Positions 1 to 64,000 of a stretch of 64,000 nt of DNA are shown in pieces. The notes beneath the pieces were generated by a model. The model saw only the letters and a list, made by a program, of their open reading frames with translations, did no database searches and was not told where the DNA came from. The translations under genes and the position numbers were made by a program. Within the stretch, counting starts at the first letter, position 1; each line of letters begins with the position of its first letter. The stretch is from Azolla caroliniana (lineage: Eukaryota > Plantae > Polypodiophyta), in the NCBI GenBank assembly GCA_043228905.1, contig JBHGNT010000002.1:9982001-10046000 (forward strand), in the 5' to 3' direction.

Positions 1-1179
1 ATTAGATAATGGAGAAATGACGCAAAAAGATGACAACAAATTTCCGGATGCGGACATCCTGTGTATAGCAACTTTAGCAGCAAGAACAGGAAAGACTTTC
101 CCGGATCGATGGTTGATGGAAATGACCTACTTTCTGACCATGGGGTTGCCACCACCACAATTAAGGACGAACGAGAAAAAACGGCTAGTCGGACGGAGTT
201 GTAATTTCTGTTTAGTCGAAGACGTCCTATATCACAAAGGCAGTGACGAAATCTGGAGGCCCGAGGTTACGGCTCGAGAAATCTGGCAAGTAGGACTTTG
301 TTGGCCGACTACACAAAAGGATGCGTATGAATATTGCAAACAATGCGATTTATGCCAACGGATGGGCCAACCCACGGAAGTCGCGCGAATGCCACATCAA
401 CCTACGGATTACTGCACCAAGTGGGTAGAAGCGAAACCACTACGCAAAAATACCGCGACAGTCATGACGAAATTCCTTTATGAACATATATGGTGTCATT
501 TTGGCTACCCTATTGAGCTCATTAGTGACCAAGGGAGTCACTTTCTGAATACGGTCATCAACAAACTGACCCAACACTACGCCGTGGTCTTCAAAAAGAG
601 TATGCCGTATTACCCACAGGCAAAAGGCTTGGCCGAATCCACGAACAAAACATTACAAACTATCCTCAAAAAGATAGTCAATGAGAACAGAACAGATTGG
701 GATACCAAATTGCACAACGCATTATGGGCATATCGAACCGGCTATAAGACCAACATACAATCCACGCCTTTAAGGCTAGCATTTGGGCTGGAGGCCGTAA
801 TGTTAGTCGAATTCCAGGTACCCAGTATGCGGATTCAAGTACGAGACCAGCTGCTAGAGGACAAATATGAACAAATACGACTACAACAATTGCTAGAACT
901 AGGCGAAACCTGGGTACGCAATATGGCCATATCGCAACAAGAACAGTGGCGGCGCAAAGCATTCGTGGACCAACATCAACATGCACGTGAAAAGGATTTT
1001 ACGGTCGGGAAGGCGGTATTAGTTTTTCAAACATGCATGGGGCAAATGCTAGGAAAATGAAGATTCCACTGAACAGGCTTGTACCGGATAGTTGGAGCGG
1101 AAAACGACACGTTTTAACTTAGTACCTTGGCCGGAGAGGTGCTCCGACAAAAGGTGAATGGGTTTCACTTGAAACCTAC
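1..1179 (+). pseudogene. Degenerate Gypsy integrase fragment (same non-chromovirus family as elements E/F)
   Basis: ORF 17..1060 has CKQCDLCQR, TDYCTKWVEA, ISDQGSHF, YYPQAKGLAESTNK and ALWAYRT, with internal deletions. It joins the next element at about 1177-1180 (TAC microhomology) with no LTR. Confidence 0.9.
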
Positions 1180-1989
1180 ATTGAGCATGAGTTCCGTAGA
1201 TCATCCTCAATCTGATGTACAAAGTGAATGAGTTAATCAAATTATTGACGATATGCTTCAAGCTTATGTAGCAAAAATCCCTTCTAAGTGGGACCAATAC
1301 CTTCCTATCTTAGAATTTGCCTATAATACCTCTAAACATACATCCACTGGATATAGTCCTTTTATGTTGATGTATGGTTTTCAGCCACGTGCCCCAGTTG
1401 ATGTCAAGATTCATCGTGATACATTAGACAGTACATGCAATTTTTTGCAAGACATGAACCAAATGTTGCATATTGCCAAAGAGAATGTCAAGACAACTCA
1501 AGATCGTGCTCGATTTTATGTTGATAAGGATAGACGTCCTCATGCATTTACTATTGGTCAAAAAGTTTTTTTGCGTGTCCCTACTTACTCTACGTCATTG
1601 TCTACGGGCAAGTGCGCTAAGTTAGCCCCACGATATTGTGGCCTATTTGAAATCCTTAAGCGGGTTCGGTCATCTGCTTATCACCTTTCCTTACCCCGTA
1701 ACGTTGGTATTCATCCTGTTTTTCACGTTAGTCGTCTAAAACCATTTTTAGGCTCTGGTGATAACACCATCACAATCCAAGATCTTGTAACATTAGAGAA
1801 TTTTTCTTACAAACCTCATGTTCCTGAACGAATTCTTGAATCTCGTACTAAACGTTTACGTTCTAAAGAGATTCGGCTATTCAAGATAAAATGGATGGGT
1901 AAACCTATTGATAATGCCACATGGGAATGTGAGCATACTCTTAAGGCACAATTTCCTAACTTTATATTGCAAGAGTGCAATCTTTATAT
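1180..1989 (+). pseudogene. Chromovirus Gypsy integrase C-terminus with chromodomain
   Basis: Motifs DHPQSD, LPILEFAYN, KLAPRYCG, IHPVFHVSRLK, then chromodomain-like PERIL..KIKW..ATWE. Homologous to 29110-29560. Confidence 0.88.
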
Positions 1990-2762
1990 TTCCTCTGCCA
2001 CCATCCGAACTCGAGAATAACATTTGTCCTTTCGATGTCTTGGTTTTGGTTTGGATGTGGTACTCTTCAACCATTAGCATTGATTGAAGGTTGAAGAACG
2101 AAGGAGGATTTTCCCTTGCCAAGATTGTCGTCCTCAACGAGTCGAATTGTTGTGCGAGGCCGCCTGGGCATACTTGAACCATCTCGTCTTCATCGACGTT
2201 TATTTTGATGTTCTTGATCTTGGCGGTGTAGTTCGACACGGACATGTCTTGTTGCCAAATGTTGTTCAGCTCTTGTCGGAGTTGACGCTTTCGGGCGATC
2301 GTGTTGGTAGTGAACATTTTCTTTAAGTTCTCCCATGGCTCTTTGGGCGTCTTGGTGTCTCGAATGTGATTAAGCATGTGGTCATGGACACATGTTGCCA
2401 AGCAATACATGACTCGAGTCGCCGCTTGCTCCCATGTTGAGTAGTTGGCATTCTTTGGGTTGGGTTGATTTTCTTGAGAACCATTGATATAGCTCCAATA
2501 CCCTTGGCCGACGAGGTATTGGGTCATCTTGTACTCCGAAGATGAATAATTGCTCAGGTCTAGCTTTTCACTAGGGAGAGAGCTACCCATTTGTGTGTTC
2601 ATTTTGATTGTAGTGTCTTCTCTTCTTTTGCTTTTCTTCCTTTGATCACGTACACGTGCTACGTAGCGGCACTAAGGTAGCCGATAGCCGGATTTTGTTG
2701 TCGGCGTCTTGAACACACAATCATGAAGAGGCAGATGGGCTTAGTGGAGTGCTAAACCACAC

Positions 2763-2774
2763 GCTCTGATACCA
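2763..2774 (-). promoter_or_regulatory. Primer-binding site, tRNA-iMet
   Basis: TGGTATCAGAGC on the minus strand, immediately after the LTR end. Confidence 0.9.
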
Positions 2775-2873
2775 TGTTAAGAATTAGGTGATTAATTAAG
2801 GGTTAATTAGTGCCTAATTATGTGATTAAGTTAAGCGGAAGATTAAGTGATATGTGTGTGTATGTGTGTGAGA

Positions 2874-2876
<3 letters not shown>

Positions 2877-2939
<63 letters not shown>
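2877..2939. repeat. (GA)n microsatellite inside LTR
   Basis: Pure AG run of about 30 units. Confidence 0.95.
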
Positions 2940-2943
<4 letters not shown>

Positions 2944-3309
2944 TGAACAACACAAGATGGGGGATGAGTAACTATATATTAAATTAGCATCAACATCATC
3001 ATCAAATAGAAAAATACCCACAATGAGGTATATATAGATCTCATGTGCAAGGGTGAACATGTGTGAGGATAATATAGGTACAAAAGTGTAAGTCCTATAT
3101 TAAATGTACTTAGGAGTGGAGGATCTAGAATATCTCACTTAAGTACACGGTCCTATTTAAACCGTTATAGTCAACACTTCTAACTAGATTCTATCTCGGT
3201 AACTACGAAGTTACATGGTTGACTAAATAACTAACTCTAGTTGAGCTTGATCTCTCAACATATCTTATATCCTTATCATATGCTTACGTTAGACCATCGC
3301 TCTAATAGT

Positions 3310-3321
3310 TGGTATCAGAGC
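3310..3321 (+). promoter_or_regulatory. Primer-binding site, tRNA-iMet (chromovirus)
   Basis: TGGTATCAGAGC. Confidence 0.85.
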
Positions 3322-4669
3322 TTATGTTTCTAATGTTTCTTTTGTTGGTTTTTGTTGTCTTCTTGATGGATGGTGATTGATCGACGTGCAGTTGACCTTG
3401 ATGCAGATCGCGATCAACAAAGGAACTTCGGTAATTCTTTCTTATTTTTTTTCTATTCTTTCTTCTCCCAATCTAATCATGTATAGTCAATATGTGTTTT
3501 CTTTTATTGATTCAATGATGTTGTAGTGGTAATTAATTGGTTGTATAAAATGTTTACATATACATGTATGAGGTCAATACCTCATTTGACATATATTTGA
3601 TATGTGATATGTTCACATACATATGCGTTTGGTGGCGTATGTGTATGAGGTCAATATCTCGATTTCTAAGTAAATGACATGCGTTTAGTGTCGTATGCAT
3701 AAGAGGTCAATACCTCAATTGTGTATTACGATTAACCCTTATTTTTGGATGTTTTGTGTGTGTAGAGGCTATATGCCTCGATTAAATATCTCGATTACAT
3801 CATTGTTGGCTATTTGATATTACGATTTTTTTTAATATATGCATATGTGGTCACGTGTATACATATTTGATCGTATATATGTGATAAATATACATATTTG
3901 TATATTAGTTATTATGTGATTTCTATATCATATGTGTATATTCGGGGAAAGGATCTTGGTGGCCGTCCTCACATTTTTGTGAGAATGGCGTAGTCACCAC
4001 CCTTTTTTCAACAAATTTTTTTGTTGACATCCCCGTTGGTCACTTCGATTTCGTTATGTAATGAAACGATCATAGCCACAATGATGTTGAGAACGTAGGG
4101 CTTCACCCACTTCATGTGAGGTCGCTCCTACGACACACATATCCAACATCCCTCCCTCATTACATGGATATGATGCCACCATGAGATCATTCTTACGAAA
4201 CCATGTGATGGGCCACGTGGGCCTACTACGAAGAGAGGGTTCATTTGGCTTGACCATTAGGTTGCCATTTGGTGTATGCCATCATAATTATGAGACTTGA
4301 GGTTAGGTAACGTACCAATATAGTTTGCAGTAAACGAGAGGGAAATAAGGAATCTTGACATATATGTTTCTTTTAAGAAAACATTTATGGGCAAATGCCT
4401 CACATATCTCTTATACGCATAAAACATTCAACATTCAACACGAGCAACCTATTTGGTTAGCTCAAGTGTTTAATGCATTTGCTCTAGAGGTCTCGAGTTC
4501 AAATATGACCAAGACATACAATAAATGATGGTTCACCATGACACTCATTGGGTCTATTAGTCTCACGTTGTAAACTAATGACACGTGCCTCGAGAGCACT
4601 TTGAGATTGCCGAAGTTCGGACATCTAATGCGCAGTTGAACTAAGGAAATGTTGTATTTGTAAAAAATA

Positions 4670-6562
4670 CGACTCAATGGACATTGGTCCAGGAGGATTT
4701 CCTTCGAAGAGGCCGTTGAAATAGTTCTTTGCTATCAACGCACTTTGAAGAAGGACCATAACAAACCCAACAAAGCGCCCGGAACTAAGCAGTCGCAATT
4801 CATTGGGAAACGCAAGATACCCAACGAATTCATCGATCGCGATTGTAAACGACAACATCCTTTTTGCGTATTCTGCAAAAAGAAGGGTCATACAAAAGAA
4901 CAATGTCGAAAGCTCCAACGGAAAGAGCACGACAACAAAGCAAAAGTTACAGACCATAAAGGTCAGATTCCTAATGTCCTTGAGGTCTATACATATCATT
5001 TAAGTAATTGTCAATGTTCTTTCTCACACTATGTATTGGGACCCAATGATTTACTACGTGCAAACGGGTATATCAATGGATCTCCCGTACAATTTTTATT
5101 TGATTCGGGAAGCTCACACAATTTTGTGAATGATCGTTTGGTTCAGATATGGAGAATCCAACCCACTGTAAGTGATCACACCAACGGGTGCACTTGGCTG
5201 ATAGAAGAGTACAATACATCAACGGGGCAATTCATTCATTAGGAATTTCTATTGATACTTATATAGAGGAAGTAGAATTCCATGTAATGAATCCTTGTAC
5301 CACTGATGTAATACTGGGTTATCCTTGATTTTTTAATAAAAACTCTTCTTTATCTATTGATTGGGTTCATCATTCAATTACTTTTGTATTGAACGATTGT
5401 ACTCATTTGATTCAATGTGTTAAAAAGCAATCTCTTTCGATTGTTTCATGTCCATCAATATCCAACATGTCTTGTTCTACTTTATTTTATTGTGTACTTG
5501 ATCCGAACATTCACGTTTACAATATCGATAATGTCTCGGTTCAATTATCATATTTTGAACAACTAAACTCAATGAAATCTTAAATGATTTTCGTGATGTT
5601 TTTCCAAGTGAACTACCACATGGGTTACCTCCTAAACATAATATAGACCATCTTATAGATATTGTAACTCGTGTTGCACCAATAAGTATACTTCCTTATC
5701 GCTTAAGTCGATCCGAGGAGGATGAGGTTTCTAAGCAACTCAAGGACTATTTACGAATGGGTTATATACATTGTAGTGAATCTCTATGGGGTGCACTTAT
5801 TCTCTTGGTAAAAAAGAAAGAGGGCACATGGTGTATGTGTATTAATTACCGACGCCTGAATAAAGTGACGATCAAGAATTCATATCCATTGCCCCGGGCT
5901 GATGATCTAATTGACCTTCTCTAGGGAATTCGGTATTTTTCGAAACTTGATCTTTGTACGGGCTACCATCAAATTCGTATAAGTGAGGACGATGTTCCTA
6001 AAATGACATTTCATACATGCTATGGCCATTATGAGTTTTTGGTTATGCCTTTTGGTTTGACCAATGCTCCGGCCACATTTCAACAAGAAATGAATGACAT
6101 TTTCCGAGAACAACTTGGAAAATTTGTCATTATTTTCTTAGATGATATTTTAGTTTATAGTCGTACATTAGAAGAACATGCTAAACATGTCCGCTTTGTT
6201 TTACAAACATTGTGCAACAAGCAATTCTATGCGAAGATCTCAAAATGCGAGTTCTTCAAGAAATCAATTACTTATCTTGGACATCTCATAACCGAACAGG
6301 GAGTTGAAATTGATCCTTCTCGCATCGAGAAAATCAAACTTTGGCCCACTCTTCGGAATATTCGAGAAGTTCGATCATTCCTTGGTTTTGTCGGGTTTTT
6401 GCAAAAATCCCTTCGTAATTACTCCCAATTGAAGACGTCGTTTACTGACCTTCTAAAAGGTCAAACGCGTAAGTCTACAAAACCTATTGTGTGGAATGCT
6501 ACACTAGAGCTCACCCTTAAGGAACTCAAGGACTTGGTGTGCAAGGCTCATTCTCTTCTTTT
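4670..6562 (+). pseudogene. Chromovirus gag C-terminus, protease and RT (stops and frameshifts)
   Basis: SMDIG, zinc knuckle CVFCKKKGHTKEQC, protease FLFDSGSSHNF, RT VMPFGLTNAPATFQ and FLDDILVYS. Confidence 0.9.
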
Positions 6563-6962
6563 TGTTGAGAAACAAGCACAACAAAGGTATGTGATGCATA
6601 TTGGTAAGTGAGATCTTCTATAGTAGCTATTAGGAAATTAGCTACTAGTGGACATAAAGGTGAAACAACTATTTAGTTATCTACAACTATTTAGCTACTC
6701 AAACTAATTAGCTGCATATGTAAGTGATTTATAACTTAGGTAAAAAGTGAGAGAAAGAATATAGCGTACTGAGAGTAGAGAATAGAAGAATAGAAAACTG
6801 ACGAGAGTGAATTGAGCTATGCGTGTAATGAAATAGAAGAAGCTTTTTGGTTTGTTACACACAGGTAAGTCTCCTTCCCCCTTTCTTTATCTTGAGCACA
6901 CTAACGATCCAGCACATCACGATCTAATGTGCACAAAGAAGAGCCGGAGTGCCTTCGTAACA
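6563..6962 (+). repeat. Copia A 5' LTR (400 bp)
   Basis: TGTTGAGAAAC...CGTAACA followed by TGGTATCAGAGC. Matches 22183-22426 plus 27853-28047. Confidence 0.93.
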
Positions 6963-7050
6963 TGGTATCAGAGCACAGTTGCTCGTAAAGAAGATTAGAA
7001 CAATACAGATTTGAGAAGTTTGTTTCTAGTTGTTGATCTGAATTAGAGAT

Positions 7051-7898
7051 TTGTCTGTGAAGTTAATTGTAACAAAAGCCCTATTTGAAAGAGAGAGGGG
7101 AAGCCAAATAGTCACAGGAAAGCTAGATAAAAACAATTTCTCAGCATGGAAATTCAAAATGACAAATTTCCTGATGGGAAAAGGCTACTGGGATTACATT
7201 GAAGGAGACCTGGAAGACGCTCCAGAGATCCCTAAAGAAAATGCAACTGCTACATAGATTAAAGCATTTAAGGAATGGAATCAAGGGGCAAGGAAAGTAT
7301 TGCATTGGCTGTCACTTAGCATCTTAGATTCGATGCTTGGACACATACAAGATGTTTTGCTTCCAAAAGAAGCTTGGTATAGTTTGGTAAAAATTTTTGC
7401 AGTAAACACAAAGGCTAGAAAGCTTTAGTTGAAGACTGAGCTAAATACTTTGGAAAAAGGTAAGATGTCAATTAATGAGTATGCTCTGAAAATAAAGAGC
7501 ATATGTGAATTACTTGCTTCTATTAATGTGAAGGTAGAAGATGATGATAAGGTGGAAATATACTTAAGAGGCTTAGGAACTCAATATAAAAGCTTCAAAA
7601 CATCTATTCTCACAAGGGATAGCATCCGAAGTTTTCTAGATTTGGTTTCAATGCTTGTAGTGGAAGAAAGAAATCAGATGGATGATGTAAACAAAGGAAA
7701 CTCTGAGATTGAGTGGCAAGTCCTCGACAATAGTGTTTGAAGAGGCCGAGGAAGAGGCCATGGAAGATTTGGTTCAGCTAGAACCAACAACAATTATCAA
7801 GGAAGAGGACAACAAGTTGTAAGTGGAAGAAACAACATCAGAGGAAAGGGGAGCAATCGAGCCAGAGGTAAGCTAACTTATTTGAATGATGATGGTTG
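7051..7898 (+). pseudogene. Copia A gag, interrupted at the zinc knuckle by Copia B
   Basis: KLDKNNFSAWKFKM..GYWDYI. The knuckle C|WYCGKLGHTQVEC resumes at 18681. Confidence 0.88.
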
Positions 7899-7979
7899 TG
7901 TTGGGAATATGTCCCTCCAGTGGGAGGAACCGACTATTTGGAAGTAGTCGACACAAAGATTGGATTGTCTGAACAGATG

Positions 7980-8012
<33 letters not shown>

Positions 8013-8421
8013 GTAATCATAATAATCAATGATATGTAGTAGTGGCTACAATTGTAAATTGATATATACGATGTATCTGTAGATATATATTTCTAGGGCA
8101 AACAGACGTGAGTGAGGAGTGCGCAAGAGAGAGAGAGAAGGAAAGAGAGAGCGGCACCATAGTTGTGGCGTAATAGCAGACACCAAGAAACCTATGCGGT
8201 TGATACACTCAAAATCAGAGTGTTGTAATCTCTGTCATTGACATCCACCGTATAGTGAAGTTTTTGTTCACCCGTGGTTTTCTCCCGGTTTCTAGGTTTC
8301 CATGTAAATCTCTGTGTACTGTGTCGTTGTGTGGCTGTGTTGTGTATTTTCAGTATCGTTTGATCTTGTGGTTTTACGAATCGATTCTCAATAGAGTGGT
8401 ATCAGAGCTTGAGGTGCAAGC

Positions 8422-11400
8422 ATGGAAGGAGGTGTGAGCGCCTTCCTAGGCATGATAGTTCTAAACTCACAGAACTATGCAGACTGGAAGATAAAGATGG
8501 AGGACCTTCTCATAGTGAAAGACCTGTACAAGCCAGTCAACAGAGCAGATATACCCAGGGGGTTATTGGAGTCAGATTGGAAACTTCTTAACAGAAAGGC
8601 GGTGGCCACCATCTGAGAATGTGTCGACGTAAGTGTCTTGCAACATGTAGTGAACGACACAAATGCACATGAGATGTGGCAGAAGTTGTCGGGTCTATAT
8701 GAGAGGAAGAACGCGCTCAATAGAACCTCACTGATGAGAAAGATCGTACAGCTGAAATACAAGGACAGTGAGAGCATTGTCGAACACATCAACACATTCA
8801 TGGGGTATGTGAATCAACTTGCTACAACCAAGTTTCCCCTGGATGATGCGATGCAGGCCATCCTGCTGATGTGCACACTGCCGGATAGCTGGGAGAACCT
8901 GGTGGTCACTCTCAGCACCTTTTGTCAAAAAGAGAACTTGTCTTTACAAACTGTAAAGAGAAGCATCCTAAATGAGGAGGCAAGGAGGAAGGACAAGGGA
9001 GTCATGTTCCAGTCGGAGTCGAATGTAACACAACATTCGGACAGAGGAAGGAACTGGCAAAGAAGTCCACCAAGGAGAGAAAAGTCCCAAGACAAATCGA
9101 AGTCTAGAGGTAAGCTAGTGTGCTTTTACTATGGTAAACCTAGACACTTCCAGAAGGACTGCCGACACATGAGAAAAGGCAAGGGTGTCGGAAACAATGT
9201 TGAACCCAAGAAGATTCCTGATGAGAAGAACACTTCTGCCATTGCTACGAGCAATGAAGAACTGTTGTTCATCTATGAACAGACAAGTGCAAATCTTGCA
9301 AGTGAAGAATGCACTTGGGTGATCAATTCCAGGGCATCGTTCCACATAACTCCGTCGAGAGAGTATTTCTTGACTTACATAGTCGGAGATCACGGTTATG
9401 TGAAAATGGGTGATAGTGGAGAGTGCAAGATAGTCGGAGTCGGAAGTGTCCACTTGACGACGTCGACAGGGTGTCGACTGACTCTGAAGGATGTTTGACA
9501 TGTCCCCAATATTAGATTGAATCTAATATCTACTAGAAGGTTAGATGATGAAGGCTATAGTGGTAGCTTTTGGAATGGCAAGTGGAAGTTCTGCCGAGGA
9601 AATCTTGTAGTGGCCCGAGCATAGAAAGAAGGCACCTTATATATGATGCATGCCTGACTATGCAAATCGAAAGTAAATGTGGCAGTCGACTCGGCAGGAG
9701 AAATATGGCATAAGAGGCTAGGACACATGAGTGAGAAGGGAATGCACCTACTAGCAGACAAGAAACTTCTACCAGAAGTCAAGGGAGTGCACCTGGAGAA
9801 GTGCGTCGACTGCTTAGTCGGAAAGCAGAATAGAGTAGCATTCCACAAGATCACCGAGGAGAAGAGAAGTACCACTGGAACTAGTACACACGGACGTGTG
9901 CTATGTGGATGGTCCATTGTATCGAGGTGGACAGTACTTTGTGACGTTCATTGACGACTACAGTCGGAAGACATGGGCCTTCGTATTGAAGTCGAACGAT
10001 CAAGTACAGTCATTGTTCGTTCAAGGAGTTCCAAGCAAGAGCCGAAAGAGAGTCGGGTCGGAAGTTGAAGGCAGTTCGAACCGACAACGGTGGCGAGTAT
10101 AGAGGGAAATTTGAGGAATACTGCACGTGCCAAGGTATTCTGATCAAATACACAGTGCCAAAGACCCTAGAGTTGAACGGGCTTGCAAAGAGGATGAATC
10201 GAACAATCATGGAGAGGGTAAGGAGCATGCTCTCTCATGCGAAACTGCTGAAATCCTATTGGGCTGAGGCGACGTACACAATTGTTTATCTTATCAATAG
10301 GTTTCCCTCAACACCATTAAAGGGCGATGTCCCATAGAGAGTGTGGATAGGGAAGGATGTCTCCTACCAATACCTGAGGGTGTTCGGATGTTTGGGGTAT
10401 ATGCATGTACCAAAGGATCAGAGGTCAAAGCTCGACGTTAAGTCGAAGGCATGCATACTCATGGGATACTTGGAAGATGAGTTCGGCTATAGGCTATGGG
10501 ATCTGGTTGACAAGAAGGTAGCGAGAAATCGGGGTGTAGTCTTTCTTGAAGATAAGATGATTGAAGACTGGAAGCAACAGAAGTCGGATACAACTCCCTA
10601 GTCAAACTCGACTATCGTCGATCTAAGGTTAAGTGAACCAACAATGTTAGCTGTTCGGAGACGGCCAGTCGGCATAGGCGAATCCGAGTCGACCAACTCG
10701 GAGAGACCGACCGACTGTGAGTCAGAGTCGACAGAGCTGCTAAGGTCAATTGAATAGTATGAGTTGGAGTCATCCAACCTGGAGATGCCGATTGACGTGC
10801 AGGAACCCGAGTGAAGAGAAGAGTTGGTAGAGACATCCGAAAGAGAGCCAACAACAAGTGGAAGGAGATACCCACTCAAAGAAAGGAAAGCACCGACAAC
10901 ATATGCCAATCAATACATCCTCTTGACTGATGAAGGTGAACTAGAGTGCTATGAAGAAGCCATTGCCGACGAGCACAGAGCGAAATGGCTGAGCGCGATG
11001 CAAGATGAGTTGGAATCCTTCCACGAGAATTACACCTACGACCTGGTAGAGCTACCGAAAGGTAAGAGAGAACTCAGGAATAAATGGGTCTACAAGGTGA
11101 AGACGGGAGAAGCCGACAGTGAGCCCAGGTATAAAGCCCGCATAGTGGTGAGGGGTTTTCAACAAAAAATGGGCGTCGACTTCGACGAAATATTCGCACC
11201 AGTCGTAAAGATGACATCCATTCGAACTGTTCTGAGTATAGTGGCTAGCATGGACCTGGAGATCGAACAGTTAGATGTCAAAACCACATTCTTACACAGG
11301 GAGCTAGAAGAAGAAATCTACATGTAGCAACCCGAAGGCTTTGAGGAGAAAGGGAAAGAGAACCTGGTATGTCGACTGAAGAAAAGCTTGTATGGTCTGA

Positions 11401-12434
11401 AACAAGCTCCACGCCAATGGTACAAGAAGTTCAAGTCCTTCATGATGGAACACCAATTCCAGAAAACATAGGCCGATCAATGTGTGTTTGTCAAAAGGTA
11501 CGAAGAAGGAGACTTCTTGATGCTCTTGTAATATGCTGATGACATGTTGATAGTTGAACAAGACACAAAAAGGATCGGAAGCTTGAAGAAAGCCCTAAGC
11601 AGGTCGTTTGCCATGAAAGACCTTGGACCGGCTGAACTGATCTTAGGAATGTACATAGTTCGAGACAGAACTCAAAAGGTGCTATGGTTGTCACAACCAA
11701 AGTATGTGACGAAGATCCTAGAAAGATTCAACATGTCGGACGCAAAGCCGTCGGCTCGGTGTTGCTGACAAATTGCAGGTTGAATGCAAAGCAGTGCCCG
11801 AAAGGGGAGAAGGAAAAGGTTGAGATGAGGATGGTACCATATGCCTCGGCCGTCAGCAGTTTAATGTATGCTATGGTCTGCATGAGACCAGACATAGCAT
11901 TTGTTGTGGGAGCATTAAGCCGATATATGAGTAATCCAGGAAGAGAACATTGGGCAGTGGTGAAGTGGATACTCAAGTACCTAAAAGGCACCTCAAGGGT
12001 GTGTCTAGGGTATGGTGTCAAAAAACTTGTGCTGGGAGGTTTTACTGACTCAGATATATCGGGAGGTGTAGACTCAAGTCGATCCACATCAGGGTACGTG
12101 ATGACCTATGGAGGGGGAGCAGTGTCGTGGCAATCACGACTGCAGAAGTTTGTAGCCTTGTTGACTACATGCAGAGTATATGGCAGCGGTAGAGGCCAAC
12201 AAAGAGCTGATCTGCATGAGAAATTTTCTCCACGAGCTAGGGATGAAGCAGAGGGAGTTCTTGCTTTACTGTGACAGCCAGAGTGCCATACATCTTGCCA
12301 AGAATGCTGCATATCACTCCCGGACCAAGCACATACAGAGAAGGTATCACTGGTTGCACGAGAAGGTCAAAGAAGGAGAGTTCACACTTGTGAAGATCCA
12401 CGCGGATAACAATGGATCCGACATGCTCACGAAG
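8422..12434 (+). pseudogene. Copia B gag-pol, many premature stops
   Basis: NYADWKIKMEDLL, WHKRLGHMSEKG, FIDDYSR, RTDNGGEY, YKARIVV, HSRTKHI..SDMLTK. The tail resumes at 18065. Confidence 0.92.
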
Positions 12435-13206
12435 TGATGGAAAATGAATCGACACTTTCCAAACTTCACCTCTCGGCCACAACCAAGGAAACACACGAAT
12501 CGTTGTTGCAGAAAAATGGGAAATGCGAAAAATAGAATGGACACACGATTTAACGTGGAAAACCCTGTACGGGAAAAACCACGGGAGTACAAGACTCCGA
12601 ACCAAAACTATGCACAGAGAAATATACAATGGCGAGCTGCAAGGCGACGACCTTGAGGTCGCTGTCCTCGCCACAGGCGGCGGAAATACACAGAGGCGTC
12701 GACCTCTTCCTCTCTCACACTCTATCTCTCTCGCGGCTACTCTCTCTTCACTCCTCTTGAGTGGAAAAAACAGAGAAATGATAAGCAACAACATTTAAAC
12801 TGTTTGCCCTAAGTCATATTTATACACATATGACTTTCAGGCTATTTACAAATATAGCCTCAAGGGCTCTTGGCAAACATATTCACAAATATGTCCCCGC
12901 ATCCGGATCTCTCTCCGGGTACATTCGTCATCCGGCTCCGTAATCGGGGTCTTCAGCATCCGGTTCCGTAACCGGGGTCTTCATCATCCGGCTCCGTAAC
13001 CGGGGTCTTCATCATCCGGCTCCGTAGCCGGGGTATTCATCATCCGGCTCCGTAACCGGGGTCTTCATCATCCGGCTCCGTAACCGGGGTCTTCATCATC
13101 CGGCTCCGTAGCCGGGGTCTTCATCATCCGGCTCCGTAGCCGGGGTATTCATCATCCGATTCCCGGATATCCGACAATCCCATCCGGAGGGACCGTAATC
13201 CCAACA
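12435..13206 (-). repeat. Copia C 3' LTR
   Basis: Direct repeat of 17288-18059, adjacent to the PPT. Confidence 0.97.
12928..13158. repeat. 28-bp tandem repeat x8 in U3 (second copy 17781-18011)
   Basis: Unit TCATCCGGCTCCGTA(A/G)CCGGGGT(C/A)TTCA. Confidence 0.95.
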
Positions 13207-13216
13207 AACTCCCCCT

Positions 13217-16200
13217 TCACTTCGGCATGGGATGTCTCTCCAATCCGATCCTTTTCCGGCATGCTTCTAGCTTGTCGGGTGTGAGTACCTTGGTCAGCAT
13301 ATCCGACCCGTTCTCGTCCGTGTGGATCTTCGTCAGCATGAACTCCTTGTCTTCTATCCTTTCCCGGATCCAGTGGTATCTACGCTGGATGTGCTTCGTC
13401 CGGGAGTGATAGGCCGCATTCTTCGCAAGGTGGATGGCACTCTGACTGTCGTAGTAGAGTCGGTACTCCTCCTGCCGGATACTGAGCTCTCTAATGAAGT
13501 CCTTCATCCATATTATTTCCTTGCCGGCTTCAACAGCCGCCATGTACTCCGCCTCCGTGGTTGACAACGCAACCGTCTTCTGCAGCCTCGACTGCCACGA
13601 AACAGCTCCCCCTGCATACGTCATCACATACCCTGATGTGGACCGGCTGGTATCTGCATCAGCCGACATATCCGAATCGGTAAAGCCGTCGAGTTCGGGC
13701 TTTCCGGAGCCGAATCGGAGGCACACGTTTGCCGTGCCCTTCAGGTATCGAAGTATCCACTTGACCGCGTTCCAGTGCTCTTTGCCGGGATTGCTCATGT
13801 ACCGGCTCACCACTCCGACTGCGTATCCTATGTCCGGTCTTGTACACACCATTGCGTACATCAAGCTTCCGACGGCTGAGGCATACAGCACTTTCATCAT
13901 ATCCTCCTTTTCAGCCTTTGTCTTGGGACTTTGCTTGTTGGACAGCTTGCAGTTTGCCGGGAGGGTCGATCCGACCGGTCTTGCTTCCGACATGTTGAAC
14001 CGTTTAAGCACCTTTGTCACGTACTTCTCCTGTGACAGCCACAACTGCTTCTTGCTCCGGTCCCGGATGATGTGCATCCCTAGTATTTGTCTCGCCGGAC
14101 CCAAGTCCTTCATTGAGAAGGTTCGGTGAAGAGCCTTCTTCAGCATCCGTATCTTGACCTGGTCCCGTCTGACGATCAACATGTCGTCCACGTACAGGAG
14201 GAGTATTAGAAAGTCTCCTCCTTCGAACTTCTTCACAAACACGCAGTGGTCGGACTGCGTTTTGAGGTACCCTTCGTCGGTCATGAAGGAGTCGAACTTC
14301 CGGTACCATTGCCGGGGGGCCTGCTTCAGTCCGTAAAGGCTCTTCTTCAACCGGCATACCAGGTGCTCCTTCCCTTTCTTCTCGAATCCTTCCGGTTGCT
14401 GCATGTAGATCTCTTCTTCGAGGTCACCGTGAAGGAATGCCGTCTTCACGTCCATCTGTTCTACCTCGAGGTCCATGCTTGCCGCTATGCTCAGCACCGT
14501 CCGGATGGAGGTCATCTTCACTACCGGGGCAAATATCTCGTCGAAGTCGACGCCCTTCTTCTGCTGAAACCCCTTCACCACGATCCTGGCTTTGTATCTC
14601 GGGGGGTTTCCGGCATCTCCCGGTTTCAGCTTGAACACCCACTTGTTTCGTAGTGCCCGCTTTCCTTTCGGCAACTCCACAAGTTCATATGTGTGGTTCT
14701 CATGCAGGGAATCCATCTCGTCCTGCATGGCACTCAACCACCTGCGGCTCTGGGTGTCATGCTTTGCTTCTTCAAAGCTCTCCGGCTCCCCCTCGTCGGT
14801 TAGCAGCACGTGCTCTGGTTCCGGAAATCTCCGTTCCGGAGCTTCGGTAACCGGTTCTTCCGATTCTTCTTCATCCGAATCCATTTCGGGTTCGGGGCCG
14901 GTTCCGGTATCATTTTCATCTTCTTCGGCCGGTTCTGTTTCTTCACCGTCTTCGGCCGGATCCTCGAGTGCTAACCGGTCCCTTGCCGGTCGGGACTGCT
15001 CCTCGTAGAGTTGATCCTCACCGGTCGACTTGGAGCTCTTCATCTTCTTCTCCGACTCCCAGTCGGCGAGTGTCTTGTCCTCCATGAAGACGATATCTCG
15101 ACTCCTGAATATCTTCTTGTCGACCGGGTCCCATACTCGGTAGCCGAACTCGTCGTCGCCGTATCCGAGGAATATGCATGGCCGGGTCTTTGGATCTAAC
15201 TTTCCTCTCCGGTCCTTTGCCACATGCACGTATGCGAGACACCTGAACACCTTCAGATGCCGGTAGGACACTTCCTTACCGGTCCACACTTTCTGCGGCG
15301 TGTCTCCGTCCAAAGGTACTGAGGGTGATCTATTTATCACATACGTCGCCGTCGACATTGCCTCAGCCCAAAATCCCTTGGGTAATTTCGCATGTGCTAG
15401 CATACTCCGGACCCTCTCCATTATGGTCCGGTTCATCCTCTCGGCCAGCCCGTTCAGTTCCGGCGTCTTCGGCACAGTAAACTCGAGCCGGATTCCCTTC
15501 AAGCGACAGTACTCCGCGAACTGCCCCCGGTATTCCCCTCCGTTATCCGCTCGTATCGCTTTCAGCTTCTTGCCGGATTCTCTTTCCACTCTCGCGTGGA
15601 GTTCTTTGAAGACGGACAATACTTGGTCCTTTGTCTTCAACGGTGCCGTCCACAGCTTCCGGCTGTGGTCATCAATGAATGTCACGAAGTACTGGGCTCC
15701 GCCATGTGACTTCGTTTCTACTTGACACACGTCAGTGTGCACCAACTCCAATGGTGCACTACGTCTCGTCGGTGGCCTTGAGTGGAAGGAGGTCCGGTTT
15801 TGCTTACCGGCCAGACAGTCGGTGCACTTCTCCAGGTGCACATGCTTCACTGGAATAAGGTTGTCTTCTGCAAGCCTCTTCATCCCCTTCTCACTCATGT
15901 GGCACAGTCTCTTGTGCCACAGCTCACCGGCAGCGTCGGCTGCCACATTCAACTCCTCCGGACACAACCAGGCATTCATAAGGTACAGTGTGTTGACTTT
16001 TCGGGCTCGAGCCACTATCAGGCTCCCCTTGCTGAACTTCATTACGCCGTTCCGGATGCTACCCGTATAGCCTTCATCGTCTAGCCTCCCGGCCGAAATC
16101 AGGTTCAATCGAACCTCCGGAACGTGTCGGACATCCTTCAGCAGCATCTTGCATCCGGTTGATGTCATCAGCCACACGTCTCCTATGCCGGCAATCCGGC

Positions 16201-17257
16201 ATGTACCTTCATTTCCCATCCGGACACAGCCGTGCTCACCGACTGTGTAGGATGAGAAGTATTTCTTCTCCGGGGTCAGGTGGAACGACGCTCCGGAATC
16301 GACCACCCAGGTCATCTCTTCACCGGCAAGGTTCAGCTCCCTCTCTTCGGTAATGAGCATTATCTCTTCTTCACTTGCCGCGAGTGCCGTCGTTCCTTTC
16401 CGGTCCTGCCCTCGCCGATCCGGACCTCTCCGGTCCGTGGCTCCCCGGTATGCACCGTTTCTCTCCGGTGACTTCTTCGAATCGGTGTCGTCGGCTCCGT
16501 TGTCCTTTCGGTAATGCCGACAATTCTTCCGGAAGTGCCCCGGCTTCCCACAGTGGAAGCATGTGGGCCTTCCTCTTGACTGCGACCGGGTCCCCGACTT
16601 CTCCCGTCTTTGCGGACTCCGGTTCCATTGTCTTCCCCGATCCGATTCGGTAAGCAGCAACTTCGGATCGGAAACCGGTTCTTTATCTCTCCGACGCGCT
16701 TCTTCGTTCAAAATACTTGTCTTTACCGTTTGTAGGGACAAGTTATCTTCCGTGCAGGAGGTGCTAAGAGTCACCACCAAGTTCTCCCAGCTTTCCGGCA
16801 ATGTACACATCAGGATGATGGCTTGCATTGCATCCTCCAACGGGAACTTGATCGCCGCAAGCTGGTTCACGAATCCCATGAACGTGCTTACGTGTTCCAC
16901 CATACTCTCGCCATCCCGGTACTTGAGGTTCACTATCTTCCTCATCAGGGAGGTCCGGTTCAACGCATTCTTCCTCTCGTAGAGGCCCGACAGCTTCCGC
17001 CACATCTCATATGCGTTGGTGTCGTTCGCCACATGTTGTAGAATGCTCACGTCGACGTATTGCCGAATGGTTGCAACGGCTTTCCGGTTCAGAAGCCTCC
17101 ATTCCGACTCAAGTACCCCCTTCGGTATTTCCGACCTGTCAATCGGTTCGTACAGGTCCCGAACAATCAGAAGATCCTCCATCTTGATCTTCCAGTCAGC
17201 GTAATTCTGCGCATTCAGCACCATCATCCCCGGCTGCCCGCTGCCGCCGCCTTCCAT
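13217..17257 (-). CDS. Copia C Gag-Pol polyprotein (about 1346 aa; Gag, PR, INT, RT, RNase H)
   Basis: Uninterrupted ORF from MEGGGSG with CFHCGKPGHFRKNC, WVVDSGASFH, HHCC/DDE integrase, LYVDDML and RNase H STTEAEY. The frame is also open 130 codons further upstream. Confidence 0.93.
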   Translation of the reverse strand: MEGGGSGQPGMMVLNAQNYADWKIKMEDLLIVRDLYEPIDRSEIPKGVLESEWRLLNRKAVATIRQYVDVSILQHVANDTNAYEMWRKLSGLYERKNALNRTSLMRKIVNLKYRDGESMVEHVSTFMGFVNQLAAIKFPLEDAMQAIILMCTLPESWENLVVTLSTSCTEDNLSLQTVKTSILNEEARRRDKEPVSDPKLLLTESDRGRQWNRSPQRREKSGTRSQSRGRPTCFHCGKPGHFRKNCRHYRKDNGADDTDSKKSPERNGAYRGATDRRGPDRRGQDRKGTTALAASEEEIMLITEERELNLAGEEMTWVVDSGASFHLTPEKKYFSSYTVGEHGCVRMGNEGTCRIAGIGDVWLMTSTGCKMLLKDVRHVPEVRLNLISAGRLDDEGYTGSIRNGVMKFSKGSLIVARARKVNTLYLMNAWLCPEELNVAADAAGELWHKRLCHMSEKGMKRLAEDNLIPVKHVHLEKCTDCLAGKQNRTSFHSRPPTRRSAPLELVHTDVCQVETKSHGGAQYFVTFIDDHSRKLWTAPLKTKDQVLSVFKELHARVERESGKKLKAIRADNGGEYRGQFAEYCRLKGIRLEFTVPKTPELNGLAERMNRTIMERVRSMLAHAKLPKGFWAEAMSTATYVINRSPSVPLDGDTPQKVWTGKEVSYRHLKVFRCLAYVHVAKDRRGKLDPKTRPCIFLGYGDDEFGYRVWDPVDKKIFRSRDIVFMEDKTLADWESEKKMKSSKSTGEDQLYEEQSRPARDRLALEDPAEDGEETEPAEEDENDTGTGPEPEMDSDEEESEEPVTEAPERRFPEPEHVLLTDEGEPESFEEAKHDTQSRRWLSAMQDEMDSLHENHTYELVELPKGKRALRNKWVFKLKPGDAGNPPRYKARIVVKGFQQKKGVDFDEIFAPVVKMTSIRTVLSIAASMDLEVEQMDVKTAFLHGDLEEEIYMQQPEGFEKKGKEHLVCRLKKSLYGLKQAPRQWYRKFDSFMTDEGYLKTQSDHCVFVKKFEGGDFLILLLYVDDMLIVRRDQVKIRMLKKALHRTFSMKDLGPARQILGMHIIRDRSKKQLWLSQEKYVTKVLKRFNMSEARPVGSTLPANCKLSNKQSPKTKAEKEDMMKVLYASAVGSLMYAMVCTRPDIGYAVGVVSRYMSNPGKEHWNAVKWILRYLKGTANVCLRFGSGKPELDGFTDSDMSADADTSRSTSGYVMTYAGGAVSWQSRLQKTVALSTTEAEYMAAVEAGKEIIWMKDFIRELSIRQEEYRLYYDSQSAIHLAKNAAYHSRTKHIQRRYHWIRERIEDKEFMLTKIHTDENGSDMLTKVLTPDKLEACRKRIGLERHPMPK

Positions 17258-17287
17258 TTTCTGCAGCAGCCCGCTCTGATACCAAAT

Positions 17288-18059
17288 TGATGGAAAATGA
17301 ATCGACACTTTCCAAACTTCACCTCTCGGCCACAACCAAGGAAACACACGAATCGTTGTTGCAGAAAAATGGGAAATGCGAAAAATAGAATGGACACACG
17401 ATTTAACGTGGAAAACCCTGTACGGGAAAAACCACGGGAGTACAAGACTCCGAACCAAAACTATGCACAGAGAAATATACAATGGCGAGCTGCAAGGCGA
17501 CGACCTTGAGGTCGCTGTCCTCGCCACAGGCGGCGGAAATACACAGAGGCGTCGACCTCTTCCTCTCTCACACTCTATCTCTCTCGCGGCTACTCTCTCT
17601 TCACTCCTCTTGAGTGGAAAAAACAGAGAAATGATAAGCAACAACATTTAAACTGTTTGCCCTAAGTCATATTTATACACATATGACTTTCAGGCTATTT
17701 ACAAATATAGCCTCAAGGGCTCTTGGCAAACATATTCACAAATATGTCCCCGCATCCGGATCTCTCTCCGGGTACATTCGTCATCCGGCTCCGTAATCGG
17801 GGTCTTCAGCATCCGGTTCCGTAACCGGGGTCTTCATCATCCGGCTCCGTAACCGGGGTCTTCATCATCCGGCTCCGTAGCCGGGGTATTCATCATCCGG
17901 CTCCGTAACCGGGGTCTTCATCATCCGGCTCCGTAACCGGGGTCTTCATCATCCGGCTCCGTAGCCGGGGTCTTCATCATCCGGCTCCGTAGCCGGGGTA
18001 TTCATCATCCGATTCCCGGATATCCGACCATCCCATCCGGAGGGACCGTAATCCCAACA
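17288..18059 (-). repeat. Copia C 5' LTR
   Basis: Adjacent to the PBS; TATAAATA on the minus strand at about 17670-17677. Confidence 0.97.
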
Positions 18060-18388
18060 CGAAGAACCTACCTATGGGCAGACTTAAAGTCTGTTGATAG
18101 AAGACAGGATTGATTGACTCCCTCCCATAGGAGTGAAGGGGGAGTTTGTTGGGAATATGTCCCTCCAGTGGGAGGAACTGACTGTTCGGAAGTAGCCGAC
18201 AACCGACAACTGACAGTCGAAGAGTCAACACAAAGAGTGGATTGTCTGAACAGATGATGATTATTATTATTATTATAGTAATCATAATAATCAATGATAC
18301 GTAGAAGTGGCTACAATTGTAAATTGATATATACAATGTATCTGTAGATATATATATCTAGGGCAAACAGATGTGAGTGAGGAGTGAG

Positions 18389-18422
<34 letters not shown>

Positions 18423-18680
18423 AAAGAGAGAGTGGCGCCATAGTTGTGCGCGTAATAGCAGACGCCAAGAACCCTATGTGTTTGATACACTCAAAATTGG
18501 AGTGTTGTAATCTTTGTCGTTGACATCCACCGTATAGTGAAGTTTTTCTTCTCCCGTGGTTTTCTCTCGGTTTCTGGGTTTCCACGTAAATCTCTGTGTA
18601 TTGTGTCGTTGTGTGGCTATGTTGTGTATTTTCAGTATCGTTTGATCTTGTGGTTTTACGAATCGATTCTCAACAGGTTG

Positions 18681-21600
18681 TTGGTATTGTGGAAAACTAG
18701 GCCATACACAGGTTGAATGCTATAAAAAGCAAAATAATGAAGAAAGAGGGAAGAGACGGCAAAATAACTATGCTTCAACCAGTGAAGACTGTGATAAAGA
18801 TGGTGCATTTGTGATGCAACATGAAACAACGGCAGTGGCTGAACGTTCACAAAGATGCAATGAAGATTATATGTGGTATGTAGATTCTGGGGTATCTAAT
18901 TATATGATAGGACATACAAATTGGTTTGAAAGTTTAAGGGAACCAGAGATTCCTAGATATGTACAGACAGGTGATAACACGACTCATACAATCGAGCATG
19001 TTGGAGATATCCCATTGTGGGAGGAAAGGGAAAACAAAGTATATGTTGAATGTAATGCATGTTCTAAACCTTGCAAAAAATCTGATTTCTATTGGACAAA
19101 TAGTAGAGCAAGCAATGCAAGTTAAGTTTAAGCAAAGTGGATGCTTTATAGAGAAACAGGGAAAGCTTATTGCAAAAGGAAAATGACAAGGAAGGATGTT
19201 TGTGTTAGATGTGGATATGCCTAAAAAGATTACAACCATGTTTGCAGAAGGAATGAGTGTAATCTTAGATGTGGAAATGTGGCATACAAGAATCGGTCAC
19301 ATAAATATGCAAACCTTGAAAAATATGTTGAGGAAAAATGCAGTGGCAAGATTGCCTAAGCTAAAAGACTATGAGATGAGCAAAATATGTGAAGTTGCCA
19401 ATATGGAAAGCAAAACAGGTTATCTTTCCCTCATGAAACACATGTAAGCAAAAATTTGTTGGATCTAGTACATACAGATGTATGGGGACCAACAAAAAAT
19501 GCATCAATTAGTGGATGTAAGTTTTATGTAACATTTATTGATGATTGCTCAAGGAAAACATGGGTTTACTTCATGAAAGAAAAAAGTGAAGTATTTGATT
19601 GCTTCCGTAAGTTTAAATGCATGGTAGAAAAGCAGGCTAGAAGTAGAATAAAATGTTTAAGATCTGAGGGAGGAGAATATTTCTCAAATGAATTTTCTGA
19701 TTTTCTATGTAATCAAGGAAGAAGGAGACAGTTAAAATGTAGATATACTCCACAACAAAATGGAGTTGCTGAGAGAAAAAACAGAACTCTAGTGAACATA
19801 GCAAGAGCCATGATGATTGAAAAAAATATGCGATTGTATTGCTAGGCAGAAGTTGTAAACACAACAAACTTTATTCTAAATTGATGTATAACATCTTGAG
19901 TACATGAAGTAACTCCTGAAGAATGTTTCTATGGAAGGAAACCTAGTTTAGGACACTTAAAAGTGTTTGGATGCCTTGCCTATGTCCATGTACCTGCTAA
20001 AGTAAGAAGTAAGCTTGATCCAAAAGCTGAAAAACGTTTTCATGTTATAACCCATTAACAAAAAAGATTGTGGTAAGCCGTGATGTAATATTTGATGAGT
20101 TGGGCAACTGGTACAACCCAAAAGGAAATGTAGAAACTGATGAAGACTATGAAAATGAAGACAGAGAAAAATCTAAAAATGGAAGAGATTCCTATGGAAA
20201 TGGAAACAATGTTGGATAACAAAGTTCCACATCAATAGAATGTACTGGACCATCTGGAAGCTCGTGTAGTAAATCTGAATCTAATGCATGGAGTGGAAAA
20301 AAATGCAAGACACAAAAAATATGATGATAGAAAGGGAAAACTAAAGATGCCAGAATATGAAATGTTGGATGATGCATCTAGAAACATGGAAGATGTAGAT
20401 TCAGATACATCATTGGATGATGAGCTTGGTATAGGAGCCCTGAAAATCCTTGTTATGGAAAAGGCAATGAAAGATGCAAATCAGAAACTGAGAAGATTAG
20501 GTAGAGAGAAAAAGACTGTTGAAAGATTTGGTTATGATACATACGTGGCTGTGCATTATGCATACATGTCTAAAGTGGTACAACTCCCTGATCCAAATAA
20601 TTTTGATGAAGCAAAATCTGATAAGAAATGGGTAAATGCAATGCAAGAAGAAATAGATGCATTGGCTAAAAACAGAACATGGGATTTAGTGAAGTTACCA
20701 AAAGGAAAAAATGTGGTAGGTTGCAAATGGATCTACAAAACAAAGCATGATTCCAATGGGAATGTAAGTTGACATAAAGCAAGACTTGTGGCAAAGGGAT
20801 ATGCCCAGATGCAAGGAATTGATTATGACGAAACTTTTGCACTGGTTGCAAAGATGGCAACATTGAGGACACTACTTGTTGTGAGTGTAGCCAAAAGATG
20901 GGTGTTGCACCATATGGATGTAAAAAATGTTTTTTTACATGGTAACTTGGAAGAAGAAGTGTATATGTGTCAACCACCAGGTTTTGAAGATAAGAAGCAC
21001 CCAGAATATGTTTGTAAGCTGAAAAAGGCTCTCTATGGACTGAAATAAGCACTGAGAGCATGACATAAAGAACTTTTAGAATCTCTAAAATAAATTGCCC
21101 TCAAAATGTCAAAAGTTGATCCATCATTGTATGTAAAGAAGATGAATGATTGCATTGTTGTTATCTTGATATATGTAGATGATTTAATCATCAGAGGTGA
21201 TTCTATGGATGAAATAAGGAAGCTAAAGAAAAATCTTGAAATGCAATTTCATATGAAAGATTTGGGAGAGTTGAGATACTTTCTTGGGATTGAGATGATC
21301 AGATCTTAAAGTGGTATATACATGTTGCAAAAACAGTATGCAACAACTATGTTGAAGAAGTATGGTATGCTTGGATGCAAGCCTATTGATGTACCACTAG
21401 ATAAGAACTACAAATTGAGGCCTAATTTGGAACATGTAAACATGTACGGGTCTATGGTGGGTACCCTCATATATTTGACTATAACAAGACCTGATTTGAG
21501 TTATGTTGTTGGATTAGTCAGCCAGTTTATGCAACAACCAACAAAGCCACACTTGGACTACATTAGAAGAATCTTAAGGTATGTAAAAGCTACTCACAAC

Positions 21601-22160
21601 TATGGACTGTTTTACAGAGCTGATTTGGACATAAAGCTGGAAGGATATACAGATGTTGATTGGGTTGGACGCCAGACTGATAGAAGATCCACAAGTGGAT
21701 ATATGTTTACATTGGGAAGTGCAACTATTTCATGGAGTAGCAAGAAACAAGCTATTGTTGCATTGTCAAGTACTGAAGCTAAATATAGAGGAGCTGCAAT
21801 AGCCACCTGTGAAGAGGTATGCATCAGAAGATTGCTTTCTGATTTGGGAGAATATATAGATAGTGCAGTCACAATTTAGTGTCACAATATGAGCAGCATT
21901 CAGCTTGCACAAAACCCAATGTTCCATGCAAGAACAAAGCACATTGAAGTGCATTACCACTTTGTTTGAGAAAAAGTGATTCATGGAGGAGTGGATTTGT
22001 TGTATGTAAGTACAAATCAGCAAGTGTCTGATATTCTTACGAAGGAATTGAGGATGGAAAAACATGATACATAGTTCAAGGACATGATGGGAGTTATAAG
22101 CATTGGTATGATAGCTGAAAAGCATGAAGAAAAAAATATTGAAGATGATCCCAAGAAAGG
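18681..22160 (+). pseudogene. Copia A pol (PR, INT, RT, RNase H), degenerate
   Basis: WYVDSGVSNYM, LVHTDVWGP, YTPQQNGVAERKNR, IYVDDLII, SWSSKKQ. Confidence 0.92.
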
Positions 22161-22182
22161 ATAAGTTGAGCTTGAGGGGAAG

Positions 22183-22426
22183 TGTTAAGAAACAAGCTCA
22201 ACAAAGGTATGTGATCCATATTGGTAAGTGAGATCTTCTATAGTAGCTATTAGGAAATTAGCTACTAGTGGACATAAAGGTGAAACAACTTTTTAGCTAT
22301 CTACAGCTATTTAGCTATGCACAACTATTTAGCTACTCACAGCTAATTAGCTACCCACAACTAATTAGTTGCATATGTAAGTGATTTATAGCTTAGGTAA
22401 AAAGTGAGAGAAAGAATATAGCGTAG
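22183..22426 (+). repeat. Copia A 3' LTR, left part (right part 27853-28047)
   Basis: Matches the 5' LTR and follows the PPT; split at CGTAG. Confidence 0.9.
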
Positions 22427-22820
22427 TGTAGAAACGAATAGCGTGCGGAAGCAATAGAAAACCGAACATAGAAACGCAGGTTTAATGGAGAGCTTGACAA
22501 TACGTGGGAGAGACAGAGAAGGAGCAGAACAAGTTAAATCTATTTCAAAACTACAATAGTTCTTTGTACATTAAATGTGCTCAACAACACTATTTATACA
22601 AGTCCTAAGAGGACTGACAGAAGTACGATGTACTTCAATGCTCACTCGAGTGTTTGACACTAACTACGAGACTATTAACTACCTAGTAGTCTACGCTACT
22701 ACTAGGCTTCCGGTTATTGTTTGATCCAACTAACCGTATCCCTAGCTCACCGGCTCGCCGATCCGTCTCACTGATCCGGCTCCATCCTTCTAGATGCCGA
22801 TCCGGATCCGGTTGAGCTTG
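22427..22820 (-). mobile_element. Copia-type LTR (about 10 terminal bp lost), related to the solo LTR at 31660
   Basis: Its reverse complement shares CAAGCTCAAC, GAGCATTGAAGTAC, CTTGTATAAA and CAAGCTCTCCATTAAACCTG with 31660-32046. CGTAG at 22422-22426 and 27848-27852. Confidence 0.8.
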
Positions 22821-22876
22821 CCGCCCCCTCCGGCCCCGTAGACGGAAGTAGGCGGGGTTTCAGTTGAGCACCGAAA

Positions 22877-23303
22877 TCATGGTATGCCTTACCGGCTCTA
22901 ACTTCTGATCCCGGCCTGATGCAGGAGGATGAGGCTAGTGAGCTTGAACCGGTCCAGTTAGAAGACAAAGGGTTCGAGACTTTAGATATGAGTCCGGAAT
23001 CATTTCGGTTGAGCGGGCCGAACGAGCGGTTGAATCGGGATGACCAGTCGGATGAGGAACCGATGAGTAGTGGAGACTCTGCCGTGCTCTCCCTACGCAA
23101 GGAACCTAGGAGACGGTTCACGCACAAAGAGAAGGGGAAGAAGAAGATGACAGAATACGAAACCGGCAACGTTGAGTCGGATTGGAGCGAACCCAATTTT
23201 GGTAAGGAAAAAGGAGGATCTTCGGGAACGAAGTCCGAATCAGCCAAGAAGGGCCTCAAACCGGGTAATGATAAATTACGCGGGTCTTCCCGTAGAAGAA
23301 CCC
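22877..23303 (+). pseudogene. Fragment of Copia INT-RT linker (D family)
   Basis: SFRLSGPNE..SSGDSAVLSLRKEPRRRFTHKEKGKKKM matches 35630-35694 and 47244-47460. Confidence 0.8.
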
Positions 23304-24841
23304 CGTGCTCCATCCTCCACCGTAAGCGCCTCCTTTAGTCTCCGGACCGACTCCACGTGCTCCATCCTCCACTCAAAGCTACGCCCCTTTTTCAATAGTC
23401 CGTAGAGGGGTTCCGCGACATGTGCGTAGTGTGGGATCTAGATGTGGTAGAACGCGCATGCACCCAAGAATCTGTGGACCTCCGTAACCGACCCGCAATC
23501 GTTCCTCATCGCGGAGATGGCCTCTACCTTTGTCGGAGACGGTTTCCTACCATAAGGCCCGCACAGGTGTCCGACCACCAAGATCTCCGACTGCCCGAAC
23601 GCCGATTTTTCTCCAGAGAAGGTGAGTCGTGCGCTCTCGAGCTTCTGCAGCACCTTCTCGCAGTCGTTGATGTGGTTCATGACGAACCTCCGGCATCCGT
23701 CTAGCCTGACAGTCTCGTTCGCATCTTCCATCGGACACCCCTTTATCAGGATGTCGTCCAAGAATGGCATGGTGATGTCCAGGATGCAGTCCCTCAGCAC
23801 CTTGTTAATTGCGTTCACCATATGCGCCACCGAATTCGTCCCACCTTGTGGTAGGGTACACATCCATACTAGGCCGAGAGGAGTTCGCATCGTCGTGATA
23901 TCCCTACTCTCCACAGCTAGCTGGAACTGGTCATACCCTGAGTATAAGTCACCGACCGAATAGATCGACCTTCCAGCGAAGGCCTCCGCGAACTCGTCTA
24001 TGGTCGGTCTGATTCCTGCATTACGGATGGTCACCCTGTTGACTGGTTGCAGGTCCTGAATGAAGCGCAGCGTGCCGTTCTTCTTCGGCACCATAAACCA
24101 CCGATTCGAGTACGGGGCACTTGACGGTTCGAGGATGCCCATCTCCACCTTTTGCTTCAGAAGCTCCATCAACTTCGGGATGTGAGCTTTCGGCACCGGA
24201 ATCGGTTTGAGATTCCATGGTACATGCGGTACTGTGAAGATCACCATCGGTTCGACGATCGTTGGGTCCACGCACCCGATCTCCTATGGCGAGAACGCAA
24301 AGCCTTTCCCATGCCCTCCAAGCATTCTCCGAAACCTATCCTCCTCCGTCGGCAGTAGAAAGCCACCCCCACCGACCTTGAGCTCCCGTAGCGTTATGTC
24401 GGTGAACCGGTGCCCTATGCCAGCCGGATTCCGTAAACATAGGTCAAACGCAACCCCTCTTATCCGCTCCTCGTTGCCCTCCGACAAGGGTGCCGCGACT
24501 GGCCTCACCTTCCGGTCCAGAGTCTTGTACTTTGTATCCACGCGGGCCGTCCAATCCGACCCGATCCTTTCCCCGAAGTCCGCGATGACTTCGTACATTC
24601 CCATCAAACAAACCGGAATGGTCCAGTCTTCTCTAAGGTCTTCACCGATCACCTTTCGCAACTCGCCCAAGGTGTTGTCAAAAGAGACCACCTCCATGGC
24701 GCCGTTGATTTCTTCGTCGGGGGAGAGGACTCCGCATCCCCTGAGCCGCTCCTCTGCTTGCTTCCTCTCCCGGCCGTTGACGCTAGTTATAGTACAACCT
24801 CCGTTTTCGGAGAACCAAAACTTCCTACCTACTGTACATGT

Positions 24842-24907
24842 GTGGGGTTCTTCCGGTACGTCTGGACTACTGCGGCCCCACGCCTTGATAGCCCTCTCTA
24901 AAAATCC
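24842..24907 (-). promoter_or_regulatory. Putative -1 programmed ribosomal frameshift signal (PR to RT)
   Basis: G GAT TTT directly before the TAG of the PR ORF, a 6-nt spacer, then a predicted two-stem pseudoknot. The -1 frame is open into the RT frame. Confidence 0.7.
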
Positions 24908-26827
24908 CCTCGGCTGCCGCCGCCGAGGGTCTCGCGATTCCTCTCATGGTTCGGACGTACGGTCATGAATTGCACGGAATGCCGACCGTCTTGGCTCTTG
25001 ACGCGCGCGTACGCCGAACCGTTGTCTAGCACCTTCGTCAAAATGTGTGCTGCCATAATGTACGGTTCGCCGAGAATCACCGGGTGCGAGGATGTTTCCT
25101 GCACGAAGAAATGTTGATCTATCTCGACGTCACCAATCTTTACGCGTACATTCTGGCACACATCATGCAGCTCCTCCGTAGCACGCGTCGCCGCGCGTAT
25201 CTTCCACCCATGCTTGGTGTTGATCGGCCATTTACCCTTCTTGTAGAAATCCATGGACATCAGGTTGATTTCAGATCCATGGTCTACCAAGGCCACCATC
25301 GGTTCAAGAATGTCACCAATCCGCACAGGGGTTTCCGTAGTTGCCCTGGCCCAATGCAGCTTCGCGTAGTGGCTTTCCGCCAACTCGTCTTCTAGGGCCG
25401 TGTCTTCTAAGTGCGCAGTCCGCACCTCCACCGGCTTCTCCGGTTCTGGCTCCGTCGAGAGCCTCTTCCGCTTCACCAAGTCTACGATGGAGTCGTGCAA
25501 CTCCCTCTTGGCGATTCCCAGCACCTCCCGCAACGACAGCTCCACTTTACTGTCGAGGATCCGCTCTTCAAGGACTTTCCGTAGGTCCGTTGCTCTCTCG
25601 ATTTCGGTGCTCAACTGAAACCCCGCCTACTTCCCTCTACGGGGAACCGACCCCTCCGGCCTTTCCTGCCCGTTTGTCTTTCACCAAAACCTGGTAGTTC
25701 TGGCAAGCGGCTTCTACAAAGCCCGTTTTCTCTTCGACCGGATCATCCCATCCGGTGACCTCCTCAACCCGTTGTTCCGCGTGGTCCGCCTCTTCCTTCT
25801 TCAATCGAACTCCGGAGAGGCCTTCTAGCACTAGCGACCAGAATCCGGAGTCCTTCGCCTTTCGGGTCTCATCACCCCCGACCCGAATTCCCGCCGACAC
25901 TGAGTAGCAAACAGCTTCTACATGCCGTGTCGTGGCCTCTTCCATCAACCTCTTCATTCCGTCGCGCCCTGTATTCAATTCTGAGGCTCTCCGGGTCTCA
26001 CTCGCGTGCACCCGTCCATTCCAGAGGTACACCACATTGGTCCTAAGTGCGTCGGCGAAATCCGCGCAATCCTTCCGAATGTGACCAATCGCGTCACACC
26101 ACATGCACTGCTGCCAAGCCGGCGGCCTCCGGTCGCGAGGTTGTTCGCCGCTATCTCTCCGGGCCTGTGCGATCTGCAGGTCGCGCACCATTTGTGTCAG
26201 CTCCTCCAGAGCCACTCCTCCGGATGGGCCTTTGACCACGTCATTCGATGCCGAATCCGACTCCAGCCAAATTCGGGTCTCTTCCTTCCTTCCGGCTGGC
26301 ACCGATACCTGCTCCTGGAGCCTCCTCGCCGGGACCGGTCTTGACTCCGACGAGCTTTCGTCTCTCCACTCGCGCCATTTGTCGAAACGGCTGCAGACCC
26401 GTTTTACCACGGCCCAGTCTTCCGTGAGCCCTTCGTCCGTCTCCAATAGGGGACCCACCTTTTCCCTGTCGAGCGCGTCCACCGACTTGACAAACAGTAG
26501 TACTCGACTCGTTTCGAGCACGGTCCGGTCCAGCGTCGACAGCCGCACGAATCGTTTTTCGAACTCCTGGAGGAGCGCCGACGTGTTCCTCCCTTTTCCG
26601 GGGCTTTCCACCCACGCCATGAAGTCTCGCCTCGACAGCCAAAGCGAGTCATCAAACCCGTACTTCTCGAGGAGCTACAGCTCGAACTCCTCCCAAGTCT
26701 GGCATCCGGCCAGCACCTCGAGCACCTCCGCGTGGATGCTCAGCGTCACCACCCGAGGGAATCCGAACAACCGCCTGTCCACTGGGATATCCCTCATGAT
26801 CATTTCGGCCCGGTAAGCCTCCAAATA

Positions 26828-27167
26828 ACTTGTGGGATTCTTCCCACCAAATCGGCCTATGCTACCGATGATCGATTCAATGGCTCTGTCGAGGGTACTC
26901 GTCCCCTCGCGAGCGCTCACCAGCCGGTCGACGGCTACCGCCATTGCCTCTGCTAGCTCCAATCCCCTCATCTTCTGACTCCTTTGCCGCATGTTCACTT
27001 GTGGGATTCTTCCCACCAAATCGGCCTATGCTACCGACGATCGATTCAATGGCTCTGTCGAGGGTACTCGTCCCCTCGCGAGCGCTCACCAGCCGGTTGA
27101 CGGCTACTGCCATTGCCTCTGCTAGCTCCAATCCCCTCATCTTCCGACTCCTTTGCCGCATGTTCAC
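26828..27167. repeat. 169-bp tandem duplication of the gag start
   Basis: ACTTGTGGGATTC...GCCGCATGTTC occurs twice with a period of 169. Confidence 0.92.
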
Positions 27168-27180
27168 GTCAGGTTCACCA
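27163..27180 (-). promoter_or_regulatory. Primer-binding site complementary to tRNA-Trp
   Basis: Plus strand TTCACGTCAGGTTCACCA versus the plant tRNA-Trp 3' end TTCACGTCGGGTTCACCA (recalled from memory; 17/18). It lies 4 nt from the LTR, and the gag ATG follows at 27161. Confidence 0.8.
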
Positions 27181-28052
27181 ATTATGTCGCGAAGTTTCGC
27201 GTTCACGTGTAGGAAGAGGCGGGACCACAGGGGTCTTGGACCAAGGAGAGAGTGAGAGAGAGAGAGAGAGGGAGAGAGTTGCAGATACACAGAAAGAAAA
27301 AAAAAGAGCAAGAAACAGGAATCCGGTCACTATAATCAGTAGCTTACAACTCGAATAGTTACAACTGGCAATCCGGTAATGGACCTGACACGGGGTCCTA
27401 CTCACGGACACGTACGATAGCCACACGACTCAAAGAAACAAAAAGGGGGAAGGGGAGAGAGAGAGAGAGCCTCTGCTGGAAGCACACGGGTTGTCCACGA
27501 AGCAGAGACAACGAACGACGATCGGAGGAGAGAGAGAGAGCTCGGCCCTCGGTTCTGCAGCAGCACTTCGTCCTCGCCAACGCGCGATACCCTTTCTTCC
27601 TTCTCTCCTTCCTTAAAAAGTTCACCGAGGGGAGACCCTTCTCCCCTAGTCAAATCGCTTTATTCCCTGTCCCTTTTGATAGAGACACTCCCAAATCCCC
27701 TAATAAAGGTGTACTACCTAGTATTTACATCAGCCGACCTAATTATGAATTATGTACAAAATATCAATTATCGCGTCCACCCATGTAAGAGCCGGTTCAT
27801 GCGCCTTTTTCTCCGATTCCGCCTATGGCCGGTTTTCTTCACAACAACGTAGTGAGAGTAGAGAACAAAAGAACAAAAAACTGATGAGAGTGAATTGAGC
27901 TCTGCATGTAATGAAATAGAAGAAGCTTTTTGGTTTGCTACATAGAGGTAAGTCTCCTTCCCCCTTTCTTTCTATCTTGAGCACACTAATGATCTAGCAC
28001 ATCACGATCCGTTGTGCACAAAGAAGAGCCGGAGCGCCTTCATAACACTTTT

Positions 28053-29563
28053 ACCCGATCCTTCAAAACCTTTTGAGGTTGAAACCGATGCAAGCGATTA
28101 TGCTATAGGTGTTTTCTTATATCAAGATGGTAAACCAATAGCATTCGAGAGTAAGACACTTGATTCTGTTCAATGTCAGTATACCGTTCAAGAAAAGGAA
28201 TTATTTGCAATTATACATGCACTCAAAACATGGCACCATTATCTTTATGGAAATCGTTTTGTGGTAACTACGGACCATGAGCCCTTCAAATATTTCTATG
28301 ACCAACAAGACCTAAAAGGTCGTAACGCACGATGGGCTGATCTCATCCAGGACTTTGATTTTTCCATACGATATCGTAAAGGTTCCACAAACACTATCGT
28401 TGATACACTAAGTCGCGTCCGTGAAGTTAACATGATTAGCTTCACTGAAATAACATCAGATCTTTATGATCACCTTTGAGGAAAGTATCTTGATGACAAT
28501 TATTTTGTGAAATATTGGGCAAGAGTTGAGTCTGGAATAGACACCACCACATCCTCGAAGGAATCCTTCCACATTGCTAACAGTCTGCTCTACCGTAATG
28601 GGAAGGTTTGTGTTCCAGATTTGCCTAAGGTCAAAAAGAGAATTATTTTTGAATACCATGATGCACCCTCTACAGGTCACCCTGGAATACATCATACACT
28701 CATTCTCATCTCCACTCAATTCTATTGGCCTAAGATGCGCCCTGACATACATAGCTATGTGACTAAATGTCACCAATGTCAGATTAACAAAGCCAAGCGA
28801 CTTAAAGCCGCAGGACTTTTACATCCCTTGGACATTCCCAATAATAAGTGGGAAAGTATATCCATGGATTTTATTGTTAGCTTTCCTCACACCCAAAAAG
28901 GCCATGATGTCATCTGAGTTGTGGTTGATAGACTAACTAAAATGCCCAGATTTATTGCTACTAAAACCATAGTAACAGCTCCTGAATTGGCTTACCAATT
29001 CGTTGATGTGTTATTTCGTTTTTATGGGCTACCGATGGATATCGTGATTGATCGAGACCCAAAGTTTACTAGTGACTTCTGGATGCAAGTCTTTAAAAAG
29101 TTAGAAATTACGTTGAGCATGAGCTCCACGGATCATCCTCAATCCGATAGACTGACTGAATGAGTAAATCAAATTATTTTGGACATGCTTCGAGCATACT
29201 TTGGTGCAAAACCAACAAAATGGGAACGTTATCTCCCAATTTTGGAGTTTGCTTATAACAGCTCCAAGCATACGTCGATGGGATATAGTCCTTTTATGTT
29301 GATGTATGGTTTTTAGCCACGAACCCCGATTGATGTAAATAACATCATGATGAGTTGCGAAGTATGCAAAACTTTCTTCGGGATATGCAAGATATGTTGT
29401 ATATTGCACGAGATAATATAAAAACAGCTCAAGATAGGGCGCGTTATTACACCGATCATAATAGGCAACCTCATGTATTCAACCCTGGATAGAAGGTATT
29501 TTTATGTGTACCTCACAATTCTAAGACATTGTCTACGGGTAAGTGCGTTAAGTTAGCCCCACG
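28053..29563 (+). pseudogene. Chromovirus RNase H and integrase, degenerate
   Basis: ETDASDYAIG, EKELFAI, EYHDAPSTGHPG, WESISMDFI, DRDPKFTS. Confidence 0.9.
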
Positions 29564-31659
29564 GTGAGAAATCCACCATGATCGGGTTATTGAAAGAATT
29601 CAAGGACGTTTTCGTATGGTCATACGAAGATATGAGGAGACTGGACCCGAAATTATACCAGCCCAAATCCACCTAAACAAGGACGCCAAACCGGTAGCCC
29701 GGCGACACTACCGGATGAATCTGAATTATGTGCTAAAGGTGAAGGAGGAAATCGATAAATTGTTGCGCATCAGGTTCATCCGGCTGGTAAATCAAGCCAC
29801 GTGGCTCAGTCCAATCATCGTAGTGCCCAAGAAAAATGGGAAATTTTGGGTGTGCGTAGATTACCAAAAGTTGAATGTGGCCACGGTCACATATGCATTC
29901 CCGCTATCGTTTACAAATGGAGTACTGGATGCGATAGCAGAACACAAGGTATATAAGTTCCTAGACGGATTCAGTTGGTACAATCAGATCTTGATGCATC
30001 TGAGACCAAGAGAAGACACCATTTGTTATGGAATGGGGAGTATTTGTGGCTGTAGTAATGATGTTTGGACTCAAGACTGCACCCGCAATATTCCAGCGGA
30101 TCATAATGTAAATCTTTGGCGAATACATTCCGGCCTTTATGCCGTATACAGCTAGAAGGAGGACCACTTAGACCATCTCCGCTTGTGTCTTGAAAAATGC
30201 CAGGGATCCCGATTAGGTTTGAATCCAGCTAAGTGTGCATTTGGGATCACGAATGGAGCGTTGTTAGGGCACATTGTAAGTAAAGAACCGCGGTAGATCC
30301 GGATAAGGTTAAAGCAATCCTGCAAGCACTGGCACCAACAAATGCGAAGGTCTTGAGTCGATTCCTGGGTCGGATCCAATGGCATAGCCGGATGCTCTGA
30401 TACTTGGCTGATTTCGCTACTCCACTACACGCAACAATGCAAAGATTACCCTTCCAGTGGACGGAGCACGAGGATAAAGCATACCATGCGCTTAAAGTCA
30501 TGCTCTCACAAGCTCCAGGGGTACAACCACCAGACTGGTCTAGAGATTTTCACGTATTTGTGGATGCTTTGGATGTCGCAATCTAAACTGTATTAATGCA
30601 ACTGATAGAGCCGAAGTGGTACCGGCCGGTGTATTATGCGAACCGGAAACTCTCCAAAGCCAAATGAAACTATTCAACAATGGAAAGAGAAGCTCTTAGA
30701 ATGGTATATAGTGTCACAAAGTACCAACACTATTTGTTGTGCCGAAAATTTGCATTCCATGTTGACTACTCCGCATTGGTTTACCTGGTGTCGAAAGCAT
30801 CACTTACCGGAAAACTAGCTAGGTGGACCTTACTATTGCAGGAGTTCGAATTTGATATATACCATTGACCTGGAGTGCAACATGTGGTGGCTGATTACAT
30901 GAGCTAGCTAGAATTCGATGAACGCCGACGATGGCGTCCGCAACGAATTTCCGGACGCAAAGCTATTTAAAATTATCGAGGCAGTAGTAGATGAATCGGT
31001 CACCGGCGAGGATAAGTGGATGACAGATATGCATCAATTCTGGAGTGCTAGACTACCATTGGAAGAGCTGAGCTAGGACAAGCAAAAATGTCTAGCAGTA
31101 CAAAGCCGGCATTTTCGTCTTGTCATGCACACGTTGTACCACAAGGGAGCGGGCGGAGTATGGTGACGGGTAGTTTGATGCGATGAGAAGGACGCAGTAT
31201 TATGCAAGGCACACTTTGGAGTCGCCTGTGGACACTATGCCGGAGACGCAACAACCCGGAAAATATGGTGGCCAACCACCCTTAAGGACTCAATACGGTA
31301 TTCTAAGGAGTGTGATTTGTGCCAACGGATGGAGCAACCAATGGAGTAGGCACAAATGCCACATCAACCGGTGCTACAGTTGGAACCTTTCTAGAAATGG
31401 GGGTTGGATTTTGTCAGGCCGTTCAAGCTACCGAGAACTGGTACATTATTGTAGCCACGGATTATTGTAGAAAGTGGGTGGAATCAAAGGCGCTCCGGGA
31501 CAACACCGCGGCATCCACGACGAAGCTATTGTATGAGTACATTTAGTGCCGGTATGGCTATCCGATCGAGCTCATAGGCGACTAACGCGGACACTTCATA
31601 GGACAAGTAGTGGAGACTCTAACGACATTCTATGTAGTGGTCCATAAGAGAAGCACGCC

Positions 31660-32046
31660 TGTTGAGAGACAAGCTCAACATCGGCCAGATTGGCCGAAGA
31701 AGCCGAGGACCGGATCGGTTGGGACCGATCGGTTAGGCCGAGTACATAAACCGGGAGGTCGTTAGGAAAGATATTCCGTGATGAATATATTTGGGAGTTA
31801 GTGTAGGGCTCTTAATGAGCATTGAAGTACTGTCAGTACTTCGGTCAGTCCTTCTAGGGCTTGTATAAAAGTGTTCACTGAGCACGTCTTATGTACAGAC
31901 TGAGCACTATTATTGAATATAGTATTTTTTGTGTTTCTCTCTCTGTCTCTCCTGTGTACACCGTGTAAGCTCAAGCTCTCCATTAAACCTGAGTTTCCTC
32001 CCTTCTGTTCGGTCTTCATACTAGCATCTGCACGTTTCTTTTTACA
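31660..32046 (+). mobile_element. Copia solo LTR (387 bp), TSD ACGCC
   Basis: TGTTGAGAGAC...TTTACA; ACGCC at 31655-31659 and 32047-32051; TATAAAA at about 31864. Confidence 0.92.
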
Positions 32047-33182
32047 ACGCCGTACTACCCGCAAGCGAATGGACTAGCAAAATCAACGAACAAAACGCTT
32101 CAGATTATCTTACAGAAGATTGGGAACATGAACCGGACGGACTAGGATATGAAGTTGCACAGTGCGTTGTGGGCATACTGGACAACATACAAAACGAGCA
32201 TCCCGTCAACACTGTTTCGACTGGCATTCAGACTTGAAGTGGTAATGCCAATGGAGTTCCAGATAGCAATTTGCGGATATAGGTATGGGAATGGTTGAGC
32301 GAGAAAGAATCGGAATGGATCCAGTTGGAAACGTTGTGTGAGATGGAAGAACACCAGATATCAAGCTTGATGCAATTAGAGCTAGAGCAGCATCGACGGA
32401 AAGCATTTGTGGACCGACATCGGAAAGGGAACGAGAAGGAATTCGGAATCGGGAAACCGGTGTTGGTATTTTAGACCCGGATGGGAAGCATGCCAGGGAT
32501 GCTCAAGTTCCGATGGACCAAACCATACTAGATAATGTGTGAGTTTAAAGGATCCTATCAGCTCGGAACATTGGTCGGAGAGCTACTCGAGAAATGGGTA
32601 AATCGATTCCGGCTTAAACCTTACACAGGACTGATGCTAGAAAACCCATTCAGGGAACTAGAGGAGCACGACGACCAACCAACCAGAGAGAAGGTTACCG
32701 GAAGATCCTCGATGGCACAGGAGCCGGTAAAGCAGAAAGTCTCACAGGCCTCAACGGCACTCGGTACGGGAGGATAGTTTACGTCGCACCTGAAGGAAAT
32801 AATAGTAGTAGTAGTAGTAGTAATAATAATAATAATAAACGTAATCATAACAATAGTAGTATGATGAAAAAAAGAAAAAAAAGAAAAGAAAGAGATATTC
32901 CAGATATTGAACGGTCATAATGAAAAGGTGAATGGAAGCGGTGTGACGTCAGCCACATTTAAGGAGCACCAAGTGGCACAATCATACCATAATGATACAC
33001 GACGTGCATGCGTGGGAATCAAGAATGGGCACCTGAGAAAGATGGGTATACAAAATTTCCGAAGAAACGAGGGAGTCTCATTTCGCGAAAGAAAGATCTT
33101 CAGAGCACAAACTGCACAGGCTTCTAGAAAAGCACTGGCACTCAACCTCCAGAGCGAGCTCGACACAGAAAATACAGAAGCC

Positions 33183-34486
33183 ATGGCGCTCTCAAACGAA
33201 GCAAAGAACTGGCTCATCAAGAACGGCCTCGAAGGTTTCATCCGGGTAGCCGAGGCACCACCACATGAATAACCGGAGGTGGTCGCGACAACAATTGATG
33301 TGGACAGAATCTCCGAAGTAATGGTGCAAGCAGCGATAGAACTACCTTCCGGAGGAATGCACTCAATCGAGAACCCCTCCACTCAAATACTGACAGGATA
33401 TTTTGGGGAGTTCTCAATCGTGAGCAAGGCATATCGGACAAAGGGTGGCGAAAACCCCCTATTTCGGGAAGTGGCTCAGGTGTTGCTTGAGTATGGATTT
33501 GTTCATCCCCGACCACTCGTCATGCCCAAGAACAAGGTTGGTTTCATTATCGCAACATTCGAAGGCTTAAGGGTGGACTGACCCTTAATCGTGGCGGATT
33601 CACTCCAGATGGCGATTTCAGTTGTAGTCAACGAGAAGAAAGCATGGGTCGGAGTAGCACAATGGCTTAATGTGCTAGTACCCCCGATGCACTAAAGAAA
33701 CGGGCACGATAGGAGACCACGCCAAACAAACCATCCAAACGGCAACAACTCCTAGCTAAACAGACCCCTGGATGGACAGTAGGGACATCCTAGCAAGCAA
33801 ACCAGTTCCGGAGCCGCGGAGAGAAGAGCCGGTGAAAGCGGCAAAACCCATTAAAATAAAGCTACGAAGACATGGCAGGTAACAGACGGAACAAACAAGG
33901 ATGGCACACCAGAAACCGAGGATGAGGAGAACCTAGAAGATGAAGGGGAACCCCTCCAGAGACATCCTAAAAAACAGGAAAGGGGGCAGCATGGGGAAGG
34001 ATCGGGTCTGCAGAAGGATAATATGCCGACTCCCAGCTCAACAGTGGTGGAGCCAAGATCAGAGCCGCAGAAAAAAGGAAGGCCAGAAGCGGTGGACAGG
34101 GTTCTGCATGAACCAGGGCAAGAACATACTACACAGACACAACTGTAGGAGGACGCACAAAGATCGACGTTGGACTAGGAGATGGAAGAGACAGCTAGAC
34201 AGAACTTCGGGGAGGAGCAAGGGCGGATGCCAGAAGCAGTACAACAGTTCATTGTGCTCACACAAAACGGAACTTGCCGACAATGGTTGGAGTGGCTAGG
34301 CAAGCAGGTTGCTAGTGTGGTTGACCGAATGGATGTACAATAAAGATGGGATCCATAGCAGGCAGAATGGTTACTTGGAGCAACTGAAGAGTTAGAAAAG
34401 GCCCGCAATTAGATCCGGAGGTTAGAGGAGAAGTTGGCTAGGACCAAGGAATTAGCGGCCATTATGGCAAACATTATCCAAAGGGG
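33183..34486 (+). pseudogene. Additional sense ORF downstream of pol (element E copy), function unknown
   Basis: MALSNEAKNWLIKNGLEGFIRVAEAPPHE..GGENPLFREVAQVLLEYGFVHPRP; homologous to the copy starting at 42086. Confidence 0.8.
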
Positions 34487-34874
34487 TGTTAGGATATGCA
34501 TGTTATCCGACTATTTCCGAATACCTTCCGGATTACTCAATACGTCTCCGATTAATTATAACACACATAAGGTTAACGATTAAAGCACAGAATGGCAAGC
34601 ACACAATAGGAACAATAGCATTAAGATCAACGCACTAATCTTGTATTACTTTCGTTAGATTTATCATCAATCCAGACCCTTTTATAGGCGTCCAGTAGAG
34701 CTTACAAAACGGTGCCTTACCAGCTACCGGCAATAAATATGTGCAGATCCGGATCGGTACAACTATCCAGATCCGTCCGTTCCTATAAAATTACTTAACT
34801 ACGACATACTAATAATTATACTCCGACTCATCCTCATTCATATTACTCCTCTAGGACATACTCCTCGGCCAACA
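34487..34874 (-). mobile_element. Solo LTR related to the Gypsy F LTR, flanks unmatched
   Basis: Reverse complement TGTTGGCCGAGGAGTATG..ATAGTTGTACCGATCCGGATC resembles 35695 onward. Flanks are AGGGG and AACGT. Confidence 0.85.
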
Positions 34875-36180
34875 AACGTGAGCATTGGAGGAAGTCGTTA
34901 CTTTGTAACCTTCATCGATGACTACACTCAGCACACTTGGGTGTGCTTGATCGAAAAGAAGAGCGAAGTCTTCTTCTGTTTCCTGAAGGTGAAGAGCCTT
35001 GCTAAACGGGAAACCGGCAGAAAATTCAAGTGCCTAAGGTCCGATGGCGGAAAGGAGTACTTTTCCGACCAGTTCTCGAGTTTTCTACAGAAGGAAGGAT
35101 TTCGGTGAGAATTCTCTTGCAGATACACACCGGAGCATAATGGTGTGGCCGAGCGGAAGAATCGGACCATACAGGAGGTAGCACGGGCAATGCTTGAGGA
35201 GAAGCATATGTCAAACTTTTACTGGGCTGAAGCGGTTCAGACAGCCGTCTACCTACAGAATCGGACAAATGCAAATGGACGAGTGTCGCCACATGAGTTG
35301 TATTTCGAGAAGAAGCCAAACTTGGCACACTTGAGGGTTCGATAGCATAGCATATGTCCATGTGTCGAAGGAGAAACGAAGGAACCTAGACGCGAAAGCC
35401 GAGAAGTGCATTCTCGTGGGCTACTCAGATGAGCAAAAGGGTTATACGTGTTATAACCCCCGAACGAAAGAGGTCCGAGTAAGCCGAGATGTCGTTTTCG
35501 ACAAGTCGGTGTCATGGTACTTGCCCTCATCTCCAACCCTCAACAACTCCATTCCTATCTTTGAGGACAACGTCAATGAGGCTGAAATGCCTCCAGAAGA
35601 AGAAGGAATTAGAGCTCAAGAAGAGAGTATGATCTCATTCCGGCTAAGTGGACCGAATGAGTGACTGAGTCAGATCAACTTGTCAGATGAGGAGTGTTGG
35701 CCAGAGTATGGTCTGGAGGACAAATATGGAAAGGAAGGAGTCAGAGTTGAATATTATATTTAGAGAAATAATTAGTTAGAAATATTATAGGAACGAGCGG
35801 ATCTAGAATAGTTGTACCGATCCGGATCCGGACCGATTCATAGTTGGTAGCCGATAAGGCACCATTTTGTATTCCCAACTGGAGGCCTATAAAAGGATGG
35901 GAATCAATGTAATAGCTAGCAGAAGTAATACAAGTTGGAGTTTTCATTTAAGAGCATTGTGTTCCTTGTCTACTTGCCATTTTGTGCTTTCATTCTCTAT
36001 CTTACGCGTGTTCTAATTAAACGGTTGCTCATTACCCCAAACCGGAACGTATCCGGAATCAGTCAGATTAGAATCGGATCGGTGTCGGATAACATCATTC
36101 CCATAAATACCTCTTTGGTGAAGTGTTCTGGAAGGACACCTTGTGTTTGTGGCTAGTCCAGCCCAGGATAAACATAGTTT

Positions 36181-36193
36181 TGGTGACCACAAT
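36181..36193 (+). promoter_or_regulatory. PBS, probably tRNA-Arg(UCG)
   Basis: TGGTGACCACAAT versus the expected TGGCGACCACAGT (recalled tRNA sequence; two transitions), 6 nt after the LTR. Confidence 0.6.
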
Positions 36194-36211
36194 TCCTACA
36201 AGGTGCAACGA

Positions 36212-39200
36212 ATGACGGGGAATGGATGACTAGACCGACCAACAACCCAGTCACCGAATGAGCAAGAATACTAGCCGAGAGACTACGGAGGGGGGAGGCC
36301 TACGAGTAGGCGGCCAAGGAGATCCAACAAGATCGGTCTTTTCACATAGATATTCGGCAAGTCACGGAGGAGACAATCTAGTCACAAAACCAACAACATT
36401 CAGACGAAGGCAGTAGTCTCAGCAGTTTACACGACATAGAATTGATACTGCAAACCCTAGCCACGAGCTTCGGGGACTCAGAAACATTTTCCACATTTGA
36501 GTCAAAGTCGAATGACGAACACAACGTCCTTTCAAACTACCAAAGCAGTCACGACACTCCGAACAAACCAGAGGACGACGGTTCAGAGCACACACTGACA
36601 CCATAATCGGAAACGACGTTACCAATATTGCCGGAAAACAAGAGGAATCCGGACCAACAAACCAAGAGGACGGGCAATCGAGTACCAACACCACCAGTGG
36701 ACCGACAATCGGAAGAGAAGAACGACCGTGTACCGACGCCACCACCGGACCGGCAATCAGAGAAAAAGGACAATCGGGTACCAACACCACCCCCGGAACA
36801 ACCTTTAGACGAAGACACCATGCCGTACATGTACCCAAAATACCGGGACAACCCAGATGCAGAGGCACATGTCTATGCCTTCTTACAGACATGGGAAGGT
36901 AACCATGTCTCGCAACGACTGATAGAAGCAGAGGCTGAGCGTTCAAAAATCGCGGAGTTCAGAATGACCAACAACGAAGTGGAATGCAAAGCATCTTCCC
37001 AATAGGTTTTCTACGTTGGATGCCCTAAAGGAAAAAAAAATTCTACTGTTTCACAGATAGGTGGAACAAAGGGAGTTAGTCGGACAATTTTACACGACCA
37101 AGAGGAGGATCTGCGATTCCGCCAACCAGTGCAATGCACCACGTGCCTCAACCTCAAACACTCCACGTTAGAATGCACAATGCGGACTCAGTGCATATTG
37201 TGCCACTCCCAGTCACACACTATAGACCGGTGTGAGTACAATTTGTTAAATCGGCAAGCGGCACCGGTCCAACATATTGAGCGTCGAAGTGAGCTACGAC
37301 TAGACAAGGATCCAGTGGATGAACGTTACCACCCGGAACATGGTGATCGGTATGAGGACAGAAGAAGAGACGCCTACGACCAGGATCGCTATGAGCGCGA
37401 TTACTCCCCGGATTATAACCAGCGAAGGGATGATAGAAGGTACCCGAAATGGCGAGCCTACCAAGACCAAGACAAACGAAACCCGGAATGCCAAGGGTAC
37501 CGCAATCACCGACGCAATTAGAACCGTAGGGGCAATTTTCGCCGAGATGAGCGTCGTGAACAGGCCCGGGAATACCATCGGGAACCGGATATAAACATGG
37601 CCACTATCCCACAACCAAAGCAACGGAGACCGGAAGATAGCAATCGGATGAATCCCGGTATCCAACCTAGAAAAAAGGGAATCAAGAAATATCCAAAAAG
37701 TGTACTGCTACTATTGTCAGAAGGAAGGCCATTATAGCACCTAGTGCCTAGTCACGTCTAATGTGAAACAGCCGACAGTGAACATGGTGACCGCAAAAGT
37801 CATGGATGTATAGCAAGTCACCACCCGATCGAAAGGGAAAGCTGCAAAGTGGGAGACCCAAGAGGCAATCTGAAAGCAGGTTACCGAGTGGATATAGAAG
37901 GCCAATGAACGGAATGTGGCCGAAGTAAAAGAACAGTCCAAGTTTCCAGCGGAACCACTCGAGACCACAGATGACGACCCAACCTGGCAAGCGTTGCAAC
38001 AATGCCAGATTATGTTGCCTCTAGGCCGCCTATTACAATTGGTTCCTCATTTACAGTAGGCCTTAAATTGGCATTACCACCACAGAATCCAGAGCCGGCA
38101 CCAACATTCTTTTCCAATCCAGAGGACGGACCGGTCGTAGTGGACACAAGTAGTCTAGCAATCACGATGATAATCAAAGGAAGCGAGATACTCAGAACCA
38201 TTATTGACGGAGGTTCCGGTGTAAATGTAATCAAGCAACGAAGTAGGGATCAACAAATGGGAGTCGTGCTCATTTTGGCTACGAATGGCAAACACTAGTT
38301 CGGCCCGGCCAACCGGACTCATCCAGGACCTCGACATTACAATCGAAGGCCAAGCGTTCTGAATCTCCGCAATGGTACTGCAACTCAACGCACTAGGGCT
38401 TACCCCCTATTATTAGGACGACCATGGTTGCTTACGGCGCATATTAAGCAAACTTGGCAAAAGAACGTGATTACCTTCCAACGAGGGAAAACTAAGGTGC
38501 GGGTGTCGACACAACAACGGGTTGGTACAACTAAGCAGCTAACGCCACAATACACAGAGAGTATTAACATGCTGGATGGATTCTCAGATGACGAAGTCGA
38601 CCGATATCTAGAGGAACACCCCAAGATTGTGTCGTTATTTGAAGTAGATGTAGTCGAAGCCGTCACGTCATACGTCACGCACCAGGAGGATGAATTGGAC
38701 GAGCCGGATCAGGAGGCAGTTCGGGAACTACGATAGGCACAAGAATCACTGGAGAGGGAAACGGCAGTATCCGAAAGAGTAAAGGTATCGAAGGTAGAAG
38801 AAGTCAACCTCGGGACACGGGAGGCACCGAGACCAGTAAATGTGGCAAAGGAAATGCCACCGAAATAGAAAACGGCAATGGTGGAGCTACTCAAAGAATT
38901 CCAGGATGTTTTTGCATGGTCATATGAGGATATGTGAGGGTTGGACCCCCAGTTGTACCAACATCAGATCCATCTGAGTAAGGATGCAAAGCCGGTAGCG
39001 CAACAACATTACTGAATGAACCCAAATTACGTAGCAAAAGGAAAGGAAGAAATTGATATGATGCTAAGAGTCGGTTTTATCCAACCAATAAAACAAGCCA
39101 TGTGGTTGAGCCTGATAGTTATTGCACCAAAAAAGAACAGAAAAATTCGGGTTTGTGTCGACTATCGAAAGCTGAATGCGGCCACGTTGACTCACGCTTT

Positions 39201-41640
39201 TCCTCAACCATTCACAGACGGGGTATTAGACACGGTCACCAGTCACAAAGTGTACAGTTTCTTGGACGGATTCATCGGATAATATCAAATTCGGATGCAC
39301 CCAGCGAACCAGGAAAAGACGGCGTTCGTCATGGAGTGAGGAGTGTTTGTCGTAGTGGTCATGATGTTTTGACTAAAAACAGCATCGGCGACGTTTCAAA
39401 TAATCATAATGGAGATATTTGGAGAATACATCTCGACTTTTATGCAAGTATTTTTGGACGATTTTGCAGTCTATAGATGACAGGAAGATCATTTGAACCA
39501 TCTCTGGATGTGTTTGGAAAAGTGTCGGGGATCCTGACTAAGCCTCAATCCGGCAAAATGTGTTTTTGGGGTAACAAGCGGGGCACTACTCGGACACATC
39601 GTCAACAAGGATGGAATTATTGTAGACCCGGAAAAGGTAAAAGCAATCTTGCAACCACCAATGCCAACCAACGCCAAAGCATTGAACCAGTTCTTAGGAC
39701 AGATCCGGTGGCACAACCGAACGCTTTGATACCTAGCAGACTTCGCAACTCCATTACATGCAGTTGTGCACTACATACCCTTTCAATGGACGGAGCAAGA
39801 AGAGAAAGCGTATCATGCATTGAAAGTGATGCTGTCACAAGCTACGGTAGTGCAACCTCCTGATTGGACGAAAGATTTTCATGTGTTCGTTGATGCGTCA
39901 AACATAGCAATCGGGAGTGTCCTCATGCAGTTTACCAAACCAAAGTGGTACCATCCGATATATTACGCGAGCCAGAAACTCTCAAAAGTTGAACGGAATT
40001 ACTCCACAACAGAAAGAGAAGCTCTAGGGATGGTATATAGCGTCACAAAGTACTGCCACTATCTGTTAGGGGGCGAGTTTTCATTCCATGTAGACCACTT
40101 GGCACTAATCTATTTGGTATCCAAGGCATCATTAACCAATCAGGTCGCGAGATGGACACTCCTACTACAAGCGTTCAAAGTTGAGATCTACCACCGACCG
40201 GGAGTATAGTATAGCATGCGGTGGCCGACTACTTGAGCCGGCTAGAATCTGGCGAAGCAAGGGACGGAGTCCGACATGAGTTTCCCGATGCCGAGCTATT
40301 CAAGGTTATTGCGGAGATGGTTGTAGATGAGACAGTGGCTGGAGAAGATAAGTGGTTCACCGACATGCACTAGTTCCTGAGTACCGGATTACCTCCGGAA
40401 GAACTCAGCCAGCATGAACGGAAACGCCCTGTTGTCCAAAGCCGACACTTTTGTTTAGTGCAGGATACAGTGTACCATAAGGGAGCTAACGGTATTTGGC
40501 GATGTGCGGTGCGGAGTGACGAGAAAGAAGCAATCTTACGAGAGGCGCATCGCGGCGTTGCTGGCAGGCACTATGCCGGAGATGCCACCACCCGGAAACT
40601 TTGGCGAAGTGGGTTATGGTGACCGACAACCCTCATGGACGTGGTTTGGTATTGTAAAGAGTGCAATCTATGCCAACAATTGGGCCAACCAACGAAGCAG
40701 GCTTAGATGCCCCATCAACCAGTGTTGCCATTGGAACCTTTCTAAAAGTGGGGGTTAGACTTTGTGGGACCATTTACATCGCCAACAATGTGTACGGGGA
40801 ACCGGTATATCATAGTGGCCACCAACTATTATACAAAATGGGTGGAAGCAAAAGCGCTCCAGGACAACACCGCGACGTCAACAGCTAAGTTTCTATACAA
40901 GTACATATGGTGCCGGTACAGGTGCCCGATTGAGCTGATTAACGACCATGAAGGAAATTTCCTCGGCCACGTGGTGGAAAGCCTAACTTCCTTCTATGTA
41001 GTAGTGCATAAATGCAGCATGCCATACTACCCGCAGGCAAACGGATTGGTGGAGTCAACAAATAAGACGCTCCAAAACATCCTCCGGAAGATTGTAAATA
41101 AGAACCCGACGAATTGGGACACCAAACTACACAGCGCGATATGGGCATATAGGACGGTGTATAAAACGAGTATCCAGACAACATTGTTCCGGTTGGTATT
41201 CGAACTAGAGGCGGTAATGCCCATGGAGTTTCAGATCCCCAGTTTACGGATTCAGGTTCGGAAGCGATTGAGTGAGAAGGAATCCGAAATAATCTGGTTG
41301 GCAACATTATGTGAATTAGAGGAACAATGGATAACTAGTGTGTTGCAATTAGAGCTCAAGCAACGAAGATGGAAAGCTTTTGTGGATCGGCACAGGAAAG
41401 GCAATGAGAAGAACTTCAGCATAGGCAAGCCAGTATTGGTATTCCAGACCCGGATGGGCAGTGTTCTGGACCTGATCATTCTGGATTACAAGGGAGTTCA
41501 AAGGGTCTTACCAACTCGGAACACTAGCCAGCGAGGTACTGGACAAATGGATCAACGGGTTCCGTATAAAGCTGTATAAAGGACCGATGCCGGAGAACCC
41601 TTTTAAGGAACTGGAGGAACGGCAGGAAACCGGAGGAGAA
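36212..41640 (+). pseudogene. Gypsy F gag-pol, degenerate
   Basis: Knuckles CTTCLNLKHSTLEC, CILCHSQSHTIDRC and CYYCQKEGHY; protease IIDGGSGVN; RT VDYRKLN and FLDDF; RH VFVDAS; INT YYPQANGLVES. Confidence 0.9.
36670..36800 (+). repeat. 48-bp in-frame repeat x about 3 in gag (RVPTPP.DRQSE.K)
   Basis: Peptide repeat visible in ORF 36628..37005. Confidence 0.85.
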
Positions 41641-42085
41641 GCAGTAGCTGGGGAAAGTCTGATGACAACGGAGCCGGTACAATTGGGTACAACGGAGACC
41701 TAACGACGCTTGGTACAGCGCAGTACCTTATGTCGTACATTTTTCAAAAAAAAGAAAGATATCATGCAGAGGCCAGGAGCAAAAGGATATGATGAAAAGT
41801 GGCATGCGGGGAGATATCATTCGCAATTTTAAACGAACACAATGAAAAGGTGTGACATCGGCCATTTAAAGCGCACCACGTGCCATACTTTACTATTATG
41901 GTACACGACGTGCATGCATGGGAATAAAGAAGAATACGTAGTGGCTGCGAATATGAGTTTCATATGGCAAGCACAAGATCTTGAGAGCACAACAGAGCAC
42001 TTAGGCTTCTAGATGAGCACATGCCATCAATAGAACCCAAGCACCCACTCGCAGCAACGAAGTCGACGAAGAGTTTACAAAACTG

Positions 42086-44950
42086 ATGGCACTTTCGACC
42101 GCCACCAGAGATTGGCTCAGCAAGAAAGGCCTTGAAGGATTCATCCGGGTAGCTGATGCCCCACCACACGAAGAACCAGAGAAGGTCTCAACAATGATCA
42201 ACCTCGACGAAATCTCTGAAGGCATAGTGTAGGCGCTCATCGGGTTACCTGCCGAAGGCCTATGCTGCATTGAAAACCCCTCCACAGAAATCTTGACCGA
42301 CTAATTTGGGGAGTACTCTATAGCAAGAAAAGTTTACCGGACATAGGGAGGTGAGAATCCCCTATTCCGGGAAGTAGCTCGTGTCTTATTAGAGTATGGA
42401 TTTGTGCACCCTCGACCACTGGCCATGCTGAGAACATGGACGAATTTATCATTGCAACATTCGAAAGGCTCAAGGTGAACTAGCCGGTGATTGTGGCCTA
42501 CTCGTTATGGGCAGGAATAGCGTTCGTAATGGATGGGAAGAAAGCATGGGGCGGATTAGCACAATGGCTAACAATATTGGTACCCCCAACATGCGTCATC
42601 AAGCCAAAGAAGCGAGCCCGGTCGGAAATCACACCCAACAAGTCCTCCAAATGGGAGCAACTCCTAGCAAAACACACCCCCAGATGGAAAGCAAGAGACT
42701 CGTCTCGACAGGAAGAAGAAGCGTTGGTGAACCGGAGGCAGGAACCTGTGGAGAAAGTTCCGAAAAAGACGGTGAAACCAATCAAGATAAAGCTGCGACG
42801 GCATGATAGAGACTAGGAGCAAGGTTGTTAGGTACGTTAGGTACAGTACAGATACCATACGTATATAACGTATTAATACGCATATAGTACCTCCCAATTT
42901 AAAAATACGTTAAATATGTTTTCTTAATATGTTAAATACTTATAAAATACGTATTTTACATATAGTACGTTACATACTTCTACAATTTGAAAATTATTTA
43001 CCTTTCTAGAAAATATCTCTAATATTGTAAAATACATCTATGTTTACACAATTTTGTGATGTACAATATAGTTCTACATCCTAAAATGCATATAAGACAT
43101 TTGAACATTTCATATCCTAAAATACTTGCAGTAATATGGATGTCGACATTCCCTTATTCTATAAATCAATGTAAGTGTGTATCACGATGTTCTATTTCAA
43201 ATTGTAATTATTTACAATTATGCCTTCATAGATTGAGGAATCGTCTACGATTATCACACTCATGATAGGTTTCTCTTTTCTTCGTTTTCTTCTTCTTCTT
43301 CTTCTTCTTCTTCTTCTTCTTCTTCTTCTTCTATCTTCTGCAATCATCACACTTAGAGTCATGACAGGTTTATGTCTTCTTTTCTCTCTTCTTCTTCTTC
43401 ATCTTCTTCATCGTCGTCTCTTCTATTCTTCTTCCTTCCTTCCTTTGGCTTCTTTTTCACTAAAATCTTTTTTTTTCTTTTGGTTTTTGTTGGGGTTTTA
43501 CTTACATTTTCTTTATAAATATGTATTATACCTATTTTTTTATAAATACGTTAAATACCGTATTGGACAAATGTACATGATATTTGACTGAACAACATTG
43601 AGGTATAGTACGTACTATACAAATGATGAGGGACTATATGTATTTAAACGTTAAATACGGGTACTTAAACAACCATGACTAGGAGCAACTGGTACAAATG
43701 GTAAACCAAGAAACCGCGGAAGAGGAACCTGTCGAAACCCTCCAGTGAAGCTCACGGAAGCGCGATAGTGAGCAGCAAGGGGAAGGATTGGGTCCGGAGA
43801 AGGACAATACACCGATTCCCCGCTCAACGGTGTTGGAACCCATACTAGAAACGGAGCCAGCTAACATATCAGAAGCGGTGAAGACGGTTCAAACTGAACT
43901 AGAATTAGAGAGACATACATCACCGGGTCTTTTAATGCAGCAACAAGAAGAACGCCAGCCAAAGCAGACACTACAGCAAGAAGAGTTGTTTGCACAATGG
44001 CTCAAGGAGGATGACGAACTGCGACCGGAGCCAGTGCAGCAGTTCGTTGCACTCACACAACATGGAACCTGCATACAATGGTTAGAATGGCTTGGCAAGC
44101 AAGTATCCGGTGTGGCTAACGGGATGGATGACGAACAACGGGTGGAGCGGAGACAAGTGGAACGGTTGCCAACAACAACTGAAGAATTGGAAAAAGCCCA
44201 AAATCAGATTCGGAGCCTAGAGGAGGAGTTGGCAAGGGCTAAGGAGTTCGGGGTCCTTATGTCAAAGATGGGCCAAAGCACAAGCTCTGGAACAGAGCCG
44301 GTAGAACCGGCTAATCTACAAAAGGAAGCTCTGGAAACGAATGCCCAAGTAGAGGCCAACACAACCCTGGTAAAAGACGTTGAGCGGGAATAGGAAATGC
44401 TAACAATAAGGGAGGAATTAGCCACTCAAGAAGCATTGAGAGAAAGAGAAAAAGTGCAGAAGAAGACAACTGAAGAAGAGAAATGGAGAGTTGAAGAAAA
44501 TCCCTGAAAAAGTCAAGCAAACAATGATCAGTTGAAGGAGGAAAGAGAAAAGTTGTTGTAGGAAAAAGACAAGCTCCGGAGGATGGCCGAAGCAGAGAAA
44601 AGAGCAGCGGCAATAAACATCAACGATGAGGAATAGTCTACGGAACCACAACCACAATCGCAGTCGGAAGAGTAGTTGAACCAATAGCCGAATGAAGTCG
44701 GAGTGGAGCTGGTACGAAACAAACGGAAGAAGCTGAGACGGAATAGCTAGAGCAAGTTGGAAATGGAGAGAATGTGGGAGCCAAAGCAGGACAAGAACAT
44801 CATTAGCCGGAAGGGGTCAGAGAACAGCAGCAGCAACAAAGTGAAGAACCGCTCGAACCCTTGGATCAGAGCATTTTGGACATACTTGATGAGGAGTGAT
44901 GGAGCTAACCCGTGGGTTCGACATGCAATGCACTGTCCCACGAGTGTGCC
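42086..44950 (+). pseudogene. Additional sense ORF of Gypsy F (split by a hAT MITE), with acidic and coiled-coil-like C-terminus
   Basis: MALSTATRDWLSKKGLEGFIRVADAPPHEE..; KPKKRAR; PIKIKLRR; EELEKAQNQIRSLEEELARAKE. Confidence 0.78.
42820..43677 (+). mobile_element. Non-autonomous hAT element (MITE, 858 bp), 8-bp TSD ACTAGGAG
   Basis: TIRs CAAGGTTGTT / AACAACCATG; TSD at 42812-42819 and 43678-43685; subterminal TACGT motifs; internal (CTT)n. Confidence 0.9.
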
Positions 44951-45270
44951 ATGTGTTGGCCAAAGTATGGTCCGAAGGACAAATGTGGAAAGGGATGAGT
45001 CAGAATTGAATATTATATCTAGAGAAATAATTAGTTAGAAATATTATAGGAACAGGTGGATCCGGAATAGTTGTACCAATCCGAATTTGGACCGATTCAT
45101 AGCCGGTAGCCGGTAAGGCACCATTTTGTATTCTCAACCGAAGGCCTATAAAAGGATCCGGGAATGAATGTAATAGCTAGCAGAAGTAATACAAGTTGGA
45201 GTTTTGATTTAAGAGCATTGTGTTCCTTGTCTACTTGCCGTTCTATGCTTTCATTCTCTATCTTACACGT

Positions 45271-46421
45271 TGTCGTGAAGATCCGTCACTACGCGCGGAT
45301 CGTGAGGCGGAACCGTCGGGGTTCTGGACCGGAAGGATTCAAAGTCGGTACAAGCTTTGGCGCAAGCTTTAGCGAGAAAGTACTTAAGATAGATTGGGAA
45401 AGAGAGAAGTTGAGATCACACGATTGAGAGAGATTGATTGAACTTTTAACTTTAGATTTAAGAAACAAGTTACACGATCAATTTGATAACGAATTTCTTC
45501 CTCTTAATTTTCATAAAAAAACGTCTTTTTTTTCTCCTCCCCCTTCCTTCTTTTATAGATGCTCTCATGCATATGATGCATGTGAGGGTACAAGACATGC
45601 ATAAATTGCATGTTTGCCATTTGGCGCTTATGTATTACATGTGGTGCATGATAACCATGTCACTCATTTTAGCTCTCATGTATGAGAATTTACATGTAGA
45701 AGTACAATGATAGAAATATAATTTCACCTAAATAGCATGGCTTAATGGTAAGCCAATTGACTCCTAACTTGGAGGTGCAAGGTTCGAATCCTTACTTGCC
45801 CTCCTTGTATATGTATATATGTATATATATTTATATATTTATTTATCTAGTCGCCGGTTCGTCGAATGCCGTCGGTTACCGATGCCATCGCCGGTTGCCG
45901 CCGGATGCTGTCGTCTCACCAACGCCGGATACCGGTGCCGCCGGAAACCGGTGCTGCCGTCGGTTACCGGTGCCCCGCCGGATGCCGTCGTCGGATACCG
46001 GTTTGCCGCCGGATCACCGGCTCCATCGCCGGTCCGGTTTTGGTTGGCCAAAACCCTTTACGGGTAGCTAGCCCACCTCCACTCTTAGTTCAAGTTACCT
46101 TGAACTCTCTATGCTCCACACATAGACACAAAGATAATATCTTTTGCTCTACCTTATGTATGATGAGAGCCGTATTTGTCGTGTCTATGTGGGATATCTC
46201 ACAATTTTCTCTTTTCCTTTCACAAACTTTATACCCTCATATCTTGACATTTAGTTGTTCGTTTCTCGTGTAATAAAGTGCATTCGAAACCTCCATCATT
46301 TTGTACTTAGATATTAAATTTATTTAAAATGTTATCTTCACAATTATTGTATTATGTGATTCATACTCGATTTCGTACGTTTTATGGGATTTTCACACTA
46401 TTGCCGAAAATCTTCACGACA
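45271..46421 (-). mobile_element. Solo LTR X (1151 bp) of the TGTCGTGA/Trp lineage, 4-bp TSD ACGT
   Basis: TGTCGTGAAGA...TCTTCACGACA; ACGT at 45267-45270 and 46422-46425; U5 motif shared with 27185-27245. Confidence 0.82.
45731..45802 (+). other. tRNA-derived Pol III cassette (A box and B box) inside solo LTR X
   Basis: TGGCTTAATGG at 45738-45748, D-like stem GGCTT/AAGCC, loop CTCCTAA, GGTTCGAATCC at 45781-45791. The acceptor stem does not pair. Confidence 0.65.
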
Positions 46422-46425
46422 ACGT

Positions 46426-47070
46426 TGTCGTGATGTGGTGTGTTTAATGCGAGAAAAAGTGAAAATTTGAGGATACATGCACATTACACAAATACTTGTA
46501 AAAATGAAAATAATAATAAATAAACCTAGGACATGATGGTACTAAGTGCATATTGAGGGTTGCAAGTAAGATTTGAACCTTTCACGTCTAAGATAAGAAA
46601 CAATTATCATACCTCTAAAGCTACTACTACATGCTTTACATTTTGTATATTTTCTTTTCATATTCAGTATTTCATAGGTAGCAAATAGGCAAAAACCGTA
46701 TACACAAAACCATGGTTTTAAGCCCATGGTTTTGTGCATGTCATAAGCAAAACCGTGTCCACAAAACCATGGTTTTGTGCATGTCACAAGCATGGAGAGA
46801 CCTATAAAAGCCTCTAGTTGGGCTTGTGTATAGGGGGGGGCTCAATATGTGATATCACCAACACCACAACATCAATATAATTATATTCATCTTTATCTTC
46901 TTCATATTTTTCTACTTCTCAAGTGTACAATCTTTCTTCTTCTCAAGTGAACAAATTTCATCCAATCTTACATTGATCATCATCTCTTCGATAATTCCGC
47001 GAACGTCCTCCCTAGTCCAAGACCCCGGTGGTTGCTTGAGTAACACACGCACGCACGAATCTTCGCGACA
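46426..47070 (+). mobile_element. Solo LTR Y (645 bp), same lineage, flanks ACGT/TCGT
   Basis: TGTCGTGATG...TCTTCGCGACA; TATAAAA at 46803; GTCCAAGACCCCGGTGGT matches the Trp-Gypsy U5. Confidence 0.8.
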
Positions 47071-49480
47071 TCGTGTTCTAATTAAACGGTTGCTCATTAC
47101 CCCAATCCGGAACGTATCCGGAATCAATCGGATTAGAATCAGATTGATGTCGAATAACATAATTCCCCTAACCACCCGTTTGGTGAAGTGTTCGAAAGGA
47201 CACCTTGCGTTTGTGGCTAATCCAACCCAGGATAAACAAGGAGATGGCGAGTAGTGGAGACTCAGTCATGCACTCCCTACACAAGGAACCGAGGAGACGG
47301 TTCACATGTAGAGAGAAAGGGCAAAAGAAGATGCTAGAATACGACATCAAGAGGGAAGAGTCAGATCGGAGCGAATCCGACTCCGGAAAGCATGAAGACG
47401 GACCTCCGAAGAAGAGGTCGGAGTCGGCCAAAAGGGCCATCAAATCGGCAGAGTAGAAATTGCGTTGATCTACCTACCAGAAGCACCCCGTAGTTCGATA
47501 CAGATACGAGTATATAGCGCATCACTATGCGTACATGACAAAGGTGACAGAAGTGCGTGAGCCGGAGAGCGACGCGGAAGCGGCAAAAGACACAAATTGA
47601 CGTGTCGCAATGGAGGAAGAGATGCACGCGCTCATGGAGAATGAAACATGGGACCTGGTTGATGCACCGAAGGGTGCATAAGCGACCGAATGTTGGTGGG
47701 TGTACAAGATCAAGTACAATGCCGATGGCTCCATCAACCCGTACAAAGTCTGGTTAGTGGCAAAAGGCTACGTGCAACAACACGACATCGACTACAATGA
47801 GACATTCGTGCCGGTTGCGAAGATGACGACCGTCTGTGTCCTGCTCACAGTAGCTATAGCAAAGGGGTGGCACTTACATCAAATGGATGTCAAGAATGTG
47901 TTCTTGCAAGGTGAGCTTGAGGAACAGGTATATATGGTACAGCCCCCCAAATTTCAGTCCGGAATGAACACGTCGGTTGTTTGCCTACTGAAGAAGTCCT
48001 TCTACAGACTCAAGCAAGCCTCGCGGGCCTAGAACGCAAAGATCACGTAGCGACTGCATCGGATGGGGTTTGCCACTTCGAAGTCGAACTCTTCACTTTT
48101 GATCCATCGGGGTCAGAACGGGTCGGTTAGTTGATGATTTAGTCATCGCCGATGCCGACCAAGAAGAAATCGGCTGCGTCAAGTTCTAGCTAGCGGAGCG
48201 GCATCATTGGACATGAAGGATTTGGGGGGCCTTCATTACTTCCTCGGGATCGAAGTGATGCGCACCCCGGAAGGCATATTGATCAACTAGCAACATTATG
48301 TGTTGAGTATGCTCTTCAAGTTTAGAATGACAGAGTGCAAATCCGTCTCAACTCCTTTGTATAGGAATATGGAGCTTCACCCCGACTCCTAAATGGCATG
48401 CGATCCAAAATGGTTCTGATAGATAGTCGAAATCCTTATATATTTGACCATCACGTGGACGAACCTCAGCTATTCGGTCGGCCTGATTAGTCAATTCATG
48501 GCACATCCGATTGTAGAGCACCTTCAGTGTGTGCAACGAATACTTAGGTATGTCAACGGCACCAAGGACCAGGGGTTGCTATATCGGCTTGGAAACGTCG
48601 GACAGTTAGTCAGCTATACGGATGCCGATTGGGAAGGAAATTCCGGCGACCATAGGCCTACATCCGGATATGCGTTTTCACTTGGATGCGCCACGATCAC
48701 TTGGAGCTGCAAGAAGCAACCAACAATTGCTCCGTCGAGCACCAAGGAGAGGCTATCGTGACATGCAAAGCCATATGGCTCAAGAGGCCATTGAAGGATC
48801 TACAGATGGAGGTGTTTGATCTGACAACGATCTACTGTGACAACCTCAGCGTCATCCAACTTGCGAAGAACCCGTCTTCCACACCCAGACCAAGCACATT
48901 GAGGTGCACTATTCCACGAGCGAGTCCTTTCCGGTGAAGTCGAACTGGTGTATGTTCTAACGAATCGGTAGACTACCAATATCTTCACTGAACCCCTTGG
49001 CCTGGACAAGTTGCGGCAATTCTCGAGTATGTTTGGTCTCCAATACCTCGATACCCCGAACTTGATGGGGAGAGATAGAGTCAAAAAGGAAGATGATGTC
49101 CGGGAAGCCGAATTGGATGACAAATCTGATTTCGGACAGACTAAAGAAGTCGGAATGTTCGAATCGGCTGGAGAAGCTGAGGATGAATGGACATGCGTAG
49201 GAGGATTGGAAAAGTGGAGACTAGTCAAACGAGAGCTGGAACCGGATCCAACCGAGCCAAGGGATGGAAAAACCAAGAAGAGCAAGAGAGGTAGCGAAGG
49301 CCAAGACCAAGACATGGGCAGATGTGGTCAAGGGCCTGAAGGAGGACAAATCAAAGACAACCAATTCCGACAAGAGTTGGAATGAATCGGAGTCAGCCGA
49401 TTCGGAAGAGGTGTTCGATTTGGAGGAGCCGAATCAACTGAAGGCCAAACGGACGAGAAGGCAGCAGAGGAAGGAACAAA

Positions 49481-51912
49481 CAGAGAAGTCCACAAGGAGG
49501 GATAAATCCCAAGCTAGGTCCAAGTCTAGAGGTAAGCTCACATGTTTCTATTGTGGAAAGGCTGGACACTTCCAAAAGGATTGTCGACACCTTAAGAAGG
49601 ACAAAGGTGCCTCAAAGGATGTCGAACCTAGAAAGATTTCTGACGAAAAGGGCACATCAGCTATAGCCACAAGGGAAGAAGAGATTTTGTTCATTTGTGA
49701 GCAGGCAAGTGCAAATCTTTGCAAGTGAAGAGTGCACCTGGGTGGTTGACTCCGGTGCATCTTTCCATATAACTCCGTCGAGAGAGTGTTTCTCGACTTA
49801 CACAATCGGGAACTAAGGCTATGTAAAGATGGGAGATAATGGTGAGTGCAAGATAGTCGGCATCAGAAATGTATGTTTGATAACGTTGACTGGTTGTTGG
49901 CTAATCTTGAAGGATGACTGACACGTGCCCGATAGTAGGTTGAATCTTATATCAACTAGAAGAATGGACGGCGAAGGCTATAGTGGTAGCTTTCGAAATG
50001 GCAAATGGAAGTTTTGTAGGGGAAGCCTCATAGTGGCCCGAGCACAGAAGCATGGCTCATTGTATATGATGCATGCCCAATTGTGCAAGTCGGAAGCAAA
50101 TGTGGCAACCGACTCGAGTGGTGAGTTATGGCATAAGAGCTTGGCCACATGAGTGAAAAGGGAATGCATATCCAAGGAGACTAGGAACTTCTCCTAGAAG
50201 TGAAAGGAGTGCACTTGGAGAAGTGTGTCGACTATTTAGTCAGAAAGCAGAACAGAGTTGCATTCCACACGGGACCACCAAGGAGAAGAGAAGCTGCATA
50301 TGAACTAGTGCACACCGACGTGTGCTATGTAGATGCCACATTGCGTCGAGGTGGACAATACTTTGTGACATTCATAGATGACTATAGTTGAAATTGTGGC
50401 CTTTCGTACTAAAGTCGAAGGACCAAGTACTGTCGTTCTTCAAGGAGTTCTAGGCAAGGACCGAAACAGAGTCAGGTCGGAAGTTGAAGGTTGTCCGAAC
50501 CGACAACGGTGGTGAATATAGAGGGCAGTTTGAAAAATGTTGCAAGAACCAAGGTATTTGAATCGAATACATTGTTTCGAAGACTCCTGAATTGAATGGG
50601 CTTGCAGAGAGAATGAATCGAACGATTATGGAGAGAGTAAGGAGCATTTTGTTGCATGCTAAGTTGTCGAAATCGTACTGGGTTGAGTTGATGTATACAA
50701 TTGTTTATCTTATCAACAGGCCTCCCTCGGTGCCATTGAAAGGTGATATCCCATGGAGGGTGTGGACAGGAAAGGATATCTCCTACCGACACTTGAGGGT
50801 GTTCAAATGCTTGGTATATATGCATGTGGCTAAGGATCAGAGGTCAAAGCTTGACAACAAGTCAAAACCATGCATATTCCTCGGGTACTCGGAGGATGAG
50901 TTTGGCTACAGGTTGCAGGACTTAGTCGACAAGAAAGTATTAAGGAGTCGGGATGTAGTCTTCTTAGAAGACAAGATGATCGAGGATTGGAAACAACAAA
51001 AGTAGGATTTGACTTCCCGGTCGACTTCCACTACCACCAACTTAAGACTAGTTGAACCGACACATCGGTTGTTTGGAGACAGCCAGTCGGCAATACCAAA
51101 TCCGAGTCGGTCGACTCAGAGTAACCGATCGATACATATGAGTCGGAGTCAGCAGACCTATTGAAGTCGATCGAGGAATACGAGTCAGAGTCAACTAACC
51201 CTGAGCAACCGATCAACATGTATGAACCCAAGCCGACTGAAGAGTCGGCAGGAACATCCGAACCGAAGCCAACAATGGGTGGAAGGAGATACCCAATAAG
51301 GGAAAGGAGAGCACTGACTACATATGCCAGTCAATACATCCTCTTGACTAATGAAGGTGAGTTGAGTGCTATGATGAGGCCATGACCGATGAGCACAAGG
51401 AGAAATGGTTGAGTGCAATGCAGGACAAGATGGATTCCTTGCACGAAAACTATACTTACGACATGATGGAGTTACCAAAAGGTAAGAGAGCACTCAGGAA
51501 CAAATGGTTCTACAAGGTGAAGACTGGAGAAGTCGACAGTGCACCCATATATAAAGCTCGTATTGTGGTGAAGGGATTTCAATAGAAGATGGGTGTCGAC
51601 TTTGACAAGATATTCGATCCAGTCGTGATGATGACATCCATCCGAATTGTTCTAAGCATTGCTGCTAATATAGATCTGGAGATTGAACAGTTGGATGTCA
51701 AAACAACATTCCCGTAGGTCAACTACGGTGCATCTTTCCATATAACTCTGTCGAGAGAGTGTTTCTCGACTTACACAGTCGAGGACGAGGGCTATGTAAA
51801 GATGGGAGATAATGGTGAGTGCAAGATAGTCGGCATTGGAAATGTATGTCTGATAACGTCGACTGGTTGTCGGCTAATCTTGAAGGATGTCTGACACGTG
51901 TCCGATATTAGG
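49481..51912 (+). pseudogene. Copia B-family fragment (gag end to RT start) plus a second ~195-bp protease piece
   Basis: KSRGKLTCFYCGKAGHFQKDC and downstream motifs are collinear with 9060-11290. 51717-51912 resembles about 49745-49940. Confidence 0.88.
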
Positions 51913-53220
51913 CCAAATGTGATAGTGATTGATAAATGTTGGACATCATATAATACCATAACTAATGTGGTTGCAACAGACCGTCAATCTTGGATTGTTG
52001 TAAATGGGCAACGATCGCAAACACATTGTTGACTTTTGTTGTGTAAGTTTCACGCAAAAAAATCATGGGTGGATAAATTGTTGCCAAAAGTAAGTGCAAC
52101 TAAGTGAAGCCATCTTTATCAACGAATGTACCAACTGATGCAATGCATTACTGAATCCGCATTCAATGCGATGTGTGAGGAGTAAAATGTAGAATATGTA
52201 GACAAGCCCGGTGTTTGGCAATATATAGGAGGAGGATGGTGTGGTTTGACATGTGTGTGGAGGAAACTCTGGCCCAAGTTTGGTAGAATGTTTAACTACG
52301 GACATGTTGACACTACCAATATTGTGGAAAGATATTGATAGTTTATCAAGTATACTGCCTTGAGAGGAAGAATAAACCGATCAATTACCGACCTTGTGCA
52401 TGTCTTAATCGGGGACAATGAAACTGGCACTTGCATTGGAGGAACCATCGTAGAATGGTACAAGCAACGACAAGAAATATGTGAGAGTGGTTGATTTGCA
52501 CCTTGTGCAAATTGTAGGGATCAAAGGTCCTAACTTAAAGAGGGTGAGAGAATATTGTAAAGGTATGTTGACGTTACTTCCACAATGCATATTGTGGATG
52601 AGGCCCGATATTGGTTTAGAATCTTGAGCATGACGACTCCCACTCTATCGTATAATGTCTCACTCCAATGCTCATATTGTGATTGCCAAGACCTTACGAG
52701 TAAATGTAAGCATTTACTCGATATTCGAATGATTATTGAGAGGCAAATGCCACATTTATGTGGCTCGTTGCCTTTTATAGATCACGCGACCCAAATGCAA
52801 ATGGACCACTATACATAAATAAAAGTGGAGACATAGGTAGAATGAGTCAGGGAGACCAACCCCACAACATCAGAGATGGAATCATTGAAGTCCAAAATAC
52901 AAACGGTCGAGGAAGCACTTCAATGTCTCAAGCAAGGGTTAGGAACCTTCGACCATGCAACTATTTTGGAATGTATACAAACATTGGAAGATATGACTGA
53001 GAAGGTGTATCATGTTGGTGCACCAAAATCAACCAATGAAGAAGATGGCAAATCAATAAGGCACAACCAACAAATCGGTGCCAAAAGAAGCGCAACAATA
53101 GACATATCACAATAACTTATTGTCAGCTCCCCAAACACTTCCAAATCCCACACTAGAAAACTACAAAGAGGTGCAAGTCGGGCTAGGGAGGTGATTGCCA
53201 ATATGTGACCTTGAGAAGGT
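51913..53220 (+). pseudogene. Mutator-like (MULE) transposase relic with SWIM zinc finger
   Basis: PNVIVIDKC, LLCKFH, HVDTTNIVERY..IK, and SWIM-type YNVSL..CDCQDLTSKCKH; stops and frameshifts. Confidence 0.7.
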
Positions 53221-53627
53221 TTGATGTTTGCATTGCACTAGCTTGACCTTGACTTCAAGGGACTCAATTGTTAAATGTTGTAAAAATTGTGGTTGCATTT
53301 TGTCATCATCCCGACATGAGCCATAATTTTAATATGTAACGTGTGTATTCATATTTCATTTTAGGGTTTTTGGCTTGGATTATTCCCATTGTCGACATTT
53401 GACATTTTAATCTTTTATGTAAGACTTGTTATTTGAAACTTTAAGTTGATTTGTTATTTGAAGCTTGGAGATATAAGTTTGTGTGATTTTTGAGTTTTAA
53501 GTTTTAAGTTTTGTGCAAGTGGAAGTTATGGTAATTTTTTTAAAGTAATTTTTATGCATCATTTTCACAACAACTATTTGTTGTACACTTACAATTTTTT
53601 TGCAGTTTTTGATGTTTGTTTCTTAGT

Positions 53628-53792
53628 TGGGCTCCCGCCGTGAGTTGGTCAGGCCCCTGGTGACAGAGGCTGTTAGACAATAGGGCTCCTTTTGACAGAG
53701 TTGGGCTCCTAGTTAGAGAGGTTGGTAGACAAACGGGGCTCCTTGTGACAGAGGCTGCCAGAGAGTCAGGCTCCTAGTGACAGACGCTGACA
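53628..53792 (+). repeat. Degenerate short repeats GGCTCCT.GTGACAGAGG (about 6) upstream of the helicase gene
   Basis: Copies near 53629, 53651, 53683, 53703, 53736 and 53768. Confidence 0.7.
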
Positions 53793-53986
53793 GCGTTTTA
53801 TCCACATCGGACGATGGAGATCGCATGTGCCATCACCTGAGCGACATGCACCGTCCGCGCCGCGCCCAGGATTCCCTCACTTGGCCCTCTTTAATATTTG
53901 TATGTAGTTAGACACGAGCATACATACATACATACATACATGATTAAGAGGCAAAGAATTACGAGAAGTGAAGACGAGAGAGAGAG

Positions 53987-54458
53987 ATGGCTGTGAGGGT
54001 TTCTCCCTTTCCTTCTACTTCTTCTTCTTCTGCTGCTGTGCTTGCCATCTTCAAGCTTCTCCCTCCCCATACCCATAGCCATAGCCATAGCCCTAGCCAA
54101 GGAAGCTTCCATTCTTCACGCTGCTGCATCCTCACAGCCATTCCTTCTTCTCCGTTGTTCTCTCATTCTCTTTCTTCTCCTTTAATTTCTCGCATATCAA
54201 CCACATCATCCTCATCCTCATCCTCATCCTCGTCACCGTCATCATCTCCTTCCTCTCGATTCTTCCCCTCTCAGGGAACTCTTTCAACGTCTTCTTCTGA
54301 TGTTGTGACGACACCATTTGCGTCAGATTCTTTCTTTGCCAGTGAAGATATTACATGGAAATCCCTTGGCTTGCCCGAAGGTGTCATCGATGCACTTGAA
54401 CGTGCTTCATTCCTGCGTCCTTCTGCTGTTCAGGTTTCTTTGTTTCTTTTCTGGTCTC

Positions 54459-54515
<57 letters not shown>

Positions 54516-54652
54516 TGTTATTATAGTCCAGGGAGTTCAAATATAATCTATGGCAACGATAGACATATTTTCGTGCAGTATATGTGGAGGTGATAAAGTG
54601 ACACTCTACATTTCCTAATTTTGTTTGTGTGTGTGTGTAAGAGAGAGAGAAG

Positions 54653-54700
<48 letters not shown>

Positions 54701-57700
54701 TCATATATTATCACCCAGGGGGGTTCAGCATGACCCCTGAAACCAACAATGGTTACATAGAACTGTCCTTCGTTGTCTAGGTGCCAAAATTTTAAAATAG
54801 TTAAACAAAATGAAAAAAAAAATCTGAATTGAAAAATTAAGAATGTTTCCTAATTTCAGTTTTTTCAGACCTTCAATGAGTGTGGCTCTGTTATCGAGTA
54901 GATAAGCAACGAGCATCCCTGGTGTCCTTGGCAGTGGTTCTGTTTTAATCAGGATTCTTGAAAGCTACTAAAATCATGTAGGAGTTCTGGAAAATCATAC
55001 ATGAAGTCCTCACATGTGAGGCATTCCAGAGAGTTCATACCCAAGTTTTTACTTGGGGTGATGGGGTAATGAGATTATAGAGAGAGTTGGCAGAACATCC
55101 ATTGAGAGTTGATTGTGATTTCATGGTGAGCCTAGAAAGAAATGGTAAGCCATGGACTTTAAACATTTGTGGGTCGGTCTATTGGAGCACGATCATGTGT
55201 CTGAGAGAAACTCAGCTGGCAACTGGTTCGTAAAAGTTGTTCCATGAAGACAATATCAAACATACAATCCCTACATATGCCTGCCATTAGTGAAATAGGT
55301 AAAATACAATGCTTGTGGGACAGTTACTAATAAAGAATGGCAGTATATTAATGACCTGGGTGGGGGGTAAATATGACCCATGTGACCAATAATTGTTATA
55401 AAAAACACTCCCCTCTTGCCATCTAGGTGCGGGATTCTAAATGGGGTTGGACAAAAGCAAAAGGCAAATTTAAGCTCATTTCTAGATTTCACATCTTGGA
55501 TCTCCCTCAAGTTTAGCTCTATGGTCAAGTGGAGAAGCAAAGAGAATTTCTAGTGTCATTGACAATGGTTTATTCTTGCTAGGATGCATTGAAGTCTGGT
55601 AAACCTTTTAGGAGTTCTTGATAATCATGCCTGTTGTAAAGAATTCCAAATCAATATATTCCCTTTTTTTGCTACGTTGAGGTATGTTGCCTCATTGACC
55701 TCTCGTTTTCAAGGTCGAAATCTACAGAGGACATTGTTGTGAAGAATAAGTATGCTAGCTGCTTGGATTACCTCATTCAACCCTTCTCTATTCTTCCATA
55801 GAAAGCCATGCAATTCCAGCTCGTAACTCTTGATGGATTTAATGATGTGCTTGTGTATTTCTATGCTTCGGTTTTGTTCTTCTGTGCTTCATATGCTTGG
55901 TGTCTTTTTGCTTGTGTGAGATATCTATTCATGGTGGTTTAAGTACCCGTATTTAACGTTTAAATACGTATAGTACCTCATCATTTGTATAGTACGTACT
56001 ATACCTCAATGATGTTCAGTTAAATATCATGTACATTTGTCCAATATGGTATTTAACATATTTATAAAAAAACAGGTATAATACGTATTTATAAAGAAAA
56101 TGTAAGTAAAACCCCAACAAAAACCAAAAGAAAAAAAGATTTTAGTGCAAAAGAAGCCAAAGGAAGGAATAGAAGAGACGAAGATGAAGAAGATGAAGAA
56201 GAAGAAGAAGAAGAAGAGAGAAAAGAAGACATAAATTTGTCATGACTCTAAGTGTGATAATCGCAGAAGATAGAAGAAGAAGAAGAAGAAGAAGAAGAAA
56301 ACAAAGAAAAGAGAAACCTATCATGAGTGTGATAATCGTAGACGATTCCTCAATCTATGAAGGCATAATTGTAAATAATTACAATTTGAAGTAGAACTTC
56401 GTGATACACACACTGATTTATAGAATAAGGGAATGTCGACATCCATATTACTACAAGTATTTTAGGATGTGAAATGTTCAAATGTCTTATATGCATTTTA
56501 GGATATAGAACTATATTGTACATCACAAAATTGTGTAAACATAGATGTTTTTTACAATATTATAGATGTTTTTTAGAAAGGTAAATAATTTTCAAATTTT
56601 AGAAGTATTTAACGTACTATACGTATTTTATAAGTATTTAACATATTAAGAAAACGTATTTAACGTATTTTTAAATTGGGAGGTACTATATGCGTATTAA
56701 TATGTTATATATGTATGGTATCCGTACCATACCTAACATACCTAACAACCTTGGTTCTATTCTTGGTGATGAAATACCTTGTGTAATGGAAATAGGCCTT
56801 GGTATTGCCTATTATCATGGATCAATCTTGGTCTACGATCAGTGTGCACATAATGAGAACATTGCATATCTCATATCATTAATGCTTGTTTGCTTAATGG
56901 TTCCATGGTCATGTGACTGTAATGCTTTGTGGATCCTATTGTATTGTTTAATGCTATGCCAATAACGAAAAAAGAATGAGAGAGCTAATTGAATGCAAGG
57001 TAAATTTAAATTGAAAATTTCATCAATTTCATTAGCTTTCTATGGTTTCTTTTGGATGCATGATTAAGATATGTTTGTTGTATTGTGTTTTTTCAGAGTA
57101 GAATAGCCCTGTTCAATAAACTTTTCTTATATAACAACCTATACAGATTCATTTTCATTACTTCTTGACGTTCTCAAGGGAAACTGGGATTTATTTCATG
57201 GTCAGAATTAGGCCCATTGCATTAGATTTCATAATATTTCTAAAGTTTCTCTTGTAGGCATGTTCATATTCAAGGTAACCCAAAGAGACTCTATTAATTA
57301 TGAAGAGATTCAAGATCTAGTGATACAAATTGGGATTCAATATTAAAATAGAAATTTTTGAAGTCAATGATGATTATCTCTATTGTAACAAGTTACATAA
57401 TTATTATGTAAATTCAAGCAATATGGGCTACTCAAGTGCTTCTTAGGTAATGCCAGAACCACTCATAAGAGCATAGCTATAAGTACTGTTGCTGATTTTT
57501 GTTGAGTGTGTTAGAACTACTCACATCTAGAGGAATGGCACGCTAACATGTATGTACCATGACTTTATCTATGCACAGATTGTTTGCAGGATGTCTCTTT
57601 CTGGCCTGTGCTTGAACTTTCAATTACCTTAAGCTTTATCTGCACGCTGGCTTTACCAACCTTTGAATTTGTGCAGGCAATCGCCATACCTACCATTCTC

Positions 57701-60700
57701 AAAGGTGGGGATGTAATCATGGCAGCAGAAACTGGAAGTGGAAAGACCCAAGCATATCTTTCACCTATTTTTTCTAAATTATTGAAGAAACATAGAGTTG
57801 ACATGCCCGAAACCCAAATAAGCACAAATGAGGCATATTTTGCTAAAGCCCAAGAATTTGCTCTTATACTATGCCCGAACGCTATGCTTTGTGAACAAGT
57901 TGCAGCAATGGGAAATGCCCTGTGTGATAATAATGGAGCATCACTATTGAAAATATCTGTTGTTTCAGGTGGTCAGGTTGGTATAGTTTTGTGTTTGGAG
58001 TTTCATTTGATACTCGAGAAAGAAAGAGTGAAAAAATGAAAAAAAATGAATGTTCAAATAACTTTTCTCAAGTATGTATTGAATAACCATATCATACATG
58101 AGAAACATATTTCATAAACTTGGAATAGCATGCATGTATGTTCATATAACATTTTTCAATTATGTATTGAACAACATTATACATCAGAAACATATTTCAT
58201 AGACATGGAATAGCATGCATCTATATTTAAATAACAATTGCTCTAGTGTGTATTGAATAACCATTTCATATATCAGAAACGTATTTCATAAACATGGAAT
58301 ATCATGCATGACACATGTGTTGGCCTCTCACTCTCTATGGAAGTAGAAACGTAATACACGGTTTCATACATTTGGCAGCACTTCATATAAATGTGATTAC
58401 CATTTACCTGATGAGCTCATAACTGGCATCATAATTATGTATAGCATTGAAATGTTTTAATAATTTATAAAGTTTGCATACCATCAGCTAGCAAAGGCCA
58501 CATTATTGCCATATTGAAGAAATAATAAGCAGAATCCTATGGCGGTTCTATAATCATTTTCTAAAAGAAATACAAAATTTTGACATCTATTTTGAGCAGA
58601 GGGAGTAGGGTGGTAGAGAGAGAAAGAGTTTTGCTGAGTATTACTAACAAAATACAGAATTTTTCTGAGATCTTGATTGTTCTAGGGTACAGGGATGGCC
58701 AATTTCTCCTCCAGATATAGTTGTGGCAACACCAGCGGCATTATTGAATCATTTATTTGCCTATGATCCTAGGCGTAGGCGTAGAAATGCTTTTGTACGT
58801 GATGTGAAATTTGTGGTAAGGTTTCTTACAAACTCATCCTTCCATTCTTAATATCCTGATGGACTTTACCTTGGCTAATATTTTGAAGAATAGGTTTTTG
58901 ATGAGGCAGATATGCTTTTATCCGGGGGTTTTGAGAATCAAGTTATGAGGCTTATACATATGTTCCGATTGAAAGAAAAACAGGCTGCTATATCAGCAGC
59001 ATCGGATTCCACAAGTGATAGTGTAGACTTCAGGCCTTGGACAGAGTTTGAATGCTCTGAAACAATCACTGAAGCTACATCTGATGATCCTGAAGATAAT
59101 GACGATGGTCTGGATGAAGGATATGAATCTAACGAGCTAGATGAAGGTGAAGAAAGTATGAAACCTGAGGACAAGAGAAGGAAAGACTGGCAGAGGTCTA
59201 GAAAACTGTATACAAGGAGTAAACAGTACATTTTTGCTGCAGCGACCCTTCCAGACAGTGGAAGGAAGACCCCTGGAGCTATATTGAAGAAACTAATACC
59301 TGAAGCAAAATGGGTGAATGGAAACTTTCTTCATCGCCGAAATCCCAGGTCCATAAATTTGATATTTAATGTCTAGAGACTATATTTATTTTCGTTTATA
59401 AATCAATGTGCGCGAGTCATATAATCCGTTTAGACTCTCTATTTTGTTGATGTCTTCAACACACTTATAAGATCATGATTCTATGTGTGTCTTGATCCAG
59501 TTAATTGGGTGGTATTGATATCACAGGCAACTTGATTCAATGAAGTTTATGTTATTCAATAATAAGTACATATGAATGAAAACGCTGCTAGCTAAGCAAG
59601 CATGACTCAGTGCTATGACTGAAAATGATTTCAATGGCCGATTAGATAGACCAAAACTCAGAATACTGTGATCTAGCCTCAGAAACCTATGTTGTTTACG
59701 ATTTTGCTTCCCAGACAAGAGGAGCTTCTGAACGTGATCTATATCAGCATGACATTAAGTACTTCTGTTATGCATTCTAATGGAGTGTACATCAATTCCC
59801 TTACCTAGCTGTTTGCGCTTCAATATCATGATATGTAGATTCTGAGCTAACTTTTATGCATCATTGATCAAATAATGAGGCCTTTTGGATTGCTGCACAC
59901 CTGGCGCATGATTGAATTCTTGTAGTCCTTGATTCTCTCAAATCACATACAAACATCACCTTCCATTCTTCTCTTTTCTATTATTTTGCACCATCATATA
60001 TATACACTTCATTCTTCGTTGTATGCTTTGAAGCTAAAATAACATAAGAATTTGCAAGACGTTTCAGTTGAAATATGAATAATTGCTGACATACAAGTTA
60101 AATCTAAGGTTTGATACTATCCATCATCATCAGTGATAATCTTGAGTTAAGTTTTTTTCAGTATTCTACAGGTTGCAAGAACATTGGGTAGAGGTCAATG
60201 GTTCTACACAAGTTCAAGCATTGTTAGATGCACTGTCATCTGTAAGTTCAAATAATGAGAGTTTGCCTTCGAAAACTTTGGTGTTTGCAAACAGTGTAGA
60301 GGCAGCTGATGCTATTTGTAAAATACTAAAGAAAACAAAGACCGAATGTCTTTGCTATCATCGAGAGATGACTTCTGAAGAGCGAGCGAAAAATTTGAAA
60401 TTTTTTGAAGAGAGTGGTGGTATTTTAGTATGTACAGACTCCGCTGCACGTGGTCTTGATATTCATAACGTGAACCATGTAATTCAGGTAATTTCACAAG
60501 ATGAGCCATGTAACGAAGTTTTATCATTAATTTATTGGTTTTTGCTTCTGTTTCTTGAACTCATCAAGATGATATGGCCAACTTCAGGGATGAGAGTCTA
60601 TTTAACATACATGTTAATCATTTTAAAAAAGAATTTTGAGTTTCTCCTTTATTTATGCATACAGTCCATTAAATTAATATCAATCAACATATATTGTATA

Positions 60701-62492
60701 CCAGCCTTTGCCCTTCTCCTCTCTTGGATCTCAACATAAATATGAAGAAAAGCTCGCCTATTTCTTGCGATATGACATCTTGGTAGCTTTATTTAAGTCA
60801 TGACCTGATTGTGTGCGTGTGCCTTAAAACTGTGAGGGGCCCATAGGGGTTTCATTGGTGTGACTGGTATTACTAACTGAATTTCCATGGAAAAAACGAT
60901 ATGGAATCTTCTGAGAAAAATGAAATTCTAACTCTTAAATGAAAATTAATGTGTTTTAACTTTGAAACATTCTGAAGCTTCAAAGTTTCAATTGGCGGGG
61001 TTGAAATGTATGAAACCATAGTACGAAACATACTCGAATGCATTTGCAAACATTCTTTTTCATACGTTTGCAAACGAATGTGTATGTTATGAAAACATAC
61101 TTATGTTTTTTTTACGTTTTTTACTGTAACTTTCTTACCTTAAAAAAAGTTTTACCTTAAAATAAATAATGAATACAAAGTATGGTATTTACCATACTTC
61201 GAGGGTGTTGAAACATATTCGAATGTGAATGCATGTATGGTGCGTATGGTTCATACTATGTATGAAACTATTGATAGTATGGCTGGGTTGTGCTTCCCTT
61301 GGAACTTTCCTTACCCAAGTGCACTCTGTCATTCAATATACCTCATAGATGATTACAATTTGTCATATAACTGAACCATGCGTTTTAACATGGTACGAAA
61401 TCTGGTTAGCGTAATTCATTGCGAATTGTGAACACGTCATGAGTAGAATACTGTAAGTTGTGGCAATTGAAGTACAACTATGTCCTTGTATGGATATGAT
61501 TAGCAGCCTACATGATGAAAGCTGGATCAACCTATGATGAATAAGATTCTCATGTCAACATGTTCAAATCTGTAGAAATCTTTCTTCACATGTCTCCAAT
61601 GGTTTACAATGCATGGTATCCATATTGATGTATATGCACTATGTTGACTTCCAGTTTGCTACTTGTATGTGAAAAACAAGTGTAGATCTTGCTAGTAATG
61701 TTCTGCACAATGTTGTTAAATTTTGATTTTTAAAAAGGGAAAGAGAAAGATTTATTATGTTTGAATGAGTAATCCCAAAGTTAAAAATACAGGCAGAATT
61801 TGCAAAATCAGCTGTTGACTACCTCCATAGAGTTGGACGAACGGCAAGGGCAGGTCAGTTTGGAATTGTAACGAGTTTGTATACAGCAGAAAATAGAGCG
61901 CTTGTAGAGGCAGTGAAGCAAGCTGAAGAAGCAGGCCTTTCTGTGGTATGTATTTTCCTTCATTTCCATTTCCTAGTTTAATGTGTTTTAAAGTTGTTCT
62001 AAGGATCACAAAGAAAGATTTAGTTTCTATTTATCCATCTACATGCTTGCGTGGTTTCATGAACAGCATCTGCTTTGATATTATTGATGTTTAGGAAACC
62101 TAAATCTTTTATCATATGGGTTAACCTGAAGCTCCTCATAATCCTCATAATTTGTTGTGATTTGTCTCATCATTTGCCTGAAGCAACCTATTCGTTGATA
62201 TTCCGGTTTTTTGTAAACTTAAGTGGGAGAAATATGTTTGACCTGGATACTGAACCATCTACAAAGTTCTGCCTTCTCCACTTCTATTTAGGTGGATTTT
62301 TATAAGATAGAGCATTCAATAAATTTGTGGGTCCTTTTTACCCGCTTTTGCATGTATACAGGATTACATGGAGAAATGTGGAAATATATCATAAACTGAT
62401 ATACTTGTGAAATGGTGCAGGAGAGCGTTTTCAGTCGGAAAAGGAGTTTCCGAAATAAGCTGAAAAAAGCTGGTATTAGTGTGTTTTTTTAA
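53987..62492 (+). CDS. RH22: Plastid-targeted DEAD-box RNA helicase 22-like. Exons 53987-54433, 57677-57976, 58693-58815, 58894-59348, 60172-60487, 61793-61945, 62421-62472 or 62492; last exon uncertain (possible 62616-62641)
   Basis: Ser-rich transit-like N-terminus, Q motif WKSLGL..RPSAVQ, AETGSGKT, LCPNAMLCEQV, VATPAAL, DEAD, AATLP, TDSAARGLDI, HRVGRTARAG and C-terminal FSRKRSFRNK. All introns are GT-AG and in phase. Confidence 0.9.
54462..54697. repeat. Two (GA)n microsatellites at the start of intron 1
   Basis: Runs at 54462-54510 and about 54640-54697, each followed by a similar TATTAT..CCAGGG.GTTCA motif. Confidence 0.9.
55930..56753 (-). mobile_element. Second copy of the hAT MITE, in RH22 intron 1
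   Basis: Reverse complement of 42820-43677; ends CATGGTGGTT / AACAACCTTG; imperfect TSD TATCTATT/GTTCTATT. Confidence 0.9.
58048..58310. repeat. About 88-bp tandem repeat x3 in RH22 intron 2
   Basis: TGTATTGAA..AGAAACATATTTCATA..TGGAATAGCATGCAT occurs three times. Confidence 0.85.
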
Positions 62493-64000
62493 GTTCATTT
62501 AAGTTCTAATGCTCAGCAAGTGATCAAATGTCATTCACTTGAAGAAAATAACTTTACATGCACAATTTTTTCTTATTAAAAAGATTAGCTGTGTAAATTT
62601 ACTTCAGTGTTTCAGATTCAGTGGAAACCTTAAAGAGTTAGTTTGACCATTAGTAGGTTTTTTAAAAAATGTTCTGTTTTACAGCAATGATTGCTCGATG
62701 ACTTTCAAGAACTAGATTTGGGGTGTATTTAGCAATAAGTTGTGGAAAACGTCATCTCCAAGGTAAAATTATTCGTTCCTGGATATGGTGGATTAAATGT
62801 GTTTTTTGGTGTTTTTGTAAGGTGACTAAGCTTTCAATATACTTGGTGGACATCATTTGTTTTGACAGTAGCCAGAAAATTATCTGAAGTATCTTCTTAA
62901 AGAATGTTTCTGGCATGAGGACTCGTTATGGATCTATCCGTGTTCAGAGACACATTGTTTGTGTCTTCTTTTTTATCAGTGATCAATGGCCTGTATGGAA
63001 GCTAAAGCCTAAGTATCTATTATTCTATTTTACTTTTTTTTATCAGTGATCAACGACCTGTATGGGTGAGAAATGTGAATTGTAACTCTGGTCACCATGT
63101 TGTGAGTTAGGTTGGAGAAAACTTGGACTCATATTTGGGCCCTTGGGAAGCTTTCCATGTAGGCAGTGGCAAACAAGAAATTGAGGAAAGATAATGCTGG
63201 AAACAGGAAATTGAGAATAATTAACTTTTGACTGTTTGAACAAATAATGCTGAATAAAGGAACACTTTGTATTCAGTAAATTGATCAATGTTGAAAGGTG
63301 GTTTATAAAATAGTGTGATTTCATGCATGATCCTCTTATATTTATAGGATTTCGAAACCCAAAAGAAAGAAATCTGAATTCTTAAAATAAGACAATTTCT
63401 ATGCTTGCCGTTACTTTGTTGGTCAAACTTTGATGTATATAGGCATGTATACATACTCCAAAGCACTTGAAAGATCAGGCCTTTGAATTTATGCCTTCAG
63501 GAATCTTCACTTTGAATGGAGATACTGTATAGCAGTGAAATCCACTAGTTCACATGTGAGAAACAAACTTCATGCTTACTAAATGTGCATTTTGAAAAAC
63601 CTTTGAATGTGTTGGTTAATGTGTAAACAAACCCAAGTGATGTGGAAAGTGCAATGCCCCTTGGTAATGTCTAAAATGCCAACAGACACATCACTAGGCA
63701 AATGCTTGGCCTCTTTAACGAATGTGACTACGATATGTTTGGCTTGTGGACATGTCATCACCTCCTCAGTACTTGTAGGTGTCATGACATTTGTTTCATT
63801 TGGGTTGGCTTACTTCTTGTGTTGGTGACATGAATTGCAGGCTCTGATGTGCAATTTTAGTTTGGGTAGCCCAAGCATTTGACGAGGTAAGCAGTTGGTT
63901 CTAGTAGCAATGTGCGCAGAGTATTTGCTCCACTTTGTATTTTTCATGACCCCAAACTTCCATAGGTGAGAGTGGTGGTTGTGTGCTTAGGTCCTATGAG

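Follow-up and report, generated by a model that had tools for sequence, protein, structure and literature searches.

The window, i.e. the whole stretch of 64,000 nucleotides of the Azolla caroliniana genome analysed here (contig JBHGNT010000002.1, positions 9,982,001 to 10,046,000), contains on its minus strand a copy of a Ty3/gypsy retrotransposon that retains the 5' LTR, the primer-binding site (PBS), gag, the protease (PR) and the reverse transcriptase (RT). The following features were located in this copy:

27850-27847, minus strand: ACGT (NCGN) ahead of the 5' LTR, from the sequence
27185..27846, minus strand: 5' LTR (TG...CA), ends set by the match to the LTR start of a young copy and by the sequence
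27164..27180, minus strand: PBS complementary to the 3' end of host tRNA-Trp(CCA) with one mismatch, from tRNA gene matches
25637..27161, minus strand: decayed gag region, from the sequence and the alignment of sister copies
26828-27165, minus strand: tandem duplication of 169 nt in gag, from the sequence
26675-26677, minus strand: stop codon in gag, from the sequence
24898..25626, minus strand: end of ORF1, with a DUF4100 tail and a protease of predicted retropepsin fold, up to the shift site (Pfam, predicted fold)
25284-25276, minus strand: putative protease motif D-H-G, from the sequence
24284..24943, minus strand: Pol frame (-1), N-terminal linker region, with a copy-specific stop at 24286-24284, from ORF reading
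24907-24901, minus strand: putative slippery heptamer G_GAU_UUU (GGATTTT), from the sequence and its conservation across families
24900-24898, minus strand: ORF1 stop codon TAG (UAG), from the sequence
24900-24895, minus strand: 6-nt spacer, whose first 3 nt are the ORF1 stop UAG, from the sequence and the genome pattern
24894-24888, minus strand: 5' arm of predicted pseudoknot stem 1, GGGCTAT, from covariation
24870-24864, minus strand: 3' arm of predicted stem 1, GTAGTCC, from covariation
24881-24876, minus strand: 5' arm of predicted stem 2, GTGGGG, inside the loop of stem 1, from a helix-partner test
24847-24842, minus strand: 3' arm of predicted stem 2, CCCCAC, from the same test
23319..24283, minus strand: reverse transcriptase, with a stop at 23440-23438 (Pfam, alignment of sister copies)

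The window copy itself is decayed. Its similarity to the family stops at 23319, as in a 3'-truncated copy, and no 3' LTR was found within the window. The first-pass annotation had warned of a break between the gag and PR frames near 25650 and of a stop at 24284; the stop was confirmed, and the break corresponds to a 62-nt deletion at 25633/25634 relative to all three aligned sister copies, in which gag and PR share one frame. The stretch 25600-25644, around this deletion point, recurs in inverted orientation (45 nt, 98%) at 22834-22878. Elsewhere in the window, a young Ty1/copia element occupies 12432-17988, with LTR stretches that are 100% identical and contain a 28-nt tandem repeat, and with one frame of 1476 aa at 13217-17647 on the minus strand. 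An open frame at 53972-54463 is probably the first exon of a host gene; its terminal stretch resembles the start of a DEAD-box helicase.

Sister copies contain LTRs, a primer site and the domain order GAG-PR-RT-RH-INT, as expected for Ty3/gypsy elements. NCGN was found at the 3' flank of all 19 copies with an LTR pair, and the same 4 bp were present at both flanks in 16 of them (one showed a mismatch and two were unreadable). The host pattern matches to the primer site numbered 63, and the four loci checked among them all contained tRNA-Trp(CCA) genes. Dense clusters of the tRNA-Trp 3'-end pattern in the host genome (C8, 17.80-17.82 Mb, spacing ~1.2 kb; C16, 4.99-5.11 Mb) suggest tandem tRNA-Trp arrays. 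In the Pol protein of the copy L065 (1164 aa), Pfam identified RT, integrase and one RNase H region, and found neither a chromodomain (sought to E 0.5) nor aRH. Physcomitrium proteins were among the top matches of ORF1, and an IMG/VR search with the Pol protein returned no relative. A possible link to Ylt1 was considered, but the 240 protein matches listed included no named fungal protein.

Because these hallmarks match those given for Phygy in REXdb (NCGN target site duplication, tRNA-Trp PBS, no chromodomain or aRH, short internal region), the element can be classified, on sequence criteria, as Phygy-type. It shares with Phygy the 4-bp NCGN duplication, the tRNA-Trp site, the order GAG-PROT-RT-RH-INT, the lack of chromodomain and aRH and the Physcomitrium homologues, but differs in length, Phygy being 7.7-10.0 kb and the elements here ~7.1-7.3 kb (PMC6317226). 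REXdb bases its description of the clade on Physcomitrella alone and enters the ORF organisation of Phygy as 'ND', and a frameshift signal goes unmentioned in the consulted text and table of that paper (PMC6317226).

The domain preceding the shift site scores below the Pfam cut-off for aspartyl proteases. A structural model built from an alignment of 33 sequences (pLDDT 84.7) gave Ddi1 and retroviral proteases as its best matches (E ~1e-5), and the best PDB sequence match was the PR part of Ty3 Gag-Pol (E 0.003). According to this model, the domain has a retropepsin fold. In 111 of the 112 ORF1 homologues with the motif (P0123-P0242), the putative catalytic motif is D-H-G instead of the usual D-T/S-G.

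On the minus strand of the window, the PR frame terminates GGG GAT TTT TAG. The two predicted stems that follow pair at 7 of 7 positions (stem 1, three G-U) and 6 of 6 positions (stem 2), and are arranged as in an H-type pseudoknot. Following TGA at 24946-24944, the -1 frame opens 12 codons ahead of the heptamer, runs for 219 codons to TAG at 24286-24284 and is the frame of RT (RVT_1, E 4e-14, Pfam). The first-pass annotation had described this junction as a slippery site plus pseudoknot between PR and RT, with a -1 frame opening near 24946 and running into RT; site, frames and coordinates were all reproduced base for base, as was the passage into RT. An Rfam search of 24600-25100 gave a single match, ylbH, with an E-value of 3.9 that is attributable to chance.

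Relatives of the element number in the thousands in this genome (initial screens gave 3,016 and 7,290 candidates). GGATTTT was present in 28 of the 30 closest copies fetched, TAG in all 30 and at least six of the seven stem-1 pairs in 29. Twenty further copies, selected because they carry a long plus-strand PR frame, were then read individually. Ten of them, with LTRs 99.4-100% identical, carry an unbroken Pol ORF of 1164-1172 aa in -1 that spans RT-RH-IN, and their Gag-PR frame closes at G_GAU_UUU-stop. Pol is broken in nine, and in the remaining one (L080) a local change directly behind the predicted pseudoknot is followed by Pol in +1; PR and RT were found in a single ORF in none of the 20. 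A metagenome set of 80 loci, of which 52 were assessable and 28 were not, gave Pol in -1 in 50/52, in +1/-2 in 2/52 and in frame with PR in 0/52, a count that includes three corrected automatic readings and three loci added by eye. Loci L109, L112 and L134 were read as -1 by eye, their automatic frames being artefacts of permuted contigs or of a premature stop. RT identity across the families goes down to ~65%.

A PR and an RT in one frame, named in the first-pass annotation as a finding that would speak against frameshifting, was seen in no intact or divergent copy examined at the DNA level. One metagenome protein, P0105, carries PR and Pol in a single frame and shows G-F-F close to the position expected for the shift site; it reflects either the change of one base in a single copy or a lineage in which the frameshift was lost. 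ORF1 homologues span moss, liverwort and fern proteins. All 89 unnamed ORF1 homologues with the PR motif end at most 160 aa past it, 61 of them in DF, while 13 named gene models run longer. Ends in DF, or in DF plus five residues, occur among the proteins of Physcomitrium, Riccia and Adiantum. In L098, L112, L122 and some moss and fern proteins, the ORF1 stop lies five codons past the heptamer, within the predicted pseudoknot (ends such as DF-x-x-x-P-L). Riccia gene models (P0023-P0122) fuse PR to RT at inconsistent points, and these joints are probably predicted introns that skip the frame change.

Heptamer statistics were compiled from 34 non-redundant junctions (<90% alike), in which the Pol frame starts as little as one codon ahead of the heptamer. 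The heptamers were GGATTTT in 26, GGATTTC in three, GGTTTTT in two, and GAATTTT, AAATTTT and GGGTTTT in one each. The first base is G in 33/34 junctions, under 14 different codons; the Asp codon is GAT in 29 and GAC in none (background 742:563), and the Phe codon is TTT in 31 and TTC in three (background 306:315). The residues upstream vary freely and the run of five T is almost invariant. The conservation of the heptamer in the family alignment, proposed as a check in the first-pass annotation, is thus found at the nucleotide level. At other codon positions of ORF1, in-phase GGATTTY occurred only 6 times in 20,930, and the pattern GGATTTY-N6-stem-1 had 3,228 matches genome-wide, against none for the reversed control and 11 for the N5 version. 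The ORF1 stop codon is variable (TAG in 17, TAA in 11 and TGA in six of the 34 junctions), the first Met of the Pol frame is scattered from +3 to +229 codons in the -1 families, and neither a conserved start codon nor a conserved splice acceptor was found in these families. The scattered Met and the variable stop codon are therefore evidence against internal initiation and against a splice acceptor.

Covariation in both stems had also been proposed as a check, and both stems were found to covary across divergent families. Stem 1 was tested in a nearly gap-free alignment of 35 sequences that was not fitted to the structure: 82% of the cells are paired, 45 cells are changed on both sides and the covariation score is 0.43, which was reached in 0/500 shuffles (these ignore relatedness), and slid partners paired in 24-43%. 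As the position of stem 2 shifts by a few columns, it was scored as the best helix in each sequence. The score was 16.1 with the sequence's own partner and 13.5 with other partners, a result equalled in 0/10,000 permutations (relatedness ignored), and the signal also holds in the 13 sequences without GGGG; the own partner was the best or tied in only 5/35 sequences. The count of pairs with a change on both sides, taken alone, is not significant (133/500). An extra pair at columns 16-48 cuts the effective spacer to 5 nt in 12/35 sequences. The folding energy of the 66-nt stretch of the window was no better than that of shuffles (z -0.13), nor was that of the L065 stretch (z -0.48), and three other families gave z-values of -2.7 to -3.3. 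In the window stretch, stem 2 faces competition from a small alternative hairpin in the loop. Support for the predicted pseudoknot is comparative, not thermodynamic.

We propose, with a probability of about 0.88, that the conserved Gag-PR / RT-RH-IN junction acts as a programmed -1 ribosomal frameshift signal. It combines an in-phase heptamer, Pol in -1 and a predicted structure 6 nt downstream, within the usual 5-9 nt, and G_GA is a recognised variant of the X_XXY_YYZ heptamer (PMC5009743). The pseudoknot would stall the ribosome with tRNA-Asp and tRNA-Phe on GAU UUU, and a minority of ribosomes would slip in tandem to GGA UUU and produce Gag-PR-Pol. The remaining ribosomes would terminate, yielding Gag-PR in excess, and RT and integrase would be freed by the protease. 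Family members are transcribed, as three poly(A) runs span the junction (depth ~5-14, reads mostly 90-99% alike), and in these runs, at that depth, no splice joint or indel is listed at the junction.

Four other explanations of the frame change were considered. Pol might be translated independently, through reinitiation or internal initiation close to the stop of ORF1, with the structure helping termination or reinitiation. This idea draws on a clade with Pol in +1/-2 (described below), whose Pol frame has an AUG 2-6 codons ahead of the site, and is mainly a rival for that clade. In the -1 families, for which we consider this explanation very unlikely, the first AUG has no conserved position; in the two +1/-2 subfamilies it also differs in position, whereas the site and both stems are kept. 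Splicing of Pol to Gag-PR, with the U-rich run and AG as acceptor, has a precedent in the intron of Ogre, which sits at the same GAG-PROT / RT boundary (PMC6317226). TTTTTAG looks like a splice acceptor and the Riccia gene models fuse PR with RT, but the acceptor AG is missing in the 17 of 34 families with a TAA or TGA stop, the overlapping ORFs leave no room for an intron-sized gap, the low-depth poly(A) runs list no joint near the junction, and the distance from PR to the RT motif in the Riccia models is inconsistent (290-406 aa), all of which makes splicing highly improbable. Slippage of the polymerase on the U5 run, adding a base in some transcripts, would suit the nearly invariant five-T run, but it is hardly credible given the GGATTTC heptamer of three families, which has only three T, the reads without a listed indel at the run (low depth), and the fixed 6-nt spacer and covarying downstream stems, which suit a stimulator at the ribosome entry channel. 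Finally, the view that mutation has simply broken one ORF of a dead copy, suggested by the other breaks in the window copy, is refuted by the same junction in copies whose LTRs are identical and whose ORFs have no other break, by the 3,228 genome matches sharing its pattern and by its retention in families only 65% identical in RT.

A sister clade (L207-L212, L161-L190, L111 and L149) has its Pol in +1/-2. In L111 and L149, whose RTs are 88% identical, ORF1 ends CAG GTT TTT GAC/TAC TAG. The sister family is also present in the genome of the window, with +1/-2 in 26 of the 30 loci fetched, the other four being without the PR motif. In six full-length copies, all in +1/-2, the two LTRs are 99.8-100% identical and the Pol ORF measures 1164-1181 aa. 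Between the subfamilies of the clade, dN/dS is ~0.09 in both ORFs, and AG_GUU_UUU and both stems are retained despite differences at 59-66% of synonymous sites. The pattern GGTTTTT-N5-stem 1 had 99 matches genome-wide (~95 of them sister family by eye), against 10 for N6 and 2 for the control. In a midpoint-rooted tree, in which the L112 branch is very long (probably a wrongly cut segment) and from which P0021 was excluded as it lacks the anchor motif, the clade is monophyletic (100/99) and nested among the -1 families, and is therefore probably derived.

In the sister clade, the distance from U5 to stem 1 is unchanged, and the ORF1 frame arrives one base closer (5-nt spacer). A -1 slip would hit a stop at once in 35 of the 36 own loci read. 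At spacers 1-2 nt shorter, -2 is favoured over -1, a rule demonstrated on engineered U6A constructs (PMC3458567), and we favour, with some reserve, a -2 slip driven by the same predicted pseudoknot. The contrast in spacer between -1 and -2 is blurred, because the extra stem-1 pair is available to the 12 of 35 sequences mentioned above. The -2 slip is less certain than the -1 slip, since reinitiation could take place at an upstream AUG: the Pol frame has an AUG 5 codons ahead of the site in 35/36 own sister-clade loci and 2 codons ahead of it in L149 (range 2-6). Reinitiation is the less likely source of Pol, and a +1 slip, possible on UUU_U in L149, and splicing are each less likely still. RNA from the sister family amounted to 14, 9 and 6 reads, with none at the junction.

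The octamer AG_GUU_UUU of the sister clade is identical to the -2/-1 site of PRRSV nsp2TF (PMC7618472), and its -1 slip would meet a stop at once, as for nsp2N. The PRRSV site has no downstream RNA structure and needs nsp1beta, whereas in the sister clade a pseudoknot is predicted 5 nt downstream (PMC7618472). Taken together, we lean slightly towards a broader reading, in which Phygy-type elements of seed-free land plants would rely on a -1 frameshift of ancient origin, driven by the pseudoknot after the protease, with one recently mobile clade having switched the same pseudoknot to -2, its ORF1 arriving one base closer at AG_GUU_UUU.

RSV uses the heptamer A_AAU_UUA; the element described here differs from RSV/ASLV in its heptamer, in being of Metaviridae type and without env, and in its unrelated lineage. 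RSV/ASLV likewise encode the protease together with Gag and depend for Pol on a -1 shift that involves a pseudoknot (PMC12789967, PMC5009743), and the shift after Gag-Pro named in the first-pass annotation agrees with PMC12789967. G_GAU_UUU with a stop codon close behind is shared with the umbravirus PEMV RNA2 and dianthoviruses, and its use as an umbravirus shift site, also named in the first-pass annotation, is documented in PMC5009743. These viruses use a bulged stem-loop and pairing kilobases away, in contrast to the compact, local H-type pseudoknot predicted here. The element belongs to neither the RSV/ASLV nor the umbravirus group. In Ogre and Retand (Tat clade), GAG-PROT is similarly separate from RT-RH-INT, but what separates them is a gap with an intron in Ogre and a stop codon in Retand, with aRH present and without overlapping frames (PMC6317226); for the Ogre-type intron, the elements here show overlapping ORFs, an unconserved acceptor and, at low depth, no joint.

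In the available parts of PMC6317226, overlapping frames are listed solely between GAG and PROT (Tcn1, Selgy, SIRE). Plant retroelements are described as mostly single-ORF, with Gag and Pol balanced via splicing (PMC5580714), and in the consulted text of a 2016 review only two plant types have separate frames, both +1 (PMC5009743). No published account of the present signal was found in the literature covered, mostly outside subscription journals, including the accessible parts of PMC5580714, PMC12786077 and PMC7466625. Judged from sequence comparison, the junction appears to be a genuine recoding signal shared across the lineage, and the sister clade is a candidate -2 derivative of it that was not expected. 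If so, classical pseudoknot frameshifting would join the biology of plant transposons, in thousands of copies and in moss, liverwort and fern, the missing entry for the ORF organisation of Phygy would be filled, and the chimeric gene models that fuse PR to RT would be explained. The shorter-spacer rule for the change from -1 to -2 could be tested on the sister clade as it occurs in nature; if the -2 slip of this clade is real, the clade would supply a naturally occurring -2 signal that works in a transposon without a helper protein and, with the -1 families, a ready pair for testing the mRNA-tension model of shift direction.

What the first reader, a model, noticed from the sequence alone, without database searches (positions are those of the whole stretch)
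27159..27846. tRNA-Trp-primed Gypsy with an 18-nt PBS and gag ATG abutting it
Seen: 4 nt inside the LTR end lies TGGTGAACCTGACGTGAA, and the gag ATG follows after one base, so there is essentially no leader between PBS and gag. Known (sequence recalled): this is the complement of the plant tRNA-Trp 3' end with one transition. Plant LTR elements mostly use iMet, as four other elements in this window do; tRNA-Trp priming is typical of avian retroviruses. The RT (RFIQDLQPVN, DLYSGYDQF, LPQGGTNS) and the DHG protease motif differ from the other two Gypsy lineages here and resemble fungal-type elements (impression only). With the post-protease frameshift, this would be a convergent ASLV-like strategy.
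Basis: partly seen in the sequence, partly recalled or inferred. Interest (0 to 1): 0.75.

Follow-up and report, generated by a model that had tools for sequence, protein, structure and literature searches.

The report
Phygy retrotransposon frameshifts after its protease
This is a broken copy of a known plant jumping-gene lineage (Phygy) whose tryptophan-tRNA primer site is already described, but its many relatives share a slippery sequence and a predicted RNA knot right after the protease, which likely makes ribosomes slip back one base to produce the reverse transcriptase, a signal I did not find described for plant elements.

Summary
In detail: LTR 27185-27846, 18-nt tRNA-Trp PBS 27163-27180, ATG one base later (minus strand). 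The element is a truncated Phygy Ty3/gypsy copy: its RT is 124/175 identical (counted by eye) to a REXdb Phygy RT, and Phygy is already listed with tRNA-Trp (81%) and 4-bp NCGN target sites. So Trp priming is not new. The abutting ATG is a minority variant (5 of 20 nearest copies); the shared start lies 22-23 nt after the PBS. In 40 of 44 relatives with a protease motif, a Gag-protease ORF overlaps pol in the -1 frame; 37 of these 40 end in G_GAU_UUU plus stop. Six bases on lies a predicted H-type pseudoknot with compensatory changes in both stems, confirmed on two held-out variants. REXdb lists Phygy's ORF layout as not determined, and my searches found no description. DHG is clade-wide, and the RT is closer to fungal and Chara elements than to the window's other Gypsies. 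Frameshifting is inferred, not measured. New variant of a known kind; interest 0.45.

The parts
27847..27850 (-). 5' flank ACGT, fits the Phygy NCGN target site (partner TSD absent because the copy is truncated)
27185..27846 (-). 5' LTR, 662 nt, TG...CA; no second copy in the window
27163..27180 (-). 18-nt primer binding site for tRNA-Trp(CCA), 4 nt inside the LTR end
27159..27161 (-). ATG one base after the PBS; minority variant, in frame with the shared start 7 codons later
   Evidence: 5 of 20 nearest copies; 0 of 30 unselected loci
27138..27140 (-). Shared gag start codon, 22 nt after the PBS (inferred start)
   Evidence: 19 of 20 nearest copies at +22/+23
26828..27165 (-). 169-nt tandem duplication over the gag start, not seen in the sister copies; breaks the frame
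25634..27140 (-). gag remnant with CCHC knuckle, one internal stop; 62-nt deletion at its 3' end relative to sister copies
24901..25380 (-). Aspartic protease domain at the end of the Gag-protease ORF; DHG triad at 25276-25284
24898..24907 (-). Slippery heptamer G_GAU_UUU (24901-24907) followed by the Gag-protease stop codon
24842..24894 (-). Predicted H-type pseudoknot: stem 1 24894-24887 with 24871-24864; stem 2 24881-24876 with 24847-24842
23297..24907 (-). pol remnant in the -1 frame: tether, RT core (about 23567-24091), start of RNase H; two internal stops; truncated

Best explanation
The window holds a dead, 3'-truncated Phygy Ty3/gypsy retrotransposon with a tRNA-Trp primer site, and its clade encodes Gag plus protease in one frame and RT-RNase H-integrase in the -1 frame, likely joined by programmed -1 ribosomal frameshifting at G_GAU_UUU with a predicted pseudoknot 6 nt downstream. 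Shown: the Trp PBS, Phygy membership, the two-ORF layout, the conserved heptamer and the covarying stems. Inferred: most ribosomes stop after the protease and a minority slip back one base into pol, so protease would be made at Gag level and RT/integrase at a low ratio, as in avian sarcoma-leukosis viruses. Speculative: DHG in place of D[TS]G may weaken a protease made in excess. Translation likely starts at the ATG 22 nt after the PBS; the ATG at +1 would add seven residues in the copies that have it.
For: Layout: of 54 metagenome loci examined (of 80 fetched; those with upstream sequence), 44 have a protease motif, 40 of 44 have Gag-PR overlapping pol in -1, none is an intact in-frame fusion, and 37 of 40 end G_GAT_TTT+stop. 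The same in-frame heptamer occurs at 2 of 9997 other codon positions in 14 Gag-PR ORFs. Own genome: 4 of 20 stretches hold both ORFs unbroken in this layout. Proteins: of 88 contig-derived Gag-PR homologs, 59 end DF, 3 GF, 3 NF, 18 have DF/GF five codons before the end, 5 end otherwise. Stem 1: 97.7% of 256 cells paired, 6 of 8 pairs with two-sided changes, 0 of 500 shuffles reach the covariation score, slid controls 21-44% paired. Stem 2: 5 of 6 pairs with two-sided changes at a fixed register; cognate versus swapped strands p=0.0013. Held-out L118 (G_GGU_UUU) and L196 (G_GUU_UUU) pair 8/8 and 6/6 with new stem sequences. In 32 sequences the pol frame is open only 1-70 codons upstream of the site, and the first Met falls anywhere from codon 3 to 111 in the 31 that have one. 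[quoted passage not shown]
Against: No translation or RNA data: no RNA holder was listed. Alignment A2 was picked by the presence of the heptamer and holds related sequences from few samples, so cells are not independent (9 distinct stem-2 5' strands). Stem 2 is weaker: 79.7% paired at a fixed register, with loop 3 varying from 11 to 16 nt, and the cognate strand ranks first in only 5 of 9 groups. The window's own hairpin is no more stable than shuffles (z -0.29; relatives -0.6 to -4.8; the folding tool cannot model pseudoknots). Four of the 44 loci have broken frames. For the named moss, liverwort and fern proteins only the protein ends were seen, not the DNA.
Confidence: 0.85

Rival explanations
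1. [quoted passage not shown]
For: The window's site reads like a 3' splice site. The Ogre intron is described in PMC6317226 section 13.
Against: The triplet after the heptamer is TAA 13, TAG 12, TGA 5, CAG 1, CAC 1 of 32, so AG is not kept. The ORFs overlap by 10-121 nt instead of being spaced. No fixed pol start codon.
Confidence: 0.05
2. The structure stimulates stop-codon readthrough or another recoding event, or serves packaging or dimerisation, and pol is reached by reinitiation.
For: The stop lies directly before the structure in 30 of 32 sequences. Retand has GAG-PROT and RT separated by one stop.
Against: Past the stop the zero frame closes again within 3-117 codons and is not pol. 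In L109, L118 and L130 the stop has moved while heptamer, spacer and stems stay. Heptamer variants keep the slippery form.
Confidence: 0.07
3. One reading: an undescribed lineage that converged on ASLV as a package (Trp primer, no leader, post-protease frameshift).
For: Trp PBS and the post-protease -1 layout are both real.
Against: The RT is Phygy, Trp priming is published for Phygy, and the +1 ATG is a minority variant. Nothing links primer choice to the frameshift.
Confidence: 0.03

Closest known systems
Phygy (non-chromovirus Ty3/gypsy; Neumann et al. 2019, PMC6317226: passages, sections 8, 13, 15 and additional files 2, 5, 6 read)
   Same: RT 124/175 identical by eye to Phygy-1 with no gaps and the same insertion after the LDD motif; tRNA-Trp PBS; 4-bp NCGN TSD; no chromodomain or aRH; coding region fills the interior.
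   Different: Full-length copies here are 6.9-7.9 kb against 7.66-9.97 kb in P. patens. REXdb gives the ORF layout as 'ND'; here it is resolved as Gag-PR with -1 overlapping RT-RH-IN. Homologs also occur in Riccia and Adiantum.
Rous sarcoma virus / ASLV (PMC5009743 passages; primer, protease position and leader recalled)
   Same: -1 shift into pol with a pseudoknot; from recall, tRNA-Trp primer and protease at the end of the gag ORF.
   Different: No env; different heptamer; PBS-to-ATG distance 13-55 nt; 4-bp TSD; analogy, not kinship.
Pea enation mosaic virus (umbravirus) -1 shift site (PMC5009743 passage)
   Same: Same heptamer G_GAU_UUU with a nearby stop codon.
   Different: RNA virus polymerase gene; here the 3' element is a compact local pseudoknot.
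Ogre and Retand (Tat) elements (PMC6317226)
   Same: [quoted passage not shown]
   Different: Separated by an intron (Ogre) or a single stop (Retand), Arg/Lys primers, aRH present; RT of a different type.
Fungal non-chromovirus (Ylt1-like) Gypsy elements (PMC2864245, passages and section 5 read)
   Same: RT 41-46% identical to named Smittium, Zalerion and Chara proteins against 26-30% to the window's other Gypsies; shared DUF4100 domain.
   Different: No Ylt1 reference was in my tree, so the label is a lead; distant hits show D[TSN]G, not DHG; their frameshift status was not tested.

Membership tests
Phygy | RT sequence belongs to the Phygy branch | tested here: met
   Four REXdb Phygy RTs printed in PMC11963269 supplement file 2 line up without gaps with the window RT; 124/175 identical to Phygy-1, counted by eye; the Selgy and Ogre RTs printed beside them lack the insertion. 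The references were not placed in a tree.
Phygy | tRNA-Trp PBS (81% of 186 elements) | tested here: met
   the first 30 exact Trp-PBS loci of the genome all hit this lineage's Gag
Phygy | 4-bp NCGN target-site duplication | tested here: met
   9 of 12 paired-LTR elements have identical NCGN TSDs, 1 differs by a CpG transition, 2 have unclear ends; window flank ACGT
Phygy | No chromodomain, aRH or extra ORF; polyprotein fills the interior | tested here: met
   Pfam on three pol ORFs of relatives gives only RT, RNase H and integrase; ORF maps
Phygy | Element length 7.66-9.97 kb (descriptive range from P. patens) | tested here: inconclusive
   8 full-size copies measure 6.9-7.9 kb; one falls inside the range; LTR length varies from about 650 to 1100 nt
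Classical -1 programmed frameshift signal | Slippery heptamer in frame at the end of ORF1, ORF2 in -1 | tested here: met
Classical -1 programmed frameshift signal | Stimulatory structure 5-9 nt downstream | tested here: met
   spacer 6 (5 in L196); covariation in both stems; predicted, not probed
Classical -1 programmed frameshift signal | Measured transframe product | not testable with these tools
   needs a reporter assay, ribosome profiling or proteomics
Retropepsin protease | Retroviral-protease fold with catalytic Asp | tested here: met
   model pLDDT 80; best matches are Ddi1 retroviral-protease-like domains (E 3.5e-6), then retroviral proteases; Asp and Gly invariant in 53 sequences; Pfam hits are below the curated cut-offs
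Retropepsin protease | D-[TS]-G triad | tested here: not met
   DHG in 111 of 120 homologs, 1 DCG, 8 without motif; DSG in 4 loci; activity not tested
Ylt1-like fungal clade | RT groups with Ylt1 references | tested here: inconclusive
   land-plant group (support 0.94) sits among fungal and Chara hits but deep nodes are weak and no Ylt1 reference was available
Alpharetrovirus (ASLV) | env gene and retroviral RT | tested here: not met
   paired-LTR copies carry only Gag-PR and pol; RT is Phygy type

The most novel reading that the evidence does not exclude
Phygy is a moss-liverwort-fern branch of fungal-type Gypsy elements and the first plant LTR retrotransposon clade with a classical pseudoknot-driven -1 ribosomal frameshift, placed after the protease so that a non-canonical DHG protease is made one-to-one with Gag, the avian retrovirus strategy reached independently.
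Probability: 0.5. Interest if true: 0.62.

Novelty: new variant of a known kind. Interest (0 to 1): 0.45.

Why it matters
It fills a blank in the reference classification (Phygy ORF layout 'not determined') and supplies a native plant -1 frameshift signal with natural compensatory variants that can be tested directly. A 2016 review reports that the 2003 survey found only +1 gag/pol overlaps in plant elements. The lineage is abundant (5870 exact PBS matches in this genome), so gene finders meet it often; the named homologs are annotated as predicted or hypothetical proteins. The headline as given, tRNA-Trp priming with no leader, is ordinary.

Tried and rejected
Trp priming as a novelty: rejected. 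ATG abutting the PBS as a family trait: rejected. The idea that the window's other non-chromovirus family (29567-47238) is the real Phygy: rejected; it has another PBS in all 23 of 25 loci where one was found, and the REXdb Phygy RT matches this element instead. A gag extension into the LTR: the frame is open through the PBS, but the 8 upstream stretches printed show no start codon in frame, and the spacing shifts by 1-3 nt between subfamilies. The PBS T variant as a copy of a variant tRNA gene: possible (5 of 67 pattern hits carry the matching base), but the copy checked has other damage, so CpG decay is simpler; 7 of the first 100 PBS hits have it. Rfam: no meaningful match over the shift site. 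Expression: no RNA holder listed; laying three contig sets said nothing on splicing or expression. Literature: full-text searches (listings; one returned no paper) showed no description of frameshifting in Phygy; the 2003 recoding survey was not held, and REXdb additional files 1 and 3 were too large and its Fig. 4 is not viewable, so they may show the two-ORF layout. Repbase and subscription journals were not searchable. Earlier scan findings: nothing on this signal. The host species was not determined.

Full report
Observation. The element lies on the minus strand. The LTR runs 27846-27185 (662 nt, TG...CA), followed by 4 nt, the 18-nt PBS (27180-27163), one base and ATG. A pattern search of the own genome gave 67 hits; ARAGORN called tRNA-Trp(CCA) at 6 of 8 loci tested. 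The window PBS matches the common gene at 17 of 18 positions and a degenerate gene copy at 18 of 18. The genome has 5870 exact matches to the two PBS forms and none to the reversed control.

State of this copy. It is dead. A 169-nt tandem duplication covers the gag start, 62 nt are missing at the gag/protease junction relative to sister copies, gag and pol carry stops, and homology to pol ends at about 23297 with no integrase or 3' LTR in the window.

The ATG beside the PBS. Among the 20 nearest copies fetched (of 39 other places listed), the triplet is AGG 11, ATG 5, AAG 2, GTG 1, CAG 1, whereas an ATG at +22/+23 is present in 19. In the first 30 exact PBS loci of the genome the first ATG lies at +15 to +44, never +1. 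In 28 metagenome loci with a PBS it lies at +13 to +55. A short PBS-to-gag distance is normal for the clade; an abutting start is not a family trait.

Which family. Neumann et al. 2019 (PMC6317226; passages, sections 8, 13, 15, additional files 2, 5, 6) list Phygy as 186 P. patens elements with 4-bp NCGN target sites, tRNA-Trp in 81%, no extra domains and ORF organisation 'ND'. Four REXdb Phygy RTs are printed in a supplement of PMC11963269 (passages and supplement search only). The window RT aligns to them without gaps; I count 124 of 175 identities to Phygy-1 by eye, including an insertion after LDD that the Selgy and Ogre RTs lack. In 20 further own-genome stretches, 12 elements have paired LTRs; 9 have identical NCGN TSDs, 1 differs at a CpG, 2 have unclear ends. 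Three pol ORFs of relatives show RT, RNase H and integrase only. The one mismatch is length, 6.9-7.9 kb against 7.66-9.97 kb. Named homologs come from P. patens, Riccia sorocarpa and Adiantum nelumboides. The element is a Phygy member and the Trp primer is known.

The frameshift. Of 80 metagenome loci at 54-94% RT identity, I examined the 54 with upstream sequence (66-94%). Of these, 44 have a protease motif, 40 have a Gag-protease ORF overlapping pol by 10-121 nt in the -1 frame, and 4 are broken; 37 of the 40 end in G_GAT_TTT plus stop. The stop varies (TAA 13, TAG 12, TGA 5, sense 2 of 32) while the heptamer does not, and the same in-frame heptamer occurs at 2 of 9997 other codon positions. 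Four of the 20 own-genome stretches hold both ORFs unbroken in this layout. At protein level, 83 of 88 contig-derived Gag-PR homologs end in DF, GF or NF or carry DF/GF five codons before the end; several P. patens, Riccia and Adiantum gene models end the same way, though their DNA was not seen. Many loci are re-assemblies of the same families, so these counts overstate independence.

The stimulator. Six bases after the heptamer, an 8-bp stem pairs in 97.7% of cells over 32 distinct sequences, with two-sided changes at 6 of 8 pairs; no shuffle of 500 reaches its covariation score and slid partners pair 21-44%. Its loop pairs with a 6-nt strand 11-16 nt further on: 5 of 6 pairs show two-sided changes at a fixed register, 79.7% paired, and cognate strands beat swapped ones (p 0.0013; first rank in 5 of 9 groups). 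This alignment was chosen by the heptamer, but two loci outside it, with G_GGU_UUU and G_GUU_UUU, pair 8/8 and 6/6 using new stem sequences. Single-sequence folding recovers stem 1 in all 6 sequences, with z from -0.29 (window) to -4.82. Rfam has no match. [quoted passage not shown]

Mechanism. Shown: layout, heptamer, covarying stems, no fixed pol start codon, and a pol frame that opens only 1-70 codons before the site. Inferred: -1 ribosomal frameshifting makes Gag-PR-Pol as a minor product and Gag-PR as the major one. Splicing is unlikely because AG is not conserved; readthrough does not reach pol. No expression data were obtained.

Protease and kinship. The DHG domain folds as a retropepsin (pLDDT 80; Ddi1 and retroviral proteases). 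DHG is in 111 of 120 homologs, DSG in 4 loci, DTG in some Riccia models. That His weakens an abundant protease is speculation. In a 158-sequence RT tree the element sits in a group with Riccia (support 0.94) among fungal and Chara hits of 41-46% identity, against 26-30% for the window's other Gypsies; deep nodes are weak and no Ylt1 reference was included. Neumann et al. call the link between plant and non-plant non-chromoviruses unclear.

Novelty. Ten full-text searches showed no account of frameshifting in Phygy. The 2016 review says the 2003 survey found only +1 overlaps in plant elements; I could not read that survey. REXdb lists overlapping GAG/PROT frames for Tcn1, Selgy and SIRE without direction, and a post-protease split for Ogre and Retand by other means. 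Files and figures I could not see may show the layout. Verdict: known family and primer, with a probably undescribed, well-supported recoding signal. Interest 0.45.

Noticed in passing
window 29567-47238 (two copies of a second non-chromovirus Gypsy family; PBS near 36182; 3' LTR start near 44953): This family has a different, non-Trp PBS, and a CCA-ending tRNA-like stretch sits just before its 3' LTR where a polypurine tract is expected. This fits earlier scan notes on an Arg-tRNA site replacing the PPT; the tRNA identity was not tested here.
   Followed up: partly
G000:C8:17796786-17823371, C5:10105608-10112201, C16:4989149-5105657: Tandem arrays of tRNA-Trp-like genes (about 1.2 kb and 0.87 kb spacing); some C16 copies have changed anticodons.
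   Followed up: partly
L205, L206, L209, L211 (own genome, C1): Short paired-LTR elements of 4.1-5.4 kb with the Trp PBS and no long pol ORF; possibly non-autonomous Phygy derivatives.
   Followed up: no
L193-L203, just before the 3' LTR: The Phygy plus-strand primer site is a G-rich tract interrupted by pyrimidines, not a pure polypurine run.
   Followed up: no
window 23297-23375: The element breaks off at the second copy of a 17-nt direct repeat; the DNA beyond (23065-23306) resembles 47249-47491 at about 72%.
   Followed up: no
window 12432-18059: A young element with 99.7% identical 775-nt LTRs containing a 28-nt tandem repeat and one 1476-codon ORF on the minus strand.
   Followed up: no

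What the first reader, a model, noticed from the sequence alone, without database searches (positions are those of the whole stretch)
45267..47074. Sequence-targeted integration: three LTRs of one lineage at (A/T)CGT, two stacked at the same base
Seen: ACGT|LTR X|ACGT|LTR Y|TCGT, i.e. two different solo LTRs in opposite orientation sharing one 4-bp target inside the Gypsy F LTR. The Trp-Gypsy LTR ending at 27846 is also followed by ACGT. All three have TGTCG(T/C)GA...TTC(A/G)C(A/G)ACA termini and share a U5 motif like GTCCA.GA.CCCC.G.GGT. Every other matched LTR TSD here is 5 bp and unrelated. Inference: this integrase makes 4-bp TSDs and prefers CG-centred ACGT, which is both the G-box/ABRE core and a CG methylation site.
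Basis: partly seen in the sequence, partly recalled or inferred. Interest (0 to 1): 0.72.

Follow-up and report, generated by a model that had tools for sequence, protein, structure and literature searches.

The report
CG-targeting retrotransposons stacked at one site
Two leftover end-pieces of related plant jumping genes sit side by side on one four-letter target because this lineage almost always lands on a CG pair and copies it, so a second element likely landed on the copy made by the first; the CG habit and such double insertions are both already described.

Summary
Observation confirmed: ACGT|LTR X (minus)|ACGT|LTR Y (plus)|TCGT inside an older Gypsy LTR whose partner LTR shows the empty site. 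X, Y and Z are separate high-copy families of one Gypsy lineage with a tRNA-Trp primer site, no chromodomain and no extra RNase H. Of 71 independent insertions, 63 have a 4-bp NCGN target, 7 a deaminated form, 1 neither. The target is NCGN, not ACGT (13 of 63), and not a G-box. This is the published signature of the Phygy clade (4 bp, NCGN, tRNA-Trp), described in moss and reported in ferns; tree membership could not be tested. Twelve such stacked junctions exist genome-wide, between different family pairs. That exceeds a CG-only model (p=0.003) but not one weighted for preferred 4-mers (p=0.14), so no special re-use mechanism is needed; double insertion at a preferred site is known from Drosophila. 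Target CGs decay as methylated CGs do; whether methylation guides insertion is untested. The scan noted a Phygy-like pile-up elsewhere in this genome and NCGN targets in a fungal genome. Side finding: four composites joined tail-to-tail under one outer duplication.

The parts
45267..45270 (.). Left copy of the 4-bp target, ACGT
   Evidence: empty partner LTR has one GCGT at 36006-36009
45271..46421 (-). Solo LTR X, 1151 bp; family of 8.3-kb elements with Gag (DUF4100), RT, RNase H, integrase
46422..46425 (.). Shared middle copy of the target, ACGT, between the two U3 ends
46426..47070 (+). Solo LTR Y, 645 bp; the full copy examined is 3.5 kb with no Pfam domain in its long ORFs, likely non-autonomous
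47071..47074 (.). Right copy of the target, TCGT (one change at position 1)
44954..47238 (+). Host: 3' LTR of an older Gypsy element (35695-47238, 5-bp duplication AGGAG), interrupted by X and Y
35695..36174 (+). Host 5' LTR, about 90% alike, with the empty site GCGT at 36006-36009
27185..27846 (-). 5' LTR Z of a 3'-truncated element of the same lineage, followed by ACGT at 27847-27850
27163..27180 (-). Primer-binding site of Z, complementary to the 3' end of tRNA-Trp(CCA)
22768..26674 (-). Z internal region in several frames: Gag with DUF4100 (24901-25626) and RT (23441-24283); no integrase found

Best explanation
X and Y are solo LTRs of two families of a Phygy-like Gypsy lineage whose insertions duplicate a 4-bp target centred on CG, and the stack likely formed when a second element landed on the target copy left by the first, each then likely shrinking to a solo LTR by recombination between its own LTRs. 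Shown: 4-bp length, near-absolute CG centre, lean to A at the first and T at the last base, independence of the families, twelve stacks genome-wide. Inferred: the integrase itself reads the CG (sharp bend at a pyrimidine-purine step plus base contacts); a duplicated target stays a good target, and the LTR's last base supplies the A that is favoured just outside it; local crowding of the lineage does the rest. The order of X and Y is not known.
For: Targets: 63 of 71 independent events have CG, 7 only CA/TG, 1 other; 25 of 25 solo LTRs fit a 4-bp duplication with 0-2 mismatches (13 exact) and none fits 5 or 6 bp with fewer than 3. Genome-wide the terminus motif followed by NCG occurs 9843 times against 247 for the reversed control. 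Stacks: 12 loci with a 4-base spacer, 9 NCGN (7 ACGT) and 3 with CA/TG, control 0, against 1 for spacers 0-3; they join different family pairs, and in 3 besides ours a solo partner shows the same 4-mer on its far side. Neighbour insertions with both targets intact: 4 at spacers 5-34, 1 at 35-64; 9 versus 5 fits the 4-mer-weighted model, p=0.14. T is enriched just outside the target (40 of 100, p=0.003), most on the U3 side (26 of 57), which fits the orientation of the stacks: U3-U3 6, U3-U5 6, U5-U5 0 (read by eye). Related elements with integrases 64-86% identical show 7 NCGN and 1 NCAN at 8 outer junctions. The integrase model matches foamy-virus and Ty3 intasomes. Literature: Phygy NCGN (PMC6317226); double insertion with the duplication in the junction (PMC5932611); flexible YR centres with 4-bp cuts (PMC4422553 abstract).
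Against: Nine intact stacks exceed a genome-uniform model even with the 4-mer weight (expected 2.4-3.3, p=0.001-0.007); the fit needs local crowding, seen as a 4-5-fold excess of same-strand ends within 5-20 kb in only the first 100 of 9843 matches. Counts are small, so a two-fold extra pull towards existing ends is not excluded. The three 4-mers are not identical. The sample is the 30 best-scoring copies per family out of 1339-3001 candidates. No labelled Phygy sequence was on hand. No assay shows that the integrase alone sets the preference.
Confidence: 0.8

Rival explanations
1. X and Y went in together as one joined cDNA dimer (or through one intasome holding ends of two cDNAs), and the middle ACGT is a joint, not a target copy.
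For: The lineage does make such composites: four loci have two members joined at their U5 ends with one matching outer 4-mer, one locus has a U3-U3 joint with a 2-base spacer, and X and Y form chimeric elements.
Against: In those composites the joint consists of the bases that lie beside the LTR inside the element (primer-side spacer, tract end). For two U3 ends that would give TCGA or shorter; none of the 12 four-base spacers is TCGA. Here the spacer equals the left target copy and the empty site has one 4-mer.
Confidence: 0.05
2. The integrase is drawn to existing ends of its own lineage (binding to LTR termini or protein left on them), so targets are re-used beyond what the motif predicts.
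For: 9 intact stacks against 5 neighbours over 60 positions is above a CG-only model (p=0.003) and above the genome-uniform model.
Against: The excess falls to p=0.14 with the measured 4-mer weight of 2.4 and to p=0.38 with an assumed 3.6 that adds the outside base. Stacks are 12 among about 9600 junction-like matches.
Confidence: 0.1
3. The integrase reads methylated CG and so homes into silenced, repeat-rich DNA without a chromodomain.
For: Targets are CG almost without exception; half of the mismatches between duplicate copies (10 of 20) are C>T or G>A at the CG; the change GCGT to ACGT is in both the left and middle copies and fits decay of a neighbouring CG before insertion (one event, inferred); no chromodomain.
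Against: Decay after insertion is expected for any CG next to a silenced element. Flanks are not CG-poor: 4.9% CG against about 5.4% expected from base composition (my arithmetic). ZAM integrase binds and nicks its CG-rich target in vitro (PMC2527525 abstract), in a fly with little CG methylation (recalled).
Confidence: 0.12
4. The element targets the G-box/ABRE core, directly or through a bZIP/bHLH partner.
For: ACGT is the commonest single target: 21 of 88 intact junctions against 4.5% of NCGN background.
Against: 50 of 63 intact targets are other NCGN words, and ACGT is not followed by G more than by T or A.
Confidence: 0.03

Closest known systems
Phygy clade, non-chromovirus Ty3/Gypsy (Neumann et al. 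2019, PMC6317226: passages, section 9, supplementary file 3 read)
   Same: 4-bp duplication, NCGN, tRNA-Trp primer, no chromodomain, no extra RNase H, coding region filling the inside; X elements 8.3 kb within the listed 7.7-10 kb; Gag has named Physcomitrium patens homologs at 30-36%.
   Different: Defined from one moss; this host is likely a fern. Phygy is since reported in ferns (PMC13477047, passage) and a liverwort (PMC12885004, passages). Z elements are 6.8-6.9 kb, below the listed range. Tree placement with labelled Phygy sequences not tested.
TatI (same table)
   Same: 4-bp duplication and tRNA-Trp primer (4 elements listed).
   Different: TatI always carries an archaeal-type RNase H; none was detected here. 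No NCGN preference listed.
Tandem dimers by double insertion in Drosophila (McGurk and Barbash 2018, PMC5932611, passages read)
   Same: Two elements at one preferred site with the duplication kept in the junction, also inverted LTR pairs (two Rover copies around ATATAT); junction motifs match the preferred target better than single sites, as here (7 of 9 ACGT versus 13 of 63).
   Different: Here the partners are different families, reduced to solo LTRs, in a plant.
ZAM of Drosophila (PMC2527525, abstract) and Ginger1 DNA transposons (PMC2836005, passages)
   Same: Gypsy-type integrases with CG-centred targets: CGCGCg for ZAM, whose integrase binds it directly; 4-bp CCGG or CCGT/ACGG for Ginger1.
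   Different: Other hosts and other flanking bases; Ginger1 has no RT or LTR.

Membership tests
Phygy | 4-bp duplication with NCGN | tested here: met
   63 of 71 events CG, 7 CA/TG, 1 other; 25 of 25 solo LTRs fit 4 bp
Phygy | Primer site for tRNA-Trp | tested here: met
   Same site in X, Y, Z copies; 6 of 6 fetched genomic matches are tRNA-Trp(CCA) genes, of 63 matches; 38 of 80 related loci carry it
Phygy | Gypsy domain order without chromodomain | tested here: met
   RT, RNase H, integrase, no Chromo hit in X/Z ORFs or long relatives, while a nested chromovirus scanned alongside does hit it; the integrase ORF ends about 70 bases before the tract in L128
Phygy | No archaeal RNase H, no extra ORFs, 7.7-10 kb | tested here: inconclusive
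   No RNase_H or RVT_3 hit at E 0.1 in lineage ORFs, none in the two spacers by PDB search; X 8.3 kb fits, Z 6.8-6.9 kb is shorter; only long ORFs were scanned
Phygy | Clade membership with REXdb Phygy sequences on RT/RH/INT trees | not testable with these tools
   No labelled reference held. RT tree: X and Z group with Riccia RTs (99/97), far from chromovirus RTs; Gag homologs named Physcomitrium
TatI | Archaeal-type RNase H domain | tested here: not met
TatI | 4-bp duplication and tRNA-Trp primer | tested here: met
   table
Chromoviruses (Tcn1, Galadriel and others) | Chromodomain after the integrase | tested here: not met
   separate on the RT tree
Dimer by double insertion | Target duplication kept in the junction and on both outer sides | tested here: met
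   ACGT, ACGT, TCGT with a single 4-mer at the empty site
Dimer by double insertion | Alleles with one partner only | not testable with these tools
   Public runs are held as short contigs that do not span the site

The most novel reading that the evidence does not exclude
The Phygy-type integrase reads methylated CG itself and uses it, in place of a chromodomain, to home into already silenced repeat DNA; every insertion makes a fresh, soon methylated target at both edges, so the lineage piles up on itself.
Probability: 0.12. Interest if true: 0.7.

Novelty: new member of a known kind. Interest (0 to 1): 0.25.

Why it matters
As it stands it is a good worked example, not a discovery: it extends the NCGN rule from a one-line note on moss Phygy elements to thousands of junctions in what is likely a fern, shows that the CG is near-absolute once decay is allowed for, and shows the stacked sites such a rule produces. 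The paired 4-mers give a ready measure of CG decay. If the integrase proved to sense methylation it would be a chromodomain-free route into heterochromatin, and the lineage's abundance makes that testable with existing methylome and population data.

Tried and rejected
G-box targeting: rejected. X and Y as one element: rejected. Five- or six-base duplication: rejected. A control pattern with GC in place of CG gave 2067 matches, mostly one other repeated word in the 100 rows listed, so it was not used as background. L103 was dropped from the neighbour count because its right side is not a lineage end; with it the count is 6 and p=0.22. Before the event count I dropped 3 window-derived loci and 3 duplicated flanks and merged 6 LTR pairs. 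In one search, 12 of 17 downstream regex hits were set aside by eye as chance matches inside other sequence. The look-up of 10 unnamed protein clusters gave no named moss RT or integrase. Reads: only short contigs, no piece spans the stretch, no single-partner allele could be sought. The integrase model (mean pLDDT 75.5, pTM 0.53) shows no added reader domain, only an acidic low-confidence tail; a conserved Glu three residues after the second catalytic Asp lies near the position of HIV Ser119 by my numbering (recalled, not aligned), but that position sets bases outside the duplication (PMC4422553 section 14), so it does not explain the CG. The host gene search gave one named hit, a fern at 65%: weak. 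Literature searches; NCGN with retrotransposon gave 3 papers, one relevant. The element list and sequences of Neumann et al. were not among the five supplementary files held; they bear on membership. PMC6911290 (passages) gives 4-bp duplications with GC-rich centres and names Phygy; PMC11899658, PMC3276498 and PMC13469084 (passages) added nothing specific.

Full report
Observation. The structure is as described: ACGT (45267-45270), LTR X (45271-46421), ACGT (46422-46425), LTR Y (46426-47070), TCGT (47071-47074). It lies in the 3' LTR of an older Gypsy element (35695-47238, 5-bp duplication AGGAG), whose 5' LTR reads through the point with a single GCGT. X and Y share only their ends and a U5 motif. 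Z (27185-27846) is the 5' LTR of a truncated element, so only one of its junctions exists. Two copia pairs and the host have 5-bp duplications. The window thus gives two independent sites.

The families. Searches of the own genome (523 Mb, a plant, likely a fern on one weak named hit) gave 1339, 3001 and 2745 candidates for Y, X and Z; 40 were scored and 30 fetched for each. All three share one primer site and one polypurine tract, which fix the orientation: X minus, Y plus, so the two U3 ends face the middle ACGT. The primer site matches tRNA-Trp(CCA): 6 of 6 fetched genomic matches, of 63, are such genes. Full X elements are about 8.3 kb and Z 6.8-6.9 kb, with Gag (DUF4100), RT, RNase H and integrase and no chromodomain or extra RNase H in the ORFs scanned. 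The one full Y copy examined is 3.5 kb without a Pfam domain. Named homologs come from Riccia, Adiantum and Ceratopteris for RNase H-integrase and also Physcomitrium for Gag. On an RT tree X and Z group with Riccia sequences (99/97), far from chromoviruses.

The target. Of 108 junctions to flanking DNA, 88 have CG at positions 2-3, 17 have CA or TG and 3 neither; flanking CG density is 4.9%. After removing window copies and duplicates and merging pairs, 71 events remain: 63 CG, 7 CA/TG only, 1 other. All 25 solo LTRs fit a 4-bp duplication (13 exact, 9 with one and 3 with two mismatches) and none fits 5 or 6 bp. Among 29 events with both ends, 10 of 20 mismatches are C>T or G>A at the CG, with the other copy usually intact, so CA/TG centres are decay and not alternative targets. 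ACGT is the commonest word, about five times its share, yet only 13 of 63 events; ACGC (12), CCGT (8), ACGG (6) and CCGG (6) follow. There is no G-box extension. T is favoured one base outside the target. Genome-wide the terminus motif plus NCG occurs 9843 times against 247 for the reversed control; some of these will not be true ends. Related elements in metagenome contigs keep the primer site (38 of 80 loci) and show 7 NCGN and 1 NCAN at the 8 outer junctions that I could recognise.

The stack. An exact search for two ends four bases apart finds 12 loci, ours included: 9 NCGN (7 ACGT) and 3 decayed forms, control 0. They join different family pairs. Spacers of 0-3 give 1 locus, spacers of 5-34 give 34, of which 4 are two true outer ends with intact targets (15 fetched and 11 more, the rest judged from the spacer), and spacers of 35-64 with both targets intact give 1. 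Nine against five over 60 positions is too many if all CGs are equal (p=0.003) but not with the measured 4-mer weight of 2.4 (p=0.14). A genome-uniform model expects 2.4-3.3 (p=0.001-0.007), and the first 100 matches on one contig cluster 4-5-fold within 5-20 kb, enough to close the gap. By eye the stacks are U3-U3 6, U3-U5 6, U5-U5 0; this fits an incoming element turning its U3 end, which favours an outside A (26 of 57), towards the terminal A of the resident LTR. Numbers are small.

Mechanism. Shown: length, motif, independence, decay. Inferred: the integrase reads the CG; 4-bp cutters favour flexible pyrimidine-purine centres (PMC4422553, abstract), the model resembles foamy-virus and Ty3 intasomes, and since TA centres are absent but for one doubly decayed copy, base contacts must add to bending. 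The first insertion doubles the target, the second uses one copy, and each element loses its inside by LTR-LTR recombination (established for LTR elements, recalled). A joined-dimer origin is unlikely here because such joints in this lineage consist of element-internal bases, not the target word. Methylation at the time of insertion cannot be read from sequence; the one hint is that GCGT had become ACGT before duplication.

What is known. Neumann et al. 2019 list Phygy with 4-bp duplications (100%), NCGN and tRNA-Trp (81%), the only plant lineage in their survey with a target preference. TatI shares length and primer but has an archaeal RNase H. Phygy is reported in ferns (PMC13477047) and a liverwort (PMC12885004). 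Double insertion at preferred sites, with the duplication in the junction and inverted LTR cases, is described in Drosophila (PMC5932611). CG-centred targets are known for ZAM and Ginger1. It works like Phygy on every feature tested but the size of Z; membership by tree is open. In my nine searches I found no count of NCGN targets or stacked Phygy LTRs in a fern, which is a small gap.

Verdict. Real, well above chance, and explained by a known lineage trait plus a known way of forming dimers. New member of a known kind; interest 0.25. The open point worth a test is whether methylated CG is read.

Noticed in passing
G000:C3:16772693 (L220/L221), C18:9710231 (L224/L225), C18:15114174 (L226/L227), C17:15463266 (L230/L231): Two members of the lineage, often X-type with Y-type, joined U5 end to U5 end by 9-19 bases made of their primer-side spacers, with one matching outer 4-mer (GCGT, ACGT, CCGT, ACGC): 4 of 7 loci checked; about 10 of the 34 loci have such joints. 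At C18:9710231 both partners are full elements. Likely end-joined cDNAs integrated through two U3 ends, or one intasome holding ends of two cDNAs. One literature search did not turn up this form.
   Followed up: partly
L223:6-7452, L227:4492-5760, L126: X internal regions bounded by a Y-type or mixed X/Y LTR; Y-type LTRs with a swapped U3 start. Suggests co-packaging and template switching between the autonomous and the short family.
   Followed up: partly
window 44915-44953: The host Gypsy element has no purine tract before its 3' LTR; a stretch ending in GCCA sits two bases before the LTR, as in the lineage that other notes of this scan describe.
   Followed up: no
G000:C3:19795526, C11:4059987, C4:17798443: Insertions into the ACGT just upstream of the lineage's own purine tract and into the ACGT inside its own primer site: the element carries good targets for itself.
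   Followed up: no
window 13217-17647 (minus), LTRs 12435-13206 and 17288-18059: Copia element with one open 1476-codon frame and LTRs 99.7% alike, so very recent, nested in an older copia.
   Followed up: no
window 22834-22878 and 25600-25644: A 45-bp inverted repeat, 98% complementary, inside the Z internal region around its RT and Gag frames; unexplained.
   Followed up: no
G000:C8:17796786-17823371, C16:4989495-5105657, C5:10105608-10112201: Clusters and tandem arrays (about 0.9-1.3 kb spacing) of the tRNA-Trp 3' half; the six copies fetched, one from the C5 cluster, are full tRNA-Trp genes.
   Followed up: no
window 42810-43682 and 55925-56763: An 870-bp repeat present twice in inverted orientation, 91% alike, 12 kb apart; not identified.
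   Followed up: no
window 57563-60739: Exons of a DEAD-box helicase gene, the only host gene seen among the long ORFs.
   Followed up: partly
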